This document shows positions 1-64,000 of a DNA stretch of 64,000 nt, piece by piece. Under the pieces are notes generated by a model. That model ran no database searches and was not told the origin of the DNA. It saw only the letters and a list, made by a program, of their open reading frames with translations. The number at the start of each line of letters is the position of its first letter. The stretch's first letter is position 1. Both the position numbers and the translations under genes were made by a program. The DNA is from a virus: the IMG/VR virus record IMGVR_UViG_3300008450_000020, positions 1 through 64,000 of that record. One strand, given 5' to 3'.

Positions 1-2
1 GA

Positions 3-1511
3 TCAGGAGGCTCTGCTCATGCAAATGTGGTGGCTTCCGGTGCTGCAGGTTTTATGACTGGTGTAGATAAGGCTAAACTTGATGGTGTGGCTTCTGGTGC
101 AAATAACTACACCCATCCTGCAACACATGATCCAAGTGTCATTACACAAGATTCTTCTAATCGTTTTGTGACTGATGCTGAAAAAGCTGCATGGAACGCT
201 AAACAACCTGCAGGTACTTACGCCGGTGGTACAGGTACTGCTGATGGTACTAACACGGGCGATGAAACTGCTGCTACTATTAAAAGTAAATTGGGTATCA
301 GTACCCTATCTGGTGTAAATACAGGAGATCAAGTAATCCCAACTACTCTTCCTGCAAGTGATGTATATGCATGGGCTAAGGCGGTAAGTAAACCTACTTA
401 TACTGCTAGTGAAGTGGGTCTTGCTAATGTAGATAACACTAGCGATGCTTCTAAGCCAGTGAGTACTGCTACTCAAACTGCTTTGGACAATAAGCAAGAT
501 ACATTAGTATCCGGAACAAACATTAAAACTGTTAATGGTAATAGTATTTTAGGTACAGGGAATATTGTAATTTCCACAGGTCCAACAAATACTGATGGAT
601 TAACCGAAGGTGCGACGAACCTTTACTTTTCCACAGCTCGCGTTTCTGGTAAACAAGATACGTCAGGCAAAGATGCTACAGGTGGTTATGTTGGCATGAC
701 ACTCTTCAAGATTAACTTCAAGAACGCAGCTAATTCATTCACTAGCTTTCTTACCAACGCGAACACTGCGGCTAGAAATTATCTGTTCCCCGATAAAGAC
801 GGGACAGTGGCAATGCTGTCCGATATTACAGGTACAAACTCCGGTACAAATACCGGCGACAATGCAAATAATACACAGTATGTGAGCGACTACCGTGCAG
901 CTAATTTTATTGCAGGTACACACTACTTAGCACCGAATGGTAGCGCAGCGTCACTCACAGGATTCCCTACACTAAACCAGAATACTACTGGTACAGCATC
1001 AAACGTAACTGGAGTAGTCGCAGGAGTTAATGGTGGTACTGGGGTTAATAATTCTGGCAAGACTATTACCCTTGGCGGCAACCTAACTACGTCTGGAGCG
1101 TTCGCCACAACTGTTACTGTTACAGCAGCCACAAGCGTAACGCTACCTACAGCCGGAACGCTTGCTACTAGAGCTGGTATTGAGACACTTACAGGTAAAA
1201 CGCTACAAGGTGCAAAGGAGGTTAGTGCTACGTTGTCCGGTACAACACCCGTAATTACCGCAGCAAATGGTTCGTTATTGACGTGGGCTTTAACTGGCAA
1301 TTCGACCCCGACTTCAACCCTTGCAGATGGCGAGTATGTACTTCTGAAAATATCAGATGGAACGGCGTTCACAATTACTTGGACATCGGTAGGCGTGGTT
1401 TGGAAAGACGGTGCCGTACCTGCTTTAGCGACTACAGGCTTCACCGAGATTGAACTATGGCGGCAAGGTTCGGTTACGCATGGAGCTAAGGTTGGAGATT
1501 TCGCATCATGA
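3..1511 (+). CDS. Tail fibre protein, C-terminal part (frame is open from the window start, so the true start is upstream)
   Basis: Thr/Gly/Ala-rich. Contains fibre motifs DKAKLDGVASGANNYTHP, VGLANVDNTSDASKPVSTATQTALD and KQDTLVSGTNIKTVNG, plus GTNTGD repeats. Confidence 0.85.
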   Translation, partial: SGGSAHANVVASGAAGFMTGVDKAKLDGVASGANNYTHPATHDPSVITQDSSNRFVTDAEKAAWNAKQPAGTYAGGTGTADGTNTGDETAATIKSKLGISTLSGVNTGDQVIPTTLPASDVYAWAKAVSKPTYTASEVGLANVDNTSDASKPVSTATQTALDNKQDTLVSGTNIKTVNGNSILGTGNIVISTGPTNTDGLTEGATNLYFSTARVSGKQDTSGKDATGGYVGMTLFKINFKNAANSFTSFLTNANTAARNYLFPDKDGTVAMLSDITGTNSGTNTGDNANNTQYVSDYRAANFIAGTHYLAPNGSAASLTGFPTLNQNTTGTASNVTGVVAGVNGGTGVNNSGKTITLGGNLTTSGAFATTVTVTAATSVTLPTAGTLATRAGIETLTGKTLQGAKEVSATLSGTTPVITAANGSLLTWALTGNSTPTSTLADGEYVLLKISDGTAFTITWTSVGVVWKDGAVPALATTGFTEIELWRQGSVTHGAKVGDFAS

Positions 1512-2107
1512 TCAGTCATCATCTACGCCGCTCAGTCGATCAAAAACCCGCCCCTGTAGTAGCTTCATTTGTTGACCAAGGGGCAGATACAGCCCCCGGT
1601 GCTACGTATTCAGTACCAGTACCTTCTGGGACTACTGCGGGAGATTTACTTCTAATGTACTTTTGGTACAAGGGTGATAACGGTTTTGATTTGCAGTCTT
1701 CTGGATGGTCTATTGGTTATGGGTACTATTTTAAGTACGCCGGGGCTGGAGAAGTTAGTTACGATTTTTCCTCTCTAAATACAGGTTCAACAGGAACTTA
1801 TAGGGTGGTCATACTTCGAGTTACAGGTGGGACTTTAACTGTTGGAGGTGCTGAGGTGGGGCCATCGGGTACATCTTTTTCAGTACCAGCAATTACACCT
1901 TCGGCAGCTAACTCATTAGTAATTTGTAGGGCGATTGATAGGGTCAATTATGCTGGGTTTGATATTCCGGGTTTCACCAGCATAACAAATGGTGCAGAGC
2001 GTAGATTTTCATGGAAGGTATTCTCAGCAAATACAGGAACAGTTTTAGTTAATGCTAGCTCAGGAACAGATAACTACGGACAGCTAATTGGAATCGCACC
2101 AGCTTAG
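1508..2107 (+). CDS. Tail fibre-associated beta-rich protein
   Basis: Overlaps the fibre stop (ATGA). VPVPSGTTAGDLLL motif is typical of fibre-tip or receptor-binding accessory domains. Confidence 0.6.
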   Translation: MISHHLRRSVDQKPAPVVASFVDQGADTAPGATYSVPVPSGTTAGDLLLMYFWYKGDNGFDLQSSGWSIGYGYYFKYAGAGEVSYDFSSLNTGSTGTYRVVILRVTGGTLTVGGAEVGPSGTSFSVPAITPSAANSLVICRAIDRVNYAGFDIPGFTSITNGAERRFSWKVFSANTGTVLVNASSGTDNYGQLIGIAPA

Positions 2108-2119
2108 GAGAAATAAATT

Positions 2120-2626
2120 ATGCAAAGAGTAAAAGTAAATACGGGTGAAGTTTTAAGCCTTTTCCAACTTTCTCAAACAGAAAACATATCGCTCAACCTG
2201 CAAGGCGACCCTGATTTAAGTTTCTTGGGTTACGAACGATTTGTCGAAACACCGATGCCGACAGTGTCCAATGCCATCGTTGACCGAGACGGCGTAGAGC
2301 TTGTTGATGGGGTATGGCAGACAAAGTGGAAAGTGACTCCATTCACGACAGAGGAAATCGCATATAGGCAGAGAGTCATAGCTAAGGCTTCAAGACAAGC
2401 GCAAGTTGATGCGATCAAGGTTACAACGTCAACAAATAAAACGTTTGACGGTGATGAGACTTCTCAAACGCGAATGGCGCGAGCAATCATTGCCATGCAA
2501 GCGACAAATACAGAAACGGTAACTTGGGTATTAGCTAATAACACACCTACACAAGCTACGGTAGCAGAATTGGTAGAAGCACTGGCTTTAGCTGGTGCAG
2601 CACAAGCAGCGATATGGGTGATCTAA
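2120..2626 (+). CDS. Tail fibre assembly-like protein (DUF4376-like)
   Basis: C-terminal FDGDETSQTRMARAI...WVLANN...ELVEALALAG...W pattern; AGGAG RBS. Confidence 0.7.
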   Translation: MQRVKVNTGEVLSLFQLSQTENISLNLQGDPDLSFLGYERFVETPMPTVSNAIVDRDGVELVDGVWQTKWKVTPFTTEEIAYRQRVIAKASRQAQVDAIKVTTSTNKTFDGDETSQTRMARAIIAMQATNTETVTWVLANNTPTQATVAELVEALALAGAAQAAIWVI

Positions 2627-2871
2627 TGAAAAGACTACTAAATTTACTTATAGCTCTGGATCAACTGGTTTATGTAATCATTACCTTTGGTTCAGGTAAT
2701 CCAGATGAAACCTGTTCTAGTGCAGCTTATCGTATGGAGATGAAAGGTAAGTTCTTTGGCTTCTGGCGACCAATCATAGATGGTATCTTCTTCTTTGATA
2801 ATAATCATTGTAAAGAAAGCTATGAAAATGAATTGTTACTAAAAGAATTCAGATTAGAAAAAACCAAGTAA
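2626..2871 (+). CDS. Conserved phage hypothetical protein
   Basis: LLIALDQL...GNPDETCSS.AYR...ID..FFFD.NHC motif, common downstream of fibre genes. ATG overlaps the upstream stop (TAATG). Confidence 0.7.
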   Translation: MKRLLNLLIALDQLVYVIITFGSGNPDETCSSAAYRMEMKGKFFGFWRPIIDGIFFFDNNHCKESYENELLLKEFRLEKTK

Positions 2872-2958
2872 ATTACTTTATCATCGGTAATTGTTTAGCT
2901 GGTTTGTTGTACAATCTTCCGTACTCAGAGCCTTTTAAACTAAACGCTTATAAAACTG

Positions 2959-2989
2959 AATAGAGGGCTTAAATTGCCCTCTATTTTTA
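2959..2989 (+). terminator. Rho-independent terminator
   Basis: AATAGAGGGC-ttaaatt-GCCCTCTATT followed by a T run. Confidence 0.75.
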
Positions 2990-3025
2990 TGATTAACTGA
3001 ACTATTTATTAATAAGAGGCTCTAT

Positions 3026-3427
3026 ATGTCTGATCCTGAAAAAACATTTACCCAAGATGAGCTTAATCATATTGTGGCTAGAGAGACGGCTAAATTACAG
3101 TTATCTGACTTCAAGAATAACTTGGCGTTAATGAATCAATCTAACACGCAAGCTCTTGCAGATATCAACGCTAAGATAAATCAGATATTTAATATGATCT
3201 CCGAACAGAACAAAGAACAGCGTGAAGACCAAGAGAAACTCATTGAATCTTTAAAAAAAGAAATAGAAAAGGACTTCGCATCAAAGATTGATATGATCAA
3301 TATTTCAAATCGTCTTGATCAACTTTGGATCAAGATATCGGTAGCAATCATGACCTCTATCACATTGGGAGGAATCATTGGTTGGGTAATCACTACTGCT
3401 ATTAGTGCTGCGGGGATAAACAAATGA
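3026..3427 (+). CDS. Coiled-coil protein with C-terminal TM helix (holin/antiholin candidate)
   Basis: Single C-terminal hydrophobic helix; first gene of the lysis cassette. Confidence 0.5.
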   Translation: MSDPEKTFTQDELNHIVARETAKLQLSDFKNNLALMNQSNTQALADINAKINQIFNMISEQNKEQREDQEKLIESLKKEIEKDFASKIDMINISNRLDQLWIKISVAIMTSITLGGIIGWVITTAISAAGINK

Positions 3428-3672
3428 TAAAAAGAATTCGTAAACCAAAATTAATAGCTGATTGGAAACAGGTGCTGAAACACACCTTAGCAGTCAAATT
3501 TGTAATCATCTCAGGCATTTGCTCTGTAGGTGAAATCATTATTGCATATTATCCTGATCTATTTCCTCGTGGAGCTATGGCAGGCTTATCAGGTACATTT
3601 GCTTTGCTTGGTTTGATATCTCGTTTTTATTTGCAAAAACAATCTGGGGATGATGATGGCGATCCAAGATAA
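3424..3672 (+). CDS. Putative holin (2 TM)
   Basis: 82 aa, basic N-terminus, KLIADWKQVLK motif, two TM segments, directly upstream of the endolysin. Confidence 0.7.
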   Translation: MIKRIRKPKLIADWKQVLKHTLAVKFVIISGICSVGEIIIAYYPDLFPRGAMAGLSGTFALLGLISRFYLQKQSGDDDGDPR

Positions 3673-4138
3673 ATCTAAACGTATAGGAGCAGCAACTCTT
3701 ATTGCGTCAGCAATAGCAATTCCTGCAGAAGGTTTGCGTCAATTTGCTTACTATGATCCTCCGGGTATTCTTACTGTATGTTATGGCTCAACAACGAATG
3801 TTGAGAAAGGTAAGAAATACAGCCTAGAAGAGTGTAAGAGCCGTTTAGATTCAGATATGCTATATGCGGTCAGTACTGTTGAAAGATGCGTTCCTGGGCT
3901 TCCTGTAGAGGTCCTAGCTGCATTTGGAGATGCAGTGTATAACCTAGGCCCAAGCATTGCATGTGATCAGAAGAAATCTACTGCTGCAAGATACCTGTAT
4001 AAAGGTGAATTACTTCAAGCGTGTAATCAATTACCAAGATGGAATAAAGCTAAAGTTATGGGGGTATCGATAGAACTCCCTGGACTTACTACAAGACGTT
4101 CTAAGGAGAAAGATTTATGTATAAGTGGGCTATCTTAG
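3650..4138 (+). CDS. Endolysin, GH24 lysozyme with SAR-like N-terminus
   Basis: Catalytic E-x8-D-x5-T (EGLRQFAYYDPPGILT), an Ala/Gly-rich N-terminal anchor, and a C-terminal LPGLTTRRSKE motif. Confidence 0.92.
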   Translation: MMMAIQDKSKRIGAATLIASAIAIPAEGLRQFAYYDPPGILTVCYGSTTNVEKGKKYSLEECKSRLDSDMLYAVSTVERCVPGLPVEVLAAFGDAVYNLGPSIACDQKKSTAARYLYKGELLQACNQLPRWNKAKVMGVSIELPGLTTRRSKEKDLCISGLS

Positions 4139-4614
4139 CTATTGGTTTAATCGCAGGAGGCTACGGAGTAGCCCAGCTTCCTGATTATTATCGTAATCAA
4201 GGTGCTGTAGCAGAGCGTACTAAAATCAATAAAGAAATTGCTGCTGCAGTTGATAAAGCAAAGCTTGAAGTTCAGTTAGAGAATGCTGAATTAAAACTTA
4301 CTTATGAAAAGAATTTTAATGAATGGAAGGTGAGTTATGCTAAAGAACTTGATCGTATTAATGCTAATCGTAATCCTACAGGGTTGTTGTTCAACGCAAG
4401 TAAAATATGTGCCGGTTATACCAGAGGAGAAACCAAAACAAGTAGTACCGAAGGAAGCAATGAATCCTCCACCAGAATCCGGTTACTTCCAGAAGAAACT
4501 TCAAAAGATCTTGATCAATTAGTTTATGAAGCTGAACTTATATCTGCATCGTTGAGACTGGCTCAAGAAGCAATAAATAAGAGTTCTTGTATGATTGTTG
4601 AGGGAAAAGAATAA
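4117..4614 (+). CDS. i-spanin (Rz-like)
   Basis: N-terminal TM helix and coiled coil, follows the endolysin, and contains an embedded lipoprotein ORF. Confidence 0.8.
   Translation: MYKWAILAIGLIAGGYGVAQLPDYYRNQGAVAERTKINKEIAAAVDKAKLEVQLENAELKLTYEKNFNEWKVSYAKELDRINANRNPTGLLFNASKICAGYTRGETKTSSTEGSNESSTRIRLLPEETSKDLDQLVYEAELISASLRLAQEAINKSSCMIVEGKE
4337..4522 (+). CDS. o-spanin (Rz1-like lipoprotein), embedded in the i-spanin
   Basis: Signal peptide with lipobox ILQG-C, Pro-rich mature part, +1 frame inside the Rz-like gene, GAAGGTGAG upstream. Confidence 0.8.
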   Translation: MLKNLIVLMLIVILQGCCSTQVKYVPVIPEEKPKQVVPKEAMNPPPESGYFQKKLQKILIN

Positions 4615-4829
4615 TGGATGTTATTGACGTAGCCAGTGAACAAGAAGCAGTAATGCTTTCTGCACAGATTCAACAAGCTAGTAAGACAAGAAATAAAATT
4701 ACCCCTAAAGGTAAATGCCATTTTTGTGATGAGGATGCAGAAGAACAGAAACTATTTTGTAATAGTGACTGTTCTTCTGATTATGAGAAGGAACAAAGAA
4801 TGTTACAACGTAAAGGCAGAGAAGCTTAA
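4614..4829 (+). CDS. TraR/DksA-like C4 zinc-finger protein
   Basis: N-terminal DxxDxA (MDVIDVA), CHFC...CNSDC zinc finger, C-terminal helix. Confidence 0.65.
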   Translation: MDVIDVASEQEAVMLSAQIQQASKTRNKITPKGKCHFCDEDAEEQKLFCNSDCSSDYEKEQRMLQRKGREA

Positions 4830-5044
4830 TGATCTTCTAAAGACTGTAAGACAGCCAAAGATTTAATAGTCAAATCACTTACTGGAAGATGTTTTAATGT
4901 TTGTGCATCTAAAATTGCTTCTTTACACTTTCTGTAATCGTCCATATTGAGTATGGGCGAAGAAAGATTTAATAAGCCATCTATTAAAATACTTCTACCA
5001 TACCCATTAGGGATTTCTGCAAAGTAATGGTAGAGAGTTCTCAC
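4826..5044 (-). CDS. Hypothetical protein
   Basis: ORF in a tightly packed minus-strand operon. Confidence 0.6.
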   Translation of the reverse strand: MRTLYHYFAEIPNGYGRSILIDGLLNLSSPILNMDDYRKCKEAILDAQTLKHLPVSDLTIKSLAVLQSLEDH

Positions 5045-5045
5045 A

Positions 5046-5696
5046 TTACACCTTAACTTTCTTAGTCCTTGGTTTCTTTGCTGGAGTTACAGGAACAACT
5101 GCTTTAGTTACTACAGCAGGTTTGACTGTAATATCAAAACCAGCTTTCATCAGCTTTAAAGCTACCCGTTCAGGGTTAACTGTGAGTGCATACACAGGTC
5201 TGTCAGGACAGTGTTTAGCAAACTCAGGAAAGTCTTTAAGTAACTTTTCTACTGTATTGTATGCAGCCAAAGTAGAAGCTAATTCAGCTTCAATTTCTTT
5301 TTTCTTTTCTCGCCAAACAACTACCTCAGCAAGCATTTCTTGTAATTCCGGATGTTTTTTCAAATCAGCAAGGGTAAACTCTTTGAATTGAAAATCATTA
5401 GGTACTGCAATAGTGTCATTGAATGTAACATTCGTTGACCAGCTATGAGGTGCCACCACAGGATTATAGAAGTTGGTTCCAGAAACTGCACTAATGTTAC
5501 TGCGCACTGCTAGCCAATTTTTTGGCAGATGCTTTGTAGCATCTGTGAATTCTTTTGGTACTTGGTTCTTTGCAATCTGAGTAAAGAAAGCTTTGATATC
5601 TTTTTCAAGCTGATCTAATTTACCTGGAATTTCAGTTGCTTTGTAGATTGCTGATTGAATTACTTTACGAGATTCATTGGTTAAACGAATTGACAT
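5046..5696 (-). CDS. Nmad5-like (nucleotide modification associated domain 5) protein
   Basis: N-terminal RLTN.SR..I and C-terminal TVEKLLKDFPE pattern, recalled from memory; basic tail. Confidence 0.5.
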   Translation of the reverse strand: MSIRLTNESRKVIQSAIYKATEIPGKLDQLEKDIKAFFTQIAKNQVPKEFTDATKHLPKNWLAVRSNISAVSGTNFYNPVVAPHSWSTNVTFNDTIAVPNDFQFKEFTLADLKKHPELQEMLAEVVVWREKKKEIEAELASTLAAYNTVEKLLKDFPEFAKHCPDRPVYALTVNPERVALKLMKAGFDITVKPAVVTKAVVPVTPAKKPRTKKVKV

Positions 5697-5697
5697 G

Positions 5698-5994
5698 TTA
5701 TTTACCTTCTTTCTTTGGTTTTGGTTTAAAAGAATTGCTGTGTACGTTAGAGCACATACGTTGCCTTACCGTTTCCATCTCATCGGAACCTACCCACCAT
5801 TTAAGAGCAAGTTCTACTTGATCTGATTTGAGGGTGTCTTTAGCAAGGTTTACACCAGCTACAACACCCTCTTGGTATGCTTCCTCAGATTTGTAGTCAA
5901 AGTAAGTTAACGCAACTCCTGACCATATTAGGAGGATTCCAAATAGGTATGCATAGTGAAGTCGATTAGGGGTGACTTTGTTCGTTGGAAGCAT
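5698..5994 (-). CDS. Hypothetical membrane protein
   Basis: N-terminal TM helix. Confidence 0.6.
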   Translation of the reverse strand: MLPTNKVTPNRLHYAYLFGILLIWSGVALTYFDYKSEEAYQEGVVAGVNLAKDTLKSDQVELALKWWVGSDEMETVRQRMCSNVHSNSFKPKPKKEGK

Positions 5995-6268
5995 TTAGTT
6001 CCCCTTTAGTCTTATTAAGCAAATCAATCTTGCGCAGTAACTGTGTTTCAGTAGTTTGCGCTTGAGTTTTTGCTACATTAATAAGGGACTCTAAGTGAGC
6101 AATTTCATGATCGATATTATCTAAATCACGTAACTCAACTTCTACTTCCATGTCAACTTGACCAAGTTCAGTGTAACCGTGTGGACGCATATCCACTGTC
6201 ATGAATTCAGTCTTTTTCATGTTTGGGTTATAAAGTACCCAACCTTTGATTTGAATTTTTTGTTTCAT
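5966..6268 (-). CDS. Hypothetical protein
   Basis: Start MKQKIQ overlaps the upstream stop; coiled-coil C-terminus. Confidence 0.55.
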   Translation of the reverse strand: MKQKIQIKGWVLYNPNMKKTEFMTVDMRPHGYTELGQVDMEVEVELRDLDNIDHEIAHLESLINVAKTQAQTTETQLLRKIDLLNKTKGELNASNEQSHP

Positions 6269-6471
6269 TCTGGAATCCAGTTTTGTTGAATGTGGCACCA
6301 AGATATTTGGCAAGAATCTGTAATTACAAAACCAGGAACAATATCATTAAGTTCTCCCCCTAAACGATAGAAGAGGGATTCATTAATAGATATAAGTTGT
6401 TCATTGGTATCTACAATTACAGTCATTTGTTTCTTCCCATTAGGGAGAATTCTTTGGTTTTTGATTTGCAT
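6265..6471 (-). CDS. Hypothetical protein
   Basis: Coupled ORF (TAATCATG junction). Confidence 0.55.
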   Translation of the reverse strand: MQIKNQRILPNGKKQMTVIVDTNEQLISINESLFYRLGGELNDIVPGFVITDSCQISWCHIQQNWIPE

Positions 6472-6473
6472 GA

Positions 6474-6878
6474 TTAGTGAACAGTCATGTTTGGTTCAGA
6501 TACGTGTTCCATTGCATTATCATGCATGAATTGGATGCGTTTAAACCCTTCTTTATCAATGAAAGCAAAGTCTGTAGTTGGGACAGGAATATCAAAGATA
6601 TCTTCCCATGCAGATTTTCGGATAGCAATTAATTCGCCGGTACGATCTGCTTCATGTAATTTGATGTGAGCATGTTCTCCTCCGTTATCTACAACGATTA
6701 AGAAGAAGTAACCTGCTTCTTTCTGTTTAACATGTTCAGGGCATAGTGAGTACCCTGTGAAAGATTTGGGTTCTAATGAATTGCGCATTCGTCTATCTAG
6801 CAAAACAGTTTCAGTATGTTCTATCCCACATACAGGGCAAACTTCAAACCCCATTCCTACATGTGATTTTTCTGTCAT
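6474..6878 (-). CDS. Hypothetical zinc-binding protein
   Basis: CPVC...CPEH motif. Confidence 0.65.
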   Translation of the reverse strand: MTEKSHVGMGFEVCPVCGIEHTETVLLDRRMRNSLEPKSFTGYSLCPEHVKQKEAGYFFLIVVDNGGEHAHIKLHEADRTGELIAIRKSAWEDIFDIPVPTTDFAFIDKEGFKRIQFMHDNAMEHVSEPNMTVH

Positions 6879-7213
6879 ATTGATTTTCCTTTTTTGAATT
6901 GGAGTGAGACATAGATATCAACTGCTTTATCCATATCTTTTTTTGAGTGACTTATGCCCATTAAATTTAAATCCCATAAACTGAAATTACTTGGAGAGAA
7001 TTTTTTGGATTTGATTAGGGTTTTATATCTGGCTTGATCTCTAAGAGCTTCAGTAATTCCAGCTCCTTTAATAACATTGCCCTTATTAACACCTAATTGA
7101 AATGCGTGTGCAAATAAATCATACTCAGTATAATTTTTATTTGCTATCTTAAAATCTGTTAAGGCTCTTTTTATTCTAATGGGAAAAGTTACCTGTTTTT
7201 TTAAGGGCTTCAT
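6875..7213 (-). CDS. Hypothetical basic protein
   Basis: Coupled ORF. Confidence 0.55.
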   Translation of the reverse strand: MKPLKKQVTFPIRIKRALTDFKIANKNYTEYDLFAHAFQLGVNKGNVIKGAGITEALRDQARYKTLIKSKKFSPSNFSLWDLNLMGISHSKKDMDKAVDIYVSLQFKKGKSI

Positions 7214-7215
7214 GA

Positions 7216-7470
7216 TTAAAAATTGAGTAATTTTTTTGCTGCAATTATTTGAGGAGGAATATTATCTGCGAATATAGGACTCCAACAAGAATATGTTGAG
7301 TCATTTGAAACTGTGAATGCACCACATTGATACCATACACCCTCATAAATAGAATATACAATGGAATTGATTGGGTATCTATTTGCATTAACAGAGTCGT
7401 CATCAGGAAGGGTTTTTAATACATAATCAGGGTATTCCCATAACAGAAACATAATGTCTTTATTGTCCAT
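7216..7470 (-). CDS. Small protein; outlying member of the C-terminal-motif family (see findings)
   Basis: Ends WSPIFADNIPPQIIAAKKLLNF; RBS context AAAGGAAAATTATG. Confidence 0.65.
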   Translation of the reverse strand: MDNKDIMFLLWEYPDYVLKTLPDDDSVNANRYPINSIVYSIYEGVWYQCGAFTVSNDSTYSCWSPIFADNIPPQIIAAKKLLNF

Positions 7471-7514
7471 AATTTTCCTTTCTAAATATGTGGATACTTT
7501 AAAATACACACATA

Positions 7515-7540
7515 TTTAGAGCTTCTTACGAAGCTCTAAA
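7515..7540. terminator. Stem-loop downstream of the vWA gene
   Basis: TTTAGAGCTTC-ttac-GAAGCTCTAAA perfect 11-bp stem; weak U tract. Confidence 0.5.
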
Positions 7541-7552
7541 ATAAACTAAGAA

Positions 7553-8845
7553 TTACTTCTTAGCTGGTTTGGTTACAGACCAACGGTAACTTTTTGTTGT
7601 TTTGTCATTAACAATAAGTGTTTGAGGAATACCTTCATTACGACAGTACATACGAGCATCATCACGAGTCTCAAAGTAAACTGTACGAGGTGTCACAGGG
7701 ATTGGTGACTTTGTTGGTTTGTTTGTAGGAGCAACTTTAGGCAATTCAACCACTGCTGGTTTAACTGCTTTAGGTGTTGCTGGCTTAGTAAACAAATCAA
7801 TTTCAGCTTGGGTAAATTCAACGCCCAAAGAAGCCATGTAAGCTACACCATAACCACCGACCAATTTACGATTGATAGATTCACTTTGGATGAACAAATC
7901 GAAGTTAGCATGATCGCCTGGGTGTAAACGTACATTCTGATGTGTTGGCAAACCCAGCATAGAACGTGCATCTGGGCCACTGAAGAACTTACCAGTTTGA
8001 CGATCACGAATCAAAATCAACTTGTGTGGGCCTACCTTAGCCTCAGTTTTGGACAACTGATAGAAAGCAGCACCTTTCAAGTATTTTTGACGATGACGCA
8101 AGATGAATGTTTGAATTTGGATACCATTGTCTTCTGCCGGCACAACATACAAGGAGATGTCTTTTGCCGGTACTTCGTTCAATGCAGCTACATTGACTTG
8201 AGTAGCATTTGCATAGAATGAGGAAGAAGCAGAAGCACCGCCAGCACGAGAACGGAAGTAACCAGTCATTGCAGTTTGTGTTTGAGCAGAAGATGCTGCC
8301 ATACCTGCAGATGTGGTTTCCCATTCTTGTACATTGTCTTCAGGCACACCAAGATTTTGTACGTACTTACGACCGCCTTTTGGTACACGGAAAACAAATG
8401 TCCATTTGCCTGTCGCTTGTTTGTCCTTGATTAACTTAGCAATGCTTTGGGCATTATAAGTTTTTGAACCGTTTTCTTCACCATCAGTGGTAATCATGAC
8501 CAAGAATGAGACATGATCTTCGCCAGCATCAGGTAAAGAACTGAATAATTCAACCATGTTACCAATACCATCGTACAAAGGAGTATTTCCAGGACAATCC
8601 CATTCAGTTACTTCTTTTAAAACATGTGGATTAGAAATAACTACTTGACGCATAACACGGTTATTTGTATAACCCAAGCCGATACCGACTACAGAAACTA
8701 CTGTGTCTAACATTTCTGCAGAAGCAGCCTGTTTGATTGCAGAGATATTTGCATTGTAGTCAGAGATTGCTGCTTTGCGCAAACTTTCCATTGAACCTGA
8801 GTGATCATTGACAAAGCCAATGTAATTCTTTGATTGTTTTTTCAT
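7553..8845 (-). CDS. vWA domain protein
   Basis: MIDAS DHSGSM, NTPLYDGI and TTDGEEN; extra C-terminal domain and Pro/Lys-rich linker. Confidence 0.85.
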   Translation of the reverse strand: MKKQSKNYIGFVNDHSGSMESLRKAAISDYNANISAIKQAASAEMLDTVVSVVGIGLGYTNNRVMRQVVISNPHVLKEVTEWDCPGNTPLYDGIGNMVELFSSLPDAGEDHVSFLVMITTDGEENGSKTYNAQSIAKLIKDKQATGKWTFVFRVPKGGRKYVQNLGVPEDNVQEWETTSAGMAASSAQTQTAMTGYFRSRAGGASASSSFYANATQVNVAALNEVPAKDISLYVVPAEDNGIQIQTFILRHRQKYLKGAAFYQLSKTEAKVGPHKLILIRDRQTGKFFSGPDARSMLGLPTHQNVRLHPGDHANFDLFIQSESINRKLVGGYGVAYMASLGVEFTQAEIDLFTKPATPKAVKPAVVELPKVAPTNKPTKSPIPVTPRTVYFETRDDARMYCRNEGIPQTLIVNDKTTKSYRWSVTKPAKK

Positions 8846-8988
8846 TTGGTTTCTTTCTTAGAGAATTTTTGTTTGATGCTACGGATTATGGAATTAGTCT
8901 TGTAACCAAGAATAAATCCAAGAACAAGTGCTAAAGCCATGGCAAGTACAACATCACCACGGCCAGCAAAGATGCCGACGGTTGCCAT
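8842..8988 (-). CDS. Small membrane protein (48 aa, below ORF-track cutoff)
   Basis: MATVGIFAGRGDVVLAMALALVLGFILGYKTNSIIRSIKQKFSKKETK; coupled to both neighbours. Confidence 0.6.
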   Translation of the reverse strand: MATVGIFAGRGDVVLAMALALVLGFILGYKTNSIIRSIKQKFSKKETK

Positions 8989-8990
8989 GA

Positions 8991-9407
8991 TTATTTTTCG
9001 ATTTTAGGAATCGGGAATGGAACCTTAGTCACTGGTTGACATTGACCGTCATCTGATGCATAAGTTTTCTTAGCAAAATCTGTATCAGTGAGACAACCAA
9101 CTGTCCCACTTACTGTTGAACATTTAAGTCCTGCCTTGACAGCAGGATTTTCTTTGCTTACCAATTTTGCAGATGCCCAACCATCACCTTGAGGACAAGA
9201 AGAAGACTGGGTTGAATCACCCTGGGTTTCTAAAGACCAGCCAGCATACTGAGTGATTTCAGAACGGAATTTCTTTGCGTTGTACTCAGCATTAGCTTTA
9301 GCTGTAGCACGGTTCAGTTCCGTTGTGTCAAAAGATGCTTCATTTTTACTGCAAGCTGAGAAAGCTACAACAGCCAGTGCTACAAGGAAAATACGATTAA
9401 ATTTCAT
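8991..9407 (-). CDS. Lipoprotein (Cys-rich)
   Basis: MKFNRIFLVALAVVAFSA-C lipobox and four further Cys. The upstream extension in the ORF track overlaps the tRNA and is not real. Confidence 0.8.
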   Translation of the reverse strand: MKFNRIFLVALAVVAFSACSKNEASFDTTELNRATAKANAEYNAKKFRSEITQYAGWSLETQGDSTQSSSCPQGDGWASAKLVSKENPAVKAGLKCSTVSGTVGCLTDTDFAKKTYASDDGQCQPVTKVPFPIPKIEK

Positions 9408-9439
9408 TTTATTTCTTTCAAAAGTTGAGGTAAAAAGAA

Positions 9440-9519
9440 TGGTATGCCTTGAGGGATTTGAACCCATCTGTCTATCGATTATGAGTCGATTGCTTTTACC
9501 GGACTTAAGCTAAAGGCAC
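9440..9519 (-). tRNA. tRNA with CAT anticodon (Ile2 or elongator Met)
   Basis: Acceptor stem GTGCCTT/AAGGCAT, D stem GCTT/AAGC, anticodon arm ATCGA-CTCATAA-TCGAT, TTCAAAT loop, encoded CCA. Confidence 0.9.
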
Positions 9520-9526
9520 ATTCAAA

Positions 9527-12169
9527 TCACTTCCCGGAGGGAAGATTGTATTTCTCTTTGTGGGTATCACATAAAGAAACGATTTCTTCCCGTGAAGCAT
9601 TATTAGGAAGAGTTAATGGAGTAGCCCAAGATGGAAAATAAATATCCAGAGCTGCACCAAGTTTGACAGTGTCATGTTTTATTTCAGGAAGTTCTTGCCA
9701 TTGCATCGACTTGATTAATTCCCTATTTACCCATTCCACTACTTCTACCTCATCAATAATCAAGAGGTAAATTGCATCATGAATTAGAGCCACTGGGAGC
9801 ACTTTTTCTCTGTAAGGAGAGTTGTGTACCTTCTTCATGAAATCATTCGCTGCACGGTTGTTTAGTAAGCCGTATGACTGTCCTAAAGCATTCCCTGCAG
9901 TACGTCCTTCTGCTGCTGCTGCAAAAGGCATTTTCTTTGTATTAAACAAAACTTGTTTAAGCAAAGGAGTTCTTACACGCAAACCAAAAGCTACGGTTAC
10001 ATACCCATCTTTACTGGCTTGTATTAGCTTGTCTTGAACGTATTGATCAGATACCTTATACAACTCATGGTAATTCTTTTCAATGGCTTTAGCTTTCTCT
10101 TCTGAGAAGCCAAGGTTATTCATTAAAGTAATGTAAGTACCTTGATAGGTAAGAGCAAAGGTAGGTGCTTTTGATTCTTGCCTTAGTTTAGGGTGAGTAT
10201 CTTTAAGGGAGTTAACTGATACAGGATCAGTTACATCTACATGAAGCAATTCATCTCTAAAATAATAAGCAGCACGTAAGCAATGTCCGTCAAAACCTTG
10301 TTCATATACAGCTAACTTGTTTGGGTCTTTGGTAGTTAAGGCAGAAATGTAATCCTCAAGAGAATTAAAATCTGCACCAACATATAACCAACCAGGTGGA
10401 GCTTGGAAACATGATTTGATTAATTTACCAAATGTAGAACCACTAGGTAAATTTTGAAGATTCGGGCTACTACTACTAAGTCTTCCTGATACAGTCCCTC
10501 CTAAATTGAAGTTACCGAACAGGAAAACATAAGGACTGCTACTTATCCCATCTTTGTTAATTGCATTTTCAAAAGCAGGAATAAATGTAGTAAGTATTTT
10601 ATTGGTTTTGCCATAGTTGATAATGGCACTAAGCAATTCCTTATCTTCTGGTTTGTCAGTATGATGAATCAACTTTTCTAAAGTATCTGCACCAGTAGCA
10701 GGCTGTTTCTTATCAGTGTAATCAATGACAGGAAGTTTCAGAATGTCATAAAGTAGCTGCTGAAGTTGAGGCCCGCTATTAGGATTGAAAACAGAATCTT
10801 TAAAATGCTCTAAATTATGTTGCTTGGTTTTGAGTTTTGCATTTGCTTTCTGCATTAACGTATTCTGCAATAAAAAATTCATTGCCTTAATTACTGAAGA
10901 ATTATTAATGGTATCTACATGTGCTTCTCTTTGAGCAGCTAAATCATTCCTTACATTTATTACTTGATCACGATTCATAGGCATACCAGTTAACTCAAGT
11001 TGAATGATGGTCCTTAGACTCGGTAACATGATTACTTGATAGATTTGTTCCTGTTGGTCTGCAATCATTATTGGTGTGTATTTGTCCTTCACATACCAAG
11101 TAGATAATGCATCTATCAAATTGTATTCAAGTAATTCAGGAAGAGGAATTTTCCGAATATCCTTGATATCTGATTTAGCCCAATTACCGGCAAACTCATG
11201 TGCAAGATCTTTTAAGCCCAGCGTATTGCCGGCAGTAGAGTTAGTCGCAAGATAGCTAATGATTTTTGTATCATCAAAGTTATTATCTTTGGTGAATACA
11301 TCCAGACCTTCTAACAAACCTTTTGTGTCATTCATCCCTAATAACATGTATAGAGAATAGATGAGTACTTTCACATCGTAGGGTGCATTATGCCAAGTAA
11401 TCTTTCCAGTGTAAGTAGTAAAGAAATTACGTAACAAATCCCTTATACCAAAATTGGAATTTCTTCCAAGATACTCCCCGCCTACAACATTGTTGAATGC
11501 ATAGGCATCACAGGAAAATGCAATACCATTGTGTTTATCCCACGCAAAAGAAATAGTTCCAATACCTGCTCCATGAAACAAGAGAGAGAATGTTTCTATA
11601 TCACAGGTAAGTTCAGGATACTGATGCAAGCTTCTTAAAGCGTGATCAATTTCATGATACGTTTGTGGGTAATAGGCTGAATGGATAATGTTACTTCCTA
11701 ATACAACATGGCTTCCTGAATAGGTATTTGAAAGTGCTTCCAAACCAAGGATTAATTTATCTTTCAAGCCAGGGTTATAAATTAGTGCTTGATAATTAAT
11801 CCCCAGCACTACTTTCATATTTTCATACCCAGCTATTGCGCAAGGCAAGACATACCCATAATGAGGGTCTGCTTTAGTGCTCTTGGTTAATAGCTTAAAA
11901 TAAGTAGAATCACAAACGTATAAATACTCAGTGTGAATACTACTTAATGCAGGAAGCAATTCTTTCAAATATTCTTTGGCAAAGCTAACTGGGATTTTCC
12001 CATGTTCATCATAAGCCAGTGTGATGGCTACTACATCATTGGAAGATATTCCTCTCTGGTTTAATGGTTCAATGTAGTTGCTCAATAACTGTTGTTGATT
12101 AAAAGAAGATTCCTTTATCAAAACAGCTATTGGATATGTATTAGAGTTACCAAATGCAATATGCTTCAT
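9527..12169 (-). CDS. DNA polymerase, family A (N4 gp39-like) with 3'-5' exonuclease
   Basis: Exo I DIET, SGRLSSSSPNLQN, motif A DFNSLE, motif B RQESKAPTFALTYQG, motif C IHDAIY. Confidence 0.96.
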   Translation of the reverse strand: MKHIAFGNSNTYPIAVLIKESSFNQQQLLSNYIEPLNQRGISSNDVVAITLAYDEHGKIPVSFAKEYLKELLPALSSIHTEYLYVCDSTYFKLLTKSTKADPHYGYVLPCAIAGYENMKVVLGINYQALIYNPGLKDKLILGLEALSNTYSGSHVVLGSNIIHSAYYPQTYHEIDHALRSLHQYPELTCDIETFSLLFHGAGIGTISFAWDKHNGIAFSCDAYAFNNVVGGEYLGRNSNFGIRDLLRNFFTTYTGKITWHNAPYDVKVLIYSLYMLLGMNDTKGLLEGLDVFTKDNNFDDTKIISYLATNSTAGNTLGLKDLAHEFAGNWAKSDIKDIRKIPLPELLEYNLIDALSTWYVKDKYTPIMIADQQEQIYQVIMLPSLRTIIQLELTGMPMNRDQVINVRNDLAAQREAHVDTINNSSVIKAMNFLLQNTLMQKANAKLKTKQHNLEHFKDSVFNPNSGPQLQQLLYDILKLPVIDYTDKKQPATGADTLEKLIHHTDKPEDKELLSAIINYGKTNKILTTFIPAFENAINKDGISSSPYVFLFGNFNLGGTVSGRLSSSSPNLQNLPSGSTFGKLIKSCFQAPPGWLYVGADFNSLEDYISALTTKDPNKLAVYEQGFDGHCLRAAYYFRDELLHVDVTDPVSVNSLKDTHPKLRQESKAPTFALTYQGTYITLMNNLGFSEEKAKAIEKNYHELYKVSDQYVQDKLIQASKDGYVTVAFGLRVRTPLLKQVLFNTKKMPFAAAAEGRTAGNALGQSYGLLNNRAANDFMKKVHNSPYREKVLPVALIHDAIYLLIIDEVEVVEWVNRELIKSMQWQELPEIKHDTVKLGAALDIYFPSWATPLTLPNNASREEIVSLCDTHKEKYNLPSGK

Positions 12170-12171
12170 AA

Positions 12172-12789
12172 CTATCCTATTAAAGCATTGAGGGAGAGTT
12201 TCATTGAAATGAGATCAAAGAAATGTTTCGAGCTATCTTGGAATGGTTTTACTTCTTCATTAGAGATTTCAGTTTGCTGTTTTTCAAGAAATCCAATATT
12301 TAATCCTGTTTTCCCAAAGTAAATGGAAGCTTGAATAATATTCTTATTCATGAAGCTTTCTAAAGAAGTTCCTGTAACCAGCTTAAGCCAGTCAGGAGGA
12401 TAATTGGATTTGTTTTGTACAGAAGAAATAAAGCTGGATATTGCTTTATTATCTTTATCTGCTTGTGCGATAAAAGATAATAAGGAATCCATTTCACTCC
12501 TAAGTTCATCTCTCAACTCTGGAAAATGAATTCTGGTATGTACAGCCAAAGGGATATGCATAGAAGAGTGAGGGTAAACATTTCCTTTGTAACGAAAAGC
12601 AAGAATTAAAGGGGTTTCCCCTCCATTTTTAATAATTAAATCATCCATTCTTTTTATGATTAAATTATTTTTCTGAGGAAAAATATCATCCATAATTAAA
12701 TTAAGAACAGTAGCAGTAAAGCGTTGCCGTTCTCTTCTTACCATTAGAGTATTCTCTAAATATTCACTACTTTCCTTGAGGCTTGTCAT
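12172..12789 (-). CDS. Hypothetical protein between helicase and DNAP
   Basis: Coupled ORF at a position usually occupied in N4-like phages. Confidence 0.7.
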   Translation of the reverse strand: MTSLKESSEYLENTLMVRRERQRFTATVLNLIMDDIFPQKNNLIIKRMDDLIIKNGGETPLILAFRYKGNVYPHSSMHIPLAVHTRIHFPELRDELRSEMDSLLSFIAQADKDNKAISSFISSVQNKSNYPPDWLKLVTGTSLESFMNKNIIQASIYFGKTGLNIGFLEKQQTEISNEEVKPFQDSSKHFFDLISMKLSLNALIG

Positions 12790-14048
12790 ACAAAATCTCC
12801 AGTGAAATAAACTTTATCAGTTGCACGAGAAGTACCTACATAGAGCATACGTGCTATCTGATTTCCCTGACTGCATTTACTGATGTCGTCAAGATCAATG
12901 AATACTTGCTTGTACGTAGAGCCTTGAGCTTTATTGATCGTACAAGCAAAGGCAGATCTTAAATCAATCCACTCACGATTGATAACCCCTAACCGTTGGA
13001 TGTCATTGTTCTGTTGAAGTTGCTTTATTAAAGCCTTCTTTTCTGCCAAACTCGATGGCATAAAAGTTGTGGTGTCATTATTGAGTTCTACAGAATACCC
13101 TTGCAATCCATATTGGACTGCTGGAGTAATATTGGAGATGTAAACATCTTCGTCTGCTTTGAATCCCTTTTTGCCAGCCATACAGAATGCATTATTTACC
13201 GCATAATCACCTGGTTTGAAGTTAGGACAACCGGATATGTATTGTACAAGCCCTTGGTTATATTTAATGACAGTTTCATTTCTCCAAGCCAGAAATTTAG
13301 AATGGTTTGAATGCCATTCAGGTAACTGAACTGTAGCCAGTAAAGCATTATTGAAATCCCTTCTAGGAAGGTGAATAATACTTTCTCCATCTGGTTTAAA
13401 TTGTGGAAATACGCCAGAGGATACCGTCTCTCTAAAGAGTGTGGACAGCTCTAAAATAGCTCCAGTGTTTCTGACTACTTTAGTCAATTTTGCGGTAGTA
13501 AAACCTGCTAAAAACACTGGGCATACTGAAGACATCACAGGAGTCAATTGAGCTGGATCTCCCATAAAAACAATCTTACATCTGCGCACTGAGCCAAAGA
13601 TAAGATTTAATAATTCTGAGTCGACATAGCTTGCTTCATCAATGAAAATGATTGCATTTTCAATTGGTTCTTTGAGTGCTGAAATCAAAGTAGTTTTGCC
13701 GGTTTTAAGATCCTTTATAGGACGTATGGCAAGCAAACTATGGATGGTTCTAGTTTCCTGTTTACTGAGTCCATAAAGGGCTTGTGCAGCCTTATTTGTG
13801 GTTGCAGTAAGGTGTACTTCGTAATCTACAAAGGAAGGGTTAATTCCTCTGATTGCACGAAGTATTAAAGGAAGCTCGTTTAACAAGTGTTTAACTAAAG
13901 TTGACTTCCCTGTTCCACTATAACCTTCAATTACAAATGCTGATTCTTTCGGATCAGTAATGAATTTAACAAACATGTTTGAAGCTGCTTGTTGATCATC
14001 GGTTAATTTGAATTGGGTAGTGTTATTAGTATTAATGAGGGAAGTCAT
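12786..14048 (-). CDS. SF1 DNA helicase (Dda/RecD-like)
   Basis: Walker A GYSGTGKS, ATTNKAA, IDEAS, GDPAQL, TINKAQGSTY, YVGTSRA. Confidence 0.93.
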   Translation of the reverse strand: MTSLINTNNTTQFKLTDDQQAASNMFVKFITDPKESAFVIEGYSGTGKSTLVKHLLNELPLILRAIRGINPSFVDYEVHLTATTNKAAQALYGLSKQETRTIHSLLAIRPIKDLKTGKTTLISALKEPIENAIIFIDEASYVDSELLNLIFGSVRRCKIVFMGDPAQLTPVMSSVCPVFLAGFTTAKLTKVVRNTGAILELSTLFRETVSSGVFPQFKPDGESIIHLPRRDFNNALLATVQLPEWHSNHSKFLAWRNETVIKYNQGLVQYISGCPNFKPGDYAVNNAFCMAGKKGFKADEDVYISNITPAVQYGLQGYSVELNNDTTTFMPSSLAEKKALIKQLQQNNDIQRLGVINREWIDLRSAFACTINKAQGSTYKQVFIDLDDISKCSQGNQIARMLYVGTSRATDKVYFTGDFV

Positions 14049-14059
14049 TTTTGTTTACC

Positions 14060-15226
14060 TTAAATTTTGAAATGAATTACTTTTCCAAATGGAGCAGTAA
14101 ATGTTGGGTTGTTATAAATCAACCAGATGACTGGAACTTTTGTATGGACTTTCGGTGGAGAGAATTCTCCATCAGAAAAGATCAAACCAAATTCAGGTTT
14201 ATTCTTTTCAATCCATTGGATAACAGGAGTAATATTTGTACCTCCTCTTCCATGGAAATCCAGTCGACGTAACTCTTGTAATGAACGCACTTTAATGTCA
14301 TCAAGAATTCTTGTATCAAAAGGCACCATACGTACTTCTTCTGGTTTTAATACTTTAAAGATTTTGGATACTTCAGAAATCATTACACTGACTTCATGAT
14401 CTGAAGTTGATCCAGAAAGATCGGGGAATACTGCAAAGTTTGGAATTGCTTCTGCAAACAAAGATGGTAAGAAGTGTCTTGGAAAGTGCCTACGATTTGG
14501 TTTTCTGAAACTGTAATCAGTCTTAGAAAATGCACTCAGAAACTTTTGTAAAATGCGATGCCAAGGTAATTTTGGATTGATCATACTATCCAATAATACA
14601 CCTGCCATACCTGGGATATTTCCAGCTTCTTTACCTGCTTGTTGAGCAGTTTGTACTGCGCGCATTAAAGCTTCTTGAATCTGTTGTTTAACATGTGCTG
14701 GTGTAGTGGAGCTTCCGTCTGAAGGATTATTGCCATCAGAATTGCTATTACCTTGTCCTTCACCATCTTCTTCTCCATCACCGCCAGGATCACCTAGATC
14801 CATTTGATCTGGGTTGCTTGGGGAATCTTCAAGAAGATCATAAACTTCTTCTGCTGATTTACCAGCATACTTACGATCACAATATCCTCCCGGAGGGATT
14901 TCAAATCCACCATCAATAAGCATGTTATTGATTACGTGATCACAAGCTTTGTTATAACGCTCTTTGTCCTTGGAGCCTCTTCTACCTGCATGATCGAAAC
15001 CAACGTGTAATGCTTCGTGGGTTAATAAACCAATTTGCTGTGGTTGAGTAAGCTTTTGAAAGTAATCAGGATTTAGTTTAATTTCAATACCATTGGTTTT
15101 AGCAATAGGTGTTGAATCATCCCATGTTTGACGTAAGCCCATAACAAGGGTAGAAAAAAATACTGAATTACTCTTAGACATTAGAGCAATTTTTGCTTTA
15201 CTCAAAGCCAGTACATGTGGTTCCAT
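14060..15226 (-). CDS. Metallopeptidase plus vWA-like protein (DUF2201-like, N4 gp25-like)
   Basis: HEALH zincin motif, acidic Gly-rich linker, DLSGS, GRGGT and FSDG vWA motifs. Confidence 0.88.
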   Translation of the reverse strand: MEPHVLALSKAKIALMSKSNSVFFSTLVMGLRQTWDDSTPIAKTNGIEIKLNPDYFQKLTQPQQIGLLTHEALHVGFDHAGRRGSKDKERYNKACDHVINNMLIDGGFEIPPGGYCDRKYAGKSAEEVYDLLEDSPSNPDQMDLGDPGGDGEEDGEGQGNSNSDGNNPSDGSSTTPAHVKQQIQEALMRAVQTAQQAGKEAGNIPGMAGVLLDSMINPKLPWHRILQKFLSAFSKTDYSFRKPNRRHFPRHFLPSLFAEAIPNFAVFPDLSGSTSDHEVSVMISEVSKIFKVLKPEEVRMVPFDTRILDDIKVRSLQELRRLDFHGRGGTNITPVIQWIEKNKPEFGLIFSDGEFSPPKVHTKVPVIWLIYNNPTFTAPFGKVIHFKI

Positions 15227-15242
15227 AAATACCTTTCAAAAT

Positions 15243-15275
15243 AAAATAGGAATAGAAATAGATCTCTATTCCTAT
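15243..15275 (-). terminator. Stem-loop between AAA and peptidase genes
   Basis: ATAGGAATAGA...TCTATTCCTAT inverted repeat with an A run on the + strand left side. Confidence 0.5.
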
Positions 15276-15293
15276 ATCAGTTTGTTTGTTAAA

Positions 15294-16367
15294 TCAAAAG
15301 AATGCTTTGCCTTCTTTTACCAACCAGCTTTGTAATTCTGGAGCAGTAATCAAAGTCAAATCACGTTGCACTGCATTACGCAAAGTCACCACTTGGAACT
15401 CTGGTAAGAAGCGTGTAACGTATTTTGCTATGTTACTGATGTTATCTTTGTCTGCTACTTGAGAGAGCATAGAAGAAACCAAGAACATAATTCCTGGGGA
15501 TTGTGGTACAGGTACTGTATCTGGTGCTGTGATGATTGTCTTCAATGAAGGGATTTCATTTGCTAAACGCGTGTATCCAACGAATTCTGCTGCGATACCT
15601 TCACCGATAACACCGGCAAATACTGCAATCGCGTTAGCATCATTGACATCGAAACCAGTTTTCAAAATACGGTTTGTGAACTCCCATGTACGAGGACATG
15701 CGTAAGTACAATCAGTATGATCTGGATCGAATGTGTACAGCTTGCTTGGGTTGTTACGCAAGTAAGCCATGATACGGAAATCATAGTTTGCTTTGTTTGC
15801 GTACTCTAACCAGTCATCTGTAGTGATGCTCAACTGAATATGAGCAAGACGAGATTGCAATGCCGTGCTCATCTCTTCAACGATAGCATTGTCAGTTGCC
15901 ATGTTACCTGCACAGACTACTTTGACTTTGTCATGCAAATGGTATTGGCCTACCATACGATCCAAAGTCAGTTTGTATGATGCTGCTTGTACTGCACGAG
16001 ATGCTGATGAGAACTCATCCAAGAACAGTAACCAACCTGAGTAACGTAATTCTTTGCCTTCTGCATCGCGCAAAGCTTGTCCATTGCTATCGAGTTTGAT
16101 AGGCAATTCATCACCTTGGATTGGGAATGTAGCCATAGGCACATATACAGCTTTTGAACCAGACATATTAGGAAAGCCTAATAAGTCTGTTGGATCGCAC
16201 TGGGACAAGCGCAAATCGATAACCTTGAGGTTGTACTCTTCTGCAATTGAGTGAATGATTGCAGACTTACCTGTACCTGGGCTACCTACCAACATTGGCA
16301 CAAGATTTGCCAACATGTAAGTAATGATGTTTTTACGAGCTTGTGAAAGTGAGCATGTGATATTCAT
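15294..16367 (-). CDS. MoxR-like AAA+ ATPase (N4 gp24-like)
   Basis: GSPGTGKS, DPTDLLGFP, LFLDE, AGN, ALQSR, CPRTWE. Confidence 0.9.
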   Translation of the reverse strand: MNITCSLSQARKNIITYMLANLVPMLVGSPGTGKSAIIHSIAEEYNLKVIDLRLSQCDPTDLLGFPNMSGSKAVYVPMATFPIQGDELPIKLDSNGQALRDAEGKELRYSGWLLFLDEFSSASRAVQAASYKLTLDRMVGQYHLHDKVKVVCAGNMATDNAIVEEMSTALQSRLAHIQLSITTDDWLEYANKANYDFRIMAYLRNNPSKLYTFDPDHTDCTYACPRTWEFTNRILKTGFDVNDANAIAVFAGVIGEGIAAEFVGYTRLANEIPSLKTIITAPDTVPVPQSPGIMFLVSSMLSQVADKDNISNIAKYVTRFLPEFQVVTLRNAVQRDLTLITAPELQSWLVKEGKAFF

Positions 16368-16394
16368 GGAAATTTTCCTTATTGAAAATGTAAG

Positions 16395-16916
16395 TTAATT
16401 TTTGGAAGTTAAAAACTTTTGTGCGGCAATAATGCCAGTGAGATCCGGGGTTGGAATAGCAGCTTCTAAGAGAGTCTTAGCATCTTTTTCTGCTTGAGCA
16501 AAAACTAAATCTCTTAATTTCATTTTGATTCTATGAACGTATTCAGCTCTTAAAGATTTAGTGATTTCATCTAACTCTTTTTTAGTAAGTTTGGGAATTT
16601 CACATTGGTCTAACCAAGCTTCTATTGATTCTTTTTGAATCCGTTGTAAGTAATCCCCTGCAATAGAATTTCCAGATCTACCATTGCAATGATCCAATTT
16701 AAATTCATTGTGCCAATCTTTATCAAAGCCCATGAGTTTAAGAAGAATTTCTTTCTTCTTTTTATCCATGTCATTGAATACCATATCCCGAATTTGTTCA
16801 GGAGTTTGTTTGGCTTTCCACTGATTAACATAAATGTTAATCATAGAAATATATTCTTCCATTGGATTCAATGAAGGAATAATCTCTTCAGGATCTTCTT
16901 GAGTTTCTAATGGCAT
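16395..16916 (-). CDS. Hypothetical protein
   Basis: 173-aa ORF overlapping the end of the ClpX-like gene. Confidence 0.65.
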   Translation of the reverse strand: MPLETQEDPEEIIPSLNPMEEYISMINIYVNQWKAKQTPEQIRDMVFNDMDKKKKEILLKLMGFDKDWHNEFKLDHCNGRSGNSIAGDYLQRIQKESIEAWLDQCEIPKLTKKELDEITKSLRAEYVHRIKMKLRDLVFAQAEKDAKTLLEAAIPTPDLTGIIAAQKFLTSKN

Positions 16917-17713
16917 GATAATTCCAGTGTTTTTTGAAAGGTAATTTTCTTGGCTTGTTTTTCACCAAGATTACCGTTAATGAAAAATTGGTGAATTAAC
17001 GTATTAATCATACGAATACCAATCGTATTTTTTTCAAAAGAGTCTGTGAGAATTTTCATGATTGGATTCACTACATCTGCTTTTTTGGTTTTTGGAAATA
17101 GCGTTAAATATGTCTGCAACAAAACACTGTTTATCAGAATATTCTTCAAGTCTGCAAGAGTTACTTTTTCTAGACCATAAACTAAACCAACACGCCCTAA
17201 AAATTCAGTTTTAACACCGAATTCACGAAGACGATCGATATCAATGTTCTCTTCGCCATTGAATGCGCCGGCAAAGATGAATAAGACATTGTCTGTCTTG
17301 ATATTGATGTATTTACCAAAATCACCATAAACGGAGGCGGAGCCTTCTAATACTTTTAGGAATTCGTTTTGAACTCCGTTAGTAGTTTCATGGGCTAATG
17401 CGGAATTTGAATTTCCACTGATGAATAACTTATCGAATTCATCAACGAAACAAATCACAGGTTGTCCACCAAGTTGAGTTAGTGGAGCTAATGCTTTTGA
17501 TACGCTGTTACCAGCAGTACCTTCTTTTGTTAAGGCAGCAGCATTGACTTCAATAAAAGCCAACTTAAATTCTTCTGCCAAGGTTTGAATGATGTGGGAT
17601 TTCCCACTACCACTTGGTCCAGTAATAATGAAGTGAGGACGGATCATCGCTTCACTTGATTCAAATATACTGAGGATTTTGCGAATGCTATTGACGGTTT
17701 GTTCTGAAGACAT
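16907..17713 (-). CDS. ClpX/HslU-like AAA+ ATPase, minimal form
   Basis: GPSGSGKS, FVDEFDKL, GVQNEFLKVLEG, DNVLFIFAGAF and FGVKTEFLGRV match the ClpX core. Confidence 0.85.
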   Translation of the reverse strand: MSSEQTVNSIRKILSIFESSEAMIRPHFIITGPSGSGKSHIIQTLAEEFKLAFIEVNAAALTKEGTAGNSVSKALAPLTQLGGQPVICFVDEFDKLFISGNSNSALAHETTNGVQNEFLKVLEGSASVYGDFGKYINIKTDNVLFIFAGAFNGEENIDIDRLREFGVKTEFLGRVGLVYGLEKVTLADLKNILINSVLLQTYLTLFPKTKKADVVNPIMKILTDSFEKNTIGIRMINTLIHQFFINGNLGEKQAKKITFQKTLELSCH

Positions 17714-17732
17714 GATAGCCTCTAAAAAGAAT

Positions 17733-17763
17733 AAAAAAAAGCTTCCTACTCATAATAGGAAGC
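17733..17763 (-). terminator. Rho-independent terminator
   Basis: GCTTCCTA...TAGGAAGC stem with A8 on the + strand (U tract on -). Confidence 0.75.
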
Positions 17764-17781
17764 CATGTAAACCAGGAAGAA

Positions 17782-18192
17782 TTAGTTGAGTTTTTTCAAT
17801 TCTGCAGCAATTTCTTCTTCAGACAAGCCAGCCAACTTTTCAGTTTGCTTCTGTGCCAGCAAATCAGTCAACTGACGTTTACGTTCAGCATTTTGTTGTG
17901 CATTCACTTTTGCAGCATTTTCTGATTGCTTATGTTCGATTACTGCTTTAACGATTTCCAGTTTGTTTTCCAGATCTTGTTTTGCAGGATTACGCGCAGA
18001 GTTAACAAAATCTTCTTCAGCAAATGCTTTGATAGCGCGATTGATTGTTTTCGCCAATGTGTTGAGGTCGTCACTGGAACGAGATTCTAAAGGCAAATGA
18101 AACAATTGTTCTACAGTCAATTGACCAACCTTAGAATCGAAGCGATATTGTTTTACTGCAGCGATGAAAAATAATTGATTTATGTTTTCCAT
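17782..18192 (-). CDS. Conserved phage coiled-coil protein
   Basis: YRFDSKVGQLTVEQLFHLPL motif; highly-expressed-type codon usage. Confidence 0.75.
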   Translation of the reverse strand: MENINQLFFIAAVKQYRFDSKVGQLTVEQLFHLPLESRSSDDLNTLAKTINRAIKAFAEEDFVNSARNPAKQDLENKLEIVKAVIEHKQSENAAKVNAQQNAERKRQLTDLLAQKQTEKLAGLSEEEIAAELKKLN

Positions 18193-18203
18193 GATTTTCT
18201 TTC

Positions 18204-20213
18204 TTAGAAAGTTACGTTGTAAATACCTTGAATTTCTTTTCCTGTAGCCCGGATAATTACTTTATCTGAGCGTGTGGAAGAGAAGCCTAAACCACTCAAT
18301 TGATCTTGAGTAGGTTCGCATTTGATCTTGCTACCCAAGATTTCAAATGTTTTACGATGTTGAGTTAATGCAGTGTTCAAGAATTCATTAAAGAATCCTC
18401 GAACAGGTTGATCATTCTTGCATTTATCAATGAAGAAGAAATGATGCAAATTGCCTTTTGCTTCTTCGCTATCCCAGTGATTAGGAGAGAACATAATCGT
18501 ATTTACTTTCGTAAATTGATTTGTAGAGATACCCCATTTATCTTGAGAGATGGATGAAGAAGTTAATCCTTTTGTTGGGATGAATTCAGTAACTACACCA
18601 TTTTTTATTTTGAATGTAGCAATTGATTGATTACCAGAAAAATCACCTTGTTTAGACAACGTATGTACTACACCGGCATTAACCAATTCAAACGAAAAGC
18701 CTTTGTTTTCATTGGAACGCTTGGAATACATATTGCTCCAGATAGAATATTCCCCATCTTTAGGGTTATCCCATGTGATATTTTCTACTGGCTCAGTAGT
18801 ACGAGAACCTGGGCCATTGGCATCAATGTCCAAGAAACCGCCATCTCTTCCACGAGAATTATGGAAGCAGATAATCTCACCTGAAGGTGTTTTTACATGT
18901 AAATCTTGGTCATCGATATTGAACCACGCCAGTGAACAACGTAAGGTAGCATTTGTTTTGCCTCCTTTAGCTTTCACACGAGTTTCAATTAATGAGTCAG
19001 TTACCCCACCTTCGTATGCCCAACCAAACTCATTTTTCCATTGGAAGAGAGGAGTGGCACCTACAGGATGTTGTGGAGCAGTCAAGGTTACAAAGTTACC
19101 TTGATGACGGTTTTCAACGTACAGCTCGATTGAAGAAGCTTTAGGTAAGATGCTCACCATAAAGTCAGCAATCTTGATATCTTTGGCTTTAGTGATATCA
19201 ACTGGTTTCTCTTTCATGTCAGCTAAAGCTAAGCCAAGCAAACCCTCTTTAAGCTGGTTTTGAACAGAGTTATCTACCCAGAGAACATTCTGAACACTGA
19301 TGTCAGAAAGATTCGCCATACGGCGCTCTAGGCTCTCTTCCAAACCTAGAGATTTGATTGTATCAACGGCTTGCTTTGCCATTGTCGGTGTGACCAATGA
19401 TGTTGGATGCTTGTAATTTACAGGATCAACTTTGACACCATAAGCACGTACAGCTACGTCCAAGTCCATACCATCAGATAGATCAACTGCTAATGTGCCG
19501 ATCACTGTATTGCGGAAGCGTGCAGAAGGTTTATTGTAGTTTTCCCAAACAAACAAATCCTTGTTAGTTGCTTTGATGAATTCTTTTTTCAAACCAATGA
19601 ATTCATCTACTGCGCGTTTGAATTCTTCACCACGATAAAGAGGTTTGTTTTCTTTATCGTTAATCATGTCCATGATGTCAACTAAGACATCCAAAGTGAT
19701 TTCTGTTAAACCACGTTTCATGACTTGAACGATTGCATTAATACTGCCTGTTTCTTCACCTACTTTTTGTGTGTAAGCATGTGCAGGAACTACACCATGA
19801 AAGTGTTTCCAAGTCTTTACAGCACCGGACTCCAACAATTGTTTTGTTGATTCATTGCCATAAGTCTTTTCGTTAGAGAAGAATACTTTTTCAATTGGTT
19901 TAGATAAGACCAATTCATGTAAAGCTTTGGCAACTACATCATAAGGATATTCCAAACCAGGAACATCCCAGATTGTGCTCACAACACCATCTTTGATAGT
20001 AACTAAGTTGCCCAAGTTACGGATGAAGTTACTGCAGCAATTACAAGAATGCTCTGTACGAGTCAAGTAGATTGGATCAGTACCTTCAGGAAATGCTTTG
20101 AGATAAGCATCAAACAATTCATTACGATCTGCTGTCACTTCATACAAAATGTTCTTTGCCATTGCAGAGTATTTAGTATGGATTGCTTTAGCAAAAGAGG
20201 AAAAATTAGACAT
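18204..20213 (-). CDS. Large conserved phage protein with YfaP/DUF2135-like domain
   Basis: HSCNCC motif; SLAWFNIDDQDLHV...LDIDAN...PVENITW. Confidence 0.75.
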   Translation of the reverse strand: MSNFSSFAKAIHTKYSAMAKNILYEVTADRNELFDAYLKAFPEGTDPIYLTRTEHSCNCCSNFIRNLGNLVTIKDGVVSTIWDVPGLEYPYDVVAKALHELVLSKPIEKVFFSNEKTYGNESTKQLLESGAVKTWKHFHGVVPAHAYTQKVGEETGSINAIVQVMKRGLTEITLDVLVDIMDMINDKENKPLYRGEEFKRAVDEFIGLKKEFIKATNKDLFVWENYNKPSARFRNTVIGTLAVDLSDGMDLDVAVRAYGVKVDPVNYKHPTSLVTPTMAKQAVDTIKSLGLEESLERRMANLSDISVQNVLWVDNSVQNQLKEGLLGLALADMKEKPVDITKAKDIKIADFMVSILPKASSIELYVENRHQGNFVTLTAPQHPVGATPLFQWKNEFGWAYEGGVTDSLIETRVKAKGGKTNATLRCSLAWFNIDDQDLHVKTPSGEIICFHNSRGRDGGFLDIDANGPGSRTTEPVENITWDNPKDGEYSIWSNMYSKRSNENKGFSFELVNAGVVHTLSKQGDFSGNQSIATFKIKNGVVTEFIPTKGLTSSSISQDKWGISTNQFTKVNTIMFSPNHWDSEEAKGNLHHFFFIDKCKNDQPVRGFFNEFLNTALTQHRKTFEILGSKIKCEPTQDQLSGLGFSSTRSDKVIIRATGKEIQGIYNVTF

Positions 20214-20442
20214 GTTTATTTCTTTCGTTATTTAATTGGTTTAGAAGAGTGTTGTGATACATCATCAGGATGGATACCAATTCATTTTTGTCTGTAATTG
20301 GTAATTTAGATTCAGCAAGAGAAATAACTTCTTCCAGTGAATCCATTGAAGGAAAGAGACTCATTTGTACCGCACGGAGTAGCGGGTCAAGTTCTTTCTT
20401 TTCTGGGGTGCTTTTGTTGTTAGACAATTGTTCTTGGGTCAT
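20206..20442 (-). CDS. Hypothetical protein
   Basis: SLFP...MYHNTLL; coupled ORF. Confidence 0.65.
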   Translation of the reverse strand: MTQEQLSNNKSTPEKKELDPLLRAVQMSLFPSMDSLEEVISLAESKLPITDKNELVSILMMYHNTLLNQLNNERNKHV

Positions 20443-20773
20443 GAATAGTTACCTTGTTATTTTTATCCAATAACAGAGGTAATTGCTGCGTATTTGCTAT
20501 TGGTTTGTTTTTGTTAGTGGAAGTAAAATCTTCAAGTATTTTTTTGAGTTGATTGTAAGTAACTTGATGTTTTACCGTGAGTTGATAAATGGCATATTGC
20601 ATACCTTGATAACGCTCTTGATGAGTCGCTACACCGGCTTCGATAAGCACACGTTGGATTGTTCTAGATGAAGTGCTATAAGCTGCTGCAAGCTGTTTCA
20701 TGTTCATCTGATGGCTTTGCCATTGATAAACAATATTCTTCTTTTGGAGAGGGGTTAAAGATTTAACAGTCAT
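20420..20773 (-). CDS. Helix-turn-helix DNA-binding protein
   Basis: MKQLAAAYSTSSRTIQRVL HTH; start taken at MTVKSL. Confidence 0.65.
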   Translation of the reverse strand: MTVKSLTPLQKKNIVYQWQSHQMNMKQLAAAYSTSSRTIQRVLIEAGVATHQERYQGMQYAIYQLTVKHQVTYNQLKKILEDFTSTNKNKPIANTQQLPLLLDKNNKVTIHDPRTIV

Positions 20774-21026
20774 CAGGATCTTCCTCCGGAGAGTGGGCGG
20801 GTTTGTTGATTGAATACAAATGAGGGAATTGAGTGGCATTGCCAAAATGTCCTCTTTTTTTATCTAAAGAAACAATTACAGGCCCCTCACTACAATTCCA
20901 CCAAACAGAATCGGTAATATTGACTACGCCATCTGCAATAAGTAACTCATCAGGATTTAATAGTAATGGGCCTATATCCTTGGTTTTGTGAATCAACTTT
21001 GCCTGTTCTGGTGTAAATATGATCAT
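20763..21026 (-). CDS. Hypothetical protein
   Basis: AAGGAC RBS, 87 aa. Confidence 0.6.
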   Translation of the reverse strand: MIIFTPEQAKLIHKTKDIGPLLLNPDELLIADGVVNITDSVWWNCSEGPVIVSLDKKRGHFGNATQFPHLYSINKPAHSPEEDPDDC

Positions 21027-21120
21027 AAAAAGTCCTTACTATATAGTCTTTATATAGTCAAAAATTGAAAATTGGAGAGGTTAGAATATCGTACTTGTCA
21101 GTTTGACAAGTATAAAAGAA

Positions 21121-21981
21121 CTACTTAGAAGTATTTACTTGTGCTGGTGGTAGTGGTAAAGGCATCCAATGGCTTACATAACATGCCGAAGGCATTGATG
21201 AAAGATCAAACTTACCGTTGATAAATCTAAACTCAGTAAATCTAGTGCCGTAAGATAAGTTACTTCTTGATTTCACAAAGACATCAACAAAACGGTCACC
21301 TTCTGGCAAACGATCTTCAACGCTAATCCAACTCTCTTGCTTCACTGGCTCAATGAATGGCGGCTCAAAACCTGCATCAATCATCAATTTCTGAACATTC
21401 ACAGGAATTGCTCGGAAGTCATGCGCACAGTTTGGGCAAATAACGTGATCGTCGTTAGGCGTCTTGCTCACTGGCTCTTGTGTTTGAGCACTCAGTTTTC
21501 CCATGCGGCTCAACCACTCATTATGCCTAGCAGTGTCTGAATCAGTTTGGGTATCTTGCTCTTGTGCTGGCGATGGGCAATCAGGCTTTGGCGCACCAAA
21601 ATCATGCAGATCCCATGCTTGACCGCAATCTGAGCAAGTATCTTTGCTTTTTTGTTTCACTGGTCGTTGAGCCTTGAAAACAGGATTCGGAATATCGCCA
21701 ACTGCATGAGTTCCGCAATTCTTTGCTCCACACCCTTGGCACTGTGTTTCGTGTTCGCAAGTGCATATCACGCAACCGCATGGCTGATATTTAGCCATTT
21801 CGTTACCGTAACCAATATGGTTTGCTGATAGTGCAGCACCTTCTTTAAACCAAGAAAATGCTGTGCTAGTATCGTCATTAACATAACTTCCATCTTGGTG
21901 TGTAGAAAAATCATGACCAGTTATGCCGCGATCAAGATTTGAATATCGCGCTTCAAACAATTCTCTTATCTGTTCTTCCAT
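21121..21981 (-). CDS. Mosaic protein with Cys-rich modules and C-terminal DUF551 (Eaa-like) domain
   Basis: WISVEDRLPE...VSHWMPLP and several CxxC clusters. Confidence 0.75.
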   Translation of the reverse strand: MEEQIRELFEARYSNLDRGITGHDFSTHQDGSYVNDDTSTAFSWFKEGAALSANHIGYGNEMAKYQPCGCVICTCEHETQCQGCGAKNCGTHAVGDIPNPVFKAQRPVKQKSKDTCSDCGQAWDLHDFGAPKPDCPSPAQEQDTQTDSDTARHNEWLSRMGKLSAQTQEPVSKTPNDDHVICPNCAHDFRAIPVNVQKLMIDAGFEPPFIEPVKQESWISVEDRLPEGDRFVDVFVKSRSNLSYGTRFTEFRFINGKFDLSSMPSACYVSHWMPLPLPPAQVNTSK

Positions 21982-21983
21982 GA

Positions 21984-22265
21984 TTATTCTCCAAAATATT
22001 GCCAAGCTATTGCATTACATTTTGCATGTACTGCACCTATGGTCATGCTTGTCTTGTGATTGTGATGTAAGTGAATTGGGTTGTTGAAGAAGCCAATTGG
22101 GAAGAGTGCCTTATTAATTGTAAAGTCAAAGTGTCTTGCCGGCCCGGATAACGGATGTCCACATTCAGAACACTTGCCTTCTTGTTCTTCAACGTATTGC
22201 TCACGTACAGCTTTACGCTGCTTAGTTGTGAGCTTGGTGTAATCAATTGGTAGAGTGAATTCCAT
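21984..22265 (-). CDS. HNH/endonuclease VII-like zinc-finger protein (N4 gp22-like)
   Basis: QEGKCSECG...IHLHHNHKTSMTIGAVHAKCN. Confidence 0.75.
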   Translation of the reverse strand: MEFTLPIDYTKLTTKQRKAVREQYVEEQEGKCSECGHPLSGPARHFDFTINKALFPIGFFNNPIHLHHNHKTSMTIGAVHAKCNAIAWQYFGE

Positions 22266-22473
22266 ATTTAACTTTCAGTTTAATCTTTGGTTTAGGATTT
22301 ACCCAAACACGGGTAGTTGAATGAATAGTTAAGCAGTGATTGTCATATAAGCGTTTGCAAATTATTGTGATTCGATTTTGTACAACAGAATTTCTGATGA
22401 CTTTATATCGTTCACCATAACGCAAAACAGTCACGTAACTCCCTACAGGTACTTTACCTAATCTAGTGAGCAT
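22243..22473 (-). CDS. Hypothetical protein
   Basis: Coupled ORF. Confidence 0.55.
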   Translation of the reverse strand: MLTRLGKVPVGSYVTVLRYGERYKVIRNSVVQNRITIICKRLYDNHCLTIHSTTRVWVNPKPKIKLKVKYGIHSTN

Positions 22474-22475
22474 GA

Positions 22476-22826
22476 TTAACCTTTGGGAAGGGTATCTTCA
22501 AAAGACTCATGTTGTTCTCCTATTGTTCTGATTTGATTACTGTTACTACAGTTCATCATATGTAAACGTAAGCCAATGTTGTTACCTCGTCCTAGTTGAT
22601 GATCTAACCAACCAATACAGTGAGCATCGTCAGTTTCATGACAAGCCATAGCAGATAATGGTTTATTTAGATCAGGTAAAGATCCTGACTCAGCAATTGT
22701 GCTACTGAGATTAGCGTGTTTGGTTTCACAGTAACCGTTAGGAATGTCATGAGGATTTACCCCCACTTTCCAAGGACATTTTTTACACTGCACTGTGCGT
22801 TTGAGATTCCATGATTTAGTCGACAT
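22476..22826 (-). CDS. Cys/His-rich protein (DUF6283-like)
   Basis: CKKCPW...MACHE...HCIGWL. Confidence 0.7.
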   Translation of the reverse strand: MSTKSWNLKRTVQCKKCPWKVGVNPHDIPNGYCETKHANLSSTIAESGSLPDLNKPLSAMACHETDDAHCIGWLDHQLGRGNNIGLRLHMMNCSNSNQIRTIGEQHESFEDTLPKG

Positions 22827-22947
22827 ATAGATACATAGCTCCTGCAAAGATTACCCATCCTGAGTATTCGACTTTAAAGTAAACACCAATTAAACCAGTG
22901 ATTACTAAAACTGTTGCACAGATAGGTTTGATGATTTCTTTTCTCAT
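22816..22947 (-). CDS. Small membrane protein (43 aa)
   Basis: MRKEIIKPICATVLVITGLIGVYFKVEYSGWVIFAGAMYLYVD; fills the gap and overlaps neighbours. Confidence 0.5.
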   Translation of the reverse strand: MRKEIIKPICATVLVITGLIGVYFKVEYSGWVIFAGAMYLYVD

Positions 22948-23144
22948 TTCATACTCACTAAAAAAGGTGAATTGTGATAAGCCCAGTTGAGAATTCCATA
23001 AGCTGCAATAAGCAGGATAAAGACAGTGAGTAAATCCCCTTTCTTATTTCCTCCTAATACTGAGTTAACAAACAGCACGATTAAACCAATGAGAAAAAAG
23101 AATAGTCCTATGCAAACTAAAACTAAGAAGTCAATGATTGCCAT
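22944..23144 (-). CDS. Small membrane protein (2 TM)
   Basis: Two hydrophobic helices. Confidence 0.6.
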   Translation of the reverse strand: MAIIDFLVLVCIGLFFFLIGLIVLFVNSVLGGNKKGDLLTVFILLIAAYGILNWAYHNSPFLVSMK

Positions 23145-23146
23145 GA

Positions 23147-23629
23147 TTAATCCTTATGATCCATGAGTTTTACGTCGTTATTTCCATCTTTCCAGCCTTG
23201 CTCATAAGACTGTCTTTGGAGATAAGCTACTGCAGAGCGTTCACTGAAGTAAGGTGAATTTGGGTTAGGTACTTCTAAACCAGCACTGATTGCCATATTA
23301 TTGATACGATGCATCTCAGCTACGTATTCTTGGTTTATAGAAGCAGCTTGCTCAAGTTCTTTAACCCTTGCTTCTTCCAGGGTTAACAATCGATGCCATG
23401 TTGAATTGGATTCTTGTAATATCCTTTCAGCATCAAGAAGTTTTTGATCATAAGCTTTTACTAAGTCAGCTATCCGATTTACCTGTGATTGCGCGGTAGG
23501 CATCTCTCTCCACATTGCCAGAAATACTTTTCTCCATGTGTCCGGTGTACCTCTACGATATAGATCTTCAACAGCTTCTGCTGCTGCAATCATTTTATCT
23601 GTAACGATAGGCTCTTGATGGTTATTCAT
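23147..23629 (-). CDS. Hypothetical protein
   Basis: VTDKMIAAA...VFLAM motif typical of phage accessory proteins; start at MNNHQ. Confidence 0.6.
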   Translation of the reverse strand: MNNHQEPIVTDKMIAAAEAVEDLYRRGTPDTWRKVFLAMWREMPTAQSQVNRIADLVKAYDQKLLDAERILQESNSTWHRLLTLEEARVKELEQAASINQEYVAEMHRINNMAISAGLEVPNPNSPYFSERSAVAYLQRQSYEQGWKDGNNDVKLMDHKD

Positions 23630-23840
23630 CTTTTTCCTCATAAAGTTTACGAGTCCATTCAATGGAAAATCCTGCGTAGTCATAACAACGCAAAGTAAAT
23701 TCAGGACTCAGAGTAGTAACTTTCTTGTTACGTATCCGAGATAAAACTGCCGGGTTTAGACAGGGCTTATTACAGAGATCTGAATCATTTCTCGGTTTCA
23801 GTTCTCGGTATAAAGCATTTAAAAGTGTGCGCATTGTCAT
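23622..23840 (-). CDS. Small HTH-like DNA-binding protein
   Basis: LLNAL...KPRNDSDL...PAVLSRIRN...LRCYDYAGFSI pattern. Confidence 0.6.
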   Translation of the reverse strand: MTMRTLLNALYRELKPRNDSDLCNKPCLNPAVLSRIRNKKVTTLSPEFTLRCYDYAGFSIEWTRKLYEEKDE

Positions 23841-23881
23841 GATTAGGGTCTTTATTTTTTACATCTAATTATCTTAGAAAG

Positions 23882-23915
23882 AAAAAATAAAGCCTCTAAT
23901 TAAAGAGGCTTTATT
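23882..23915 (-). terminator. Rho-independent terminator
   Basis: AATAAAGCCTCT-aattaa-AGAGGCTTTATT with an A run. Confidence 0.75.
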
Positions 23916-23941
23916 GTGTTTTATAAAGTCAAGTGACTTTA

Positions 23942-24457
23942 TTATTTTGCGTTGTTACGCGCATTGAATGCATCTACCAAATGTAACAAAGTAGAAATAG
24001 AATGCATTGCTGTTGTTTCTTCTGTGGTAGCTTCATTAGCATCACGCATAAATACTTCACCACCGATTTGGTGGATTTCAATCAGATTTTTGCAATCTAC
24101 CGGTGTGAGGTTGTTGAGTGCTGGATGTATATCTGTCGCTCTTGCAGGCAAGAATTTTTCCAAACTATCTAAAGTAGATGTGAGTTCTGCTTTATGTTCT
24201 TGGCATTCACCACAACAATCTTTTTCTTGCGCTTCATCTGGAATGGTTTCGCCAGATTCAAATTGTTTTATCGCAGCAGCAATTGCAGCTTCAATGCCAC
24301 CGGCTTTTTGTACATCTTCATCTGAAAGTATGATGGATTGCACTTTAGCGCCAGAATTGTTAATTTGAGATTTAAGGAATTTTTTGAAAAGAGCTTCAGT
24401 TAAAGCTGCTTTAGCTAATTCTTCTTTAGTTGGCTCTGTATTTTTTGAGTTTGACAT
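23942..24457 (-). CDS. Hypothetical protein
   Basis: AGGAA RBS, flanked by terminators, CCGEC motif. Confidence 0.7.
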   Translation of the reverse strand: MSNSKNTEPTKEELAKAALTEALFKKFLKSQINNSGAKVQSIILSDEDVQKAGGIEAAIAAAIKQFESGETIPDEAQEKDCCGECQEHKAELTSTLDSLEKFLPARATDIHPALNNLTPVDCKNLIEIHQIGGEVFMRDANEATTEETTAMHSISTLLHLVDAFNARNNAK

Positions 24458-24484
24458 ACAATTTCCTATAGGATTGTGAGGAAT

Positions 24485-24520
24485 AAAAAAAAATGAGACA
24501 CCTCAATTAAGAGATGTCTC
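24485..24520 (-). terminator. Rho-independent terminator after RNAP2
   Basis: GAGACA(C)CTC...GAG(A)TGTCTC stem plus A9. Confidence 0.7.
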
Positions 24521-24571
24521 GGCACTACTACTTCAAAATAGGGGCAGGATGCCCCATGAAAGTTAATTGAA

Positions 24572-25822
24572 TTATGTTAAAGCATAATTAGACTTAAGAA
24601 TCAAACTAGATAAGTTGTTTGATTTCTTGGTGTAAGTTCCTTTGACACCATGAATCTGACTGAGGATATCTGAGAGTATTTCACTATCAGCTAATTCAGC
24701 AAAGATTTCAATGTAATGCTTACGTAACTGTTCCATATATTTAGGAGAACATTTATATTCATCATGAATAGTAATAATCTCAAATGGAGCATGTTCATTC
24801 ATACTCATACAGATCTCACGTAACTTAATCAACAATGAAGTAGGAATTGCTTTTGCATCTTCATAAGTCAAATAAGGAATCATTGTGATGTCTGTCATCT
24901 TGCTGCGTTCATACTGCTCCAAGTAGTAAGCCAACTTAGGAGAAGGTGTGCGGCCATGATAGCTAGTTGCGTATGTATTGCGATAATTAATCTCTGCATT
25001 AAGGATACTCAGTGCATTAATTAATTCATTTGGTTTGTAGTTACAACGACGGTGCATTGAACGTAAGATGTAAGCATCAATAGAGTGAATCACATTAGCT
25101 GCATTACTTAAACCAGATTTAGTACCTTCATTCTCATAATAATAATAAGTGAAAGTAGCATGATCCAATTCATCAACTTCAATACGAGCTTCCTTTTTCT
25201 GCATTACTTTTACACGCGCATAGAAGCCATCAGGAAGTGTCCATGCATGTACTTTAGCATTTGCTTGCCATGAACTCAAAAGCTCTTGGAGAAGCTCCCA
25301 TGCACCCGGAGCTACAATATTTGCAGCTTGATAGAATGCATTCAATTCAGGGGTATCTTCACCGAAGACTTCTTTAGGTACAAGATTTGAACCATAGAAT
25401 GAAGTCATCATAGCGCGCTTAGCATTATCTCTTGAAATATCAACTGATAAGCCTTGTTGAATAAGGATATTATTCATGGCTTGGGTTAATGAGGAATACG
25501 CATCTGCACGTACATCAGGATCAACTAAACCAGTTGCAGTAGCGCCGGCTATACAGCCTGTTATGGCACTCATGATTTGGATACCTGAGCATACTGAGTC
25601 TAGTCCTACAAGGTGCCCTGTAGGTTTTCCTGATTGAACCTGACGGATAGCTAAAACAGCTTTTTTGTACAGAGGTACTGTTTCTGCTTGAGCCGATAAA
25701 GCTTCAAGATTTTTGATGTTATCTGTAGCCCATTGAATACGTTCTTCAAATGTGACTTTATCTAAACCAAAGTGATTGGCTAAGTCGATGAGCATGTATT
25801 GAAATGGTGTATAAGATTTCAT
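24572..25822 (-). CDS. RNA polymerase II large subunit (N4 gp16/RNAP2-like)
   Basis: FGLDK.TFEERIQW, motif A GLDSVCSGIQ, motif B RDNAKRAMMTSFYG, ANVIHSIDA, motif C IHDEY. Confidence 0.95.
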   Translation of the reverse strand: MKSYTPFQYMLIDLANHFGLDKVTFEERIQWATDNIKNLEALSAQAETVPLYKKAVLAIRQVQSGKPTGHLVGLDSVCSGIQIMSAITGCIAGATATGLVDPDVRADAYSSLTQAMNNILIQQGLSVDISRDNAKRAMMTSFYGSNLVPKEVFGEDTPELNAFYQAANIVAPGAWELLQELLSSWQANAKVHAWTLPDGFYARVKVMQKKEARIEVDELDHATFTYYYYENEGTKSGLSNAANVIHSIDAYILRSMHRRCNYKPNELINALSILNAEINYRNTYATSYHGRTPSPKLAYYLEQYERSKMTDITMIPYLTYEDAKAIPTSLLIKLREICMSMNEHAPFEIITIHDEYKCSPKYMEQLRKHYIEIFAELADSEILSDILSQIHGVKGTYTKKSNNLSSLILKSNYALT

Positions 25823-25872
25823 GGAAATGTTCCTATTAGATTGAGGGTAACTAAAAGAGATTTATTTAATGA

Positions 25873-26133
25873 TTAATTGCCTATTAAGGCAATGAGTGCT
25901 TGAACTTGTGAAGGTAATTGTTCTAGTTGAGCAGTTTCCCAATTTGAACCCCCATTAGACATAGGGACGTACACATAGTAAATATGTTGTTCTCCGTCTC
26001 TATCTAAATATTGCCAGATAGAACCGTGTTCACGTTCATTAATATCTTCATGTACATCGTAATAAAGTATTTTTAATGTATCCGGAAATATCAATCTACC
26101 TAATAAATTTGGTTTTCTATGAAGGGTTGGCAT
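25873..26133 (-). CDS. Array member 11, small protein with shared C-terminal motif
   Basis: Ends WETAQLEQLPSQVQALIALIGN. Confidence 0.75.
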   Translation of the reverse strand: MPTLHRKPNLLGRLIFPDTLKILYYDVHEDINEREHGSIWQYLDRDGEQHIYYVYVPMSNGGSNWETAQLEQLPSQVQALIALIGN

Positions 26134-26141
26134 GTACTTTC

Positions 26142-26399
26142 CTATTCTATTAGAGAAATTAAAGCTTTAATCTCAGGAGGAATATCTGTATAAGAGATGT
26201 CTCTCCATGACTCGATTATCTCTACAGAATGACAAATAAGGTGCAAACTATCCCCATATTGATGTCCTCTGATGTAAGTCCAAATATCCCCTATCTGTTT
26301 ATCATGAATGTTTTCCCCGCTATCAAAGAATAAAACTTCTTTGGTTGAGGGTCTTACAGTGAATCCTACTGTTTTAGGAGTTGGGTTTGTTGTAGGCAT
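26142..26399 (-). CDS. Array member 10
   Basis: Ends WRDISYTDIPPEIKALISLIE; paralog of 25873-26133. Confidence 0.75.
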   Translation of the reverse strand: MPTTNPTPKTVGFTVRPSTKEVLFFDSGENIHDKQIGDIWTYIRGHQYGDSLHLICHSVEIIESWRDISYTDIPPEIKALISLIE

Positions 26400-26408
26400 A
26401 AAGTTCCT

Positions 26409-26681
26409 TTATTTAATTAAGGTAAATGCAGCAAGTACATGAGAAGGAACTTCTGACTTATTGCGCAATAACCATCGAAAAGTTTTTGCAGAATTATTTG
26501 GAGTATGGAAATGATTCAATACTGCTTTATAAAAATACTCTTCTGTATTGGTGTGAACTCCGCATAACCATTCATGTTCTGATGAAGGAGATCTTGTATA
26601 AAAATATTCATTTTTATCCTTATGATCTACAACACATGCATTGGTTACAGAATCTACGATAATTATTTTTTCAAGGGTCAT
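26409..26681 (-). CDS. Array member 9
   Basis: Ends WLLRNKSEVPSHVLAAFTLIK. Confidence 0.75.
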   Translation of the reverse strand: MTLEKIIIVDSVTNACVVDHKDKNEYFYTRSPSSEHEWLCGVHTNTEEYFYKAVLNHFHTPNNSAKTFRWLLRNKSEVPSHVLAAFTLIK

Positions 26682-26683
26682 AG

Positions 26684-27064
26684 TTATTCCTGTTGTATAT
26701 CTAATTTAATGCCTAGTAAATTCAATAAAGATATATGTATATCAGGGATGTCTTTTGTTTCACGAATATACGTGTACATACGTCCAAAGGCATTAGCAAT
26801 AGCATTAGTTTTGATAGCGAATCCTGAAGGAGAAATAAATAAAGTATCAGGAGGGTATAAAATAGATACGTCAATACACTCATTAGGATTCATCACCGCG
26901 TTATACATGTGAACACCGTGCCCAATCATAGGTAATTGATCGGGTTCTATCACAATGATGAATTTAGTGTCTCCCCCAATTGGATTATCAAGACTTGGGA
27001 TAACATCTAAAATAATTAAGTTTTCCTTGAATTCTTCAAGAAATTTGACAGGTGTTTCTAACAT
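26684..27064 (-). CDS. Array member 8
   Basis: Start MLETPVKF after AAGGAA; ends KDIPDIHISLLNLLGIKLDIQQE. Confidence 0.75.
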   Translation of the reverse strand: MLETPVKFLEEFKENLIILDVIPSLDNPIGGDTKFIIVIEPDQLPMIGHGVHMYNAVMNPNECIDVSILYPPDTLFISPSGFAIKTNAIANAFGRMYTYIRETKDIPDIHISLLNLLGIKLDIQQE

Positions 27065-27074
27065 AATTTTCCTT

Positions 27075-27356
27075 TTATAAATCAAGAAGTTTAATGATAT
27101 TTTTGATGTTGTCTGGAACATGTAATGCTTGTACGTGTGACCATCTGTAAATGTAAGTAACCTCTGCATTCTTACCTAAAGAAGATATTCGTTTACTTGG
27201 GTAATAAGCTCTGCACCCTACATCAACATCAAACAACCATTGATCTTTATTGGTTGCTCTTGGTGTTCTAGATTCATTGATTAATGTAACTGCCATATTC
27301 TCATCGATGATTACAAATCGAGTGTCTTTATTATTCAAGATCAAGCTCCAATCCAA
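27075..27356 (-). CDS. Array member 7 (start may be TTG at 27338)
   Basis: Ends WSHVQALHVPDNIKNIIKLLDL. Confidence 0.7.
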   Translation of the reverse strand: MDWSLILNNKDTRFVIIDENMAVTLINESRTPRATNKDQWLFDVDVGCRAYYPSKRISSLGKNAEVTYIYRWSHVQALHVPDNIKNIIKLLDL

Positions 27357-27702
27357 GTAAGGAAATCATTGCTCTGTTTTCTGCAGAAACATATTCAAAA
27401 TAATCTGCTTGAGTCCAGATCTCTGTCCAATGTTCTTCTGTTTCTTTATACACACGCATAACAAAACCATATCCATTAATGAATACAGTGTCTTCTGGAA
27501 ATAAGATAGAGATATCAATATACTTATTTTGACTGGGGTTAAATAAAGCGTCATACATCGATTCAGAATTACTGAATCTAACTGGTTCATTTGGCTCAAA
27601 TACCATAAAGAAAAATTCACCTATTTCAGAACACTTAAGAAGTAAGTCTTCTTTAAAGTATTCAAGCGTTCTATAAATTTTACGGTCAGTCATTTTCATC
27701 AC
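27331..27702 (-). CDS. Array member 6
   Basis: Ends WTQADYFEYVSAENRAMISLLGLELDLE; paralog of members 5 and 8. Confidence 0.75.
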   Translation of the reverse strand: MMKMTDRKIYRTLEYFKEDLLLKCSEIGEFFFMVFEPNEPVRFSNSESMYDALFNPSQNKYIDISILFPEDTVFINGYGFVMRVYKETEEHWTEIWTQADYFEYVSAENRAMISLLGLELDLE

Positions 27703-28045
27703 TCCGTTGAAATGATATGTTTAATAAAGACAAGGTTGCTTTAATTTGAGGAGGTAACTCCTTTAGCTTTTTAAGTGCTCTCCATTCACCACAAACAACC
27801 TTCATTGCATAAGGGAATCTACTATCTACTCCACTAAAGAAATATGTACCACTTGGGTAACGAATACTCATGTCATAAGTAGGATCATCATTACCAAATA
27901 TTGCGTAATATTGTTCTTCAGTATTACCAAATACAGGGGGTTTATTTGGTTCAAAGACGATTAAAAAATGCTGAGATCTCTCATCTGGAAATTGAATAAG
28001 TAAATCTCTCTTAAAGTGATTAAAACAGTTATACGTAAATTTCAT
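27686..28045 (-). CDS. Array member 5
   Basis: Ends WRALKKLKELPPQIKATLSLLNISF... Confidence 0.75.
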   Translation of the reverse strand: MKFTYNCFNHFKRDLLIQFPDERSQHFLIVFEPNKPPVFGNTEEQYYAIFGNDDPTYDMSIRYPSGTYFFSGVDSRFPYAMKVVCGEWRALKKLKELPPQIKATLSLLNISFQRSDEND

Positions 28046-28062
28046 AATCTTCCTTATGTGAG

Positions 28063-28329
28063 TTATTTAAGCAAAGCAAGTAATGCTTTGTATTCAGGGT
28101 TGATATACCTGTCTGGTAATACTTGAGTTCGTGAATTAGATTTCACACCAATCCAGCTATTATTTCTGAAGCAGAAATATAAATCACCGGCTTGAATAGG
28201 CGAGTAACTTCCTCTTGCTACTCCATAAAGCAAATAGGGTTCTCTTCCATTACAAGGAATAATTAGCTTTTTGAATTTAGGATCTAATGGAGGAGAATTT
28301 TCATATTCTCCATTGTCAATAATTACCAT
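28063..28329 (-). CDS. Array member 4
   Basis: Ends LPDRYINPEYKALLALLK. Confidence 0.72.
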   Translation of the reverse strand: MVIIDNGEYENSPPLDPKFKKLIIPCNGREPYLLYGVARGSYSPIQAGDLYFCFRNNSWIGVKSNSRTQVLPDRYINPEYKALLALLK

Positions 28330-28607
28330 ACGGTCCCCTCTATAAAATTTAATGGGTGTTCTGGAAGACCCCCCACATACAAAGTTAAAAATGCTTTTAT
28401 ATGTTCAGGGAATTCTTTAACAGGATTCTCTATGAAGTAATAAAATACATCTCCATCGGAATACCAAATAGTATAAAAAGGTTTTTTATCGTCACCAAAA
28501 CTATCCCATTCAGTACTAATAGGTTTATTTAGTGTGGTCATACCACAAGGAATGGTCATCATTTTAGTGAGATCATCTGTTATACGTATTTTACGAATGT
28601 TTTGCAT
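28323..28607 (-). CDS. Array member 3
   Basis: Contains PVKEFPEHIKAFLTLYVG near the C-terminus. Confidence 0.72.
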   Translation of the reverse strand: MQNIRKIRITDDLTKMMTIPCGMTTLNKPISTEWDSFGDDKKPFYTIWYSDGDVFYYFIENPVKEFPEHIKAFLTLYVGGLPEHPLNFIEGTVW

Positions 28608-28616
28608 GTAGTATCC

Positions 28617-28928
28617 TTAAGGAAAATATGAAGATAGTTCATTAAATTGTGCAGTAGTTATTGCACCTATTAAGAATAAATAATTTTTGAAGATTTCAGG
28701 AACTTCTTTGGGAGATATAACGCTTCTTTTAGAAGTGAAATTACTTAAAGTAATTCTTTCATTCTCTTTGAAGGCATAATAAATAATCCCTGCACTTGTG
28801 TAACCAACAGTAAGATTTTCTATAGCTCTATAATCTCTTGTACCTGACCCATGCACAAGGATTTCAAACCTATCTTCAAGCACTCCCTTATCTATTTGCT
28901 GTGGTACATAAACATAAAATTTAAACAT
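28617..28928 (-). CDS. Array member 2
   Basis: SPKEVPEIFKNYLFLIGA; paralog of member 1. Confidence 0.72.
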   Translation of the reverse strand: MFKFYVYVPQQIDKGVLEDRFEILVHGSGTRDYRAIENLTVGYTSAGIIYYAFKENERITLSNFTSKRSVISPKEVPEIFKNYLFLIGAITTAQFNELSSYFP

Positions 28929-28931
28929 ACA

Positions 28932-29240
28932 TTATCCTTCAATATTTCTAACACGTTTATTAATGTAATCAAGATCCTCTTTGTTTAACTCCCCTAGTAA
29001 CAATAAATAGTTTATGAAAACTTCTGGGAAATACTTAGGAAGCAAAGTCTTTCTATTAGCAGAAAATGAGTATTCACCAGCAGGTGTAGAATTGAGAAAA
29101 CAATAATAATCAATACCTTCTGCAACTAATTCATTTGTGACTTGATAAAGAGATTTTGGGTCATTCATGTCGAGTGAGTAATCAATAGTAAAATAGTGTT
29201 CTTGGCTTGGTATGTAAACGTAATACTTAAGATTGCTCAT
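28932..29240 (-). CDS. Array member 1
   Basis: LPKYFPEVFINYLLLLGE; start overlaps the RNAP1 stop. Confidence 0.72.
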   Translation of the reverse strand: MSNLKYYVYIPSQEHYFTIDYSLDMNDPKSLYQVTNELVAEGIDYYCFLNSTPAGEYSFSANRKTLLPKYFPEVFINYLLLLGELNKEDLDYINKRVRNIEG

Positions 29241-30166
29241 ATAAATACTCCATCAATGTATTCTTCCTTATGCAATTCAATCATTGCTTTCTTGAATGCA
29301 GTCCCTTGTGGATTAATGTGATAGCCTTGAGAGTAAATTCTTCCTCTCTTATCTACCTTGTGAGTTAAATGAAATTGGTTATCTTGTTCTGCAATGAGGC
29401 TGTAGAAGCGATAACTAATCTCTTTGTGTTTCTTCCATTGGTTTCGTTTATCTGGAGTATCCAAAGTAAATGTAGGATCTTCAGATACCTTACAAAGGAA
29501 CTCTGTACATAACTTCAATTTCACTTGGTTCATCGTATTGAGAACATCAATACAGATATCCCCATTGTGATGATTGTGGGGGCCTAGGATCAATGAATCA
29601 TCATGAGTGAGATAACCACTCGAATAATTATTGATGAGCTGTCTAGGCTCACAAACCATGGGTGGAAGATATTGTGTATTTTCGATGAAACCTACAAGTT
29701 CTTCTGAGATAGGGATTCTTGAGACAATAACCAAGGAAGCATACTTATTCATTTTAAGAATATCGAATGCATCTGTGGAACATAGAACTGCTACTAGCTC
29801 TGCAACAGTTTTAATACTGTCTGCCTTGTCACTGAATTTGAGTCTTCCTGCCAACTCACCAGTGATACTGGTAAACAGCTCAGGTGTTTGGCAATAAGAA
29901 ATACCAACATAAATATCAATCACAAGCTCTCTAATATTCAAGGGTTTCAATTGCGCTACACGAGCATTCTTTGATTTGTATGAATAAGTCTTACTCATAT
30001 AATCTTTGATTGCTTGTACACCTTCATCAATCTTACCAATCATAAATGTATTACTAAGAATCTCTTTTCTAATTTTCTGGTCAATATGCTTTCTGTTATA
30101 ACGAAGTTCAGTCCATTCTTGACGGACGACATTGAGCATTGGCTCATAGGAAGTATCCTGATCCAT
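29237..30166 (-). CDS. RNA polymerase II small subunit (N4 gp15/RNAP1-like)
   Basis: YLPPMVCEP and DKRGRIYSQGYHINPQG (DxRGR motif of T7-type RNAPs). Confidence 0.93.
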   Translation of the reverse strand: MDQDTSYEPMLNVVRQEWTELRYNRKHIDQKIRKEILSNTFMIGKIDEGVQAIKDYMSKTYSYKSKNARVAQLKPLNIRELVIDIYVGISYCQTPELFTSITGELAGRLKFSDKADSIKTVAELVAVLCSTDAFDILKMNKYASLVIVSRIPISEELVGFIENTQYLPPMVCEPRQLINNYSSGYLTHDDSLILGPHNHHNGDICIDVLNTMNQVKLKLCTEFLCKVSEDPTFTLDTPDKRNQWKKHKEISYRFYSLIAEQDNQFHLTHKVDKRGRIYSQGYHINPQGTAFKKAMIELHKEEYIDGVFI

Positions 30167-30196
30167 ATTAATAAAATCCTTGATTATCTTACTGAG

Positions 30197-30237
30197 AAAA
30201 AAAGAGTTACTTACCCTTGGATAACCAAAGGTAAGTT
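30197..30237 (-). terminator. Putative terminator upstream of RNAP1
   Basis: ACTTACC(C)TTGG-ataa-CCAA(A)GGTAAGT stem, A7 to the left. Confidence 0.55.
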
Positions 30238-30245
30238 ATTTGAGT

Positions 30246-30533
30246 TTAAATTTGAGACTTTAATTCTTTGATGACTGCATCACGTTCTTCGATTGTGATT
30301 TGCCTTGCTATATGATATTTCATATAAGCTATGTAAGCTATATCGATTAATGTACTAATACGTTCATGATTGGGTGAGCCACTCAATAAACGCATGTGTA
30401 AAAGTTCATCATCAATATTTTTATTGATTACAAATTCATCTGAACCTTCACACATGGACAGGTATTTCCAGTTCAACTGATTCATAAGATTAATTGCAAT
30501 ATCAAAGTTGTTTTTAACTGTTGGCTTATTCAT
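30246..30533 (-). CDS. Hypothetical early protein
   Basis: AGGAAA RBS, 95 aa. Confidence 0.6.
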   Translation of the reverse strand: MNKPTVKNNFDIAINLMNQLNWKYLSMCEGSDEFVINKNIDDELLHMRLLSGSPNHERISTLIDIAYIAYMKYHIARQITIEERDAVIKELKSQI

Positions 30534-30612
30534 CTGGTTTCCTATCTAATTAAATGAGTTATTGAACCCAGTCATCCTAGCGCACGGAGTACGCTAGTGA
30601 AGATTGATCAAC

Positions 30613-31128
30613 TTATGGTGTAAAGGTATAACAGGTGAACCGATCATTCAGTATCTTTTCAAGCACCGGTTTGACGACAGTCCACTCTAACTCACCAGCA
30701 CCACAGCCCGGCCTAGGCAGGATTACATTATTCCAACCAAAGGCATCAGTAAGCTTTACCAATTGTTCAGCAGACTGCTTGATAATTTTAAGTTCTGCTT
30801 TAGCATGAAAGCCTGGTACAGTTTCACCAATGGCATAACTATTTTGGACATGGCTTACAATATTATTCCCTTGGTTTACTGTATAAATAGGTTTAACAGG
30901 AAATGCAATCAATTGAATATTGTTGTATTCCATAATGATCTGAGTGACATTACCATTCTTCAACATGAGCTTACCTAGTGTGTTATGTATGTCTGGGATA
31001 GCACGAGCTATACTCAATGCAATACCTCTACCCATAACTGCAGTACCCTTGCTAGTAACAAATCCATTTGTTGTGACACATAAAGCATCACAATCAACAT
31101 GCAACATATTTCCAAATGCTTCTTTCAT
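30613..31128 (-). CDS. Macrodomain protein (ADP-ribose binding/hydrolase, DarG-macro-like)
   Basis: GNM...TTNG...VMGRGIA...FPVK...LPRPGCGAGELEW; start MKEAFG after CAGGAG. Confidence 0.85.
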   Translation of the reverse strand: MKEAFGNMLHVDCDALCVTTNGFVTSKGTAVMGRGIALSIARAIPDIHNTLGKLMLKNGNVTQIIMEYNNIQLIAFPVKPIYTVNQGNNIVSHVQNSYAIGETVPGFHAKAELKIIKQSAEQLVKLTDAFGWNNVILPRPGCGAGELEWTVVKPVLEKILNDRFTCYTFTP

Positions 31129-31154
31129 TTTTAACTCCTGTTTATCTTTAATAA

Positions 31155-31193
31155 GAAAAATAAAGCTCATCATCCAATAAGGATAATGAGCTT
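31155..31193 (-). terminator. Putative terminator after the gp2-like gene
   Basis: AAGCTCAT(C)ATCC-aataa-GGAT(A)ATGAGCTT with an A tract. Confidence 0.6.
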
Positions 31194-31201
31194 CTTTGAG
31201 A

Positions 31202-31486
31202 TTACAGACCGAAGCCTGGGAGAGCAAACTCTGCCGGAGCAGAATTGACTGCCGTGTATTCCAAGATCAACGCAGAGAGCAAGATCGCTACGTTATTCTC
31301 GTCTGCGTCTAGCCACTCACGTAAGTGTTTCTGATCTATGTTGGAATCTTTTAAACCGATTGCACCCAACTTTTTACGACTACCATCCTTCTTTGGGATG
31401 TAGAAATTCAAATAACCGGTTGGGTTATCTTTTACTGCATTTGCATTGTTACCAGAATCAGATTGATTGTCTTTGTTAAAGGCCAT
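31202..31486 (-). CDS. ssDNA-binding RNAP II cofactor (N4 gp2/Drc-like)
   Basis: GYLNFYIPKKDGSRKKLGAIGLK motif; early position with its own vRNAP promoter. Confidence 0.75.
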   Translation of the reverse strand: MAFNKDNQSDSGNNANAVKDNPTGYLNFYIPKKDGSRKKLGAIGLKDSNIDQKHLREWLDADENNVAILLSALILEYTAVNSAPAEFALPGFGL

Positions 31487-31536
31487 GATAAAACTCCATT
31501 GAAATAATTAAAGGGAAAAGGGATATATTAGAAATC

Positions 31537-31553
31537 CCCAATTAGGCGAAGCC
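31537..31553 (-). promoter_or_regulatory. vRNAP hairpin promoter (predicted +1 at 31538)
   Basis: Template (+ strand) CCCAATTA-GGC-GAA-GCC; geometry matches N4 promoters. Confidence 0.8.
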
Positions 31554-31594
31554 ATAACAGCAACGCCTCAACAACACGGGAACGCAGTGACCTA

Positions 31595-31810
31595 CTAGCT
31601 TAAGATAAACAAATAAGACAGTAGCCACACCACAAAGCTAATGATTGCAGCAGTAACCATAATTAAACCCACTCGTACATATAACTGGTTTGGATTAAGG
31701 ATGAAGTATCGCTTACGGTATGCCTGTTCAGCAAACCACTCAGCTACAAAGTAACCAACCAATATTGGTATGGCTACCAATAGTCCAACAAGAGCATGAT
31801 AGATATGCAT
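31595..31810 (-). CDS. Early membrane protein (2 TM)
   Basis: Two hydrophobic helices; GGTGA RBS. Confidence 0.65.
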   Translation of the reverse strand: MHIYHALVGLLVAIPILVGYFVAEWFAEQAYRKRYFILNPNQLYVRVGLIMVTAAIISFVVWLLSYLFILS

Positions 31811-31817
31811 ATATCAC

Positions 31818-32048
31818 CTATATAAAGTAAAACACTGTTGATCCAATAACCCATACAACTACTATTAAGAAGTTATGTATTGGGAAGTTCTTTAATATAT
31901 ATGCACAACAATGAACAATCTTCTGTGCATGAGATAATTCAGTATTCTGATCTAGTTTAAGAATATGGTTATCTACAGCCCGTTTAAAAGCAATGATCAT
32001 CCATATACTAATGAAGATCATTACAGCTAAATAGATTACTATTTTCAT
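31818..32048 (-). CDS. Early membrane protein (2 TM)
   Basis: Two hydrophobic helices; AGGAG RBS. Confidence 0.65.
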   Translation of the reverse strand: MKIVIYLAVMIFISIWMIIAFKRAVDNHILKLDQNTELSHAQKIVHCCAYILKNFPIHNFLIVVVWVIGSTVFYFI

Positions 32049-32072
32049 TTGAATCTCCTAGGGTAACTACGA

Positions 32073-32279
32073 TTAAAAGAAAGCTTGAATAAAATATTCT
32101 GTGCCTTCAGAGAAATAGATACTCTTGATACCCTTACCCAGTAAGGTAGCAGCACCAATAATTGCTGAACTACGGTCATGTACGCTCCATGTAATATGAC
32201 TAGCGGAAAATTGCATTACTTCTTTGGCTTCATCTTCGAGAAGCACACACACGTTTATTGAACTGGTATTCATATTCAT
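32073..32279 (-). CDS. Early hypothetical protein
   Basis: Overlaps the upstream stop. Confidence 0.55.
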   Translation of the reverse strand: MNMNTSSINVCVLLEDEAKEVMQFSASHITWSVHDRSSAIIGAATLLGKGIKSIYFSEGTEYFIQAFF

Positions 32280-32638
32280 TCTGTGAATCCTTTAATAGCT
32301 TCAGAGTACATAGTGATTTGATCCTCAAGCATCTGCAACACCAAAGGATTAGTTGTCGTAGGTTTGAGATTCATTACATGCTCCAATTCACCTGTAAAGA
32401 ATTGAATAGCATCCTTTTGACGTTTGATTAGCAAGAACACATCATAGAATTTCTCAAGAGGGAAACAGGCATCAAACTGTTCTTTATCTTGAGAATTTGT
32501 AATAGAAGATCTCCATAACAGGAGTTGCTTCATAGTGATACCGATACCAAACACACTAGAGTGCAAGAATTTAGATTCGCTCCTCATAGTTTGCTTCATA
32601 AATTGATCATCATTCCACATAACTGTATATATATTCAT
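32276..32638 (-). CDS. Early hypothetical protein
   Basis: AAGGAG RBS. Confidence 0.7.
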   Translation of the reverse strand: MNIYTVMWNDDQFMKQTMRSESKFLHSSVFGIGITMKQLLLWRSSITNSQDKEQFDACFPLEKFYDVFLLIKRQKDAIQFFTGELEHVMNLKPTTTNPLVLQMLEDQITMYSEAIKGFTE

Positions 32639-32851
32639 TTTAATAACTCCTTAAGGTCGAGCATAGTTAATAGAAGTATTGAGATGAACTCAATAAACTT
32701 CTACAAGGGATAGGTATAACAAGAGGATAGTTTGAGGAAGTACTAAAGAAGTACTAGTAAACTACTTAGAAGGAAGCAGTATTCACAGGAATATATAGAT
32801 TCATTAGTAAAGTACTAACAGAATTATATATCGGGAATATATCGGAATGCT

Positions 32852-32868
32852 TCATGTTAAGCGAAGCT
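32852..32868 (-). promoter_or_regulatory. vRNAP hairpin promoter (predicted +1 at 32853)
   Basis: Template TCATGTTA-AGC-GAA-GCT. Confidence 0.75.
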
Positions 32869-32983
32869 AGTGAAGGAGGAAAGTAAAGAAGTATTGAGAA
32901 GAGAGAGATAATGAATGAGAGTAGTAAATGTAAACTAAAACTATGAACTAGTACTCATATTTAACTATCTTCTACAACCTTAT

Positions 32984-33015
32984 TATATAAATTCTCTTAT
33001 ATATAAATTCTCTTA
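32984..33015. repeat. 16-bp tandem repeat x2
   Basis: TATATAAATTCTCTTA twice, in a very AT-rich non-coding stretch. Confidence 0.8.
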
Positions 33016-33314
33016 TTAAGATCTATTATCTTATATAGATATATTAATATATTTCAGGGTTTATGGTCTTTAAGAAAGAATAAATAATTATATAAGAGCA
33101 TTCTACATAATCATTTATAAGAAAGAAGACTGAACAATACAGAACTTTACAATTAAAGGCAAATAGATTTTTCCTATTGAATGGAATTAGGCGATAGATT
33201 TTAACTATCACGAGTGAAGGATTGATAAATTAATCTTACCTCTATGATTTCTATCTTGGATTTTTGTGTGAAGTTTGTGTGGGTTTGATCTTGATGTTTG
33301 TGTGAAGTAAAAGG

Positions 33315-33336
33315 TAAACCATACCCGATATTCTGG
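33315..33336 (-). terminator. Stem-loop after the first early gene
   Basis: Imperfect TAAACCATA...TATGGTTTA inverted repeat; the right arm may extend to about 33346. Confidence 0.45.
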
Positions 33337-33354
33337 ATATGGTTTAAACCTGAT

Positions 33355-33672
33355 TTAAGCTACCTTCTTGGCTCTTGGCTTACGAGTAGCTGGTTTGGTA
33401 CTAGGTAATGCAGGAACAGGCTTAGAACGTACTATAACTGGTTTGCTGGCTTCATAATGAGCACGAGCCTTATCAAGTTTCTCTTGTGATGCGAGGATAC
33501 GTTCTTGTAAGTCATGTTGATTGAGCTGCTGCTTGAACTCTTGCTCTGCCTTGAGAGAGACTGATGCTGCTTCTAAACCAAGGGCTGCATTGTTAGCTGA
33601 ACGACCTACTGACTCCAAGGTAGAGAACCAGATAGTGATCATATTGAAGAACTGTTTAAACATTGCGAACAT
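33355..33672 (-). CDS. First early gene product (amphipathic N-terminus, basic tail)
   Basis: AAGGAG RBS; directly downstream of two vRNAP promoters. Confidence 0.8.
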   Translation of the reverse strand: MFAMFKQFFNMITIWFSTLESVGRSANNAALGLEAASVSLKAEQEFKQQLNQHDLQERILASQEKLDKARAHYEASKPVIVRSKPVPALPSTKPATRKPRAKKVA

Positions 33673-33723
33673 GGTGATACTCCTTAAGGGTAAATGAATG
33701 AAGGTGCATGAGATCTACACACA

Positions 33724-33740
33724 CCAAGTTATGCGAAGCA
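33724..33740 (-). promoter_or_regulatory. vRNAP hairpin promoter (predicted +1 at 33725)
   Basis: Template CCAAGTTA-TGC-GAA-GCA. Confidence 0.8.
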
Positions 33741-33772
33741 CAGGACAGAGAACTGTGAGGTACGGTAAGACA

Positions 33773-33789
33773 CCAGATTAAGCGAAGCT
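33773..33789 (-). promoter_or_regulatory. vRNAP hairpin promoter (predicted +1 at 33774)
   Basis: Template CCAGATTA-AGC-GAA-GCT. Confidence 0.8.
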
Positions 33790-33895
33790 CATGAGAGGTG
33801 GGGTAGGTAGGTAGGAAAACGTAAATAAACAAAAGGTAGGGGGGGATATTTGGAAATTTGAATGGGTGAAGGTAAGTCCTACCTCTATACCCAGA

Positions 33896-33969
33896 TTATA
33901 AAAATTACTAAAATCCAAAGTTGCTTTTTAGTAACTAACCGATTGCCCATTTTATAAAAATTACTAAAA
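33896..33969. repeat. 18-bp direct repeat with an inverted half-copy between
   Basis: TTATAAAAATTACTAAAA at 33896 and 33952; TTTTAGTAA near 33926. Confidence 0.8.
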
Positions 33970-34118
33970 GTTTTCTTGCAAAAATTATAATAATTTCCCT
34001 AAACCTTTGTTTATCTAAAAGATAACACTACATACCTCTATTCAATTCCTCTTGTTTACTTGGTTTGGTTTACCATATACTCCCTATAAATTAACTTAAC
34101 TTAGTCAGGAGAAGAATC

Positions 34119-34940
34119 ATGTCACTATTCAATCAAGAAGATAAACCAAGCCAAGAAGATAATGATGATAAGGATCAAGGGAGTCTTGTTGGTAAAATGT
34201 CTAGTAATCCTGTTAAGGTAGAAGAGGATTATAGTGGGCATCCTATGGCTATGACTGTGGAACAGTTTAGGCACGCATTACCGGATAAGATTAAGAAGTC
34301 TGTGAATCAGGAGTTGATTGATCAGATTAATAAAACTCTAAGTGACCCGGATATGTATGAAGCTTACCGGGATAACCTGTTAAGTTATACAAGGGTAATG
34401 GCAGATGGAAGATTTAAGGTAGATGGTTACATTGCTGCAGTTAAGTATGTAAGCCATAAGCTGATGGGGTGTACTAACATTGATGCGTACATTAAAACCT
34501 TTCCGGATAAGTATGCAAGGTTTGTAGCGCAAGGTGTTGAGGCTAAAGATATAGCTAGTTATGTGACTGCGTACAATAAGAGTAAGTTAGTGAACCTTAT
34601 TTATGAACAGACTCTTATTCCTAGTTATGTATTGAATCAAGATCTTTATCAGAAGGCTTTGAACCAACAAGCTTACTTAATGCTTCATGCTAAGAGTGAA
34701 AAGGTACAGAGTGACGCAGCTAATAGTTTACTAGTGCAGTTGAAGATGCCGGAGATTAAGAAGGTTGAATTGGATATTGGTATTAAGGAAGACAGTTCAA
34801 TTAGTAAGTTAAGACAGGCTACTTTAGAGTTGGCTAGACAGCAGAGACTTATGATTGAAGCTGGGGTTGCTACAGTGTTACAGACCGCACATAGCAAGAT
34901 CATTAATGATGTTGAAGATGTAGAGGTTCATGGTGAGTAA
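34119..34940 (+). CDS. N4 gp69-like protein (putative terminase small subunit)
   Basis: AVKYVSHKLMG...YNKSKLVNLI...SEKVQSDAANSLL; lies upstream of TerL. Confidence 0.75.
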   Translation: MSLFNQEDKPSQEDNDDKDQGSLVGKMSSNPVKVEEDYSGHPMAMTVEQFRHALPDKIKKSVNQELIDQINKTLSDPDMYEAYRDNLLSYTRVMADGRFKVDGYIAAVKYVSHKLMGCTNIDAYIKTFPDKYARFVAQGVEAKDIASYVTAYNKSKLVNLIYEQTLIPSYVLNQDLYQKALNQQAYLMLHAKSEKVQSDAANSLLVQLKMPEIKKVELDIGIKEDSSISKLRQATLELARQQRLMIEAGVATVLQTAHSKIINDVEDVEVHGE

Positions 34941-35184
34941 TTTAAGAAATAAAGTACTTGATTCAATAGTTACTATTGAGTGTACTTATCCTGATGGGAG
35001 TATTAGAAAACATACTGATACTGCTTTTATTATTCGGCATAGATTTACTCTTAAACAGAATAATATACGCCCAACAGATATAGTTTTTTATATTGATAAC
35101 CCAGATGTAATTGAATACTTTGGTACAGTCTTTGAGATGTCAATACATCCTTTTTATCACGGTAAAGTTACTTACATATATTAA
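34930..35184 (+). CDS. Hypothetical protein
   Basis: Overlapping ORF with GAGG RBS. Confidence 0.5.
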   Translation: MVSNLRNKVLDSIVTIECTYPDGSIRKHTDTAFIIRHRFTLKQNNIRPTDIVFYIDNPDVIEYFGTVFEMSIHPFYHGKVTYIY

Positions 35185-35493
35185 GTGAAAAATGCTATGA
35201 ATAAACTATTTGAGTATTTTAGTAGGTGGTATAAGAAAGTCTTTAATATCGACCTAATAGAGAAATATGAAAGACGCATCCATAGTCTTGAGCAACATAA
35301 TAAATATCTTGTGAGAAAGAATACGTTGTTATTAGAAATGTCTTTGGTAGAGCAATTAGAAAGCCCAACAGAAACTAATATTTCTATAAGGCAGGTTGCT
35401 GAAGAATCTGATGTAAGCGGTAATAGGCAATCTGAAGTATTTGAAATGTCTGATGAAGATTTTATGAAAGTTAAAAATGGATTACGTATCTGA
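35185..35493 (+). CDS. Hypothetical protein
   Basis: Coiled-coil ORF directly upstream of TerL. Confidence 0.55.
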   Translation: MKNAMNKLFEYFSRWYKKVFNIDLIEKYERRIHSLEQHNKYLVRKNTLLLEMSLVEQLESPTETNISIRQVAEESDVSGNRQSEVFEMSDEDFMKVKNGLRI

Positions 35494-37093
35494 CCCAGTA
35501 GGACAAGCACTTGCACCTTGGAAGGTAGAAGATTATTTGAATAATCTTTCTTATGCTGAGGATGCGAGTTATGTACCAAGTGATTTTGCTTTGGAGTTTG
35601 TGAGCTTTATTAAGCTGGTGAACGGGGGGAAGGGGGAGGAGAACAAGACACCGGTAGTTCACTACCGGATGTTGGATACCTTGACGAATAGGGGAGAGAG
35701 GATCATTAACCTATGTCATCGGGGTATTGCGAAGACTACGGTGATGGGTGAGTACTTGTTTTTATACATTGCTACCTATGGTGAGATTCCTGGTTTCGGT
35801 AGGATTGATTTGGCTATTTACGTTTCTGACTCTATTGAGAACGGGGTTAAGAACATGAGAAAGAATTTGGAATTCCGTTGGGAGAATTCTGAATTTTTAA
35901 AAGAGTACATACCGAAGATTCACTTTACAGATATCCGGTGGGAGTTTGTGAATGCTGATGGTAAGGTATTTATTGTGAAGGGATATGGTGCTAAGACTGG
36001 TGTGCGTGGAGCTAAAGAGTTAGGTATCCGTCCTCAATTAGCTGTGCTTGATGATTTGATTAGTGATGAAGATGCGCGCTCTGCTACTGTGATTAGTGCA
36101 GTAGAGGATACGGTGTATAAGGCAGTTGATTATGCTTTGCATCCAACAAAGAACTTAATCATTTGGAGTGGTACTCCATTTAATGCTAAAGATCCTTTGT
36201 ATAAAGCAGTTGAGAGTGGTGCATGGAGAGTTAATGTATTTCCGGTGTGTGAAGCATTTCCATGTTCAAGGGAAGATTTTAGGGGGAGTTGGGAGGATCG
36301 ATTCACGTATGACTACGTGAAGAATAAGTATGACAAGGCTGTGCTTGGTGGGAAGGTTGAGACGTTCAATCAAGAATTGATGTTGAGGATTATGAGTGAA
36401 GAAGATCGATTAATCCAAGATGGGGATATTGCTTGGTACAAGGTTGATAATGTAATCAAGAACAAAGGTAAGTTTAATTTCTATATTACGACTGACTTTG
36501 CTACGAGTGAAAAACAGAAGGCTGACTTTTCTGTGATCAGTGTATGGGCTTACAATAATAATGGGGATTGGTTCTGGGTGGATGGGATTTGTAAGCGACA
36601 GCTTATGGATAAGAATGTGGATGATTTGTTTAGATTATCCCAGATGTATAAACCCCAATCTGTGGGGATAGAAGTATCTGGGCAACAGGGAGGGTTTGTT
36701 ACTTGGATTCAGAATCAGATGATGGATAGGAATATTTACTTTAATCTGGCTTCAGAGAATAATACTAATAATCCCGGTATCCGCCCTAATACGAATAAGC
36801 TTGTACGGTTCAATACTGTAGTTCCTTGGTTTAAGGCACGTAAGATGTATTTCCCTATAGAACGGAAGAATGATCCTACAATGCAGGAATGTCTTAATGA
36901 ACTTAGTTTGGTGTCTCCTTCAGGTTTTCGTAGTAAACATGACGACTTTATTGATACTATATCTATGTTGGCTTCATTAACCCCATGGAAACCTTCAGAA
37001 GAAACTGTGTTTGCTAGTTCCGATGGAAATGATATGTGGGAAATGCAAACAGATAAAAGTTCTTTTGATAGAATCTCTTCCTATATTGTTTAA
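35477..37093 (+). CDS. terL: Terminase large subunit (N4 gp68-like)
   Basis: HRGIAKTT Walker A, LAVLDD Walker B, GTP, TTDFA nuclease motif, KHDDFID. Confidence 0.95.
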   Translation: MDYVSDPVGQALAPWKVEDYLNNLSYAEDASYVPSDFALEFVSFIKLVNGGKGEENKTPVVHYRMLDTLTNRGERIINLCHRGIAKTTVMGEYLFLYIATYGEIPGFGRIDLAIYVSDSIENGVKNMRKNLEFRWENSEFLKEYIPKIHFTDIRWEFVNADGKVFIVKGYGAKTGVRGAKELGIRPQLAVLDDLISDEDARSATVISAVEDTVYKAVDYALHPTKNLIIWSGTPFNAKDPLYKAVESGAWRVNVFPVCEAFPCSREDFRGSWEDRFTYDYVKNKYDKAVLGGKVETFNQELMLRIMSEEDRLIQDGDIAWYKVDNVIKNKGKFNFYITTDFATSEKQKADFSVISVWAYNNNGDWFWVDGICKRQLMDKNVDDLFRLSQMYKPQSVGIEVSGQQGGFVTWIQNQMMDRNIYFNLASENNTNNPGIRPNTNKLVRFNTVVPWFKARKMYFPIERKNDPTMQECLNELSLVSPSGFRSKHDDFIDTISMLASLTPWKPSEETVFASSDGNDMWEMQTDKSSFDRISSYIV

Positions 37094-37101
37094 GGTTTAT
37101 T

Positions 37102-37824
37102 ATGAAACTCTCTGAAATCTTTACCCAGCTATCTTATGGTGAGTTATCTCAAGTAAGTATTGGTGGTGGTAGTGTTGGTCAAATTGATGATAGTAATTAT
37201 GAGCAAATACTCGCGCATATTAATCTTGGTTTGACAGCATTGTATAAACGCTTTCCTTTGAAAGAGAACAGCTTTAAGTTATTGATCCAAGAGGGTAAGA
37301 TTACTTATCCTTTACAAAGTAAATATTCTATAAGCAATACGGCTTCTACTGAGTTGGTTAAGTACATTGAAGATACCGGTAATCCTTTCTTAGATGACAT
37401 TCTTAAGATTGAACGTGTGTACACTGATTATGGTTATGAGCTTGGTTTGAATGATTTAGAAGATCCTGACTCAGTAAGAACTCCTAGCGCAAATGTATTA
37501 CTTGTTCCTACAAGTTTAAGTTCTACACTTACTGATGGTAAAATTGAAGTAGTTTACCGCGCTAATCATCCAATTATTAAAATTGGTATGTCGCCATTTA
37601 ATCCTGAAATGATTGAATTGGAATTACCATACACTCATTTAGAACCTTTATTGTTGTTTGTAGCCAGTCGAGTACATAACCCCATAGGCATGACTAATGA
37701 GTTTAATTCTGGTAATAACTATGCAAGCAAGTATGAATTATCTTGCCAACAGTTAGAGATGGTTAACTTACGTGTAGATCAGGGAAGTCAAATTAATCGT
37801 TTGAAGCAAAACGGTTGGGTATAA
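37102..37824 (+). CDS. Head-tail adaptor-like virion protein (N4 gp67-like)
   Basis: LSYGELS...INLGLTALYKRF...YRANHP; position after TerL. Confidence 0.75.
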   Translation: MKLSEIFTQLSYGELSQVSIGGGSVGQIDDSNYEQILAHINLGLTALYKRFPLKENSFKLLIQEGKITYPLQSKYSISNTASTELVKYIEDTGNPFLDDILKIERVYTDYGYELGLNDLEDPDSVRTPSANVLLVPTSLSSTLTDGKIEVVYRANHPIIKIGMSPFNPEMIELELPYTHLEPLLLFVASRVHNPIGMTNEFNSGNNYASKYELSCQQLEMVNLRVDQGSQINRLKQNGWV

Positions 37825-37848
37825 AGATATTTTATTATAGGCAAATCT

Positions 37849-40041
37849 ATGAACATACTAGAACAGACTCAATCAGAAATGGCTGAAAACGAAGAGAAAG
37901 CTTTGACGAATTGGAAGAAACAACCTTCCATTCGTGAGCTTAAAGAAAACCTCAGTGAAGCTAAGCCTTCCCATGATGCACATAAAACGAAGGTAAATGC
38001 TTGGTTGGATAACTTGAATGTTACTGGCTCAGCGAAGTTAAAAACAGAAGCTGGTCAAGAAGGTAGAAATTCTACGATAGTTCCTAAGCTTATTCGTAAG
38101 CAAGCTGAATGGAGATACGCTGCATTATCAGAACCTTTCTTGAGTACCAGGGATGTGTTTAATGTGTATCCAGTAACCTGGGAAGATAAAGAAGCTGCTA
38201 TTCAAAACCAGTATGTACTGAACAACCAATTTAATACGCAATTGGATAAGGTCAATTTGATTGATACTTACGTTCGTGCAGCAGTAGATGAAGGTACAGT
38301 CATCACTCGTGTAGGTTGGGCATTTGAAGAAGAAGAACAAGAGAAGTCTTACCCAATTGTTCAGTTCGTAGAAGATCCTTCATTGGGGCCATTGCATGAA
38401 CAACTTATGCAAATGCAACAAGAATCCCCAAGCCAATATGATACTGATGTTCCGGAAGAGTTAAAGCAAGCTCACCAGATGTCTATGCAAATGGGAGTTC
38501 CTATTGCTGCTATTGTCACTGGTTCAGAGGTACGAAAAGAAATGGTCACAACAAAGAATATCCCTACTGTTGAAGTCTGTGATATTCGTAATGTGATTAT
38601 TGATCCTACTTGTAATGGGGATATTGATAAAGCCAGTTTTGTTATTTACAGCTTTGAGAGTTCTAAAGCCGAGTTAACTAAGGACGGTAAGTACAAGAAT
38701 CTTGATAAAATTCAAGTAACGAATAATAGTCCTTTATCTGTACCAGATCATGCTATCAGTGGCTCAGTAAATAATTTTACTTTTAATGATGAGCCTCGTA
38801 AGAAGTTTGTGGTTTATGAGTATTGGGGATATTGGGATATTGATGGCAGTGGTACAGTAAAACCAATCGTAGCTTCTTGGGTTGGTGATACGATTATTCG
38901 TATGGAAGAAAACCCATACCCTGATAAGAAAATCCCTTTTGTCTTGGTTCAGTACTTACCAGTCCGTAAGTCAATTTATGGTGAGCCAGATGGTGCATTG
39001 CTTGAAGATAATCAGAAGATTATTGGAGCAGTTACACGAGGGATGATTGATATCATGGGCAAATCTGCTAATGGTCAAACAGGTATGCGTAAAGACATGC
39101 TTGATATAACCAATCGTAGAAAGTTTGATCGTGGTTTGGATTATGAATTTAATCCTTCTGTTGATCCTAGAGCCGGTGTACACATGCACACTTATCCTGA
39201 GATTCCTCAGTCTGCGCAGTTCATGCTGAACTTACAGAATATGGAAGCAGAATCTTTGACTGGGGTTAAGAGCTTTAGCCAGGGGGTATCAGGAGCAAGT
39301 TTAGGGGAAGTAGCTGCCGGTATCCGAGGAGCTTTGGATGCAGCATCTAAACGTGAGTTAGGTATCTTGCGTAGATTGAGTGCCGGCATGACTAAGATCG
39401 GTAGAAAGATCATGAGCATGAATGCACAGTTCTTATCTGAGACTGAAGTAGTTAGAATTACCAATGAGCAGTTTGTAAAAGTTCGTAGAGAAGATTTAGC
39501 TGGTAATTTTGATCTTGAATTATCTATTTCTACTGCAGAAGAAGATAACAATAAAGCGCAAGAATTAGCATTTATGTTGCAAACCATGGGGAATACACTT
39601 CCACAAGAGATGTCACAGATGCTATTATCCGACATCGCAAAACTGCGTAAGATGCCAGATCTTGCAGAGAAGATTGAGAACTATAAACCACAGCCAGATC
39701 CTTTAATGCAGAAGAAAGCTGAATTAGAGATACAATTATTGGAAGCGCAGATAGCTTCTGAGATGGCTAAGGCTCAAAGTTTAGGTGCAGGAGCAGGATT
39801 GGCAAGCGCAAAAGCACAAACAGAGGGGGTTAAACAAGGAAATATTCAATCTGATACAGATCAGAAGAATCTTGACTTTGTTGAACAAGAATCTGGAACC
39901 AAACAAGCAAGGGATTTAGAGAAATCTGGAGAACAAGCTCGTAGTCAGGCTCAGTTAAAAGTTTTGGACATGGAAATGAATCGAGAAAAACAGAAATTTG
40001 ACTTGATTAAGACTTATGTTCAGAAAAAAGTAACTGAATAA
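37849..40041 (+). CDS. Portal protein (N4 gp59-like)
   Basis: VPKLIRKQAEWRYAALSEPFL and YEYWG...DIDG; 730 aa. Confidence 0.92.
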   Translation: MNILEQTQSEMAENEEKALTNWKKQPSIRELKENLSEAKPSHDAHKTKVNAWLDNLNVTGSAKLKTEAGQEGRNSTIVPKLIRKQAEWRYAALSEPFLSTRDVFNVYPVTWEDKEAAIQNQYVLNNQFNTQLDKVNLIDTYVRAAVDEGTVITRVGWAFEEEEQEKSYPIVQFVEDPSLGPLHEQLMQMQQESPSQYDTDVPEELKQAHQMSMQMGVPIAAIVTGSEVRKEMVTTKNIPTVEVCDIRNVIIDPTCNGDIDKASFVIYSFESSKAELTKDGKYKNLDKIQVTNNSPLSVPDHAISGSVNNFTFNDEPRKKFVVYEYWGYWDIDGSGTVKPIVASWVGDTIIRMEENPYPDKKIPFVLVQYLPVRKSIYGEPDGALLEDNQKIIGAVTRGMIDIMGKSANGQTGMRKDMLDITNRRKFDRGLDYEFNPSVDPRAGVHMHTYPEIPQSAQFMLNLQNMEAESLTGVKSFSQGVSGASLGEVAAGIRGALDAASKRELGILRRLSAGMTKIGRKIMSMNAQFLSETEVVRITNEQFVKVRREDLAGNFDLELSISTAEEDNNKAQELAFMLQTMGNTLPQEMSQMLLSDIAKLRKMPDLAEKIENYKPQPDPLMQKKAELEIQLLEAQIASEMAKAQSLGAGAGLASAKAQTEGVKQGNIQSDTDQKNLDFVEQESGTKQARDLEKSGEQARSQAQLKVLDMEMNREKQKFDLIKTYVQKKVTE

Positions 40042-40104
40042 TGTATAGTGAAGGGGCATTCGCCCCTTTCTATTAACTTTTTGAAAGCAATGGTAGATAA
40101 ATTT

Positions 40105-40440
40105 ATGAATACAGACCTCCAACAATTAGAACAAGGCTTAGAGAACGCTAAGAAATTAGTGGATCTAGGCAATGCTCTTGACCGTCTCAAAGCGAATAAA
40201 GATTTTCAGCTTTTGATTACTAATGGATACTTGAAAGATGAAGCAGTTCGTCTTGTACATCTCAAAGCAGACCCAAATATGCAAACCCCTGAACGTCAAG
40301 CAAGTGTAATTCGGGATATCGATTCTATCGGTGCTTTGACAAGTTATTTAAACTTGGTTTACCTGAATGCAGACCGGGCATTACGTCAAATCGACGTGGA
40401 TAGTGTCACACGGGATGAAATTTTATCGGAGGGTAACTAA
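40105..40440 (+). CDS. Conserved N4-like coiled-coil protein
   Basis: L..NKDFQ.LI..GYL.DEA.RLV motif; start placed after the hairpin at about 40050-40069. Confidence 0.7.
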   Translation: MNTDLQQLEQGLENAKKLVDLGNALDRLKANKDFQLLITNGYLKDEAVRLVHLKADPNMQTPERQASVIRDIDSIGALTSYLNLVYLNADRALRQIDVDSVTRDEILSEGN

Positions 40441-41645
40441 TGAAAGACGGAACCACTCCAGATTTTTTGAATATGTCTGATGAAGACATAATGAATTTTG
40501 ATCCTTCTAAAATTCCTACAACACCTGAAACCATTACAGATAATTCTACTGGCTCAGACGAAGTAATTACTGATTCTACTAACAATGTAGACCCAGATGA
40601 CTTGCCTAATGATGCTGCACCAGAGGTTGAAGGCACAGACAATACTTCTGACGATGCTGATGATAAAGATGACGACAAAAGTGGTGATGCTACTGTCGTT
40701 ACTCCAGTTACTGCTCCAACTGAGACAAAACAAAATGAGCAAACAAGTCAAGAAACAAAAAATCCAAAGGTTCCGGATAATTCCCCAGTTGATCCAAAAG
40801 TCGAAGCCAATAAAACTAAGGATATTGACTATAAAGCAGTTTGTGATAAACTCTTTACGCCATTCAAAGCAAATGGGAAAGAGATTGCAGTATCTAATGT
40901 GGATGATGCAATTTCTCTTATGCAGATGGGAGCCAATTACAATAAAAGGATGGCTGCGTTAAAGCCTAATCTTAAATTGTTAAAGCTCTTAGAGAATAAT
41001 GATCTCTTGGATGAAAACAAAATTAGTTTCTTGATTGATCTGGATAAAAAGAACCCAGAAGCAATTAAAAAGTTAATGCAAGATAGTAAGATAGATCCTA
41101 TGGATTTATCTGGCAGTACAAATGAATACGTTCCACAAAAACGTGAAGTCAGTGACAGTCAGGTTGAGTTTGATAATGTAATAGGTGAGATCGAAGACTC
41201 TCCAACATTTAACAAAACAATTGATGTTGTGGTTAAGCAGTGGGACAGTACAAGCAAGCGTATTATTGGGGATCATCCTCATATCTTGAAAACTATAGAC
41301 AGCCACATGCAAAGTGGAATCTATGACATGATCATGAAGGAAGTTGACTCTGAGCGTACATTTGGTCGTTTGAAGGGTTTAAGTGACATTGAAGCTTATC
41401 GGCAAGTTGGAGATGCTATTGATGCTCGTGGTGGTTTTAACTCCTTAGCGCAAAAGGAGAACTCCATTATTGAGACTAAAGTAATATCCCCGAAACCAAA
41501 AGTAGAAGATGATCCTAAGCTAAAAGAACAGAAGAGAGCTGCAAGCTCAAGTAAGCCAAGCGTTACCCAAGGTAAACCGGATTTCAATCCGTTAGCTTTG
41601 TCTGATGAAGAGTTTGCTAAATTAGGTAATCCCAAATTTTTGTAA
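40440..41645 (+). CDS. N4 gp57-like protein (scaffold, often annotated tape measure)
   Basis: Acidic low-complexity N-terminus; PFKANG...LMQMGANY; directly upstream of MCP. Confidence 0.8.
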   Translation: MKDGTTPDFLNMSDEDIMNFDPSKIPTTPETITDNSTGSDEVITDSTNNVDPDDLPNDAAPEVEGTDNTSDDADDKDDDKSGDATVVTPVTAPTETKQNEQTSQETKNPKVPDNSPVDPKVEANKTKDIDYKAVCDKLFTPFKANGKEIAVSNVDDAISLMQMGANYNKRMAALKPNLKLLKLLENNDLLDENKISFLIDLDKKNPEAIKKLMQDSKIDPMDLSGSTNEYVPQKREVSDSQVEFDNVIGEIEDSPTFNKTIDVVVKQWDSTSKRIIGDHPHILKTIDSHMQSGIYDMIMKEVDSERTFGRLKGLSDIEAYRQVGDAIDARGGFNSLAQKENSIIETKVISPKPKVEDDPKLKEQKRAASSSKPSVTQGKPDFNPLALSDEEFAKLGNPKFL

Positions 41646-41666
41646 CAAAACTAAAAGGTAAATATC

Positions 41667-43085
41667 ATGCAATTTAATAACCCAAAAGGCGGTACTCCTT
41701 CCAGTGTTGGTAATCAACTGGTCAATGAGTTCTATCAAAAGCAAGCCCTGATTGAAGCGCGTAAGGAACAGTACTTTACTCAGTTGGCAGACGTGACTTC
41801 CATGCCTAAGAACATGGGTAAGAAAATCGTTCGTTATCACTACATCCCAATGTTGGATGATGCTAACTTGAATGATCAAGGTATCGATGCTGCTGGTGTC
41901 GTAATCTTGAGTACTCAGCGTTACATCACATATCCAGCTTTGACTTTTGCTGTTGCCAATGCAGGTAAAGCTGCTGCGGTTGCTGCAATCAACGATAACA
42001 TCGATGCGAATGGTTCTGCTGCAGTGATTGCTTCTGCTGGTGCAGATGGTTCTGGTGGTTCTGGTTTGGCTACTATCACTTTGACGAAACGAGTCATCAA
42101 GTACGCTACTGCTGCTAAGGCTGCTGTAGTTGAAGCTTTGAGCTTGGGTACAGTTACACAGGTTGGTTCTGGTAATTTGTATGGTTCGTCTAAAGACGTT
42201 GGTGCTATCTCCGGTAAGTTGCCATTGTTGTCTGAAACTGGTGGTCGTGTTAACCGTGTTGGTTTCAAGCGTAAAGAACTTGAAGGTACTTTTGAGAAGT
42301 TTGGTTTCTTCGATGAGTACACACAAGCCTCCATGGACTTCGATTCTGATGCAGATTTGATGATGCACATTAACCGTGAAATGATTAACGGTGCTAATGA
42401 AATCACTGAAGATGCTTTGCAAATCGATTTGTTGAACTCTGCTGGTGTCATTAAGTATGCTGGTGACGCAACTACCAATGCAGAAATCGGCAGTGCTGAT
42501 TTGGTTTCTTATGGTGACTTGATGCGCTTGAGTATTGACTTGGATAACAACCGTACTCCAAAGCATACCAAGATTATCACTGGTACTCGTCTGGTCGACA
42601 CTAAAGTTTTGCCTGCATGTCGTGTTGCTTATATTGGTTCTGAATTGCTTCCTACATTCAAAGCCATGGTAGATTTACACAACAACCCAGCATTTATCCC
42701 AGTTGAGAAATATGCTTCTGGCGGTACATTGTTGGTAGGTGAAGCAGGTTCAGTGGATAACTTCCGTTTGGTAGTTGTTCCTGAAATGATGAAATGGGCT
42801 GGTGCCGGTGCAACTACTACCGATGCAATCAACTACGATACAGGTTCACGTTATGATGTGTTCCCAATCTTGGTTGTTGGTGATGAATCCTTTACTACTA
42901 TTGGTTTCCAAACTGATGGTAAAACAGTGAAGTTTGATATCACTCATAAAGCACCGGGTAAGGAAACTGCAGATCGTACTGATCCATACGGTGAAACTGG
43001 CTTCATGAGTATCAAGTGGTTCTACGGTTTCATGGTATTGCGTCCAGAACGTATTGCTTTGATCAAAACTGTAGCGCGCATGTAA
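41667..43085 (+). CDS. Major capsid protein (N4 gp56-like) with insertion
   Basis: [53 protein letters not shown]. Confidence 0.95.
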
Positions 43086-43103
43086 TTAGTAATTAAGTAG
43101 TAC

Positions 43104-43130
43104 GGGGGGAAGAGAAATCTTCCCTTCTTT
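43104..43130 (+). terminator. Terminator after MCP
   Basis: GGGAAGA-GAAA-TCTTCCC followed by TTCTTT. Confidence 0.7.
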
Positions 43131-43155
43131 CAATCTAATGTAATATTTTGAGGAA

Positions 43156-43737
43156 ATGAAAATGAATGAACTGAACGATGATACGGATTTGCCAATGGTA
43201 GATGAATTGACTGCACTGAAGACACGCGCAGATCAATTGGGTATTACATACCATCCGTCTATTGGTGTAGAGAAGTTGCGTGAAAAAGTAACTGCAGCTT
43301 TGTCAGGAACAAAAGAAAAAGAAGATACTGCAGAAGCTCCCGTAAGTACTCCTGCTGTTGAGACAGAATCAGAACGTCGTTATCGTAAGCGGCAAGAAGC
43401 CAATGAACTGATACGTGTGAATATCACTTGTATGAACCCAGCTAAGAAAGAATGGGAAGGGGAAATTATCACTGCAGGTAATTCTCTTGTTGGATCGTTT
43501 AAAAAATACATCCCTTTCAATACTGTCGATGGTTGGCACGTACCGCGCATTATCTTGAATCAGTTACGTGATCGTCAGTGTCAGATCTTTTATACACACA
43601 AAGATCCTGTATCAGGGCAATCAACCCGTAAAGGTAAGTTGATTAAAGAATTCGGTATTGAAGTACTTCCTAACCTTGCAGGACAAGAATTACAAGACTT
43701 GGCACAGCGTCAAGCATTAGCAGGTACAGTAGCTTAA
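43156..43737 (+). CDS. N4 gp55-like protein
   Basis: LKTRADQLGITYHPSIGVEKLREKV; RVNITCMNPAK. Confidence 0.8.
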   Translation: MKMNELNDDTDLPMVDELTALKTRADQLGITYHPSIGVEKLREKVTAALSGTKEKEDTAEAPVSTPAVETESERRYRKRQEANELIRVNITCMNPAKKEWEGEIITAGNSLVGSFKKYIPFNTVDGWHVPRIILNQLRDRQCQIFYTHKDPVSGQSTRKGKLIKEFGIEVLPNLAGQELQDLAQRQALAGTVA

Positions 43738-43758
43738 TTTAATAAACCAGGATAAGCC

Positions 43759-45318
43759 ATGACAGCAATAACAATAGATCAGCTAACGGAAGGTAGCCTT
43801 ACTGGGGATGGTATTTTTGATGCTCTTATGCGAGCAAATAAAGTACACCTAGATGAGCAGTTTTCCCAAAACAGAATTAGAGGGCCTGAGTACGCTTCGG
43901 TTTATCTTGGTTCATTAAATGCAGTAATGGGTGCTTCTATTCAACTTTTGCTTCAAAAGCAAAGGACAGATTTAGAAGCACAGTTACTCGCCCAACAGAT
44001 TTTATTGACTCAAGTAGAAGTACAAAAAGCTAATGCAGAGCTTGCGATCATCACTGCAAACTTGCCTAAAGTGACTGCTGAGATTGCTCAGTTAAATGCA
44101 CAGACAGCATTGACTGCGCAACAAAAGTTGAACTTAGAAGACGAGCTTTTAACTGCTACAAAACAGCGTGAAAAGATTGATCAAGATATCTTGAGTGCTG
44201 CTGCACAAGTATTACAAATTACGGCTCAAAAGGATTTAGTAGTACAACAAAAAGCTAATTTAGTAGATGAACTCTTAACTACAGCAAAACAACGCTTAGT
44301 TATGGATACAGAGATTGATGTTAAAGAGCGTCAGATTATTGTTACTGAAGCTCAATCTGCTAAAGATTTATTAGTTAAAGCAGCTCAGATCATTAGCATG
44401 GGCAAAGAGGATTTGGTTAAAGATGCTCAAGCTTTAATGATCGGTCAACAAAGAGCTAATTTAGTTGATGAGTTATTGACCTCAACAAAACAGCGTTTAA
44501 AAATAGATCAAGAAATCTTGAATCTGTCTGCTGAAGAAGATCATAAGATTGCTCAAACTTCTTTAGTTACTCAACAAGAATTAAATCTTGAAGATGATTT
44601 GTTGACTGCAGCTAAACAACGTCTAAAGTTAGATCAAGATATTGCTACTGCAACTGCTCAAGCAGCTTTGGTTACGCAACAGAAGCTGAATTTGATTGAT
44701 GAGTTGCTGACTACTGCAGCTCAACGAACCAAGTTGGCTCAAGAGACAGAAAACTTAGTAGCACAAGAAGCTCACACAGTTTCTCAAACTGCTATGGTTA
44801 CTCAGCAGAAGTTAAACCTTGAAGATGAATTATTAACTGCACTTGCTCAACGTAGTAAGATTGATCAAGAAGTCGTTAATCTGGCTACACAGAAGTTGCA
44901 GACAGAGGCACAAACTTTGTTGGTAACTCAACAGAAAGCAAATGCTATCTTGGAAGGTACTGTACTGGTCGCTCAAGAATGTAAGTTACGTGCTGAGTTT
45001 GAATTGTTGAATAGTAATACTCTCAAATCAAATGCAGAAACTACCTTGCTTACTCAGAAGACTGCTACAGAGCGCGCTCAAGTGATTCAAACAGGTGTTG
45101 ATGAAAACAGTGTAATTGGTCGTCAGAAGAATTTGTTCTTAGCTCAATCGGATGGTTTTAAACGAGATGCAGAACAGAAGGCAGCTAAGATCATGGTAGA
45201 TGCTTGGAGTATTCGCAGAACAACGGATAGCCAAGAAGAAGCCAATACGTTGAATAAGCTCGATAATACTAGTATCGGTACTTTTGTAACTAAACTGGCT
45301 GCTGGTGTTGGGGCTTAG
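43759..45318 (+). CDS. N4 gp54-like virion protein with internal coiled-coil repeats
   Basis: G.GIFD.LM N-terminus, GRQK.L...[10 protein letters not shown]-terminus, and six QQKxNLxDELLT repeats. Confidence 0.8.
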
Positions 45319-45347
45319 TTGGATTAACCGAGTAAGCATGTAATAAT

Positions 45348-45375
45348 AAAAAGAGGAGCAATGCTCCTCTTTTTT
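45348..45375 (+). terminator. Terminator (possibly bidirectional)
   Basis: AAAAAGAGGAGCA-a-TGCTCCTCTTTTT. Confidence 0.8.
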
Positions 45376-45389
45376 GTATAGGAAATACC

Positions 45390-47651
45390 ATGTCAATATT
45401 AAAGAGCTTATTAGGTGGAATTAATTTTCTTACTGGTAGAACTAAAATTACTGTCAGCACTACTGTATCTCGTGCAATCTCTGATGAGATGCTTCCTGAT
45501 TCTAAAATGAAGGGAATGCTAAATGCTTTGATGAAGGATGAAAGTGTTGTTGATAATATTCTAGAAAATTCTGTCCAATCTATTGGTTTACGGACTGAGC
45601 GTATGCATCGCTATGCTCAGAATGATTATGCTTATGGCTTGCCGTCAGGAAGCTTCTTCAGCGCGTCTGCAGGTAACGATGAACTAGAAAGTGTGCTTAT
45701 AGGCTTAGACGGCCCTACAGCCCATTTAGAGTACTTTAAAGTATGTCCTGCAAATTCCCTTCATATAGGATGGATGGAGATTGTGAGTAGGTATAACTAT
45801 AACCAAGCCACAAATGAATTACCTGGTTTGAGTGCTATAAAGCTTTCGCCGGTTTATCTAGTAGACATGGTTGTTCATGTGCCGGCAACTCTATGGGAAA
45901 CCTTGGATAAGACTGTTGTAGAGCAGTGGGGGGATTCTCCTAAGAGTGGGTACACCCCTAAAAGACCATTATTTCAAGCTACTAATTCCATAAGTAATTA
46001 CACCCCTTTCGTAGTCGATCCTGCAATCACTGAGGATTTTATTAAAGTAACTTACGCTTGGGTTACAACAAGCACTGCGGGAGGGATAACTACTAAAACT
46101 CATCATGAGGAAAGTGTAAATATTCCTTTGACAGATTATGTAAGCACGTCTGCTTATTATCATGTGAAATACAGTGTAGGCTCAGTTATTAAGTATTGGA
46201 TGTATGAAGTAGGTTCTGGAGTACATCCTACATTGGATGATGCTTTAACCCCTGATCAAAACACTGCAGGAACATTTTTTCCTATTTTTCATTTTAGGGA
46301 TAAAGGAGTTTCTCTACTTACTAACTCATTAAGTGATGAGTATAAATCTTCTGTACGTGCAGCTAGGGTGCTTGGTTTAGATTTTGGAACAATCGCAGAA
46401 GAGATTGATAAGAATCCTGATATATCTCAAGTTGAACAAGCCATGATGATGTTTGCTGTACCAGCAAATACTGATAACGAAATTGAGATTAATTATTTAT
46501 TTGATTTCTTTGAGAATGTTTATTATGCCAATGGGATAACTACAACCCATGAAACTGTAAATGGTATTTTAGAGAAGCTTCTTAAAAATCCAATTAAAGG
46601 ATTACAGTCTATTGTTATCGAAGACAAGTTATTCAGAATGACTTTGCAATATGACGATATCTTTAAAAGGAATAAAGCTGGGAGTATTGGAGCAATTGGT
46701 AAATGTACTTCAGACGTATTATCTTTACTTGCACCGATAACTTACACAGATCCTTTAGGGACAGTAATCACGGAGAATTTGCCTGCTACTAAACATATTT
46801 ATAGAAAACAGATAACTGATACTGTTTATACAGAGCTGGTTATTACCAATTTGAAGATGACCTATTTTATCTATAATGGTTATAACGTAACTGCAGGAGA
46901 AAATGAAGATATTCTTTTAATTCCTATCGATTATTCAATTACAGAAGATTATGATTTAAGTACTAAAGAAACTTTGTATGCGCGATCTTTGCACTATGTT
47001 TTTAATAGCAAAAATATTTTACATATCAAATGGTATCAAACTGGGGTATTTAAAATATTTGTCATTATTGTGGCAATCGTAATTACTATTTTAAGTAAAG
47101 GAGCTACTTGGCAAGCATTGGTTGCAGCTATTGCTGCGGGAGAAGTTGTTACAGTTCTTTTGATCATTTTAGAAATAGTACTTACACAAATTGCAGTAAA
47201 TTTAGTATTCAAATTATTTGTAAAAGTATTTGGAATTAAGTTGGCTTTTTTAGTTGCCATCATTGCCGCAATTGCTGGGGTAGTTAACGTAATTGATTCT
47301 GGTTCTTTGGCTAACGCTCCATGGGCAACTGAACTTTTACAGATTTCATCTGGGTTATCTGCAGCAGGAAGTAAGAAGATTCAAGAAGGTATTGAAGATC
47401 TATTAAAGGACTTCAATGATTTATCCAATTATATGAAAGAGCAAACCAAGTTATTAGATGATGCTAATGATTTGTTAAACCAGAATGTAAAACTAGATCC
47501 TTTTATTATTCTTGGAGAAAAGCCAAATGACTTTTATAATAGGACTGTACACTCTGGTAATGTAGGAATTCTTGGTATAGATGCAATTAGCATGTATGTA
47601 GATAGTTCTTTAAGATTACCTCAAATAAGCGATTCAATTTCTCAGGAGTAA
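45390..47651 (+). CDS. N4 gp53-like protein with hydrophobic C-terminal segments
   Basis: KWYQTG.F followed by several TM-like helices; conserved position. Confidence 0.75.
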   Translation: MSILKSLLGGINFLTGRTKITVSTTVSRAISDEMLPDSKMKGMLNALMKDESVVDNILENSVQSIGLRTERMHRYAQNDYAYGLPSGSFFSASAGNDELESVLIGLDGPTAHLEYFKVCPANSLHIGWMEIVSRYNYNQATNELPGLSAIKLSPVYLVDMVVHVPATLWETLDKTVVEQWGDSPKSGYTPKRPLFQATNSISNYTPFVVDPAITEDFIKVTYAWVTTSTAGGITTKTHHEESVNIPLTDYVSTSAYYHVKYSVGSVIKYWMYEVGSGVHPTLDDALTPDQNTAGTFFPIFHFRDKGVSLLTNSLSDEYKSSVRAARVLGLDFGTIAEEIDKNPDISQVEQAMMMFAVPANTDNEIEINYLFDFFENVYYANGITTTHETVNGILEKLLKNPIKGLQSIVIEDKLFRMTLQYDDIFKRNKAGSIGAIGKCTSDVLSLLAPITYTDPLGTVITENLPATKHIYRKQITDTVYTELVITNLKMTYFIYNGYNVTAGENEDILLIPIDYSITEDYDLSTKETLYARSLHYVFNSKNILHIKWYQTGVFKIFVIIVAIVITILSKGATWQALVAAIAAGEVVTVLLIILEIVLTQIAVNLVFKLFVKVFGIKLAFLVAIIAAIAGVVNVIDSGSLANAPWATELLQISSGLSAAGSKKIQEGIEDLLKDFNDLSNYMKEQTKLLDDANDLLNQNVKLDPFIILGEKPNDFYNRTVHSGNVGILGIDAISMYVDSSLRLPQISDSISQE

Positions 47652-47654
47652 ATC

Positions 47655-48125
47655 ATGACAACATGGAATAATGGACAATTTTCAAATGGACCCGCTGCAT
47701 ACGGTTCTATGGTGAATTATGGTATGGGTAATATGAGTTCTTTCTTAGGGAATTCTCCTGAAAGCTACATAAATCCTAAAGCAGATTTTGCGCCTTTTAA
47801 TTTTAATATGGGGAGTATTCCAAATGTTAAAACAGCAAATTCTCCTAGTTTTTTAGATGGGATGATTGGCTCTAAAGATGCACCTGGTTGGGGAGGTTTA
47901 GCTTTGAATGCTGCACAAGGTTTAGGTAATATGTGGATGGGTTATAAAGGGTTAAAGAATGCCCAAGATACTCTTAAAGAGAACCGTAGACAGTTTGATT
48001 TAAATTGGGGTGCTCAAGCTAAGACTACTAATGCTCAACTTGCTGGACAACATTCTGCACGCTTAGCTGCAGGTGGGGTTAATTACAGTAGCTTGAATGA
48101 TTACATGAAAAAATACGGGATCTAA
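47655..48125 (+). CDS. Ejection protein (N4 gp52-like)
   Basis: Gly/Asn-rich; position before gp51 and vRNAP. Confidence 0.7.
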   Translation: MTTWNNGQFSNGPAAYGSMVNYGMGNMSSFLGNSPESYINPKADFAPFNFNMGSIPNVKTANSPSFLDGMIGSKDAPGWGGLALNAAQGLGNMWMGYKGLKNAQDTLKENRRQFDLNWGAQAKTTNAQLAGQHSARLAAGGVNYSSLNDYMKKYGI

Positions 48126-48127
48126 TT

Positions 48128-49480
48128 ATGGGACAGCCTATTACATGGAGAACAATCATGGGACCTTCACCTGCTGAAGCTACCCGTGGTTTAGAACTTG
48201 CCCAACGAAGCATTAATGCTGGTTTTGGGAATTTTACTAACGCTTTTAACCAAGCAGAGGATCGTAATACAACGATTCTCAATACAGAGAAAGCTGCTAA
48301 TTTACTTGGTTTAAAGAATGCTTTAAAAGAAAAATACACTACTCCGGAAGCGTATCAACAAGCAGTAGCTTCAGGTGAGATAGGTAGAATGGTTGGTCAG
48401 TATGGTAATCAAATTAACGGAGAAGCTGCTGCACAGTTTACAGATGGGCGCTTAAAAGAACTGCGCACAGGTGTATTAGATAATATCAATTACACTGATA
48501 AAACTACAGAAGCTGCTCAACGACCTGTTGTAGAGTCTTTGTATGCACGCTTATATGCTGGGGATAAAACTGCTATAGCAGATGCACAAAAGCTAGGCAT
48601 ACGTAATTTAAGTAAGCTTGCAGAAACCAACTACAACATAGGAAATAATGCTTTTGACCAAAGTATTAAAGGGGCAAACTTAGGTATTAATGCTGCTGAA
48701 CTGGGAATGAAGCAACAGACTTTACCACATCAAATAAATCAGATGAAGGCTAGTGCTGCAGCAGCCAATGCCGGTGTAAAGCTGTCTAGAGATATCTTCA
48801 ATATGAATAAGGCAGATAAAGAAGCTGACAACATAAGACAGGTAGCTGAATTTTTATCTGGAGATTCTTCTTCTGGTAGTAGTGGTAGTGCTGGAAAATC
48901 TGGAGCCAGCAAAGGTAAATTATCAGACAACAACATGTTTAATTCAGGTACTCTAGATACTGAAGAAGGACGAAGGAATTTGATTAAAGGAATTGAGGCT
49001 CGTAAATTACCTCCTAATGTTGCTCAAGATATTCTCGATCAAGATTGGACAGAATTAACCGGACCGGATGGGAAAAAGTCTAAACAACCAATTCCAGTTT
49101 CGTTGATTCTTTCTAAATTGGATAATACTTCTGAACTAGGTAGTGGTAGTTTTTGGAGTACTAGAGGGGATAGCGCACGTTCTTTAGTTAAAAACATGTT
49201 TAAAGGAGATACCCAAGTAAATAGAATTGAGCGTGATCAGTTAATGGCTGATTACACAGAATACCTTAAAGCTACTTCAGGTAAAAATGGAACAGGGGTG
49301 TCTGAAACACGTAACTTGGATGCTTTACGCGCTGCTATGGGGTATTCAATATCCGGTAAAAACACAAAAGATGTAACTCCTGAAGATATGATGTTGCTTA
49401 AATTTTTAGATAAGTTAAAAGAAAGTAAAACTCCATTACCTGCTGGTATCCCCCCAAATATTCCGGAATACCAACAATAA
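48128..49480 (+). CDS. Ejection protein (N4 gp51-like)
   Basis: PITWR N-terminus, no Cys seen, position before vRNAP. Confidence 0.7.
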   Translation: MGQPITWRTIMGPSPAEATRGLELAQRSINAGFGNFTNAFNQAEDRNTTILNTEKAANLLGLKNALKEKYTTPEAYQQAVASGEIGRMVGQYGNQINGEAAAQFTDGRLKELRTGVLDNINYTDKTTEAAQRPVVESLYARLYAGDKTAIADAQKLGIRNLSKLAETNYNIGNNAFDQSIKGANLGINAAELGMKQQTLPHQINQMKASAAAANAGVKLSRDIFNMNKADKEADNIRQVAEFLSGDSSSGSSGSAGKSGASKGKLSDNNMFNSGTLDTEEGRRNLIKGIEARKLPPNVAQDILDQDWTELTGPDGKKSKQPIPVSLILSKLDNTSELGSGSFWSTRGDSARSLVKNMFKGDTQVNRIERDQLMADYTEYLKATSGKNGTGVSETRNLDALRAAMGYSISGKNTKDVTPEDMMLLKFLDKLKESKTPLPAGIPPNIPEYQQ

Positions 49481-49497
49481 GTAGTACAACAAAACAG

Positions 49498-49527
49498 AAT
49501 AGGGGCTTAGGCCCCTATTTTTATTTT
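49498..49527 (+). terminator. Rho-independent terminator
   Basis: AATAGGGGC-ttag-GCCCCTATT followed by TTTATTTT. Confidence 0.8.
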
Positions 49528-49588
49528 GAGACATCTAAAAGGTAATCTGATAAAGTAACAACCTATTAAATCTTACCGGAAAAATACT

Positions 49589-52500
49589 ATGGATATTTCT
49601 CGTTTAGGCCAATTAATGACCCTTCAAGACTCTTTCAATAAAACTCAAAGAGAGAAAACGAGAGGTAAATTAGGGCAGCTAGATGAAGCAAGTGCAACTA
49701 AGCTAGCGGCATTACAGTACACCATCGATAAAAATAATGAAGAAGTGTCTGCATATAAGAATACATGGGCAGCCGGTGTACAAGGTGCTTTAGGATTAGA
49801 ACAAAAGAGATCTGGTGCTTTATATCAAGCGATTAACTTGCCAGCTACAGCACTGTATGCATTATCTGACAAGGGTATTGGTAATGCTGTAACCAGCACA
49901 ATGCAATCTGGAGATGTAATTAGCCCTGCTGAACGTGATGCTTACAATCGTGAATTAGCAGGTAAAGCTACCCCTGAAGATACTGCTTTATTGAATTCTT
50001 CTGACAAAATAGCATTAGGAGGTATGATTGACCATGTCACTAAAATGCCTATTCATCAGCCTATCTCAGGCACTGTTAGAGATAAAATCAAAATTGATTT
50101 AGGGGTAAAAGAGTCATCTAAAAAAGTTACAGACTTTTTTGATATTAAATCTATTCGTGATACTGCAGACCAAGAGGCATTCAGAGCAGGCATTACTGAA
50201 AATTTTGATCTCGGTTGGGATAAAGTTAAAAAAGGGTTTAGTCAAGATTCCAAAGCATCTACTTGGGAAAAAACTAAAGATATTTTTTCTGGTTTAGATC
50301 AGATTGTTTCAGATGTTGGGTCAAGTGCTGCTAACAATAAGATGGGTATTGTAAGTTACGCAGCGGAAAACTTACACAACCTATTTCTACCTGCAGGTAT
50401 TAATGTTGCTTCCAATGCTGGGTATGCAAACAGAGAATACAGAGATGCTTACTTAGATAAATTGAAAACTACAGGGCAATTACCTAATGCCTCTGAACAA
50501 GCAGGTATGGTGGGTAATGCTGCTTTAGCCTTTGGCGTTGAATACATGGGTGATCATGTATTACGTAAGTTATCTGGTTTAGGTGGGAAAAAGATTATCA
50601 ATTCAATTGATGAAATCGTTCCTGCTACTGCTATACAAAAAGCTTTACGTGTTACTGGGGCTACTACAGGAAGTATGGCTTCTGAAGCAGGTACAGAAGG
50701 CTATCAAACTTACCTTGAGGAAAAGATCAAAGGTAAAGAAGCCTCTGCAAAACAGATCTTTGAAGGCGCTGTAATTGGCGCATTCTCTTCTGGTGGTATG
50801 ACTGCGCCTACAAGTATTGCAAGTAACTTTTTAGGCAAGTCTCCGGAACAACAATTAGAAGACCAATTCAAAGCCAATAAAGCAATGGATATTGAGACTG
50901 CTGTTCAGGCTAAAGATGTTTCTGCATTCATAGATCCAGCTTCTCCTAAATACGCTCCTGATACTGCTATGGTGGCATTGAGTGCATTGGTTCAATCTGC
51001 TGATATTACCCCAGAAGAGAAAGCTTCTTTTGTAGAACAAAGTAATGCCATTGCACAACAGATAGAAGATCAGAAAGTAGAGGTAGGTGCTAAGTTAAGT
51101 GGTGTTGGTATGACACCAGAACAAGTACAGGAAGCTGAAGCTAATATTCAAGATTACACTGCTGCACTTGCAACAATACCTGAAACTGAGACTCAGTTAA
51201 TTCAGGATATTAATAATCAAATTCAAGTAGAAACATTGAAGCTTGAGGCAGCATCATATTCTCAAGAACAGATAGATTCTTTGAATACAGAAGCTAAAGC
51301 ATTGTCTCGTATTAGTGAAGAAGTATCTTCTGCTAAAGCACAGATATCTTCTATAGCAGCTCCAATTGATACTGAGATCAATGTTGATGAAGCAATCAGT
51401 AATATTTCAACTGAACCAGCAAACGTATCCAAAGTAATTAACTTGTCTATGGCAAGTAGAGAAGCTTTATCTGATATGCAGGTAAGTCAATTAGAGCAGC
51501 TTGCAAATGACACTACATCTCCAATGACAGAAGGTGAGCGCACTTATTTTAAAGTGATGGCTACTACTCGTGCTTTAGAAAACTCACTAAAGACAGCTAA
51601 TCAAGTTAGTGAAGAAGTGCTTTATGGTAGCAAACCAAAAGCAAAGACTTACTTTAAAGGTACTACACAATATCGTGAAGAGATTGCTAATGCATTGAAG
51701 ACTGGTAGCCCAGAACTCGCTACTAAGCTTATTGGTTCATTAGAGACATTTGCTAAAGACCATGCTGAGAAAGCGCGTGTGTATGCTAAGGCGATGTCAC
51801 GAGGTCAAGAGCAAGGTGCTAATGTATCCATTACTCGTTACAACGGTAATTGGAAAATTGTACCTAATGGATACAAGCTTGAAGGTAAACAGAAAGCAGA
51901 AGCTTTGGTTGCAGCTAGTCCTAAGTTTCAAGAGAAGATCGCGCAAGAAAGTAATCTGATCAATAGTACATTAGGTGAGATGAAAGCTTTGGTCGGTGCT
52001 TATAGTAATCCTGGTTCAGTAAGTGTTGCCCCAGTTACTGAGACTGCCTCTGTTGTACCTACTCAAAGTATTGAACAAACTCCTTTAACAGGGAATACAG
52101 AAGTTATTCCAGAAGTTTTATTTCAAGATCAACTAGCGCAGCAAGAACAACAAGATGTACAACCTACTTTAGAAGGAATTCAAAATGAGTCTCAAGCCAT
52201 TGAAGCCAAGCAAACAGAAGCGCAAGGACAAGAATCAAAACAAACTACCGAAGGTAGTAATGTAAACCCAAGTTCAGAGATTTCTCTTGCAACCCAAGAT
52301 AATCCTTCTGAAGCAATACAAGACGGATCAAACATTCAAGAACCAAGCGTATCTGAGGGTGTCTCTACAGGCACGCCTACAGAAGCCCCAAACGAGGCTA
52401 CAGAGACTTCTTTGCCTACAGACGGTAAGTTATCCTACTTAGTTCCGGAAAGCTCTCTGGGAGCTTTAGGAGTGTCCCAAAGCCAAGGTAATAAAGCAGG

Positions 52501-55500
52501 TTCTGTACGTCCTTTGGTTGTGGTTAAAGATTTCCTGTCTAAATGGCTAGGAGGTGAGATTGACCCTGCTCAGTATTTGACAGAAGGAGCTTCCCAAAAC
52601 ATCACAGAAGCGCAGCAGAATACTTTGAATAGTGTTCGTACATTGCTTCCTAATTGGGTATCTGCAGTTGTCGATAACTTCCGTTACAACGAAAAAGCAA
52701 AGAATAATTTTGATGATTACACACAATTCTTTATTGATGAGAGCGGTGTATCTGAAGAGAACTTTGCTACTGCAATCGCATTTGCAGCTTACAGCTTTGT
52801 GAATATGCAGGCTAATCGTCCTTTAGTAAATAAACGTGAAACAGTCATTGAATTGTTTAAAGGTGAAATTGGTGTACTTACTCCAAAAGGAGAGAAGCTA
52901 TTAAACACATTGACTAATACTAAAGCAGAAGCAATTGATGCTATTGGTTCATTGGCTTATCGTGCATTAGGTTTAAAGATTACTGAAGATACACCAAGCA
53001 ATGTAGAGCCAATGATTAAAAGCGCATTAGGCGTACATGGTTTACTCTTGCTTGAGCGTAAAGGAATTGTTGAACGTATCAATTTGAAGCGTAAGACAAT
53101 TGAATCTGCTTTTGATCGTTCTGTTTTGAGCGCAAGAGTTCCTACAGATAAGCAAGTGTATGACAAGGAATCGGTAGTTGAATTTGTTCGTATGGTTTCT
53201 GTTTTAGATGACAAGAAACAAAAGACAATCACATCTATCGCTAAGTCGATTAAAGATAATAATGTTGAGAGCCGTGACATTGTTAATCGTTTATTTGGTG
53301 CTGAGAAACTAGGTGCAGTTGCATCTACTAAGCCGTATAAATATACTCAAGTAACTGCTAAACGACGTACATTAGGTATTCCTAATTCTCAACGTAAAGT
53401 GATTGAAGCTAATCATCAAATAGGTAGATATGTAAATCCAACGATGTTAGAAGCTATCAATGTATTCGGTAAAGAAGCTATTTTGCGTATGGCAGGATTT
53501 AAAGATATCGTTATTGATCGCGTACAAGCCATGGCTCGTGATAGTGTCATTGCTCAAAACGAAAATCTTGAATTGCAGTTGTCTCGGTTTATGGCGGCTA
53601 AGGATTTAGCTTTTAATCCTAATGCTGAATCAGATCAAGATACTTACAGCAATCCTTTATATGTGGCTCAAGAAGTATTAGGCAATCAACGTGCCGGTTA
53701 CTCTACGCTTGATCTAAATCAACAGACTTCAAAGATTGCTCGTGCTTCCCTATATCATAAAGAATGGGAATCTACAGTTGATATGAATGATATGGATCAA
53801 TTCTTTATTGCTGTAGCAAACGGAATTGGCATCAAGATTGATAATCAAAACAATGCTAAAACCATTGTTATATTAAAAGAAAAATTGACTAAAGATCGTC
53901 AATTGGCTTCAACAGTTACTTTATTACGTCAAGGGTTCTTTGAAGGTAAGCCTGTATTTGATCAAACCGGAAACGTAGAAACTGTAGTTCAGCAAGTAGC
54001 TAAAGAAGGAATCATGTCTCTTCCTTACTTATTAGCATTGGCTCAGTATGGGTACGCAAAGCAAACAGGACAAACATCATTCAAGGTTAATTTCCCTGTA
54101 GGTAGTGATGCTAAGAATAGTGGCCCAGCTCTCACCAATTTTTTCCTTGGTGCTGCTGATTATGACCGTCTTAACAAAACTGGATTCTACAGCACAGAAC
54201 AAGGACAAGCAGATCACTTTTCTCAGTACCGTGAGCAACCAGATAGTATGGATTTGTATGAAGATTTATTCTCTAAAGTAATTTCTACTATGTGGGGCAT
54301 GGCTTACAGTGCTAAACACCCATGGTTTAACAAAGCTGACTTGCAGAACATGCTAGTGATCACCGGTGAATTTAAAGATCGTAAAACAGGTAAGGTAACT
54401 AGCAAAGGACGTAACTATGCTAAGACTCCTACTACTGGTTTTAACTTTGGTTCCTCAGTACAGAAAGCTGTACAAGGTATGTATGAATACTTTTTAGAAG
54501 ACATCTCTAAGACGATAGAAGATATCGTTAAAGGGGATAATAAAGATGTCTCTTTAAAGAATTATTTAGCTGCTTTGAACAAGGCAATTGTGTTTGGTAA
54601 TAACAATCCTTTAGCGGAATATAAAGCTTCATTATTAGATTTGAATATGGATGAAGATGCTGCTTTGGATTTGGTATTAACCGATGATCAGTTAGCTGCT
54701 TTACAGTATGCGTTTATCCAGATGATAGGTAATCCTGCTACCTCTGCTATGTATGCTTACTATAAGACTTTCTTGGGGCGTAGAAACAAGTTAAGTGCAA
54801 CTATCAATTCTACTTTTGTTATTTATGATGAAGCCCGTAAAGCATTACATGTAGCTAAGCTTAAAGAATTGGTCGACGCAGGAACTATTCCTAAAAAAAC
54901 CTACTTGAATAAAGCCGGTGAAATTGTAGTGACTGAAGAACCTATGTTTGATTTGTCAGCAAATCAAATGAAGGAAATCGACAATACTCTGAAAGATTTG
55001 TTTCCTGCGGTGCATTCCTACATGAGCGCTCTGGAAAACAACCCAGATGCAAAAGTGTCTTTAGTGAAAAATGATAAAGCCCGTGAAAAGAGTTCTCCTT
55101 ACAAAGCCAAGGTACAGACTAAATACACGTTAACAAATGCACAGTATAAAGATTCTAAGCAATTGATTACAGATAGTTATGTTCCTAGCTTACAAGCACC
55201 TGGGGCAGGAGGCACACCTTACATCATTCACTCAAGTGAATCTTCAATCATGCATTTTGCACTGGCTCAGGTAGATGGTGCTTTAGGTGTCCATGATGAA
55301 GGTAACTCTGGTCTGAAAGATGCAGTAAAAATGTCACAATCTTTGAACCAAGGAGCAGCAGATGTATTGCTTAAGTATTCTCCATTAGGACAAACCGAAG
55401 CACTCTTAAATAACTCATTATTTAATTTTGCTAAGTTGATCCATGAAGGAAAGATCCCTAAAGAAACAGCAGATGCTGTGAATAAAGGATTGGCAGAAAT

Positions 55501-58500
55501 AGCACAACGATTGAATAAAGATGCTCCTATTACTTCTGGTTTCTCTGCAATGACCCAAGTGACTTTTAATAATACTTGGGATGGGGAATACCAACGTCTG
55601 AGTGTTTTAAAGGAGCTTAAGAGCGTAGATCATTATCCATTAGAGGGTGGACAATATGAAGTACCACAAGCTAATCGTGATTATGCAAAAGCAAAAATAG
55701 ATCAACTTAAGAAACGTACTAAACTTTCTGGACGTACTAAAGAAGTAAACAGATACTTAAACGATCTGACTAAAGAATCACAAAAAACATTAGTAACTAC
55801 AGAACAGTTGAAGACAAAGATGTGGGAAATTATTCGTGCATTTAAAAGCGGAGAAGTTACACAGCAAGAATATGAAATTGCTAGGGAAGCTTTGATTAAT
55901 CAAAATTCTGGTTTTGAAAATGTGCTTAATGAAGACATGGCGCAAGGTATTAAAGATCTGAATGACTTCATTAATCAAGATGTTGAGCTTGCTCGTGCAG
56001 TGGCTATTGCATTTAATCAAGAAGAAATTTCAGGTAAATTATCTATTCCTACAAAGGAGGATACCGGCACATCTCCTGTAAAGCAGGATCAGGAATTGGT
56101 TGACTTTTTAGAAGCAAACAAGGAAACAACCACAACTGAAGTGAAAGCAAAGTTAAAAGAAATTCTCTCCAAGAAAAAAGGAAATGAATTTTTATTAGCT
56201 CTGTTAGATAAGCTGACTGCAAATGTAAAGGTGATTTATGCAGAACCAGGAACTCCGGTATTAGAGAATCCTTTGGTTCCTTCTCGTGGATGGTTTATCA
56301 CTAAGCATAATCAAGAAGCTATTTATATTACTTCTGCTGATCAAAAACACTCTGGCATTACTGCAGAGGTATTGGTACATGAAATGCTTCATGCAAATCT
56401 TGCTTATTTAATCCAAACAACCAAAGCACAGCAAATCAAAAATCCAAACTACACAAGTTTGACTCTTGATTTGATTAAGGATCTAGAAGCTTTATTTGAG
56501 CAAGCAAAGCAACAAGAAACTTTTGAAGTATTTGCTAATGAAGTAAACAGCTTAGATGAGTTCATTTCTTATGGTTTAACGAATCAAGAATTTATTGATG
56601 CTGTAATGTCTAACGTAACTTTTGAAAGCACACAGAAAGACAATGCATTAGTTAAGCAAACTTTAGTACAAAAATTCATCGATACACTGGTGAAAATATT
56701 CTTTAGAAAATCTGATGCAACAGCTAATGCAGGCATGACTACGCTCATTACTAATGTATCTGGTTTGCTTCAAATAGTTGCTGATGTAAATGAAGAGTCT
56801 GCAGAAGATATCAATCTTTCTATGGCTGCTAAGCAACGCAGAAAAATCTACAATTACACTACTTTGGATATCTTCTCTGCTTTGGAGAATTTTGGTAATA
56901 CAAAGGTTTCTAGTGCGTTCCAAGTACGGATGAATAATGTTCTTTCTTCTATCGTAGGAAAAGTGCTTACTCCTTCTGGATCATTAGGTGAATCTTTAAT
57001 GAAGAATCAACCTATTGGTCCAGTGAATGTATGGATGCGTGCTTTGAATACCGGTAAAGCTGCATTAGCTTATGAAGCACACAAAGCAACATTCCCAGTT
57101 TCACACCAAGAATTATTTGTTATGGAACAGGTAGAAGCTGCTTTTGAGGAAGCATCTAAAGTACAAGCAAACGATGGCAGCATTGTTATGCGTGAACTTG
57201 AGTACGTATATAACCGGGCTGAAGGTTTATTGAAAGTTGAAGATTTCTTAGAAGATCAAGTAAATCCTACTGCTCAAGATAAAGCACGCGCACGGGAGTA
57301 CTATGACTTTTTATTCAAACTTACTCCAGATGCTAATGGTGTATCCCATCACTTGAGTAGATTTGCTGCTGCTGTATTAGGTAATGAGAAGATCAATTCT
57401 GTATTGGATATCCGTGGTGATTTACAAGATCAGGATACTTATGGTCTAACTTTTGCTGAAAAGATCCAACGTCTTTTTGAACGTGCATTAAGTATGTTCA
57501 CTGGTTTGATCACGAAGTCAAAACGTGATGATCCTTTGAATGTTCGTGTAGAAGCCTTGGTTTCTCGCTTAGTAGATATCGAGGCTAAGCGTAAATCATC
57601 CTTGTTACATCAAAATAAGATTGAAGCTACTTTAGGCATCCCAGATGACCTCGCACAGAAAGGTGCAATGGGAATCAAGGAAGCATTAAACAAACTCTCT
57701 AAAACATCTATGATCACAAATAGTAAGTTTGCTGCTATCCGTGCTTCAGGGCAGTTTGCAGAGCTATTGGCGAATGATCGTGTAAAGAATGCTGTGGACG
57801 GTTTAACGGTGATTAGAGATCAATTGGTAGATGGTAAGCATGGATTTATCATGCAGCTTGTCGACACGGTTAAAGGCCCTGCAAATTGGGCGCAAGCACT
57901 GTTGCGGCATAACAAGCATCTTCAGAACTTAAAAGTAACAATGAAGAACCAAACAGCAAAGAATGTACTGAGCAGTTTTGTTAATGAAGGGAAAGATTTA
58001 ACAGACAACGATAAGGCTACTATTACTCAAGTATTTTTGCGTACCGGTGCTCATCATTTATTTGATAAATTTGGCATTTCCGGAATCTATGAATTACTCA
58101 CAGATTCTACAAAATTGAATAATGAAATCTCTGCTTTAGAAACTTTATTAAATCAATTTGATTTGCCTGGGACTAAATACAAAACCAGTGAGTATTACAA
58201 GATGCAAGCTAGTTCTTTGGCTTCCTATAAACTTACAGGAGTAAATACTTTGAGTGGTGGTTTGTTATTGAATGCACATAACATTGCTTTCAAAGCTGGG
58301 TCACCAATTCAAGGCGTAACAACTGCGCAAGCTGATCAAGCAATTCCTATGTTGGAATCCTTGATTACTTTGTATGGCTTACGTATGTCAACTGAGAAAG
58401 CAGATGCTGCGCGTATCCTTAAAACTGAAATGGATCGTAATGGTTTGAATGGTGTAGAGGTTGTATTGCTTTACCATAAAAAATTCGATAAGGACTCTCG

Positions 58501-60376
58501 TGAAACTTTGTTCAAGAATAATCCTTATTCAATGATTCATGGTTATGTGCCGGATATTCTAAATCCTAATACAACACACGCAGAAGCGATTGTAGGTAGC
58601 CCACAAGCACAGATGCTACGTGACATGGGTTACGAACAGAAAGATATGGTAGGTGCTGATAAAACAGATCCTGAACAAGCCAAGAAAGCTATGTTTGTAT
58701 TGCGCGATGGTGCTCCATTACCATGGGTTACTACATCAACAGATCTTGCTGATAACCATAGTAAAGGACATACATTATTCAATGGTTTCACAAACACAAA
58801 TCATTCTATAGGTATGAATAATGCCGCTGAGTTAGCACGTATTAACAAACTTAAAGAAAGAGATATTGTATTGATGCATCAAGGCATCTTTGTTAATAAG
58901 AAGCCAGATGAATCTTTTATGGTTCCAATCGTTAATTCCAAAGGTCAATTTGCTGACTGGAGATATGTGATGAACGATAAAACACGTAATGATGTTTTAG
59001 AACGTGATAATCGTATGGAAGAAATATTAGGTGTAATGGCTGCTGAATTGTTTAGTAAGGTAAATGTCAAAGGACAAAACACTAATGTAGTTAACGCACT
59101 CAAAGAAGATTACGATAATTACTTTACCAAGATTCCATCATCATTCTTACGTATTTCTGCTACAAGTTCTGATCCAGAATTGAGAGAAATTTGGGCATTG
59201 CTTCCTGATGCTATGAAGCAAGATGCTATAAAGACTTTTGGTGGTAGAGAGTTAATGATTCGTAATGAATTACTTACTCCTATATTTGGATACCGTAAGA
59301 AGTCATTGAGTACTTTATTCAATAAAGAACAAAAGAAAGCACATGAATTAGCAATCACAATTACTGTTGAAAAGATCTTGTATTTGTATGCTCGCACTAA
59401 GTTGGGTAAATCTATGCTTGCTGCAGAAGAGTACACAAAACAAGCTGCAATTAAAGTCCGTAGAGCAGAAAATATCTGGAAGACTTTAGTTGATATTACC
59501 AAGGATATTATTGTTATTCGTACTGGTTTTGTTTTGTTAGATAACGTGAAGAGTAATATTTCTCAATTGATGATTAAAGGAATTCCTGTATCTAGTATTG
59601 CTAAATACCATCATGTTGCTTCTGTTAGTTTACGTAATTGGGAAGAAGACACAGAGCGATTGAATTTGTTAAAAACAAATTTAGCTGCTGGGTACACTCA
59701 GGGTAAGAACGCTGAAATGCAGAGAGAGATAATTAAATTAGAGAATTCACTTGCTCGTAATCCAATTAAAGATTTGATCGATGGGGGCTTGATGCCAGCT
59801 ATCGTTGAAGATGTAGGATTGGAAGAAGACAAGTATTCTCAGAAAACTCTGTTTGCTAAGAAGGCAGAGCCTTATGTCAGTAAAGTTCCTGTAGGTATTC
59901 GTAATGCTGTAAAGGTAGTTACGATGTCTCGCGGTACTACAATACATAATGCAATGACTACTGCTACTCGATATTCTGATTTCTTGGCTCGATACACTAT
60001 GTATCAAGAGTTGGTAAGTCGTAAGACAAATCCAATGACCAAGGAAGAAGCGATTCAAGAAGCTAGTGAATCTTTTGTGAACTATGACTTACCTATGCCG
60101 GCATATTTGCAGTATACAGACGATATGGGGATCACAATGTTTACTAAATATTTCTTACAGATTCAAAGGGTGTTGTTTAAGATGAGTAAAGAAAACCCAG
60201 GTAGAGTTTTACTGGCTTATTCTTTAGGAGAGTATTTCAATTCTTCTGGAGTAGTTACTCAAGCATCAGTATTCAATCACATGTTTAATAATCCGTTTAA
60301 CACTGGGCCATTACAATTACCTGGTGCTGTGGATGAGATTGCTACTGTAGCTGCTGCAACTTCAATAGTTAAATAA
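49589..60376 (+). CDS. Virion-encapsidated RNA polymerase (N4 gp50-like), 3595 aa
   Basis: Size; no Cys seen by eye; motif A SDAKNSGP, motif B RNYAKTPTTGFNFG, motif C VHDE; C-terminal FVNYD...GITMFTKY. Confidence 0.95.
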   Translation: MDISRLGQLMTLQDSFNKTQREKTRGKLGQLDEASATKLAALQYTIDKNNEEVSAYKNTWAAGVQGALGLEQKRSGALYQAINLPATALYALSDKGIGNAVTSTMQSGDVISPAERDAYNRELAGKATPEDTALLNSSDKIALGGMIDHVTKMPIHQPISGTVRDKIKIDLGVKESSKKVTDFFDIKSIRDTADQEAFRAGITENFDLGWDKVKKGFSQDSKASTWEKTKDIFSGLDQIVSDVGSSAANNKMGIVSYAAENLHNLFLPAGINVASNAGYANREYRDAYLDKLKTTGQLPNASEQAGMVGNAALAFGVEYMGDHVLRKLSGLGGKKIINSIDEIVPATAIQKALRVTGATTGSMASEAGTEGYQTYLEEKIKGKEASAKQIFEGAVIGAFSSGGMTAPTSIASNFLGKSPEQQLEDQFKANKAMDIETAVQAKDVSAFIDPASPKYAPDTAMVALSALVQSADITPEEKASFVEQSNAIAQQIEDQKVEVGAKLSGVGMTPEQVQEAEANIQDYTAALATIPETETQLIQDINNQIQVETLKLEAASYSQEQIDSLNTEAKALSRISEEVSSAKAQISSIAAPIDTEINVDEAISNISTEPANVSKVINLSMASREALSDMQVSQLEQLANDTTSPMTEGERTYFKVMATTRALENSLKTANQVSEEVLYGSKPKAKTYFKGTTQYREEIANALKTGSPELATKLIGSLETFAKDHAEKARVYAKAMSRGQEQGANVSITRYNGNWKIVPNGYKLEGKQKAEALVAASPKFQEKIAQESNLINSTLGEMKALVGAYSNPGSVSVAPVTETASVVPTQSIEQTPLTGNTEVIPEVLFQDQLAQQEQQDVQPTLEGIQNESQAIEAKQTEAQGQESKQTTEGSNVNPSSEISLATQDNPSEAIQDGSNIQEPSVSEGVSTGTPTEAPNEATETSLPTDGKLSYLVPESSLGALGVSQSQGNKAGSVRPLVVVKDFLSKWLGGEIDPAQYLTEGASQNITEAQQNTLNSVRTLLPNWVSAVVDNFRYNEKAKNNFDDYTQFFIDESGVSEENFATAIAFAAYSFVNMQANRPLVNKRETVIELFKGEIGVLTPKGEKLLNTLTNTKAEAIDAIGSLAYRALGLKITEDTPSNVEPMIKSALGVHGLLLLERKGIVERINLKRKTIESAFDRSVLSARVPTDKQVYDKESVVEFVRMVSVLDDKKQKTITSIAKSIKDNNVESRDIVNRLFGAEKLGAVASTKPYKYTQVTAKRRTLGIPNSQRKVIEANHQIGRYVNPTMLEAINVFGKEAILRMAGFKDIVIDRVQAMARDSVIAQNENLELQLSRFMAAKDLAFNPNAESDQDTYSNPLYVAQEVLGNQRAGYSTLDLNQQTSKIARASLYHKEWESTVDMNDMDQFFIAVANGIGIKIDNQNNAKTIVILKEKLTKDRQLASTVTLLRQGFFEGKPVFDQTGNVETVVQQVAKEGIMSLPYLLALAQYGYAKQTGQTSFKVNFPVGSDAKNSGPALTNFFLGAADYDRLNKTGFYSTEQGQADHFSQYREQPDSMDLYEDLFSKVISTMWGMAYSAKHPWFNKADLQNMLVITGEFKDRKTGKVTSKGRNYAKTPTTGFNFGSSVQKAVQGMYEYFLEDISKTIEDIVKGDNKDVSLKNYLAALNKAIVFGNNNPLAEYKASLLDLNMDEDAALDLVLTDDQLAALQYAFIQMIGNPATSAMYAYYKTFLGRRNKLSATINSTFVIYDEARKALHVAKLKELVDAGTIPKKTYLNKAGEIVVTEEPMFDLSANQMKEIDNTLKDLFPAVHSYMSALENNPDAKVSLVKNDKAREKSSPYKAKVQTKYTLTNAQYKDSKQLITDSYVPSLQAPGAGGTPYIIHSSESSIMHFALAQVDGALGVHDEGNSGLKDAVKMSQSLNQGAADVLLKYSPLGQTEALLNNSLFNFAKLIHEGKIPKETADAVNKGLAEIAQRLNKDAPITSGFSAMTQVTFNNTWDGEYQRLSVLKELKSVDHYPLEGGQYEVPQANRDYAKAKIDQLKKRTKLSGRTKEVNRYLNDLTKESQKTLVTTEQLKTKMWEIIRAFKSGEVTQQEYEIAREALINQNSGFENVLNEDMAQGIKDLNDFINQDVELARAVAIAFNQEEISGKLSIPTKEDTGTSPVKQDQELVDFLEANKETTTTEVKAKLKEILSKKKGNEFLLALLDKLTANVKVIYAEPGTPVLENPLVPSRGWFITKHNQEAIYITSADQKHSGITAEVLVHEMLHANLAYLIQTTKAQQIKNPNYTSLTLDLIKDLEALFEQAKQQETFEVFANEVNSLDEFISYGLTNQEFIDAVMSNVTFESTQKDNALVKQTLVQKFIDTLVKIFFRKSDATANAGMTTLITNVSGLLQIVADVNEESAEDINLSMAAKQRRKIYNYTTLDIFSALENFGNTKVSSAFQVRMNNVLSSIVGKVLTPSGSLGESLMKNQPIGPVNVWMRALNTGKAALAYEAHKATFPVSHQELFVMEQVEAAFEEASKVQANDGSIVMRELEYVYNRAEGLLKVEDFLEDQVNPTAQDKARAREYYDFLFKLTPDANGVSHHLSRFAAAVLGNEKINSVLDIRGDLQDQDTYGLTFAEKIQRLFERALSMFTGLITKSKRDDPLNVRVEALVSRLVDIEAKRKSSLLHQNKIEATLGIPDDLAQKGAMGIKEALNKLSKTSMITNSKFAAIRASGQFAELLANDRVKNAVDGLTVIRDQLVDGKHGFIMQLVDTVKGPANWAQALLRHNKHLQNLKVTMKNQTAKNVLSSFVNEGKDLTDNDKATITQVFLRTGAHHLFDKFGISGIYELLTDSTKLNNEISALETLLNQFDLPGTKYKTSEYYKMQASSLASYKLTGVNTLSGGLLLNAHNIAFKAGSPIQGVTTAQADQAIPMLESLITLYGLRMSTEKADAARILKTEMDRNGLNGVEVVLLYHKKFDKDSRETLFKNNPYSMIHGYVPDILNPNTTHAEAIVGSPQAQMLRDMGYEQKDMVGADKTDPEQAKKAMFVLRDGAPLPWVTTSTDLADNHSKGHTLFNGFTNTNHSIGMNNAAELARINKLKERDIVLMHQGIFVNKKPDESFMVPIVNSKGQFADWRYVMNDKTRNDVLERDNRMEEILGVMAAELFSKVNVKGQNTNVVNALKEDYDNYFTKIPSSFLRISATSSDPELREIWALLPDAMKQDAIKTFGGRELMIRNELLTPIFGYRKKSLSTLFNKEQKKAHELAITITVEKILYLYARTKLGKSMLAAEEYTKQAAIKVRRAENIWKTLVDITKDIIVIRTGFVLLDNVKSNISQLMIKGIPVSSIAKYHHVASVSLRNWEEDTERLNLLKTNLAAGYTQGKNAEMQREIIKLENSLARNPIKDLIDGGLMPAIVEDVGLEEDKYSQKTLFAKKAEPYVSKVPVGIRNAVKVVTMSRGTTIHNAMTTATRYSDFLARYTMYQELVSRKTNPMTKEEAIQEASESFVNYDLPMPAYLQYTDDMGITMFTKYFLQIQRVLFKMSKENPGRVLLAYSLGEYFNSSGVVTQASVFNHMFNNPFNTGPLQLPGAVDEIATVAAATSIVK

Positions 60377-60379
60377 AAG

Positions 60380-60414
60380 AAAAAAGGCTTACTCGGTAAT
60401 CTGAGTAAGCCTTT
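60380..60414. terminator. Terminator between convergent blocks
   Basis: AAAGGCTTACTC(G)G-taat-C(T)GAGTAAGCCTTT. Confidence 0.8.
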
Positions 60415-60422
60415 AATCAACA

Positions 60423-60602
60423 TCAGTGTCGACTTTCTATTGCTTCTTTAATGAGACAAGCAACTAGCCACACTACAAAAGCTACTATTGCAAGTCCCGC
60501 TAAAATCATTCCAATAGATGCAATGAACATCATTGCACCGACAATGAATGTGATTACTAAAATCGCAGCTATTGTATAGCCAATGTTTTTTAGTAACCCC
60601 AT
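60423..60602 (-). CDS. Small membrane protein (59 aa)
   Basis: MGLLKNIGYTIAAILVITFIVGAMMFIASIGMILAGLAIVAFVVWLVACLIKEAIESRH. Confidence 0.55.
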   Translation of the reverse strand: MGLLKNIGYTIAAILVITFIVGAMMFIASIGMILAGLAIVAFVVWLVACLIKEAIESRH

Positions 60603-60607
60603 AATGA

Positions 60608-60934
60608 TTAAGAGAACAAGCTAGGAGTGCTTGGGGCTGTAGTACTGTAGCCTGGATCTGTTTCAGGTTCAGGTTCAGCTACTGCAGGTGTTTCAGTGAC
60701 CAAAGGCAATTCCGCTTGGACTGCTTGAACAACTGGAGTAGCTTCTACTACAGTCTTTTGGGCAAAATCTTCAATTGAAATATCTGCAGTCAATCCACCG
60801 TTTTTACGTCCTGCTGTAAAATCGATTTTTACTTCTTTCCCTACCAAGCTAATTCCTTGGTTTGAGATGAAAGAACGGATTGCTGATTCAATCTCAGCTT
60901 GTTTGATTTGTACTTGCATGGTATTACCTTTCAA
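60608..60934 (-). CDS. Conserved N4-like hypothetical protein
   Basis: I.QAEIE.AI...I.FTAGRK..GL.A.I motif, ends SLFS. Confidence 0.7.
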   Translation of the reverse strand: MKGNTMQVQIKQAEIESAIRSFISNQGISLVGKEVKIDFTAGRKNGGLTADISIEDFAQKTVVEATPVVQAVQAELPLVTETPAVAEPEPETDPGYSTTAPSTPSLFS

Positions 60935-61524
60935 TTTAAAAGAGACAGCAATTGTTTAAAAGCATTTGTTTCTAAACCGGCATATATTGCAGCAGTTGCA
61001 TCAGCTTGATGTTCTACTTTCCCGTCAACTGGGATAAGTACACCACCACGTTTTTGCATAGTCCAAGGAGCTTCAGGATGTTTCTCTATTGCCCATTTGA
61101 TCATCTGTGCTTTAGTAGCTGTTTTAGAGCCTACAGACGCTTTTTTAACTTCGATAGGGGTAACTTCAAAGAATGGAATTCCAGTAGCTCTGAGTGCTCC
61201 TAAAATCCCTACACAGATCCCATACGAAGCCATGGCTCTTGCCGATTGACTTCCTACAGGAACTTCAACAAATATTGCCTGTGCATCTTTGGAGAACTTA
61301 AATACATCTTCTGCTAATTGCTTTGCACATTCTAAATCGTTACTGTTATTTCTAACTTGTTTGCCTTCTAATTCTGAAGGACAAATAGTACCGACTTCTT
61401 GAATGACAAGTTTATCAATAGAAGGTGTATAGACTCCTTTGCTCATACCCCAATTGCGCAAAGAAGGATCAAATCCAACTACTCGGATTTGTTTAGGCTG
61501 GGTCGTTAGAAACGGATTTGACAT
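60931..61524 (-). CDS. RuvC-like Holliday junction resolvase
   Basis: VGFDPSLRNWG, FVEVP, KAQMI, EHQADA. Confidence 0.85.
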   Translation of the reverse strand: MSNPFLTTQPKQIRVVGFDPSLRNWGMSKGVYTPSIDKLVIQEVGTICPSELEGKQVRNNSNDLECAKQLAEDVFKFSKDAQAIFVEVPVGSQSARAMASYGICVGILGALRATGIPFFEVTPIEVKKASVGSKTATKAQMIKWAIEKHPEAPWTMQKRGGVLIPVDGKVEHQADATAAIYAGLETNAFKQLLSLLN

Positions 61525-61909
61525 CTTCTGCCTCCACCGTTACTGGCAACTCTTCTGGAAACTTTGAAGGTTCAAAACCAGTAGAGAAAGGTAATTTACC
61601 AATCTCAGTAATTGCGATTGCTAAACCAAATTGGAAACCTTTTTTAAGATCTCCTTCCATTACGTAATCTTCAGTTGCTTGTCCATCATCTGAGATTACT
61701 TTCATGGATACCCCATCTGGGATAGTGCTTAAATGGTTAAGCAGATCAACTTTATCTTTCAACCAAACTGCCATTAAATCCGCTAATTGTGCTGGATCAG
61801 TTACTTCTACATAACCAGTTTCAGGAGAAATTTCTGAAACTATATCTTGTGTAGTAACTTCAACAGCAGCCATTAATGGAGAAGTCAGTTCTGTTTTATT
61901 ATTTTCCAT
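61493..61909 (-). CDS. Hypothetical protein
   Basis: Acidic; GF..GL.......LPF motif. Confidence 0.65.
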   Translation of the reverse strand: MENNKTELTSPLMAAVEVTTQDIVSEISPETGYVEVTDPAQLADLMAVWLKDKVDLLNHLSTIPDGVSMKVISDDGQATEDYVMEGDLKKGFQFGLAIAITEIGKLPFSTGFEPSKFPEELPVTVEAEDVKSVSNDPA

Positions 61910-61922
61910 ATTTACTTTCGGT

Positions 61923-61958
61923 AAAAAAATAAGGATACCTCCTTGTGAGAGGTATCCT
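61923..61958 (-). terminator. Terminator after SSB
   Basis: AGGATACCTC...GAGGTATCCT with A7. Confidence 0.75.
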
Positions 61959-61972
61959 ATGAGTGGAACTAA

Positions 61973-62713
61973 TTAAGAGAAGAGACTTTGTTTTGGTTTT
62001 GCCATACCACTTGCAGGAGATGGAGCACCAGCAACACCATTACCTTTTGGAGCTTTGCCAGATTTGTCTTTAGTTTTACCTGTCCACTTGTCTGACCAAG
62101 TTTTGTGAAATTCAGCATCAGTTGCTTTTGCACGAATCTCAGCAGTAGTCATGTTATCTGAAGCGCGGAAGAACTTTTCAATCTCATTAACTTCACGAGT
62201 TTCGCCGGTAGCTTCATAAACATTTGTTGCTTCATTTTTCTTGGTTTTGTCTTCAATCTGCTTGATGAGAGCAAATGTGATTTCTTTACCAAGCAATTCA
62301 ACAAGAACCATTGTTTTGGTAGGAACTTCTGCTTTAGCTGCGGAAGAGTAAATATTGATTACTTTCTCTTCTTCTTCTACATCAGAAATTTCTTTACCAA
62401 CAGTAAGCAAGGCTAAACTGTTTGCCATAACAAAGCCAGGTAAGTATTGCTTATTACCGTCTTTGTCCAAGAAGAAATTATTTCCTCCTTTTGCTGTACC
62501 GCCCGTCATCCAGAATGTTTGACGAACTTCTTTGTCATCAGAAGTTTTCAAATCCAATACCAAACCAAGAGCACCAGATGTTGCTTTGTTCAAGTAAGCC
62601 ATTTCGATCTTACCTGTATAAACACCAGATTCCAATGCTGCACGGCTTGAGCCAATGGAATCTTTTTCATCTGCGATACTGGTATCTGTTTTTAGGTTTT
62701 TTAATAGTGACAT
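61973..62713 (-). CDS. Single-stranded DNA-binding protein (N4 gp45-like)
   Basis: LESGVY...YLPGF...NEIEKFF; C-terminal KPKQSLFS tail of the kind used by N4SSB to activate host RNAP. Confidence 0.85.
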   Translation of the reverse strand: MSLLKNLKTDTSIADEKDSIGSSRAALESGVYTGKIEMAYLNKATSGALGLVLDLKTSDDKEVRQTFWMTGGTAKGGNNFFLDKDGNKQYLPGFVMANSLALLTVGKEISDVEEEEKVINIYSSAAKAEVPTKTMVLVELLGKEITFALIKQIEDKTKKNEATNVYEATGETREVNEIEKFFRASDNMTTAEIRAKATDAEFHKTWSDKWTGKTKDKSGKAPKGNGVAGAPSPASGMAKPKQSLFS

Positions 62714-62753
62714 GTTTCTCTTTCAGTTGTTGTTTGGGATTTAGATTATAAGA

Positions 62754-63494
62754 CTAATTGTAGTACTCAACCAGCCTATCCAGTACGTTCTGCATATTAT
62801 TATCAATGAAGGTTTCCTTCGTATCAAATATACCCAGTGGACCTCGTAAACGCTCGTTTACAGTGTCCTTTGTGTTCTTGGTTTGGAATACATATTTAAA
62901 ACCAAGAGCTTCCTCTTCAGGAGTAATGTTCAGTAAAGCAGAACCGTATTCCTTCAAGGTTTTTAATGGTACTTTTTTAGAAGCCAGTACTAATGAAAAA
63001 TAAGCTTCAACACCATTATTCTTCAATGCGCCTTTGATAGGTACTTTAGTTTCAACTATCATTTCAGACTCATTATGTGAATCCAATGTATGTGCAATAA
63101 AGATCACATTCTTGGTAGAACGTGCTGAATACTGTTGCAACAGATTCTTGAAGTATTGTGCAAAGTCTGCCCAAGCTTGCATACCGTTTGCTGATTTATT
63201 TACATAAACCGATTCAAACATATCCATCAAGAAAGTTAAACTATCTACGATGATTGTATGTATTCCTTCTTGGGTTTCTGCATGATCAAATGCTTCAAAA
63301 ACCTGATATGGATCAGTGATAACAAATTCCTTAAACTTGCTCCGGAAGGGAAGCTTCTTCCCTGCCTCACAATTCAAGTACATTACCCCTTCTGGGTTTT
63401 TGATCCCCATCAATGATGCTGATTTACCTGTAGAGGATTTCCCCACAAGTAAAACCATATTGTCATTGATAGGTGTAGGTGCTGCTGTTGCCAT
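62754..63494 (-). CDS. AAA_24/Sak4-like ATPase (N4 gp44-like)
   Basis: GKSSTGKS, IVDSLT, FIAH, ERLRGPLG. Confidence 0.85.
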   Translation of the reverse strand: MATAAPTPINDNMVLLVGKSSTGKSASLMGIKNPEGVMYLNCEAGKKLPFRSKFKEFVITDPYQVFEAFDHAETQEGIHTIIVDSLTFLMDMFESVYVNKSANGMQAWADFAQYFKNLLQQYSARSTKNVIFIAHTLDSHNESEMIVETKVPIKGALKNNGVEAYFSLVLASKKVPLKTLKEYGSALLNITPEEEALGFKYVFQTKNTKDTVNERLRGPLGIFDTKETFIDNNMQNVLDRLVEYYN

Positions 63495-63514
63495 TGGATT
63501 CTCCAAAAGAAATG

Positions 63515-64000
63515 TTAATGTTTACTGGCTAAAGATTTCATTACGGATACCATAATGGTACTCATAATTTCTGCTTCATCCAGCTTATCTGGAATTTTAT
63601 CGTTAAGATCAATTACTCTGGATCGGATGTTTTCAAAATCGAATCCACCGTCTAACAGAATCATTGCATAACGTAAGAGCATGTTGTTTCTATTCCCGTC
63701 ACCAATGTTAGTGATGACCCAACGCTCAAGTTTGTCCAGTGACTGTTGAGAGTCAATAGCTTGTTTACGTTCTTCATTTTTACTGGTTTTAGGAATGAAA
63801 GGTAATGCGTCCAATAACTCACCATCGTTGTATTCATAGTGACCTTCACAGGTTAGCCATTTACGAGCACGTTGGTTCACTGCAGTGTCTACATCAAATG
63901 GAAGCCACTCACAAATGTTATTCATAAACTCTTTGTAGTCTTTTGCATCCATTGCTAATTCATAATTCAATGGAAGGATTAGACGGAATCTATGCTCTTC
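63515..64000 (-). CDS. DNA primase (N4 gp43-like), C-terminal part; runs off the window
   Basis: Frame open to 64000 (EEHRFRLILP); PriCT-like GNRNNMLLRYA. Confidence 0.85.
   Translation of the reverse strand, partial: EEHRFRLILPLNYELAMDAKDYKEFMNNICEWLPFDVDTAVNQRARKWLTCEGHYEYNDGELLDALPFIPKTSKNEERKQAIDSQQSLDKLERWVITNIGDGNRNNMLLRYAMILLDGGFDFENIRSRVIDLNDKIPDKLDEAEIMSTIMVSVMKSLASKH

What the first reader, a model, noticed from the sequence alone, without database searches (positions are those of the whole stretch)
25873..29240. Tandem array of 11 divergent small genes sharing one C-terminal motif, inserted between the two RNAP II subunit genes
Seen: eleven consecutive 85-126 aa ORFs fill the 3.4 kb between RNAP1 and RNAP2. 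Their N-terminal parts differ, but each has a related helix-type motif at or near the end: WETAQLEQLPSQVQALIALI, WRDISYTDIPPEIKALISLI, WLLRNKSEVPSHVLAAFTLI, KDIPDIHISLLNLL, WSHVQALHVPDNIKNIIKLL, WTQADYFEYVSAENRAMISLL, WRALKKLKELPPQIKATLSLL, RYINPEYKALLALL, KEFPEHIKAFLTLY, KEVPEIFKNYLFLI, KYFPEVFINYLLLL. Consensus is about (W)-x7-[ILVF]-P-x2-[IVF]-K-[AN]-x-[LI]-x-L-[LI]. W-x8-P spacing is exact in four members and in the outlier at 7.2 kb. Established: gp15/gp16 are adjacent in N4, and some relatives carry a few unrelated small inserts. Inference: a variable aromatic, beta-rich N-domain plus a constant docking tag is the layout of an adaptor library (compare F-box or SOCS-box proteins). Each member could recognise a different host target, such as a defence protein, and bring it to one shared partner: RNAP II, a host protease or the phage AAA+ ATPases. 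I know of no described family like this.
Basis: partly seen in the sequence, partly recalled or inferred. Interest (0 to 1): 0.9.

Follow-up and report, generated by a model that had tools for sequence, protein, structure and literature searches.

The report
Expanded small-protein family beside phage RNA polymerase genes
Eleven small early genes wedged between the two RNA polymerase II subunit genes of an N4-like phage belong to a fast-evolving, undescribed protein family that occurs at this same spot in many related phages, and its function is still unknown.

Summary
Eleven minus-strand ORFs (25873-29240) fill the gap between RNAP1 and RNAP2, and a twelfth copy lies at 7216-7470. With each subgroup left out of the motif model, 7 of 11 members still rank 1-2 among about 286 window ORFs. 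Conservation is strongest at codon position 2, so the motif is a protein feature and not a DNA signal.

The array is not unique. An iterative profile seeded only with the window's 12 copies recruited 97 more ORFs in 33 of 88 related N4-like loci. Of these, 81 lie between RNAP1 and RNAP2, 16 lie just upstream of RNAP1, and 0 of 3182 other ORFs were recruited. LIT1 gp18, gp20 and gp22 are among them. One relative has 17 copies. Five complete relatives with adjacent polymerase genes have none.

Across the wider family the N-terminal hairpin and an aromatic strand recur, so this is one small domain whose C-terminal helix is its best-kept part. There is no Pfam or PDB match and no convincing fold match.

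The docking-tag/adaptor idea is neither shown nor excluded. My best reading is lineage-expanded accessory early proteins, probably directed at the host. The first stage of this scan also noted the subfamilies and the twelfth copy.

The parts
29237..30166 (-). RNAP1 (N4 gp15-like small subunit of RNA polymerase II), upstream flank of the array
   Evidence: 309-aa ORF. tblastn finds it next to RNAP2 in 88 of 89 loci, up to 65% identity.
28932..29240 (-). family member 11 (102 aa). The motif is followed by a 20-residue helical tail.
   Evidence: Best score of the window copies against the family HMM (34 bits). AF2 model with a 91-sequence alignment: pLDDT 64 overall, 82-84 over the C-terminal helices.
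28617..28928 (-). family member 10 (103 aa), full-length paralogue of member 11
   Evidence: blastp E 1e-12 to member 11. Leave-group-out rank 1.
28323..28607 (-). family member 9 (94 aa). The motif lies 28 residues before the stop.
   Evidence: Leave-out rank 1, E 0.0012.
28063..28329 (-). family member 8 (88 aa)
   Evidence: Leave-out rank 1.
27686..28045 (-). family member 7 (119 aa), subgroup with members 6 and 4
   Evidence: blastp E 4e-14 and 7e-8. Leave-group-out rank 1, E 2.5e-4.
27331..27702 (-). family member 6 (123 aa by the longest start; 120 aa from 27693 by the public gene call)
   Evidence: Weakest motif (Ser in place of Pro; leave-out rank 79), but a full-length homologue of members 4 and 7.
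27075..27356 (-). family member 5 (93 aa by the longest start; 87 aa from 27338 by the public gene call, which has a GGAG site upstream)
   Evidence: Leave-out rank 1.
26684..27064 (-). family member 4 (126 aa from the ATG at 27064; the open frame reaches 27169)
   Evidence: 126-aa gene call.
26409..26681 (-). family member 3 (90 aa), the most divergent copy
   Evidence: Leave-out rank 19. Not re-found by the final family HMM at E<=0.01.
26142..26399 (-). family member 2 (85 aa), paralogue of member 1
   Evidence: blastp E 3e-12. Leave-group-out rank 1, E 2.2e-4.
25873..26133 (-). family member 1 (86 aa)
   Evidence: Leave-group-out rank 2.
24572..25822 (-). RNAP2 (N4 gp16-like large subunit), downstream flank of the array
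   Evidence: 416-aa ORF. 532 phage records match by tblastn.
7216..7470 (-). displaced twelfth family member (84 aa)
   Evidence: Motif with W-x8-P spacing. Found by the family profile in the whole genome. Has a 45%-identical homologue, P0012, in the public protein library.
30209..30236 (-). terminator-like hairpin just upstream of RNAP1
   Evidence: Consensus match only.
24495..24555 (-). two terminator-like hairpins just downstream of RNAP2. No such site lies on the minus strand inside the array, so RNAP1, the array and RNAP2 look like one transcription unit.
   Evidence: Consensus matches only.

Best explanation
The eleven ORFs, plus a twelfth at 7216-7470, are real early genes. They appear to be co-transcribed with the two RNA polymerase II subunit genes.

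They belong to a single, fast-evolving family of small proteins. Members are about 65-125 aa, mostly acidic and rich in aromatic residues. The family occurs only beside RNAP1/RNAP2 in a patchy subset of N4-like phages. It has been expanded by tandem duplication independently in several lineages: 12 copies here, 17 in the sister lineage, 14 or more in another.

Each protein is one small domain. It has an N-terminal beta-hairpin, one or two aromatic strands with a conserved Trp, a variable loop, and a strongly hydrophobic C-terminal helix. The helix motif is roughly [DE]-hydrophobic-P-x-[ED]-hydrophobic-[KRQ]-[AMT]-x-L-L-hydrophobic-hydrophobic-G.

Shown here: homology, locus restriction, accessory status, and protein-level constraint on the motif.

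Inferred: these are dispensable early host-interaction proteins (host take-over or counter-defence). The C-terminal strand-helix module is the conserved structural core, and possibly also a common interface. The rapidly changing N-terminal and loop surfaces would set what each copy binds. Copy number rises and falls with the hosts met.
For: One family by descent:
- Subgroups share full-length similarity (E 2e-13 to 7e-8).
- The motif links subgroups in leave-group-out tests.
- Significant best hits are mostly within the same genome: window 7 of 8, L034 13 of 15, L012 5 of 10.

Wider family and locus:
- The window-only profile gives a single hit in the whole 72.5-kb LIT1 record. It lies in gp22, between RNAP1 and RNAP2 (E 0.0024).
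- hhalign of the window copies against the Litunavirus copies gives P 4.6e-4 over 34 columns.
- The iterative HMM converged at 109 ORFs out of 3961: 12 in the window, 81 between RNAP1 and RNAP2, 16 within 800 nt upstream of RNAP1, and 0 of 3182 elsewhere in the loci.
- In five complete family-bearing genomes all 35 profile matches lie at this locus.

Accessory status:
- The RNAP1-RNAP2 gap ranges from 0 to 4671 bp.
- 0 of 5 complete (95-100%) relatives with adjacent polymerase genes have any match.
- Presence needs at least 3 changes on the RNAP2 tree.

Fast evolution:
- The sister phage (L012; RNAP2 59% identical, SH-aLRT 95) has no copy recognisably orthologous to a window copy (best E 0.02).

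Protein-level motif:
- Majority fraction is 0.76 at codon position 2 against 0.55 at position 3.
- The motif sits 1-31 codons before the stop, and the next gene's AGGA site follows the stop.

One domain:
- The hairpin, the G-x-[YF] strand and the W strand recur across 91 sequences.
- Pro is present in 82 of 91, and the position nine residues after the Pro is aliphatic in 90 of 91.
- The Litunavirus paralogues align end to end.
- AF2 predicts a hairpin plus helices, with its best confidence on the C-terminal helices.

Early operon:
- Terminator-like hairpins flank the RNAP1-array-RNAP2 block and none lies within it.
- GCGAAGC hairpin sites lie upstream at 31.5-33.8 kb.

Composition:
- Median pI 5.4, with 56 of 91 below 6. 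Median aromatic content 14%.
Against: - Function is entirely inferred. No member has a known relative in Pfam, NCBI names, PDB or fold libraries.
- Cross-subgroup similarity of the N-terminal parts is not significant in pairwise tests (p 0.054). The shared fold therefore rests on recurring patterns in a MAFFT alignment and on a middling model (pLDDT 64; the single-sequence model reached only 44).
- The run of five or six hydrophobic residues in the helix is more than one face of a helix needs to pack on a small sheet. It could therefore be an interface with a partner or with another copy.
- No expression data were examined.
- The HMM recruitment is conservative and the loci are not de-duplicated, so the counts are approximate.
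- The loci cover only about 6 kb on each side of RNAP2. Whole genomes were checked for 10 relatives only.
Confidence: 0.6

Rival explanations
1. Adaptor library. The conserved C-terminal helix is a docking tag that brings differently targeted N-terminal domains to one shared partner. That partner could be RNA polymerase II, another core phage protein, or a conserved host hub such as a protease or the host polymerase.
For: - The C-terminal module is about twice as conserved as the rest (0.295 against 0.143).
- It stays recognisable after the N-terminal parts have diverged beyond detection, even between sister phages.
- The helix has five or six consecutive hydrophobic positions, which is hard to bury on one face of a small sheet.
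- 77% of members (70 of 91) end within 4 residues of the motif core.
- The residue after the basic position tends to be genome-specific (Thr in L012, Met in L034/L016/L017, Ala or Asn here). This could reflect co-evolution with a genome-specific partner.
- All copies sit beside the RNAPII genes.
Against: - The N-terminal hairpin and aromatic strands recur family-wide. The 'variable domain' is therefore one fold, unlike the unrelated substrate domains of F-box or SOCS-box proteins.
- Pro and Gly helix caps and buried leucines are what a structural core helix looks like.
- Genome-specific motif flavours are also what recent tandem duplication gives.
- The phage ClpX-like ATPase is absent from 2 of 5 family-bearing genomes and present in 1 of 5 genomes without the family.
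- RNAPII exists without the family in 5 of 5 complete relatives checked.
Confidence: 0.2
2. RNA polymerase II accessory factors. The proteins act on the phage's own middle transcription, for example as alternative specificity, recruitment or assembly factors. That would explain why they are encoded between the two subunit genes.
For: - Strict linkage to RNAP1/RNAP2 across 33 loci and in five whole genomes.
- Apparent co-transcription with both subunits.
- N4-like RNAPII is known to need small, fast-evolving ORFan cofactors: gp2 in N4 and Drc in LUZ7 (PMC7145618; abstract in the search listing and passages seen).
Against: - The family is absent from 5 of 5 complete relatives with adjacent polymerase genes and from N4 itself, where the gap is only 47 bp.
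- Copy number of 0 to 17 is unlike a stoichiometric cofactor.
- Linkage can be explained by local tandem duplication plus the strong synteny of these phages.
- Most members are acidic, unlike the basic ssDNA-binding cofactor Drc. That Drc carries a higher positive charge than gp2 was seen in a passage; that it is basic overall is otherwise recalled.
Confidence: 0.1
3. The shared 'motif' is a by-product of a nucleotide-level signal at gene junctions (ribosome-binding site, overlapping start codon, recombination site) rather than a protein feature.
For: This is exactly what is seen in two Vibrio N4-like phages. The 7-8 small ORFs between RNAP1 and RNAP2 end in ...K-M-E-x-L-L-D-E. That ending is encoded by ...ATG GAG...GAT GAG TAA, which carries a GGAG site and an 8-nt overlap with the next start codon.
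Against: In the window:
- The motif lies at variable distance (1-31 codons) from the stop.
- The next gene's AGGA site mostly follows the stop.
- Conservation peaks at codon position 2, with free choice among Leu codons.
- The same motif is kept in phages of quite different sequence.
Confidence: 0.03

Closest known systems
Litunavirus small ORFs around RNAP1 (Pseudomonas phage LIT1 gp18, gp20, gp21, gp22; PHROGs 8597, 14277, 8144, all 'unknown function')
   Same: - Same locus: one ORF just upstream of RNAP1 and three between RNAP1 and RNAP2.
- Same size, 86-117 aa.
- Same C-terminal P-x-x-hydrophobic-[KRQE]-A-x-L-x-hydrophobic-hydrophobic-G helix, preceded by a Trp strand.
- The window-only profile hits gp22 as the only match in the whole LIT1 genome.
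- The iterative HMM recruits three LIT1 ORFs: gp18, plus two of the ORFs between RNAP1 and RNAP2.
   Different: - 3-4 copies there instead of 12.
- No direct PHROG HMM hit for any of the 12 window copies.
- Similarity is confined to about 34 columns in the profile-profile comparison (probability 33%, P 4.6e-4).
- PHROGs keeps the Litunavirus copies in three separate families, and nobody has assigned them a function.
Uncultivated N4-like phages in IMG/VR with large arrays (loci L012 and L034)
   Same: - Tandem arrays of the same family fill the RNAP1-RNAP2 gap. L012 has 17 profile matches in 4.7 kb. L034 has 14 by HMM plus further visible copies in 3.9 kb.
- L012 is the window phage's sister on the RNAP2 tree.
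   Different: - No one-to-one orthologues with the window's copies.
- Each array has its own motif flavour.
- These records are unannotated metagenome contigs.
F-box / SOCS-box adaptor families
   Same: Many paralogues with a short constant helical module and a divergent remainder.
   Different: - There the constant module binds a defined hub and the variable parts are unrelated domains.
- Here no hub is known, and the variable part keeps a common hairpin and strands.
Bacterial GYF_2 domain (PF14237)
   Same: - The ESM Atlas's own model of a typical 72-aa member (pTM 0.67) has GYF_2-containing clusters among its nearest structures (TM 0.46-0.49 over residues 1-53).
- To the eye both have a hairpin, a helix, a Trp strand and a closing P-E-L helix.
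   Different: - The Pfam GYF_2 model finds nothing in the window genome or in five array-bearing genomes at E<=10.
- hhalign of the family, or of a tight 17-member subfamily, against 15 GYF_2 domains gives probability below 1%.
Gene 'accordions' and host-take-over modules of other viruses (poxvirus K3L amplification, SPO1 early module; recalled knowledge)
   Same: Tandem expansion and rapid divergence of small early genes, with copy number varying between close relatives.
   Different: - A different protein family.
- Here the expansion is pinned to one junction inside a split polymerase gene pair.

Membership tests
Inter-RNAP small-protein family of Litunavirus-related N4-like phages (defined here; includes LIT1 gp18/20/21/22) | Gene lies between RNAP1 and RNAP2 or directly upstream of RNAP1 | tested here: met
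   11 of the 12 window copies lie between the two genes. Among relatives, 81 of 97 lie between them and 16 of 97 lie within 800 nt upstream of RNAP1. The twelfth window copy, at 7216-7470, is the only displaced one seen.
Inter-RNAP small-protein family of Litunavirus-related N4-like phages (defined here; includes LIT1 gp18/20/21/22) | C-terminal module: Trp strand, loop, then hydrophobic-P-x-[ED]-hydrophobic-[KRQ]-x-x-L-L-hydrophobic-hydrophobic-G | tested here: met
   Present in all 12 window copies, with substitutions: Ser or Asn for Pro in two, and weak in 26409 and 27331.
Inter-RNAP small-protein family of Litunavirus-related N4-like phages (defined here; includes LIT1 gp18/20/21/22) | Detectable profile similarity to members in other phages | tested here: met
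   Single whole-genome hit in LIT1 (E 0.0024). hhalign P 4.6e-4. The iterative HMM seeded only from the window recruits 97 ORFs. 9 of 12 window copies are re-found by the final HMM at E<=0.01; 26409, 27075 and 28063 are not.
PHROGs 8597 / 14277 / 8144 | Match to the PHROG profile | tested here: not met
   0 of 12 window copies match any PHROG (10 copies at E<=0.1; 2 copies at E<=0.01). Among the 91 aligned members, only the 4 Litunavirus-type rows match.
Any Pfam family | Match to a Pfam-A model | tested here: not met
   For 10 window copies at E<=1 there were only two sub-threshold chance-level hits. For 91 members at E<=0.01 there were three unrelated single hits.
GYF_2 (PF14237) | Match to the Pfam model, or profile-profile similarity | tested here: not met
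   No match at E<=10 in 6 genomes. hhalign probability 0.3-0.4%.
GYF_2 (PF14237) | Same fold | tested here: inconclusive
   The Atlas model of one member gives TM 0.46-0.49 to GYF_2 clusters over residues 1-53. My own model is too weak to judge (pLDDT 64; best VIA Z 3.4).
F-box/SOCS-box-like adaptor | The constant module binds one shared hub protein | not testable with these tools
   No binding data. The one complex prediction gave no verdict (see Tried and rejected).
F-box/SOCS-box-like adaptor | The variable parts are distinct, unrelated recognition domains | tested here: inconclusive
   Pairwise N-terminal similarity across subgroups is not significant. However, a common hairpin and strands recur in the 91-sequence and Litunavirus alignments.
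Sliding-clamp-binding motif (consensus recalled, not from a call) | Conserved Gln at the start of the hydrophobic peptide | tested here: not met
   Gln occupies the relevant column in 9 of 91 members.

The most novel reading that the evidence does not exclude
The hydrophobic C-terminal helix is a portable docking element shared by up to 17 differently surfaced paralogues per genome. It plugs them into one common machine, most attractively the phage's own two-subunit RNA polymerase II, whose genes they separate, or else a conserved host hub. The array would then be a phage-encoded library of interchangeable specificity or targeting subunits that is reshuffled with the host.
Probability: 0.15. 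Interest if true: 0.85.

Novelty: new variant of a known kind. Interest (0 to 1): 0.6.

Why it matters
N4-like phages are widely isolated, including for therapy against Pseudomonas, Klebsiella and Acinetobacter, yet most of their early genes are unexplained.

This work turns eleven orphan ORFs into a definable family of about a hundred members found here. It has a clear signature, a fixed genomic address and striking copy-number swings, from 0 to 17 between phages that share the same polymerase. That pattern is typical of genes caught in host-phage conflict.

The family has culturable representatives (LIT1 and its relatives), so its role can be tested directly by deletion, pull-down and host-range assays.

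If the conserved helix proves to be a common docking element, it would be a new way for a phage to diversify what a single machine acts on. If it is only a core helix, the family is still a useful marker of a hyper-variable accessory locus in Schitoviridae.

Tried and rejected
1. Close relatives of the window's copies.
- The word-indexed search of 5.8 billion proteins returned only the window's own proteins.
- The full HMMER scan of 1.84 billion representatives returned 10 self hits, one true homologue of the displaced copy (P0012), and one spurious 588-aa repeat protein.
- The same indexed search with the 91-row alignment found only 2 proteins. The database-wide size of the family therefore remains unknown.

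A scan of IMG/VR found nothing.

3. Structure.
- The single-sequence AF2 model of member 2 was poor (pLDDT 44).
- The model of member 11 with 91 sequences was middling (pLDDT 64).
- Foldseek against BFVD and PDB gave nothing at E<=0.001.
- VIA-align against 48,161 chains gave a best Z of 3.4.
- PDB sequence searches gave nothing significant.
- The ESM Atlas gave no usable feature hits for two members.

4. Complex prediction of RNAP1 + RNAP2 + member 11, each with its own alignment. Verdict 'no answer', score 0.00 against a mark of 0.32, controls not run. This counts neither for nor against binding.

5. GYF_2 lead from the Atlas. Rejected at sequence and profile level. The fold question is left open.

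6. Clamp-binding-motif idea. Dropped because Gln is present in only 9 of 91 members. The consensus was recalled, not taken from a call.

7. Nucleotide-signal explanation. Rejected for this family, although it fits the Vibrio-phage arrays.

8. Co-occurrence with the phage ClpX-like ATPase. It is present in 3 of 5 family-bearing genomes and 1 of 5 family-free genomes, so there is no dependence.

9. Literature.
- Four searches and passages of PMC7145618, PMC4193335 and PMC9163698 mention no such family.
- PMC10914365 held none of the terms I looked for.
- The library lacks most subscription journals. An early screen of Pseudomonas phage ORFans that I recall (Wagemans et al. 2014) was not seen.
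- Supplementary files were not consulted and could list these ORFs.

10. Not attempted: sequencing-run and read-laying tools.

Full report
**What the window is.** The window lies in a complete 73,621-bp IMG/VR virus record with direct terminal repeats. Its 416-aa ORF at 24572-25822 (minus strand) matches annotated N4-like RNAP2 genes in 532 phage records, at best 48% identity to Litunavirus phages. The 309-aa ORF at 29237-30166 is the RNAP1 partner. So this is a distant member of the N4-like phages (Schitoviridae).

**The observation.** One search confirms eleven back-to-back minus-strand ORFs from 29240 down to 25873.
- They are tightly packed, with gaps from -26 to +17 nt inside the array and AGGA-type ribosome sites before most starts.
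- Three start codons are better placed further in than the longest ORF suggests. The resulting lengths are 126, 87 and 120 aa, in line with the public gene calls.
- All-against-all BLASTP shows three subgroups with full-length similarity: 25873/26142; 26684/27331/27686; 28617/28932. E-values run from 7e-8 to 4e-14. Only C-terminal matches link the subgroups.
- With each subgroup left out of a 20-residue motif HMM, 7 of 11 members still rank first or second among about 286 window ORFs. The other four rank 5, 6, 19 and 79.
- The family profile finds exactly these twelve places in the whole genome and no others.

**Protein feature or DNA signal?** This needed testing because I found a look-alike that is probably a DNA artefact. 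In Vibrio phages VBP47 and 2.130.O, seven or eight small ORFs also sit between RNAP1 and RNAP2 and share an extreme C-terminal ...K-M-E-x-L-L-D-E. That ending is encoded by ATG-GAG...GAT-GAG-TAA. It is therefore a GGAG ribosome site plus an 8-nt overlap with the next start codon.

The window's motif behaves differently.
- It lies 1 to 31 codons before the stop.
- The next gene's ribosome site mostly follows the stop.
- Conservation is highest at codon position 2 (0.76) and low at position 3 (0.55), with free use of Leu codons.

It is a protein-level constraint.

**The wider family.** LIT1 has three small ORFs between RNAP1 and RNAP2 (gp20-22), and their C-termini carry the same kind of motif. 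The window-only profile, run over the entire LIT1 genome, gives a single hit, in gp22 (E 0.0024). Photobacterium phage TEMp-D1 has four such ORFs.

An RNAP2 alignment then fetched 80 related loci from IMG/VR, up to 62% identical. In the 88 loci that hold both polymerase genes, the gap between them ranges from 0 to 4671 bp.

An iterative HMM search was seeded only with the twelve window copies and run over 3961 ORFs. It converged at 109 members:

| Location | Members |
|---|---|
| The window's own copies | 12 |
| Between RNAP1 and RNAP2 | 81 |
| Within 800 nt upstream of RNAP1 (includes LIT1 gp18) | 16 |
| Elsewhere in the loci (3182 ORFs) | 0 |

Further points:
- 33 of 88 loci carry at least one member. 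The loci are not de-duplicated.
- By eye the HMM undercounts the large arrays.
- In five complete genomes that carry the family, all 35 profile matches (17, 6, 5, 3 and 4 per genome) lie at this locus.
- In five complete relatives with adjacent polymerase genes there are none.
- N4 itself has only a 47-bp gap.

**Evolution.**
- On a quick RNAP2 tree the window phage is sister to L012, the 17-copy phage (SH-aLRT 95).
- Even so, no window copy has a recognisable orthologue in L012. The best E-value is 0.02, while RNAP2 is 59% identical.
- In the three largest arrays, significant best hits are mostly within the same genome.
- The presence of the family needs several gains or losses on the tree.
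- Litunavirus gp22 orthologues are only 64-98% identical.

This is a rapidly diverging accessory family with repeated local expansion.

**Anatomy.** The 91-sequence alignment and its column counts show four recurring elements:
1. An N-terminal hairpin: three or four hydrophobic or aromatic residues, a turn that often contains Gly, then a second strand.
2. A G-x-[YF] strand.
3. A Trp strand.
4. The C-terminal module. Pro is present in 82 of 91 members. A hydrophobic residue precedes it in 97%. A basic or Gln residue stands four positions after the Pro in 76 of 91. There follows a run of Leu, Ile, Val or Met, with one position aliphatic in 90 of 91. A Gly closes the module in 46 of 91.

Seventy of the 91 members end within four residues of the motif core.

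The Litunavirus and TEMp-D1 paralogues align end to end, with an invariant Trp. The C-terminal module is about twice as conserved as the rest (0.295 against 0.143). Cross-subgroup similarity of the window's N-terminal parts is not significant on its own (p 0.054). The proteins are mostly acidic (median pI 5.4) and rich in aromatic residues (14%).

AF2 with the 91-row alignment gives a hairpin, a helix and two C-terminal helices. Mean pLDDT is 64, and confidence is good (82-84) only over the C-terminal helices. No library gives a convincing fold match.

The Atlas's own model of a typical 72-aa member is better (pTM 0.67). It has GYF_2-containing and DUF2239 clusters among its nearest structures. 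The Pfam GYF_2 model and profile-profile comparison give no support for that link.

**Context.** Terminator-like hairpins lie just upstream of RNAP1 and just downstream of RNAP2. None lies on the coding strand within the array. The GCGAAGC hairpin sites noted by the first stage lie upstream, at 31.5-33.8 kb. The array therefore looks like part of an early transcription unit together with both polymerase subunits. This is inferred from sequence only.

**Interpretation.**

*Shown:*
- The copies form one homologous family.
- It is restricted to the RNAP1/RNAP2 locus.
- It is dispensable for phages that have the same polymerase.
- It is expanded and diverging fast.
- A C-terminal strand-helix module is under protein-level constraint.

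*Inferred:*
- These are accessory early proteins that act on the host (take-over or counter-defence).
- The conserved module is the structural core and perhaps a shared interface.
- The variable surfaces set specificity.

In its favour, the helix is unusually hydrophobic and is the only part that survives divergence. Against it, the variable part is not a set of unrelated domains, no partner is known, and the phage ClpX-like ATPase is not consistently present. A role as RNA polymerase II cofactors is made unlikely by the family's absence from complete relatives and by its wild copy number.

**Novelty.**
- No Pfam or PDB family matches.
- PHROGs holds the Litunavirus copies in three separate families of unknown function, and none of the window's copies match them.
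- The sources' own names, where given, are 'hypothetical protein'.
- Four literature searches found no description. The limits of that library are set out under Tried and rejected.

I rate this a new variant of a known kind: a previously undefined multigene family of phage early proteins. Its mechanism is open, and culturable relatives exist in which it can be tested.

Noticed in passing
L005 (Vibrio phage VBP47) 4299-5935; L008 (Vibrio phage 2.130.O) 4270-5757: Two Vibrio N4-like phages also carry 7-8 small ORFs between RNAP1 and RNAP2. Several have CxxC...CxxC N-termini. Their shared extreme C-terminus (...K-M-E-x-L-L-D-E) coincides with a GGAG site and an 8-nt start/stop overlap with the next gene. 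It is probably a translational-coupling signature rather than a protein motif.
   Followed up: partly
L005 3608-4315; L006 5295-5957; L010 4966-5643: Larger inserts sit in the same RNAP1-RNAP2 gap in other phages. One is a 235-aa ORF that looks like a GIY-YIG-type endonuclease (by eye only). Others are about 220-aa ORFs, one of them annotated as an AP2-domain protein. The junction seems to be a general insertion hot-spot.
   Followed up: no
window 16907-17713 (-): The ClpX-like ATPase noted by the first stage is patchily distributed. It is found in 4 of 10 complete related genomes (63-71% identical), and in one of these only as a shorter 194-aa open frame.
   Followed up: partly
window 30613-31227 (-); L010 3412-3813; L011 3087-3467; L017 3819-4205; L045 3430-3927: Several relatives carry, just upstream of RNAP1, a conserved ORF of about 125-165 aa beginning ...IFVFGSNLAG.HGAGAAR... 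The window has a 204-aa ORF in the corresponding region. Whether the two are related was not checked.
   Followed up: no
protein P0011: A 588-aa protein made of four near-identical repeats scored E 1.6e-5 against the family profile, through a ...ISLLKG... stretch. It looks unrelated (a repeat artefact) and was set aside.
   Followed up: partly
L012 (IMG/VR locus) 1336-5940: The sister phage's array has 17 profile matches in 4.7 kb, the largest seen. Nearly every copy ends ...F-[KR]-T-x-L-L-L-[LM]-G.
   Followed up: partly
L090-L094 (genome contigs): N4-like RNAP2 genes (45-54% identical) lie on contigs of bacterial genome assemblies (Xenophilus, Vreelandella, Larsenimonas, Acinetobacter). Three of these contigs are phage-sized at about 74-76 kb, and one is a 914-kb contig. 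The family was not looked for in them.
   Followed up: no
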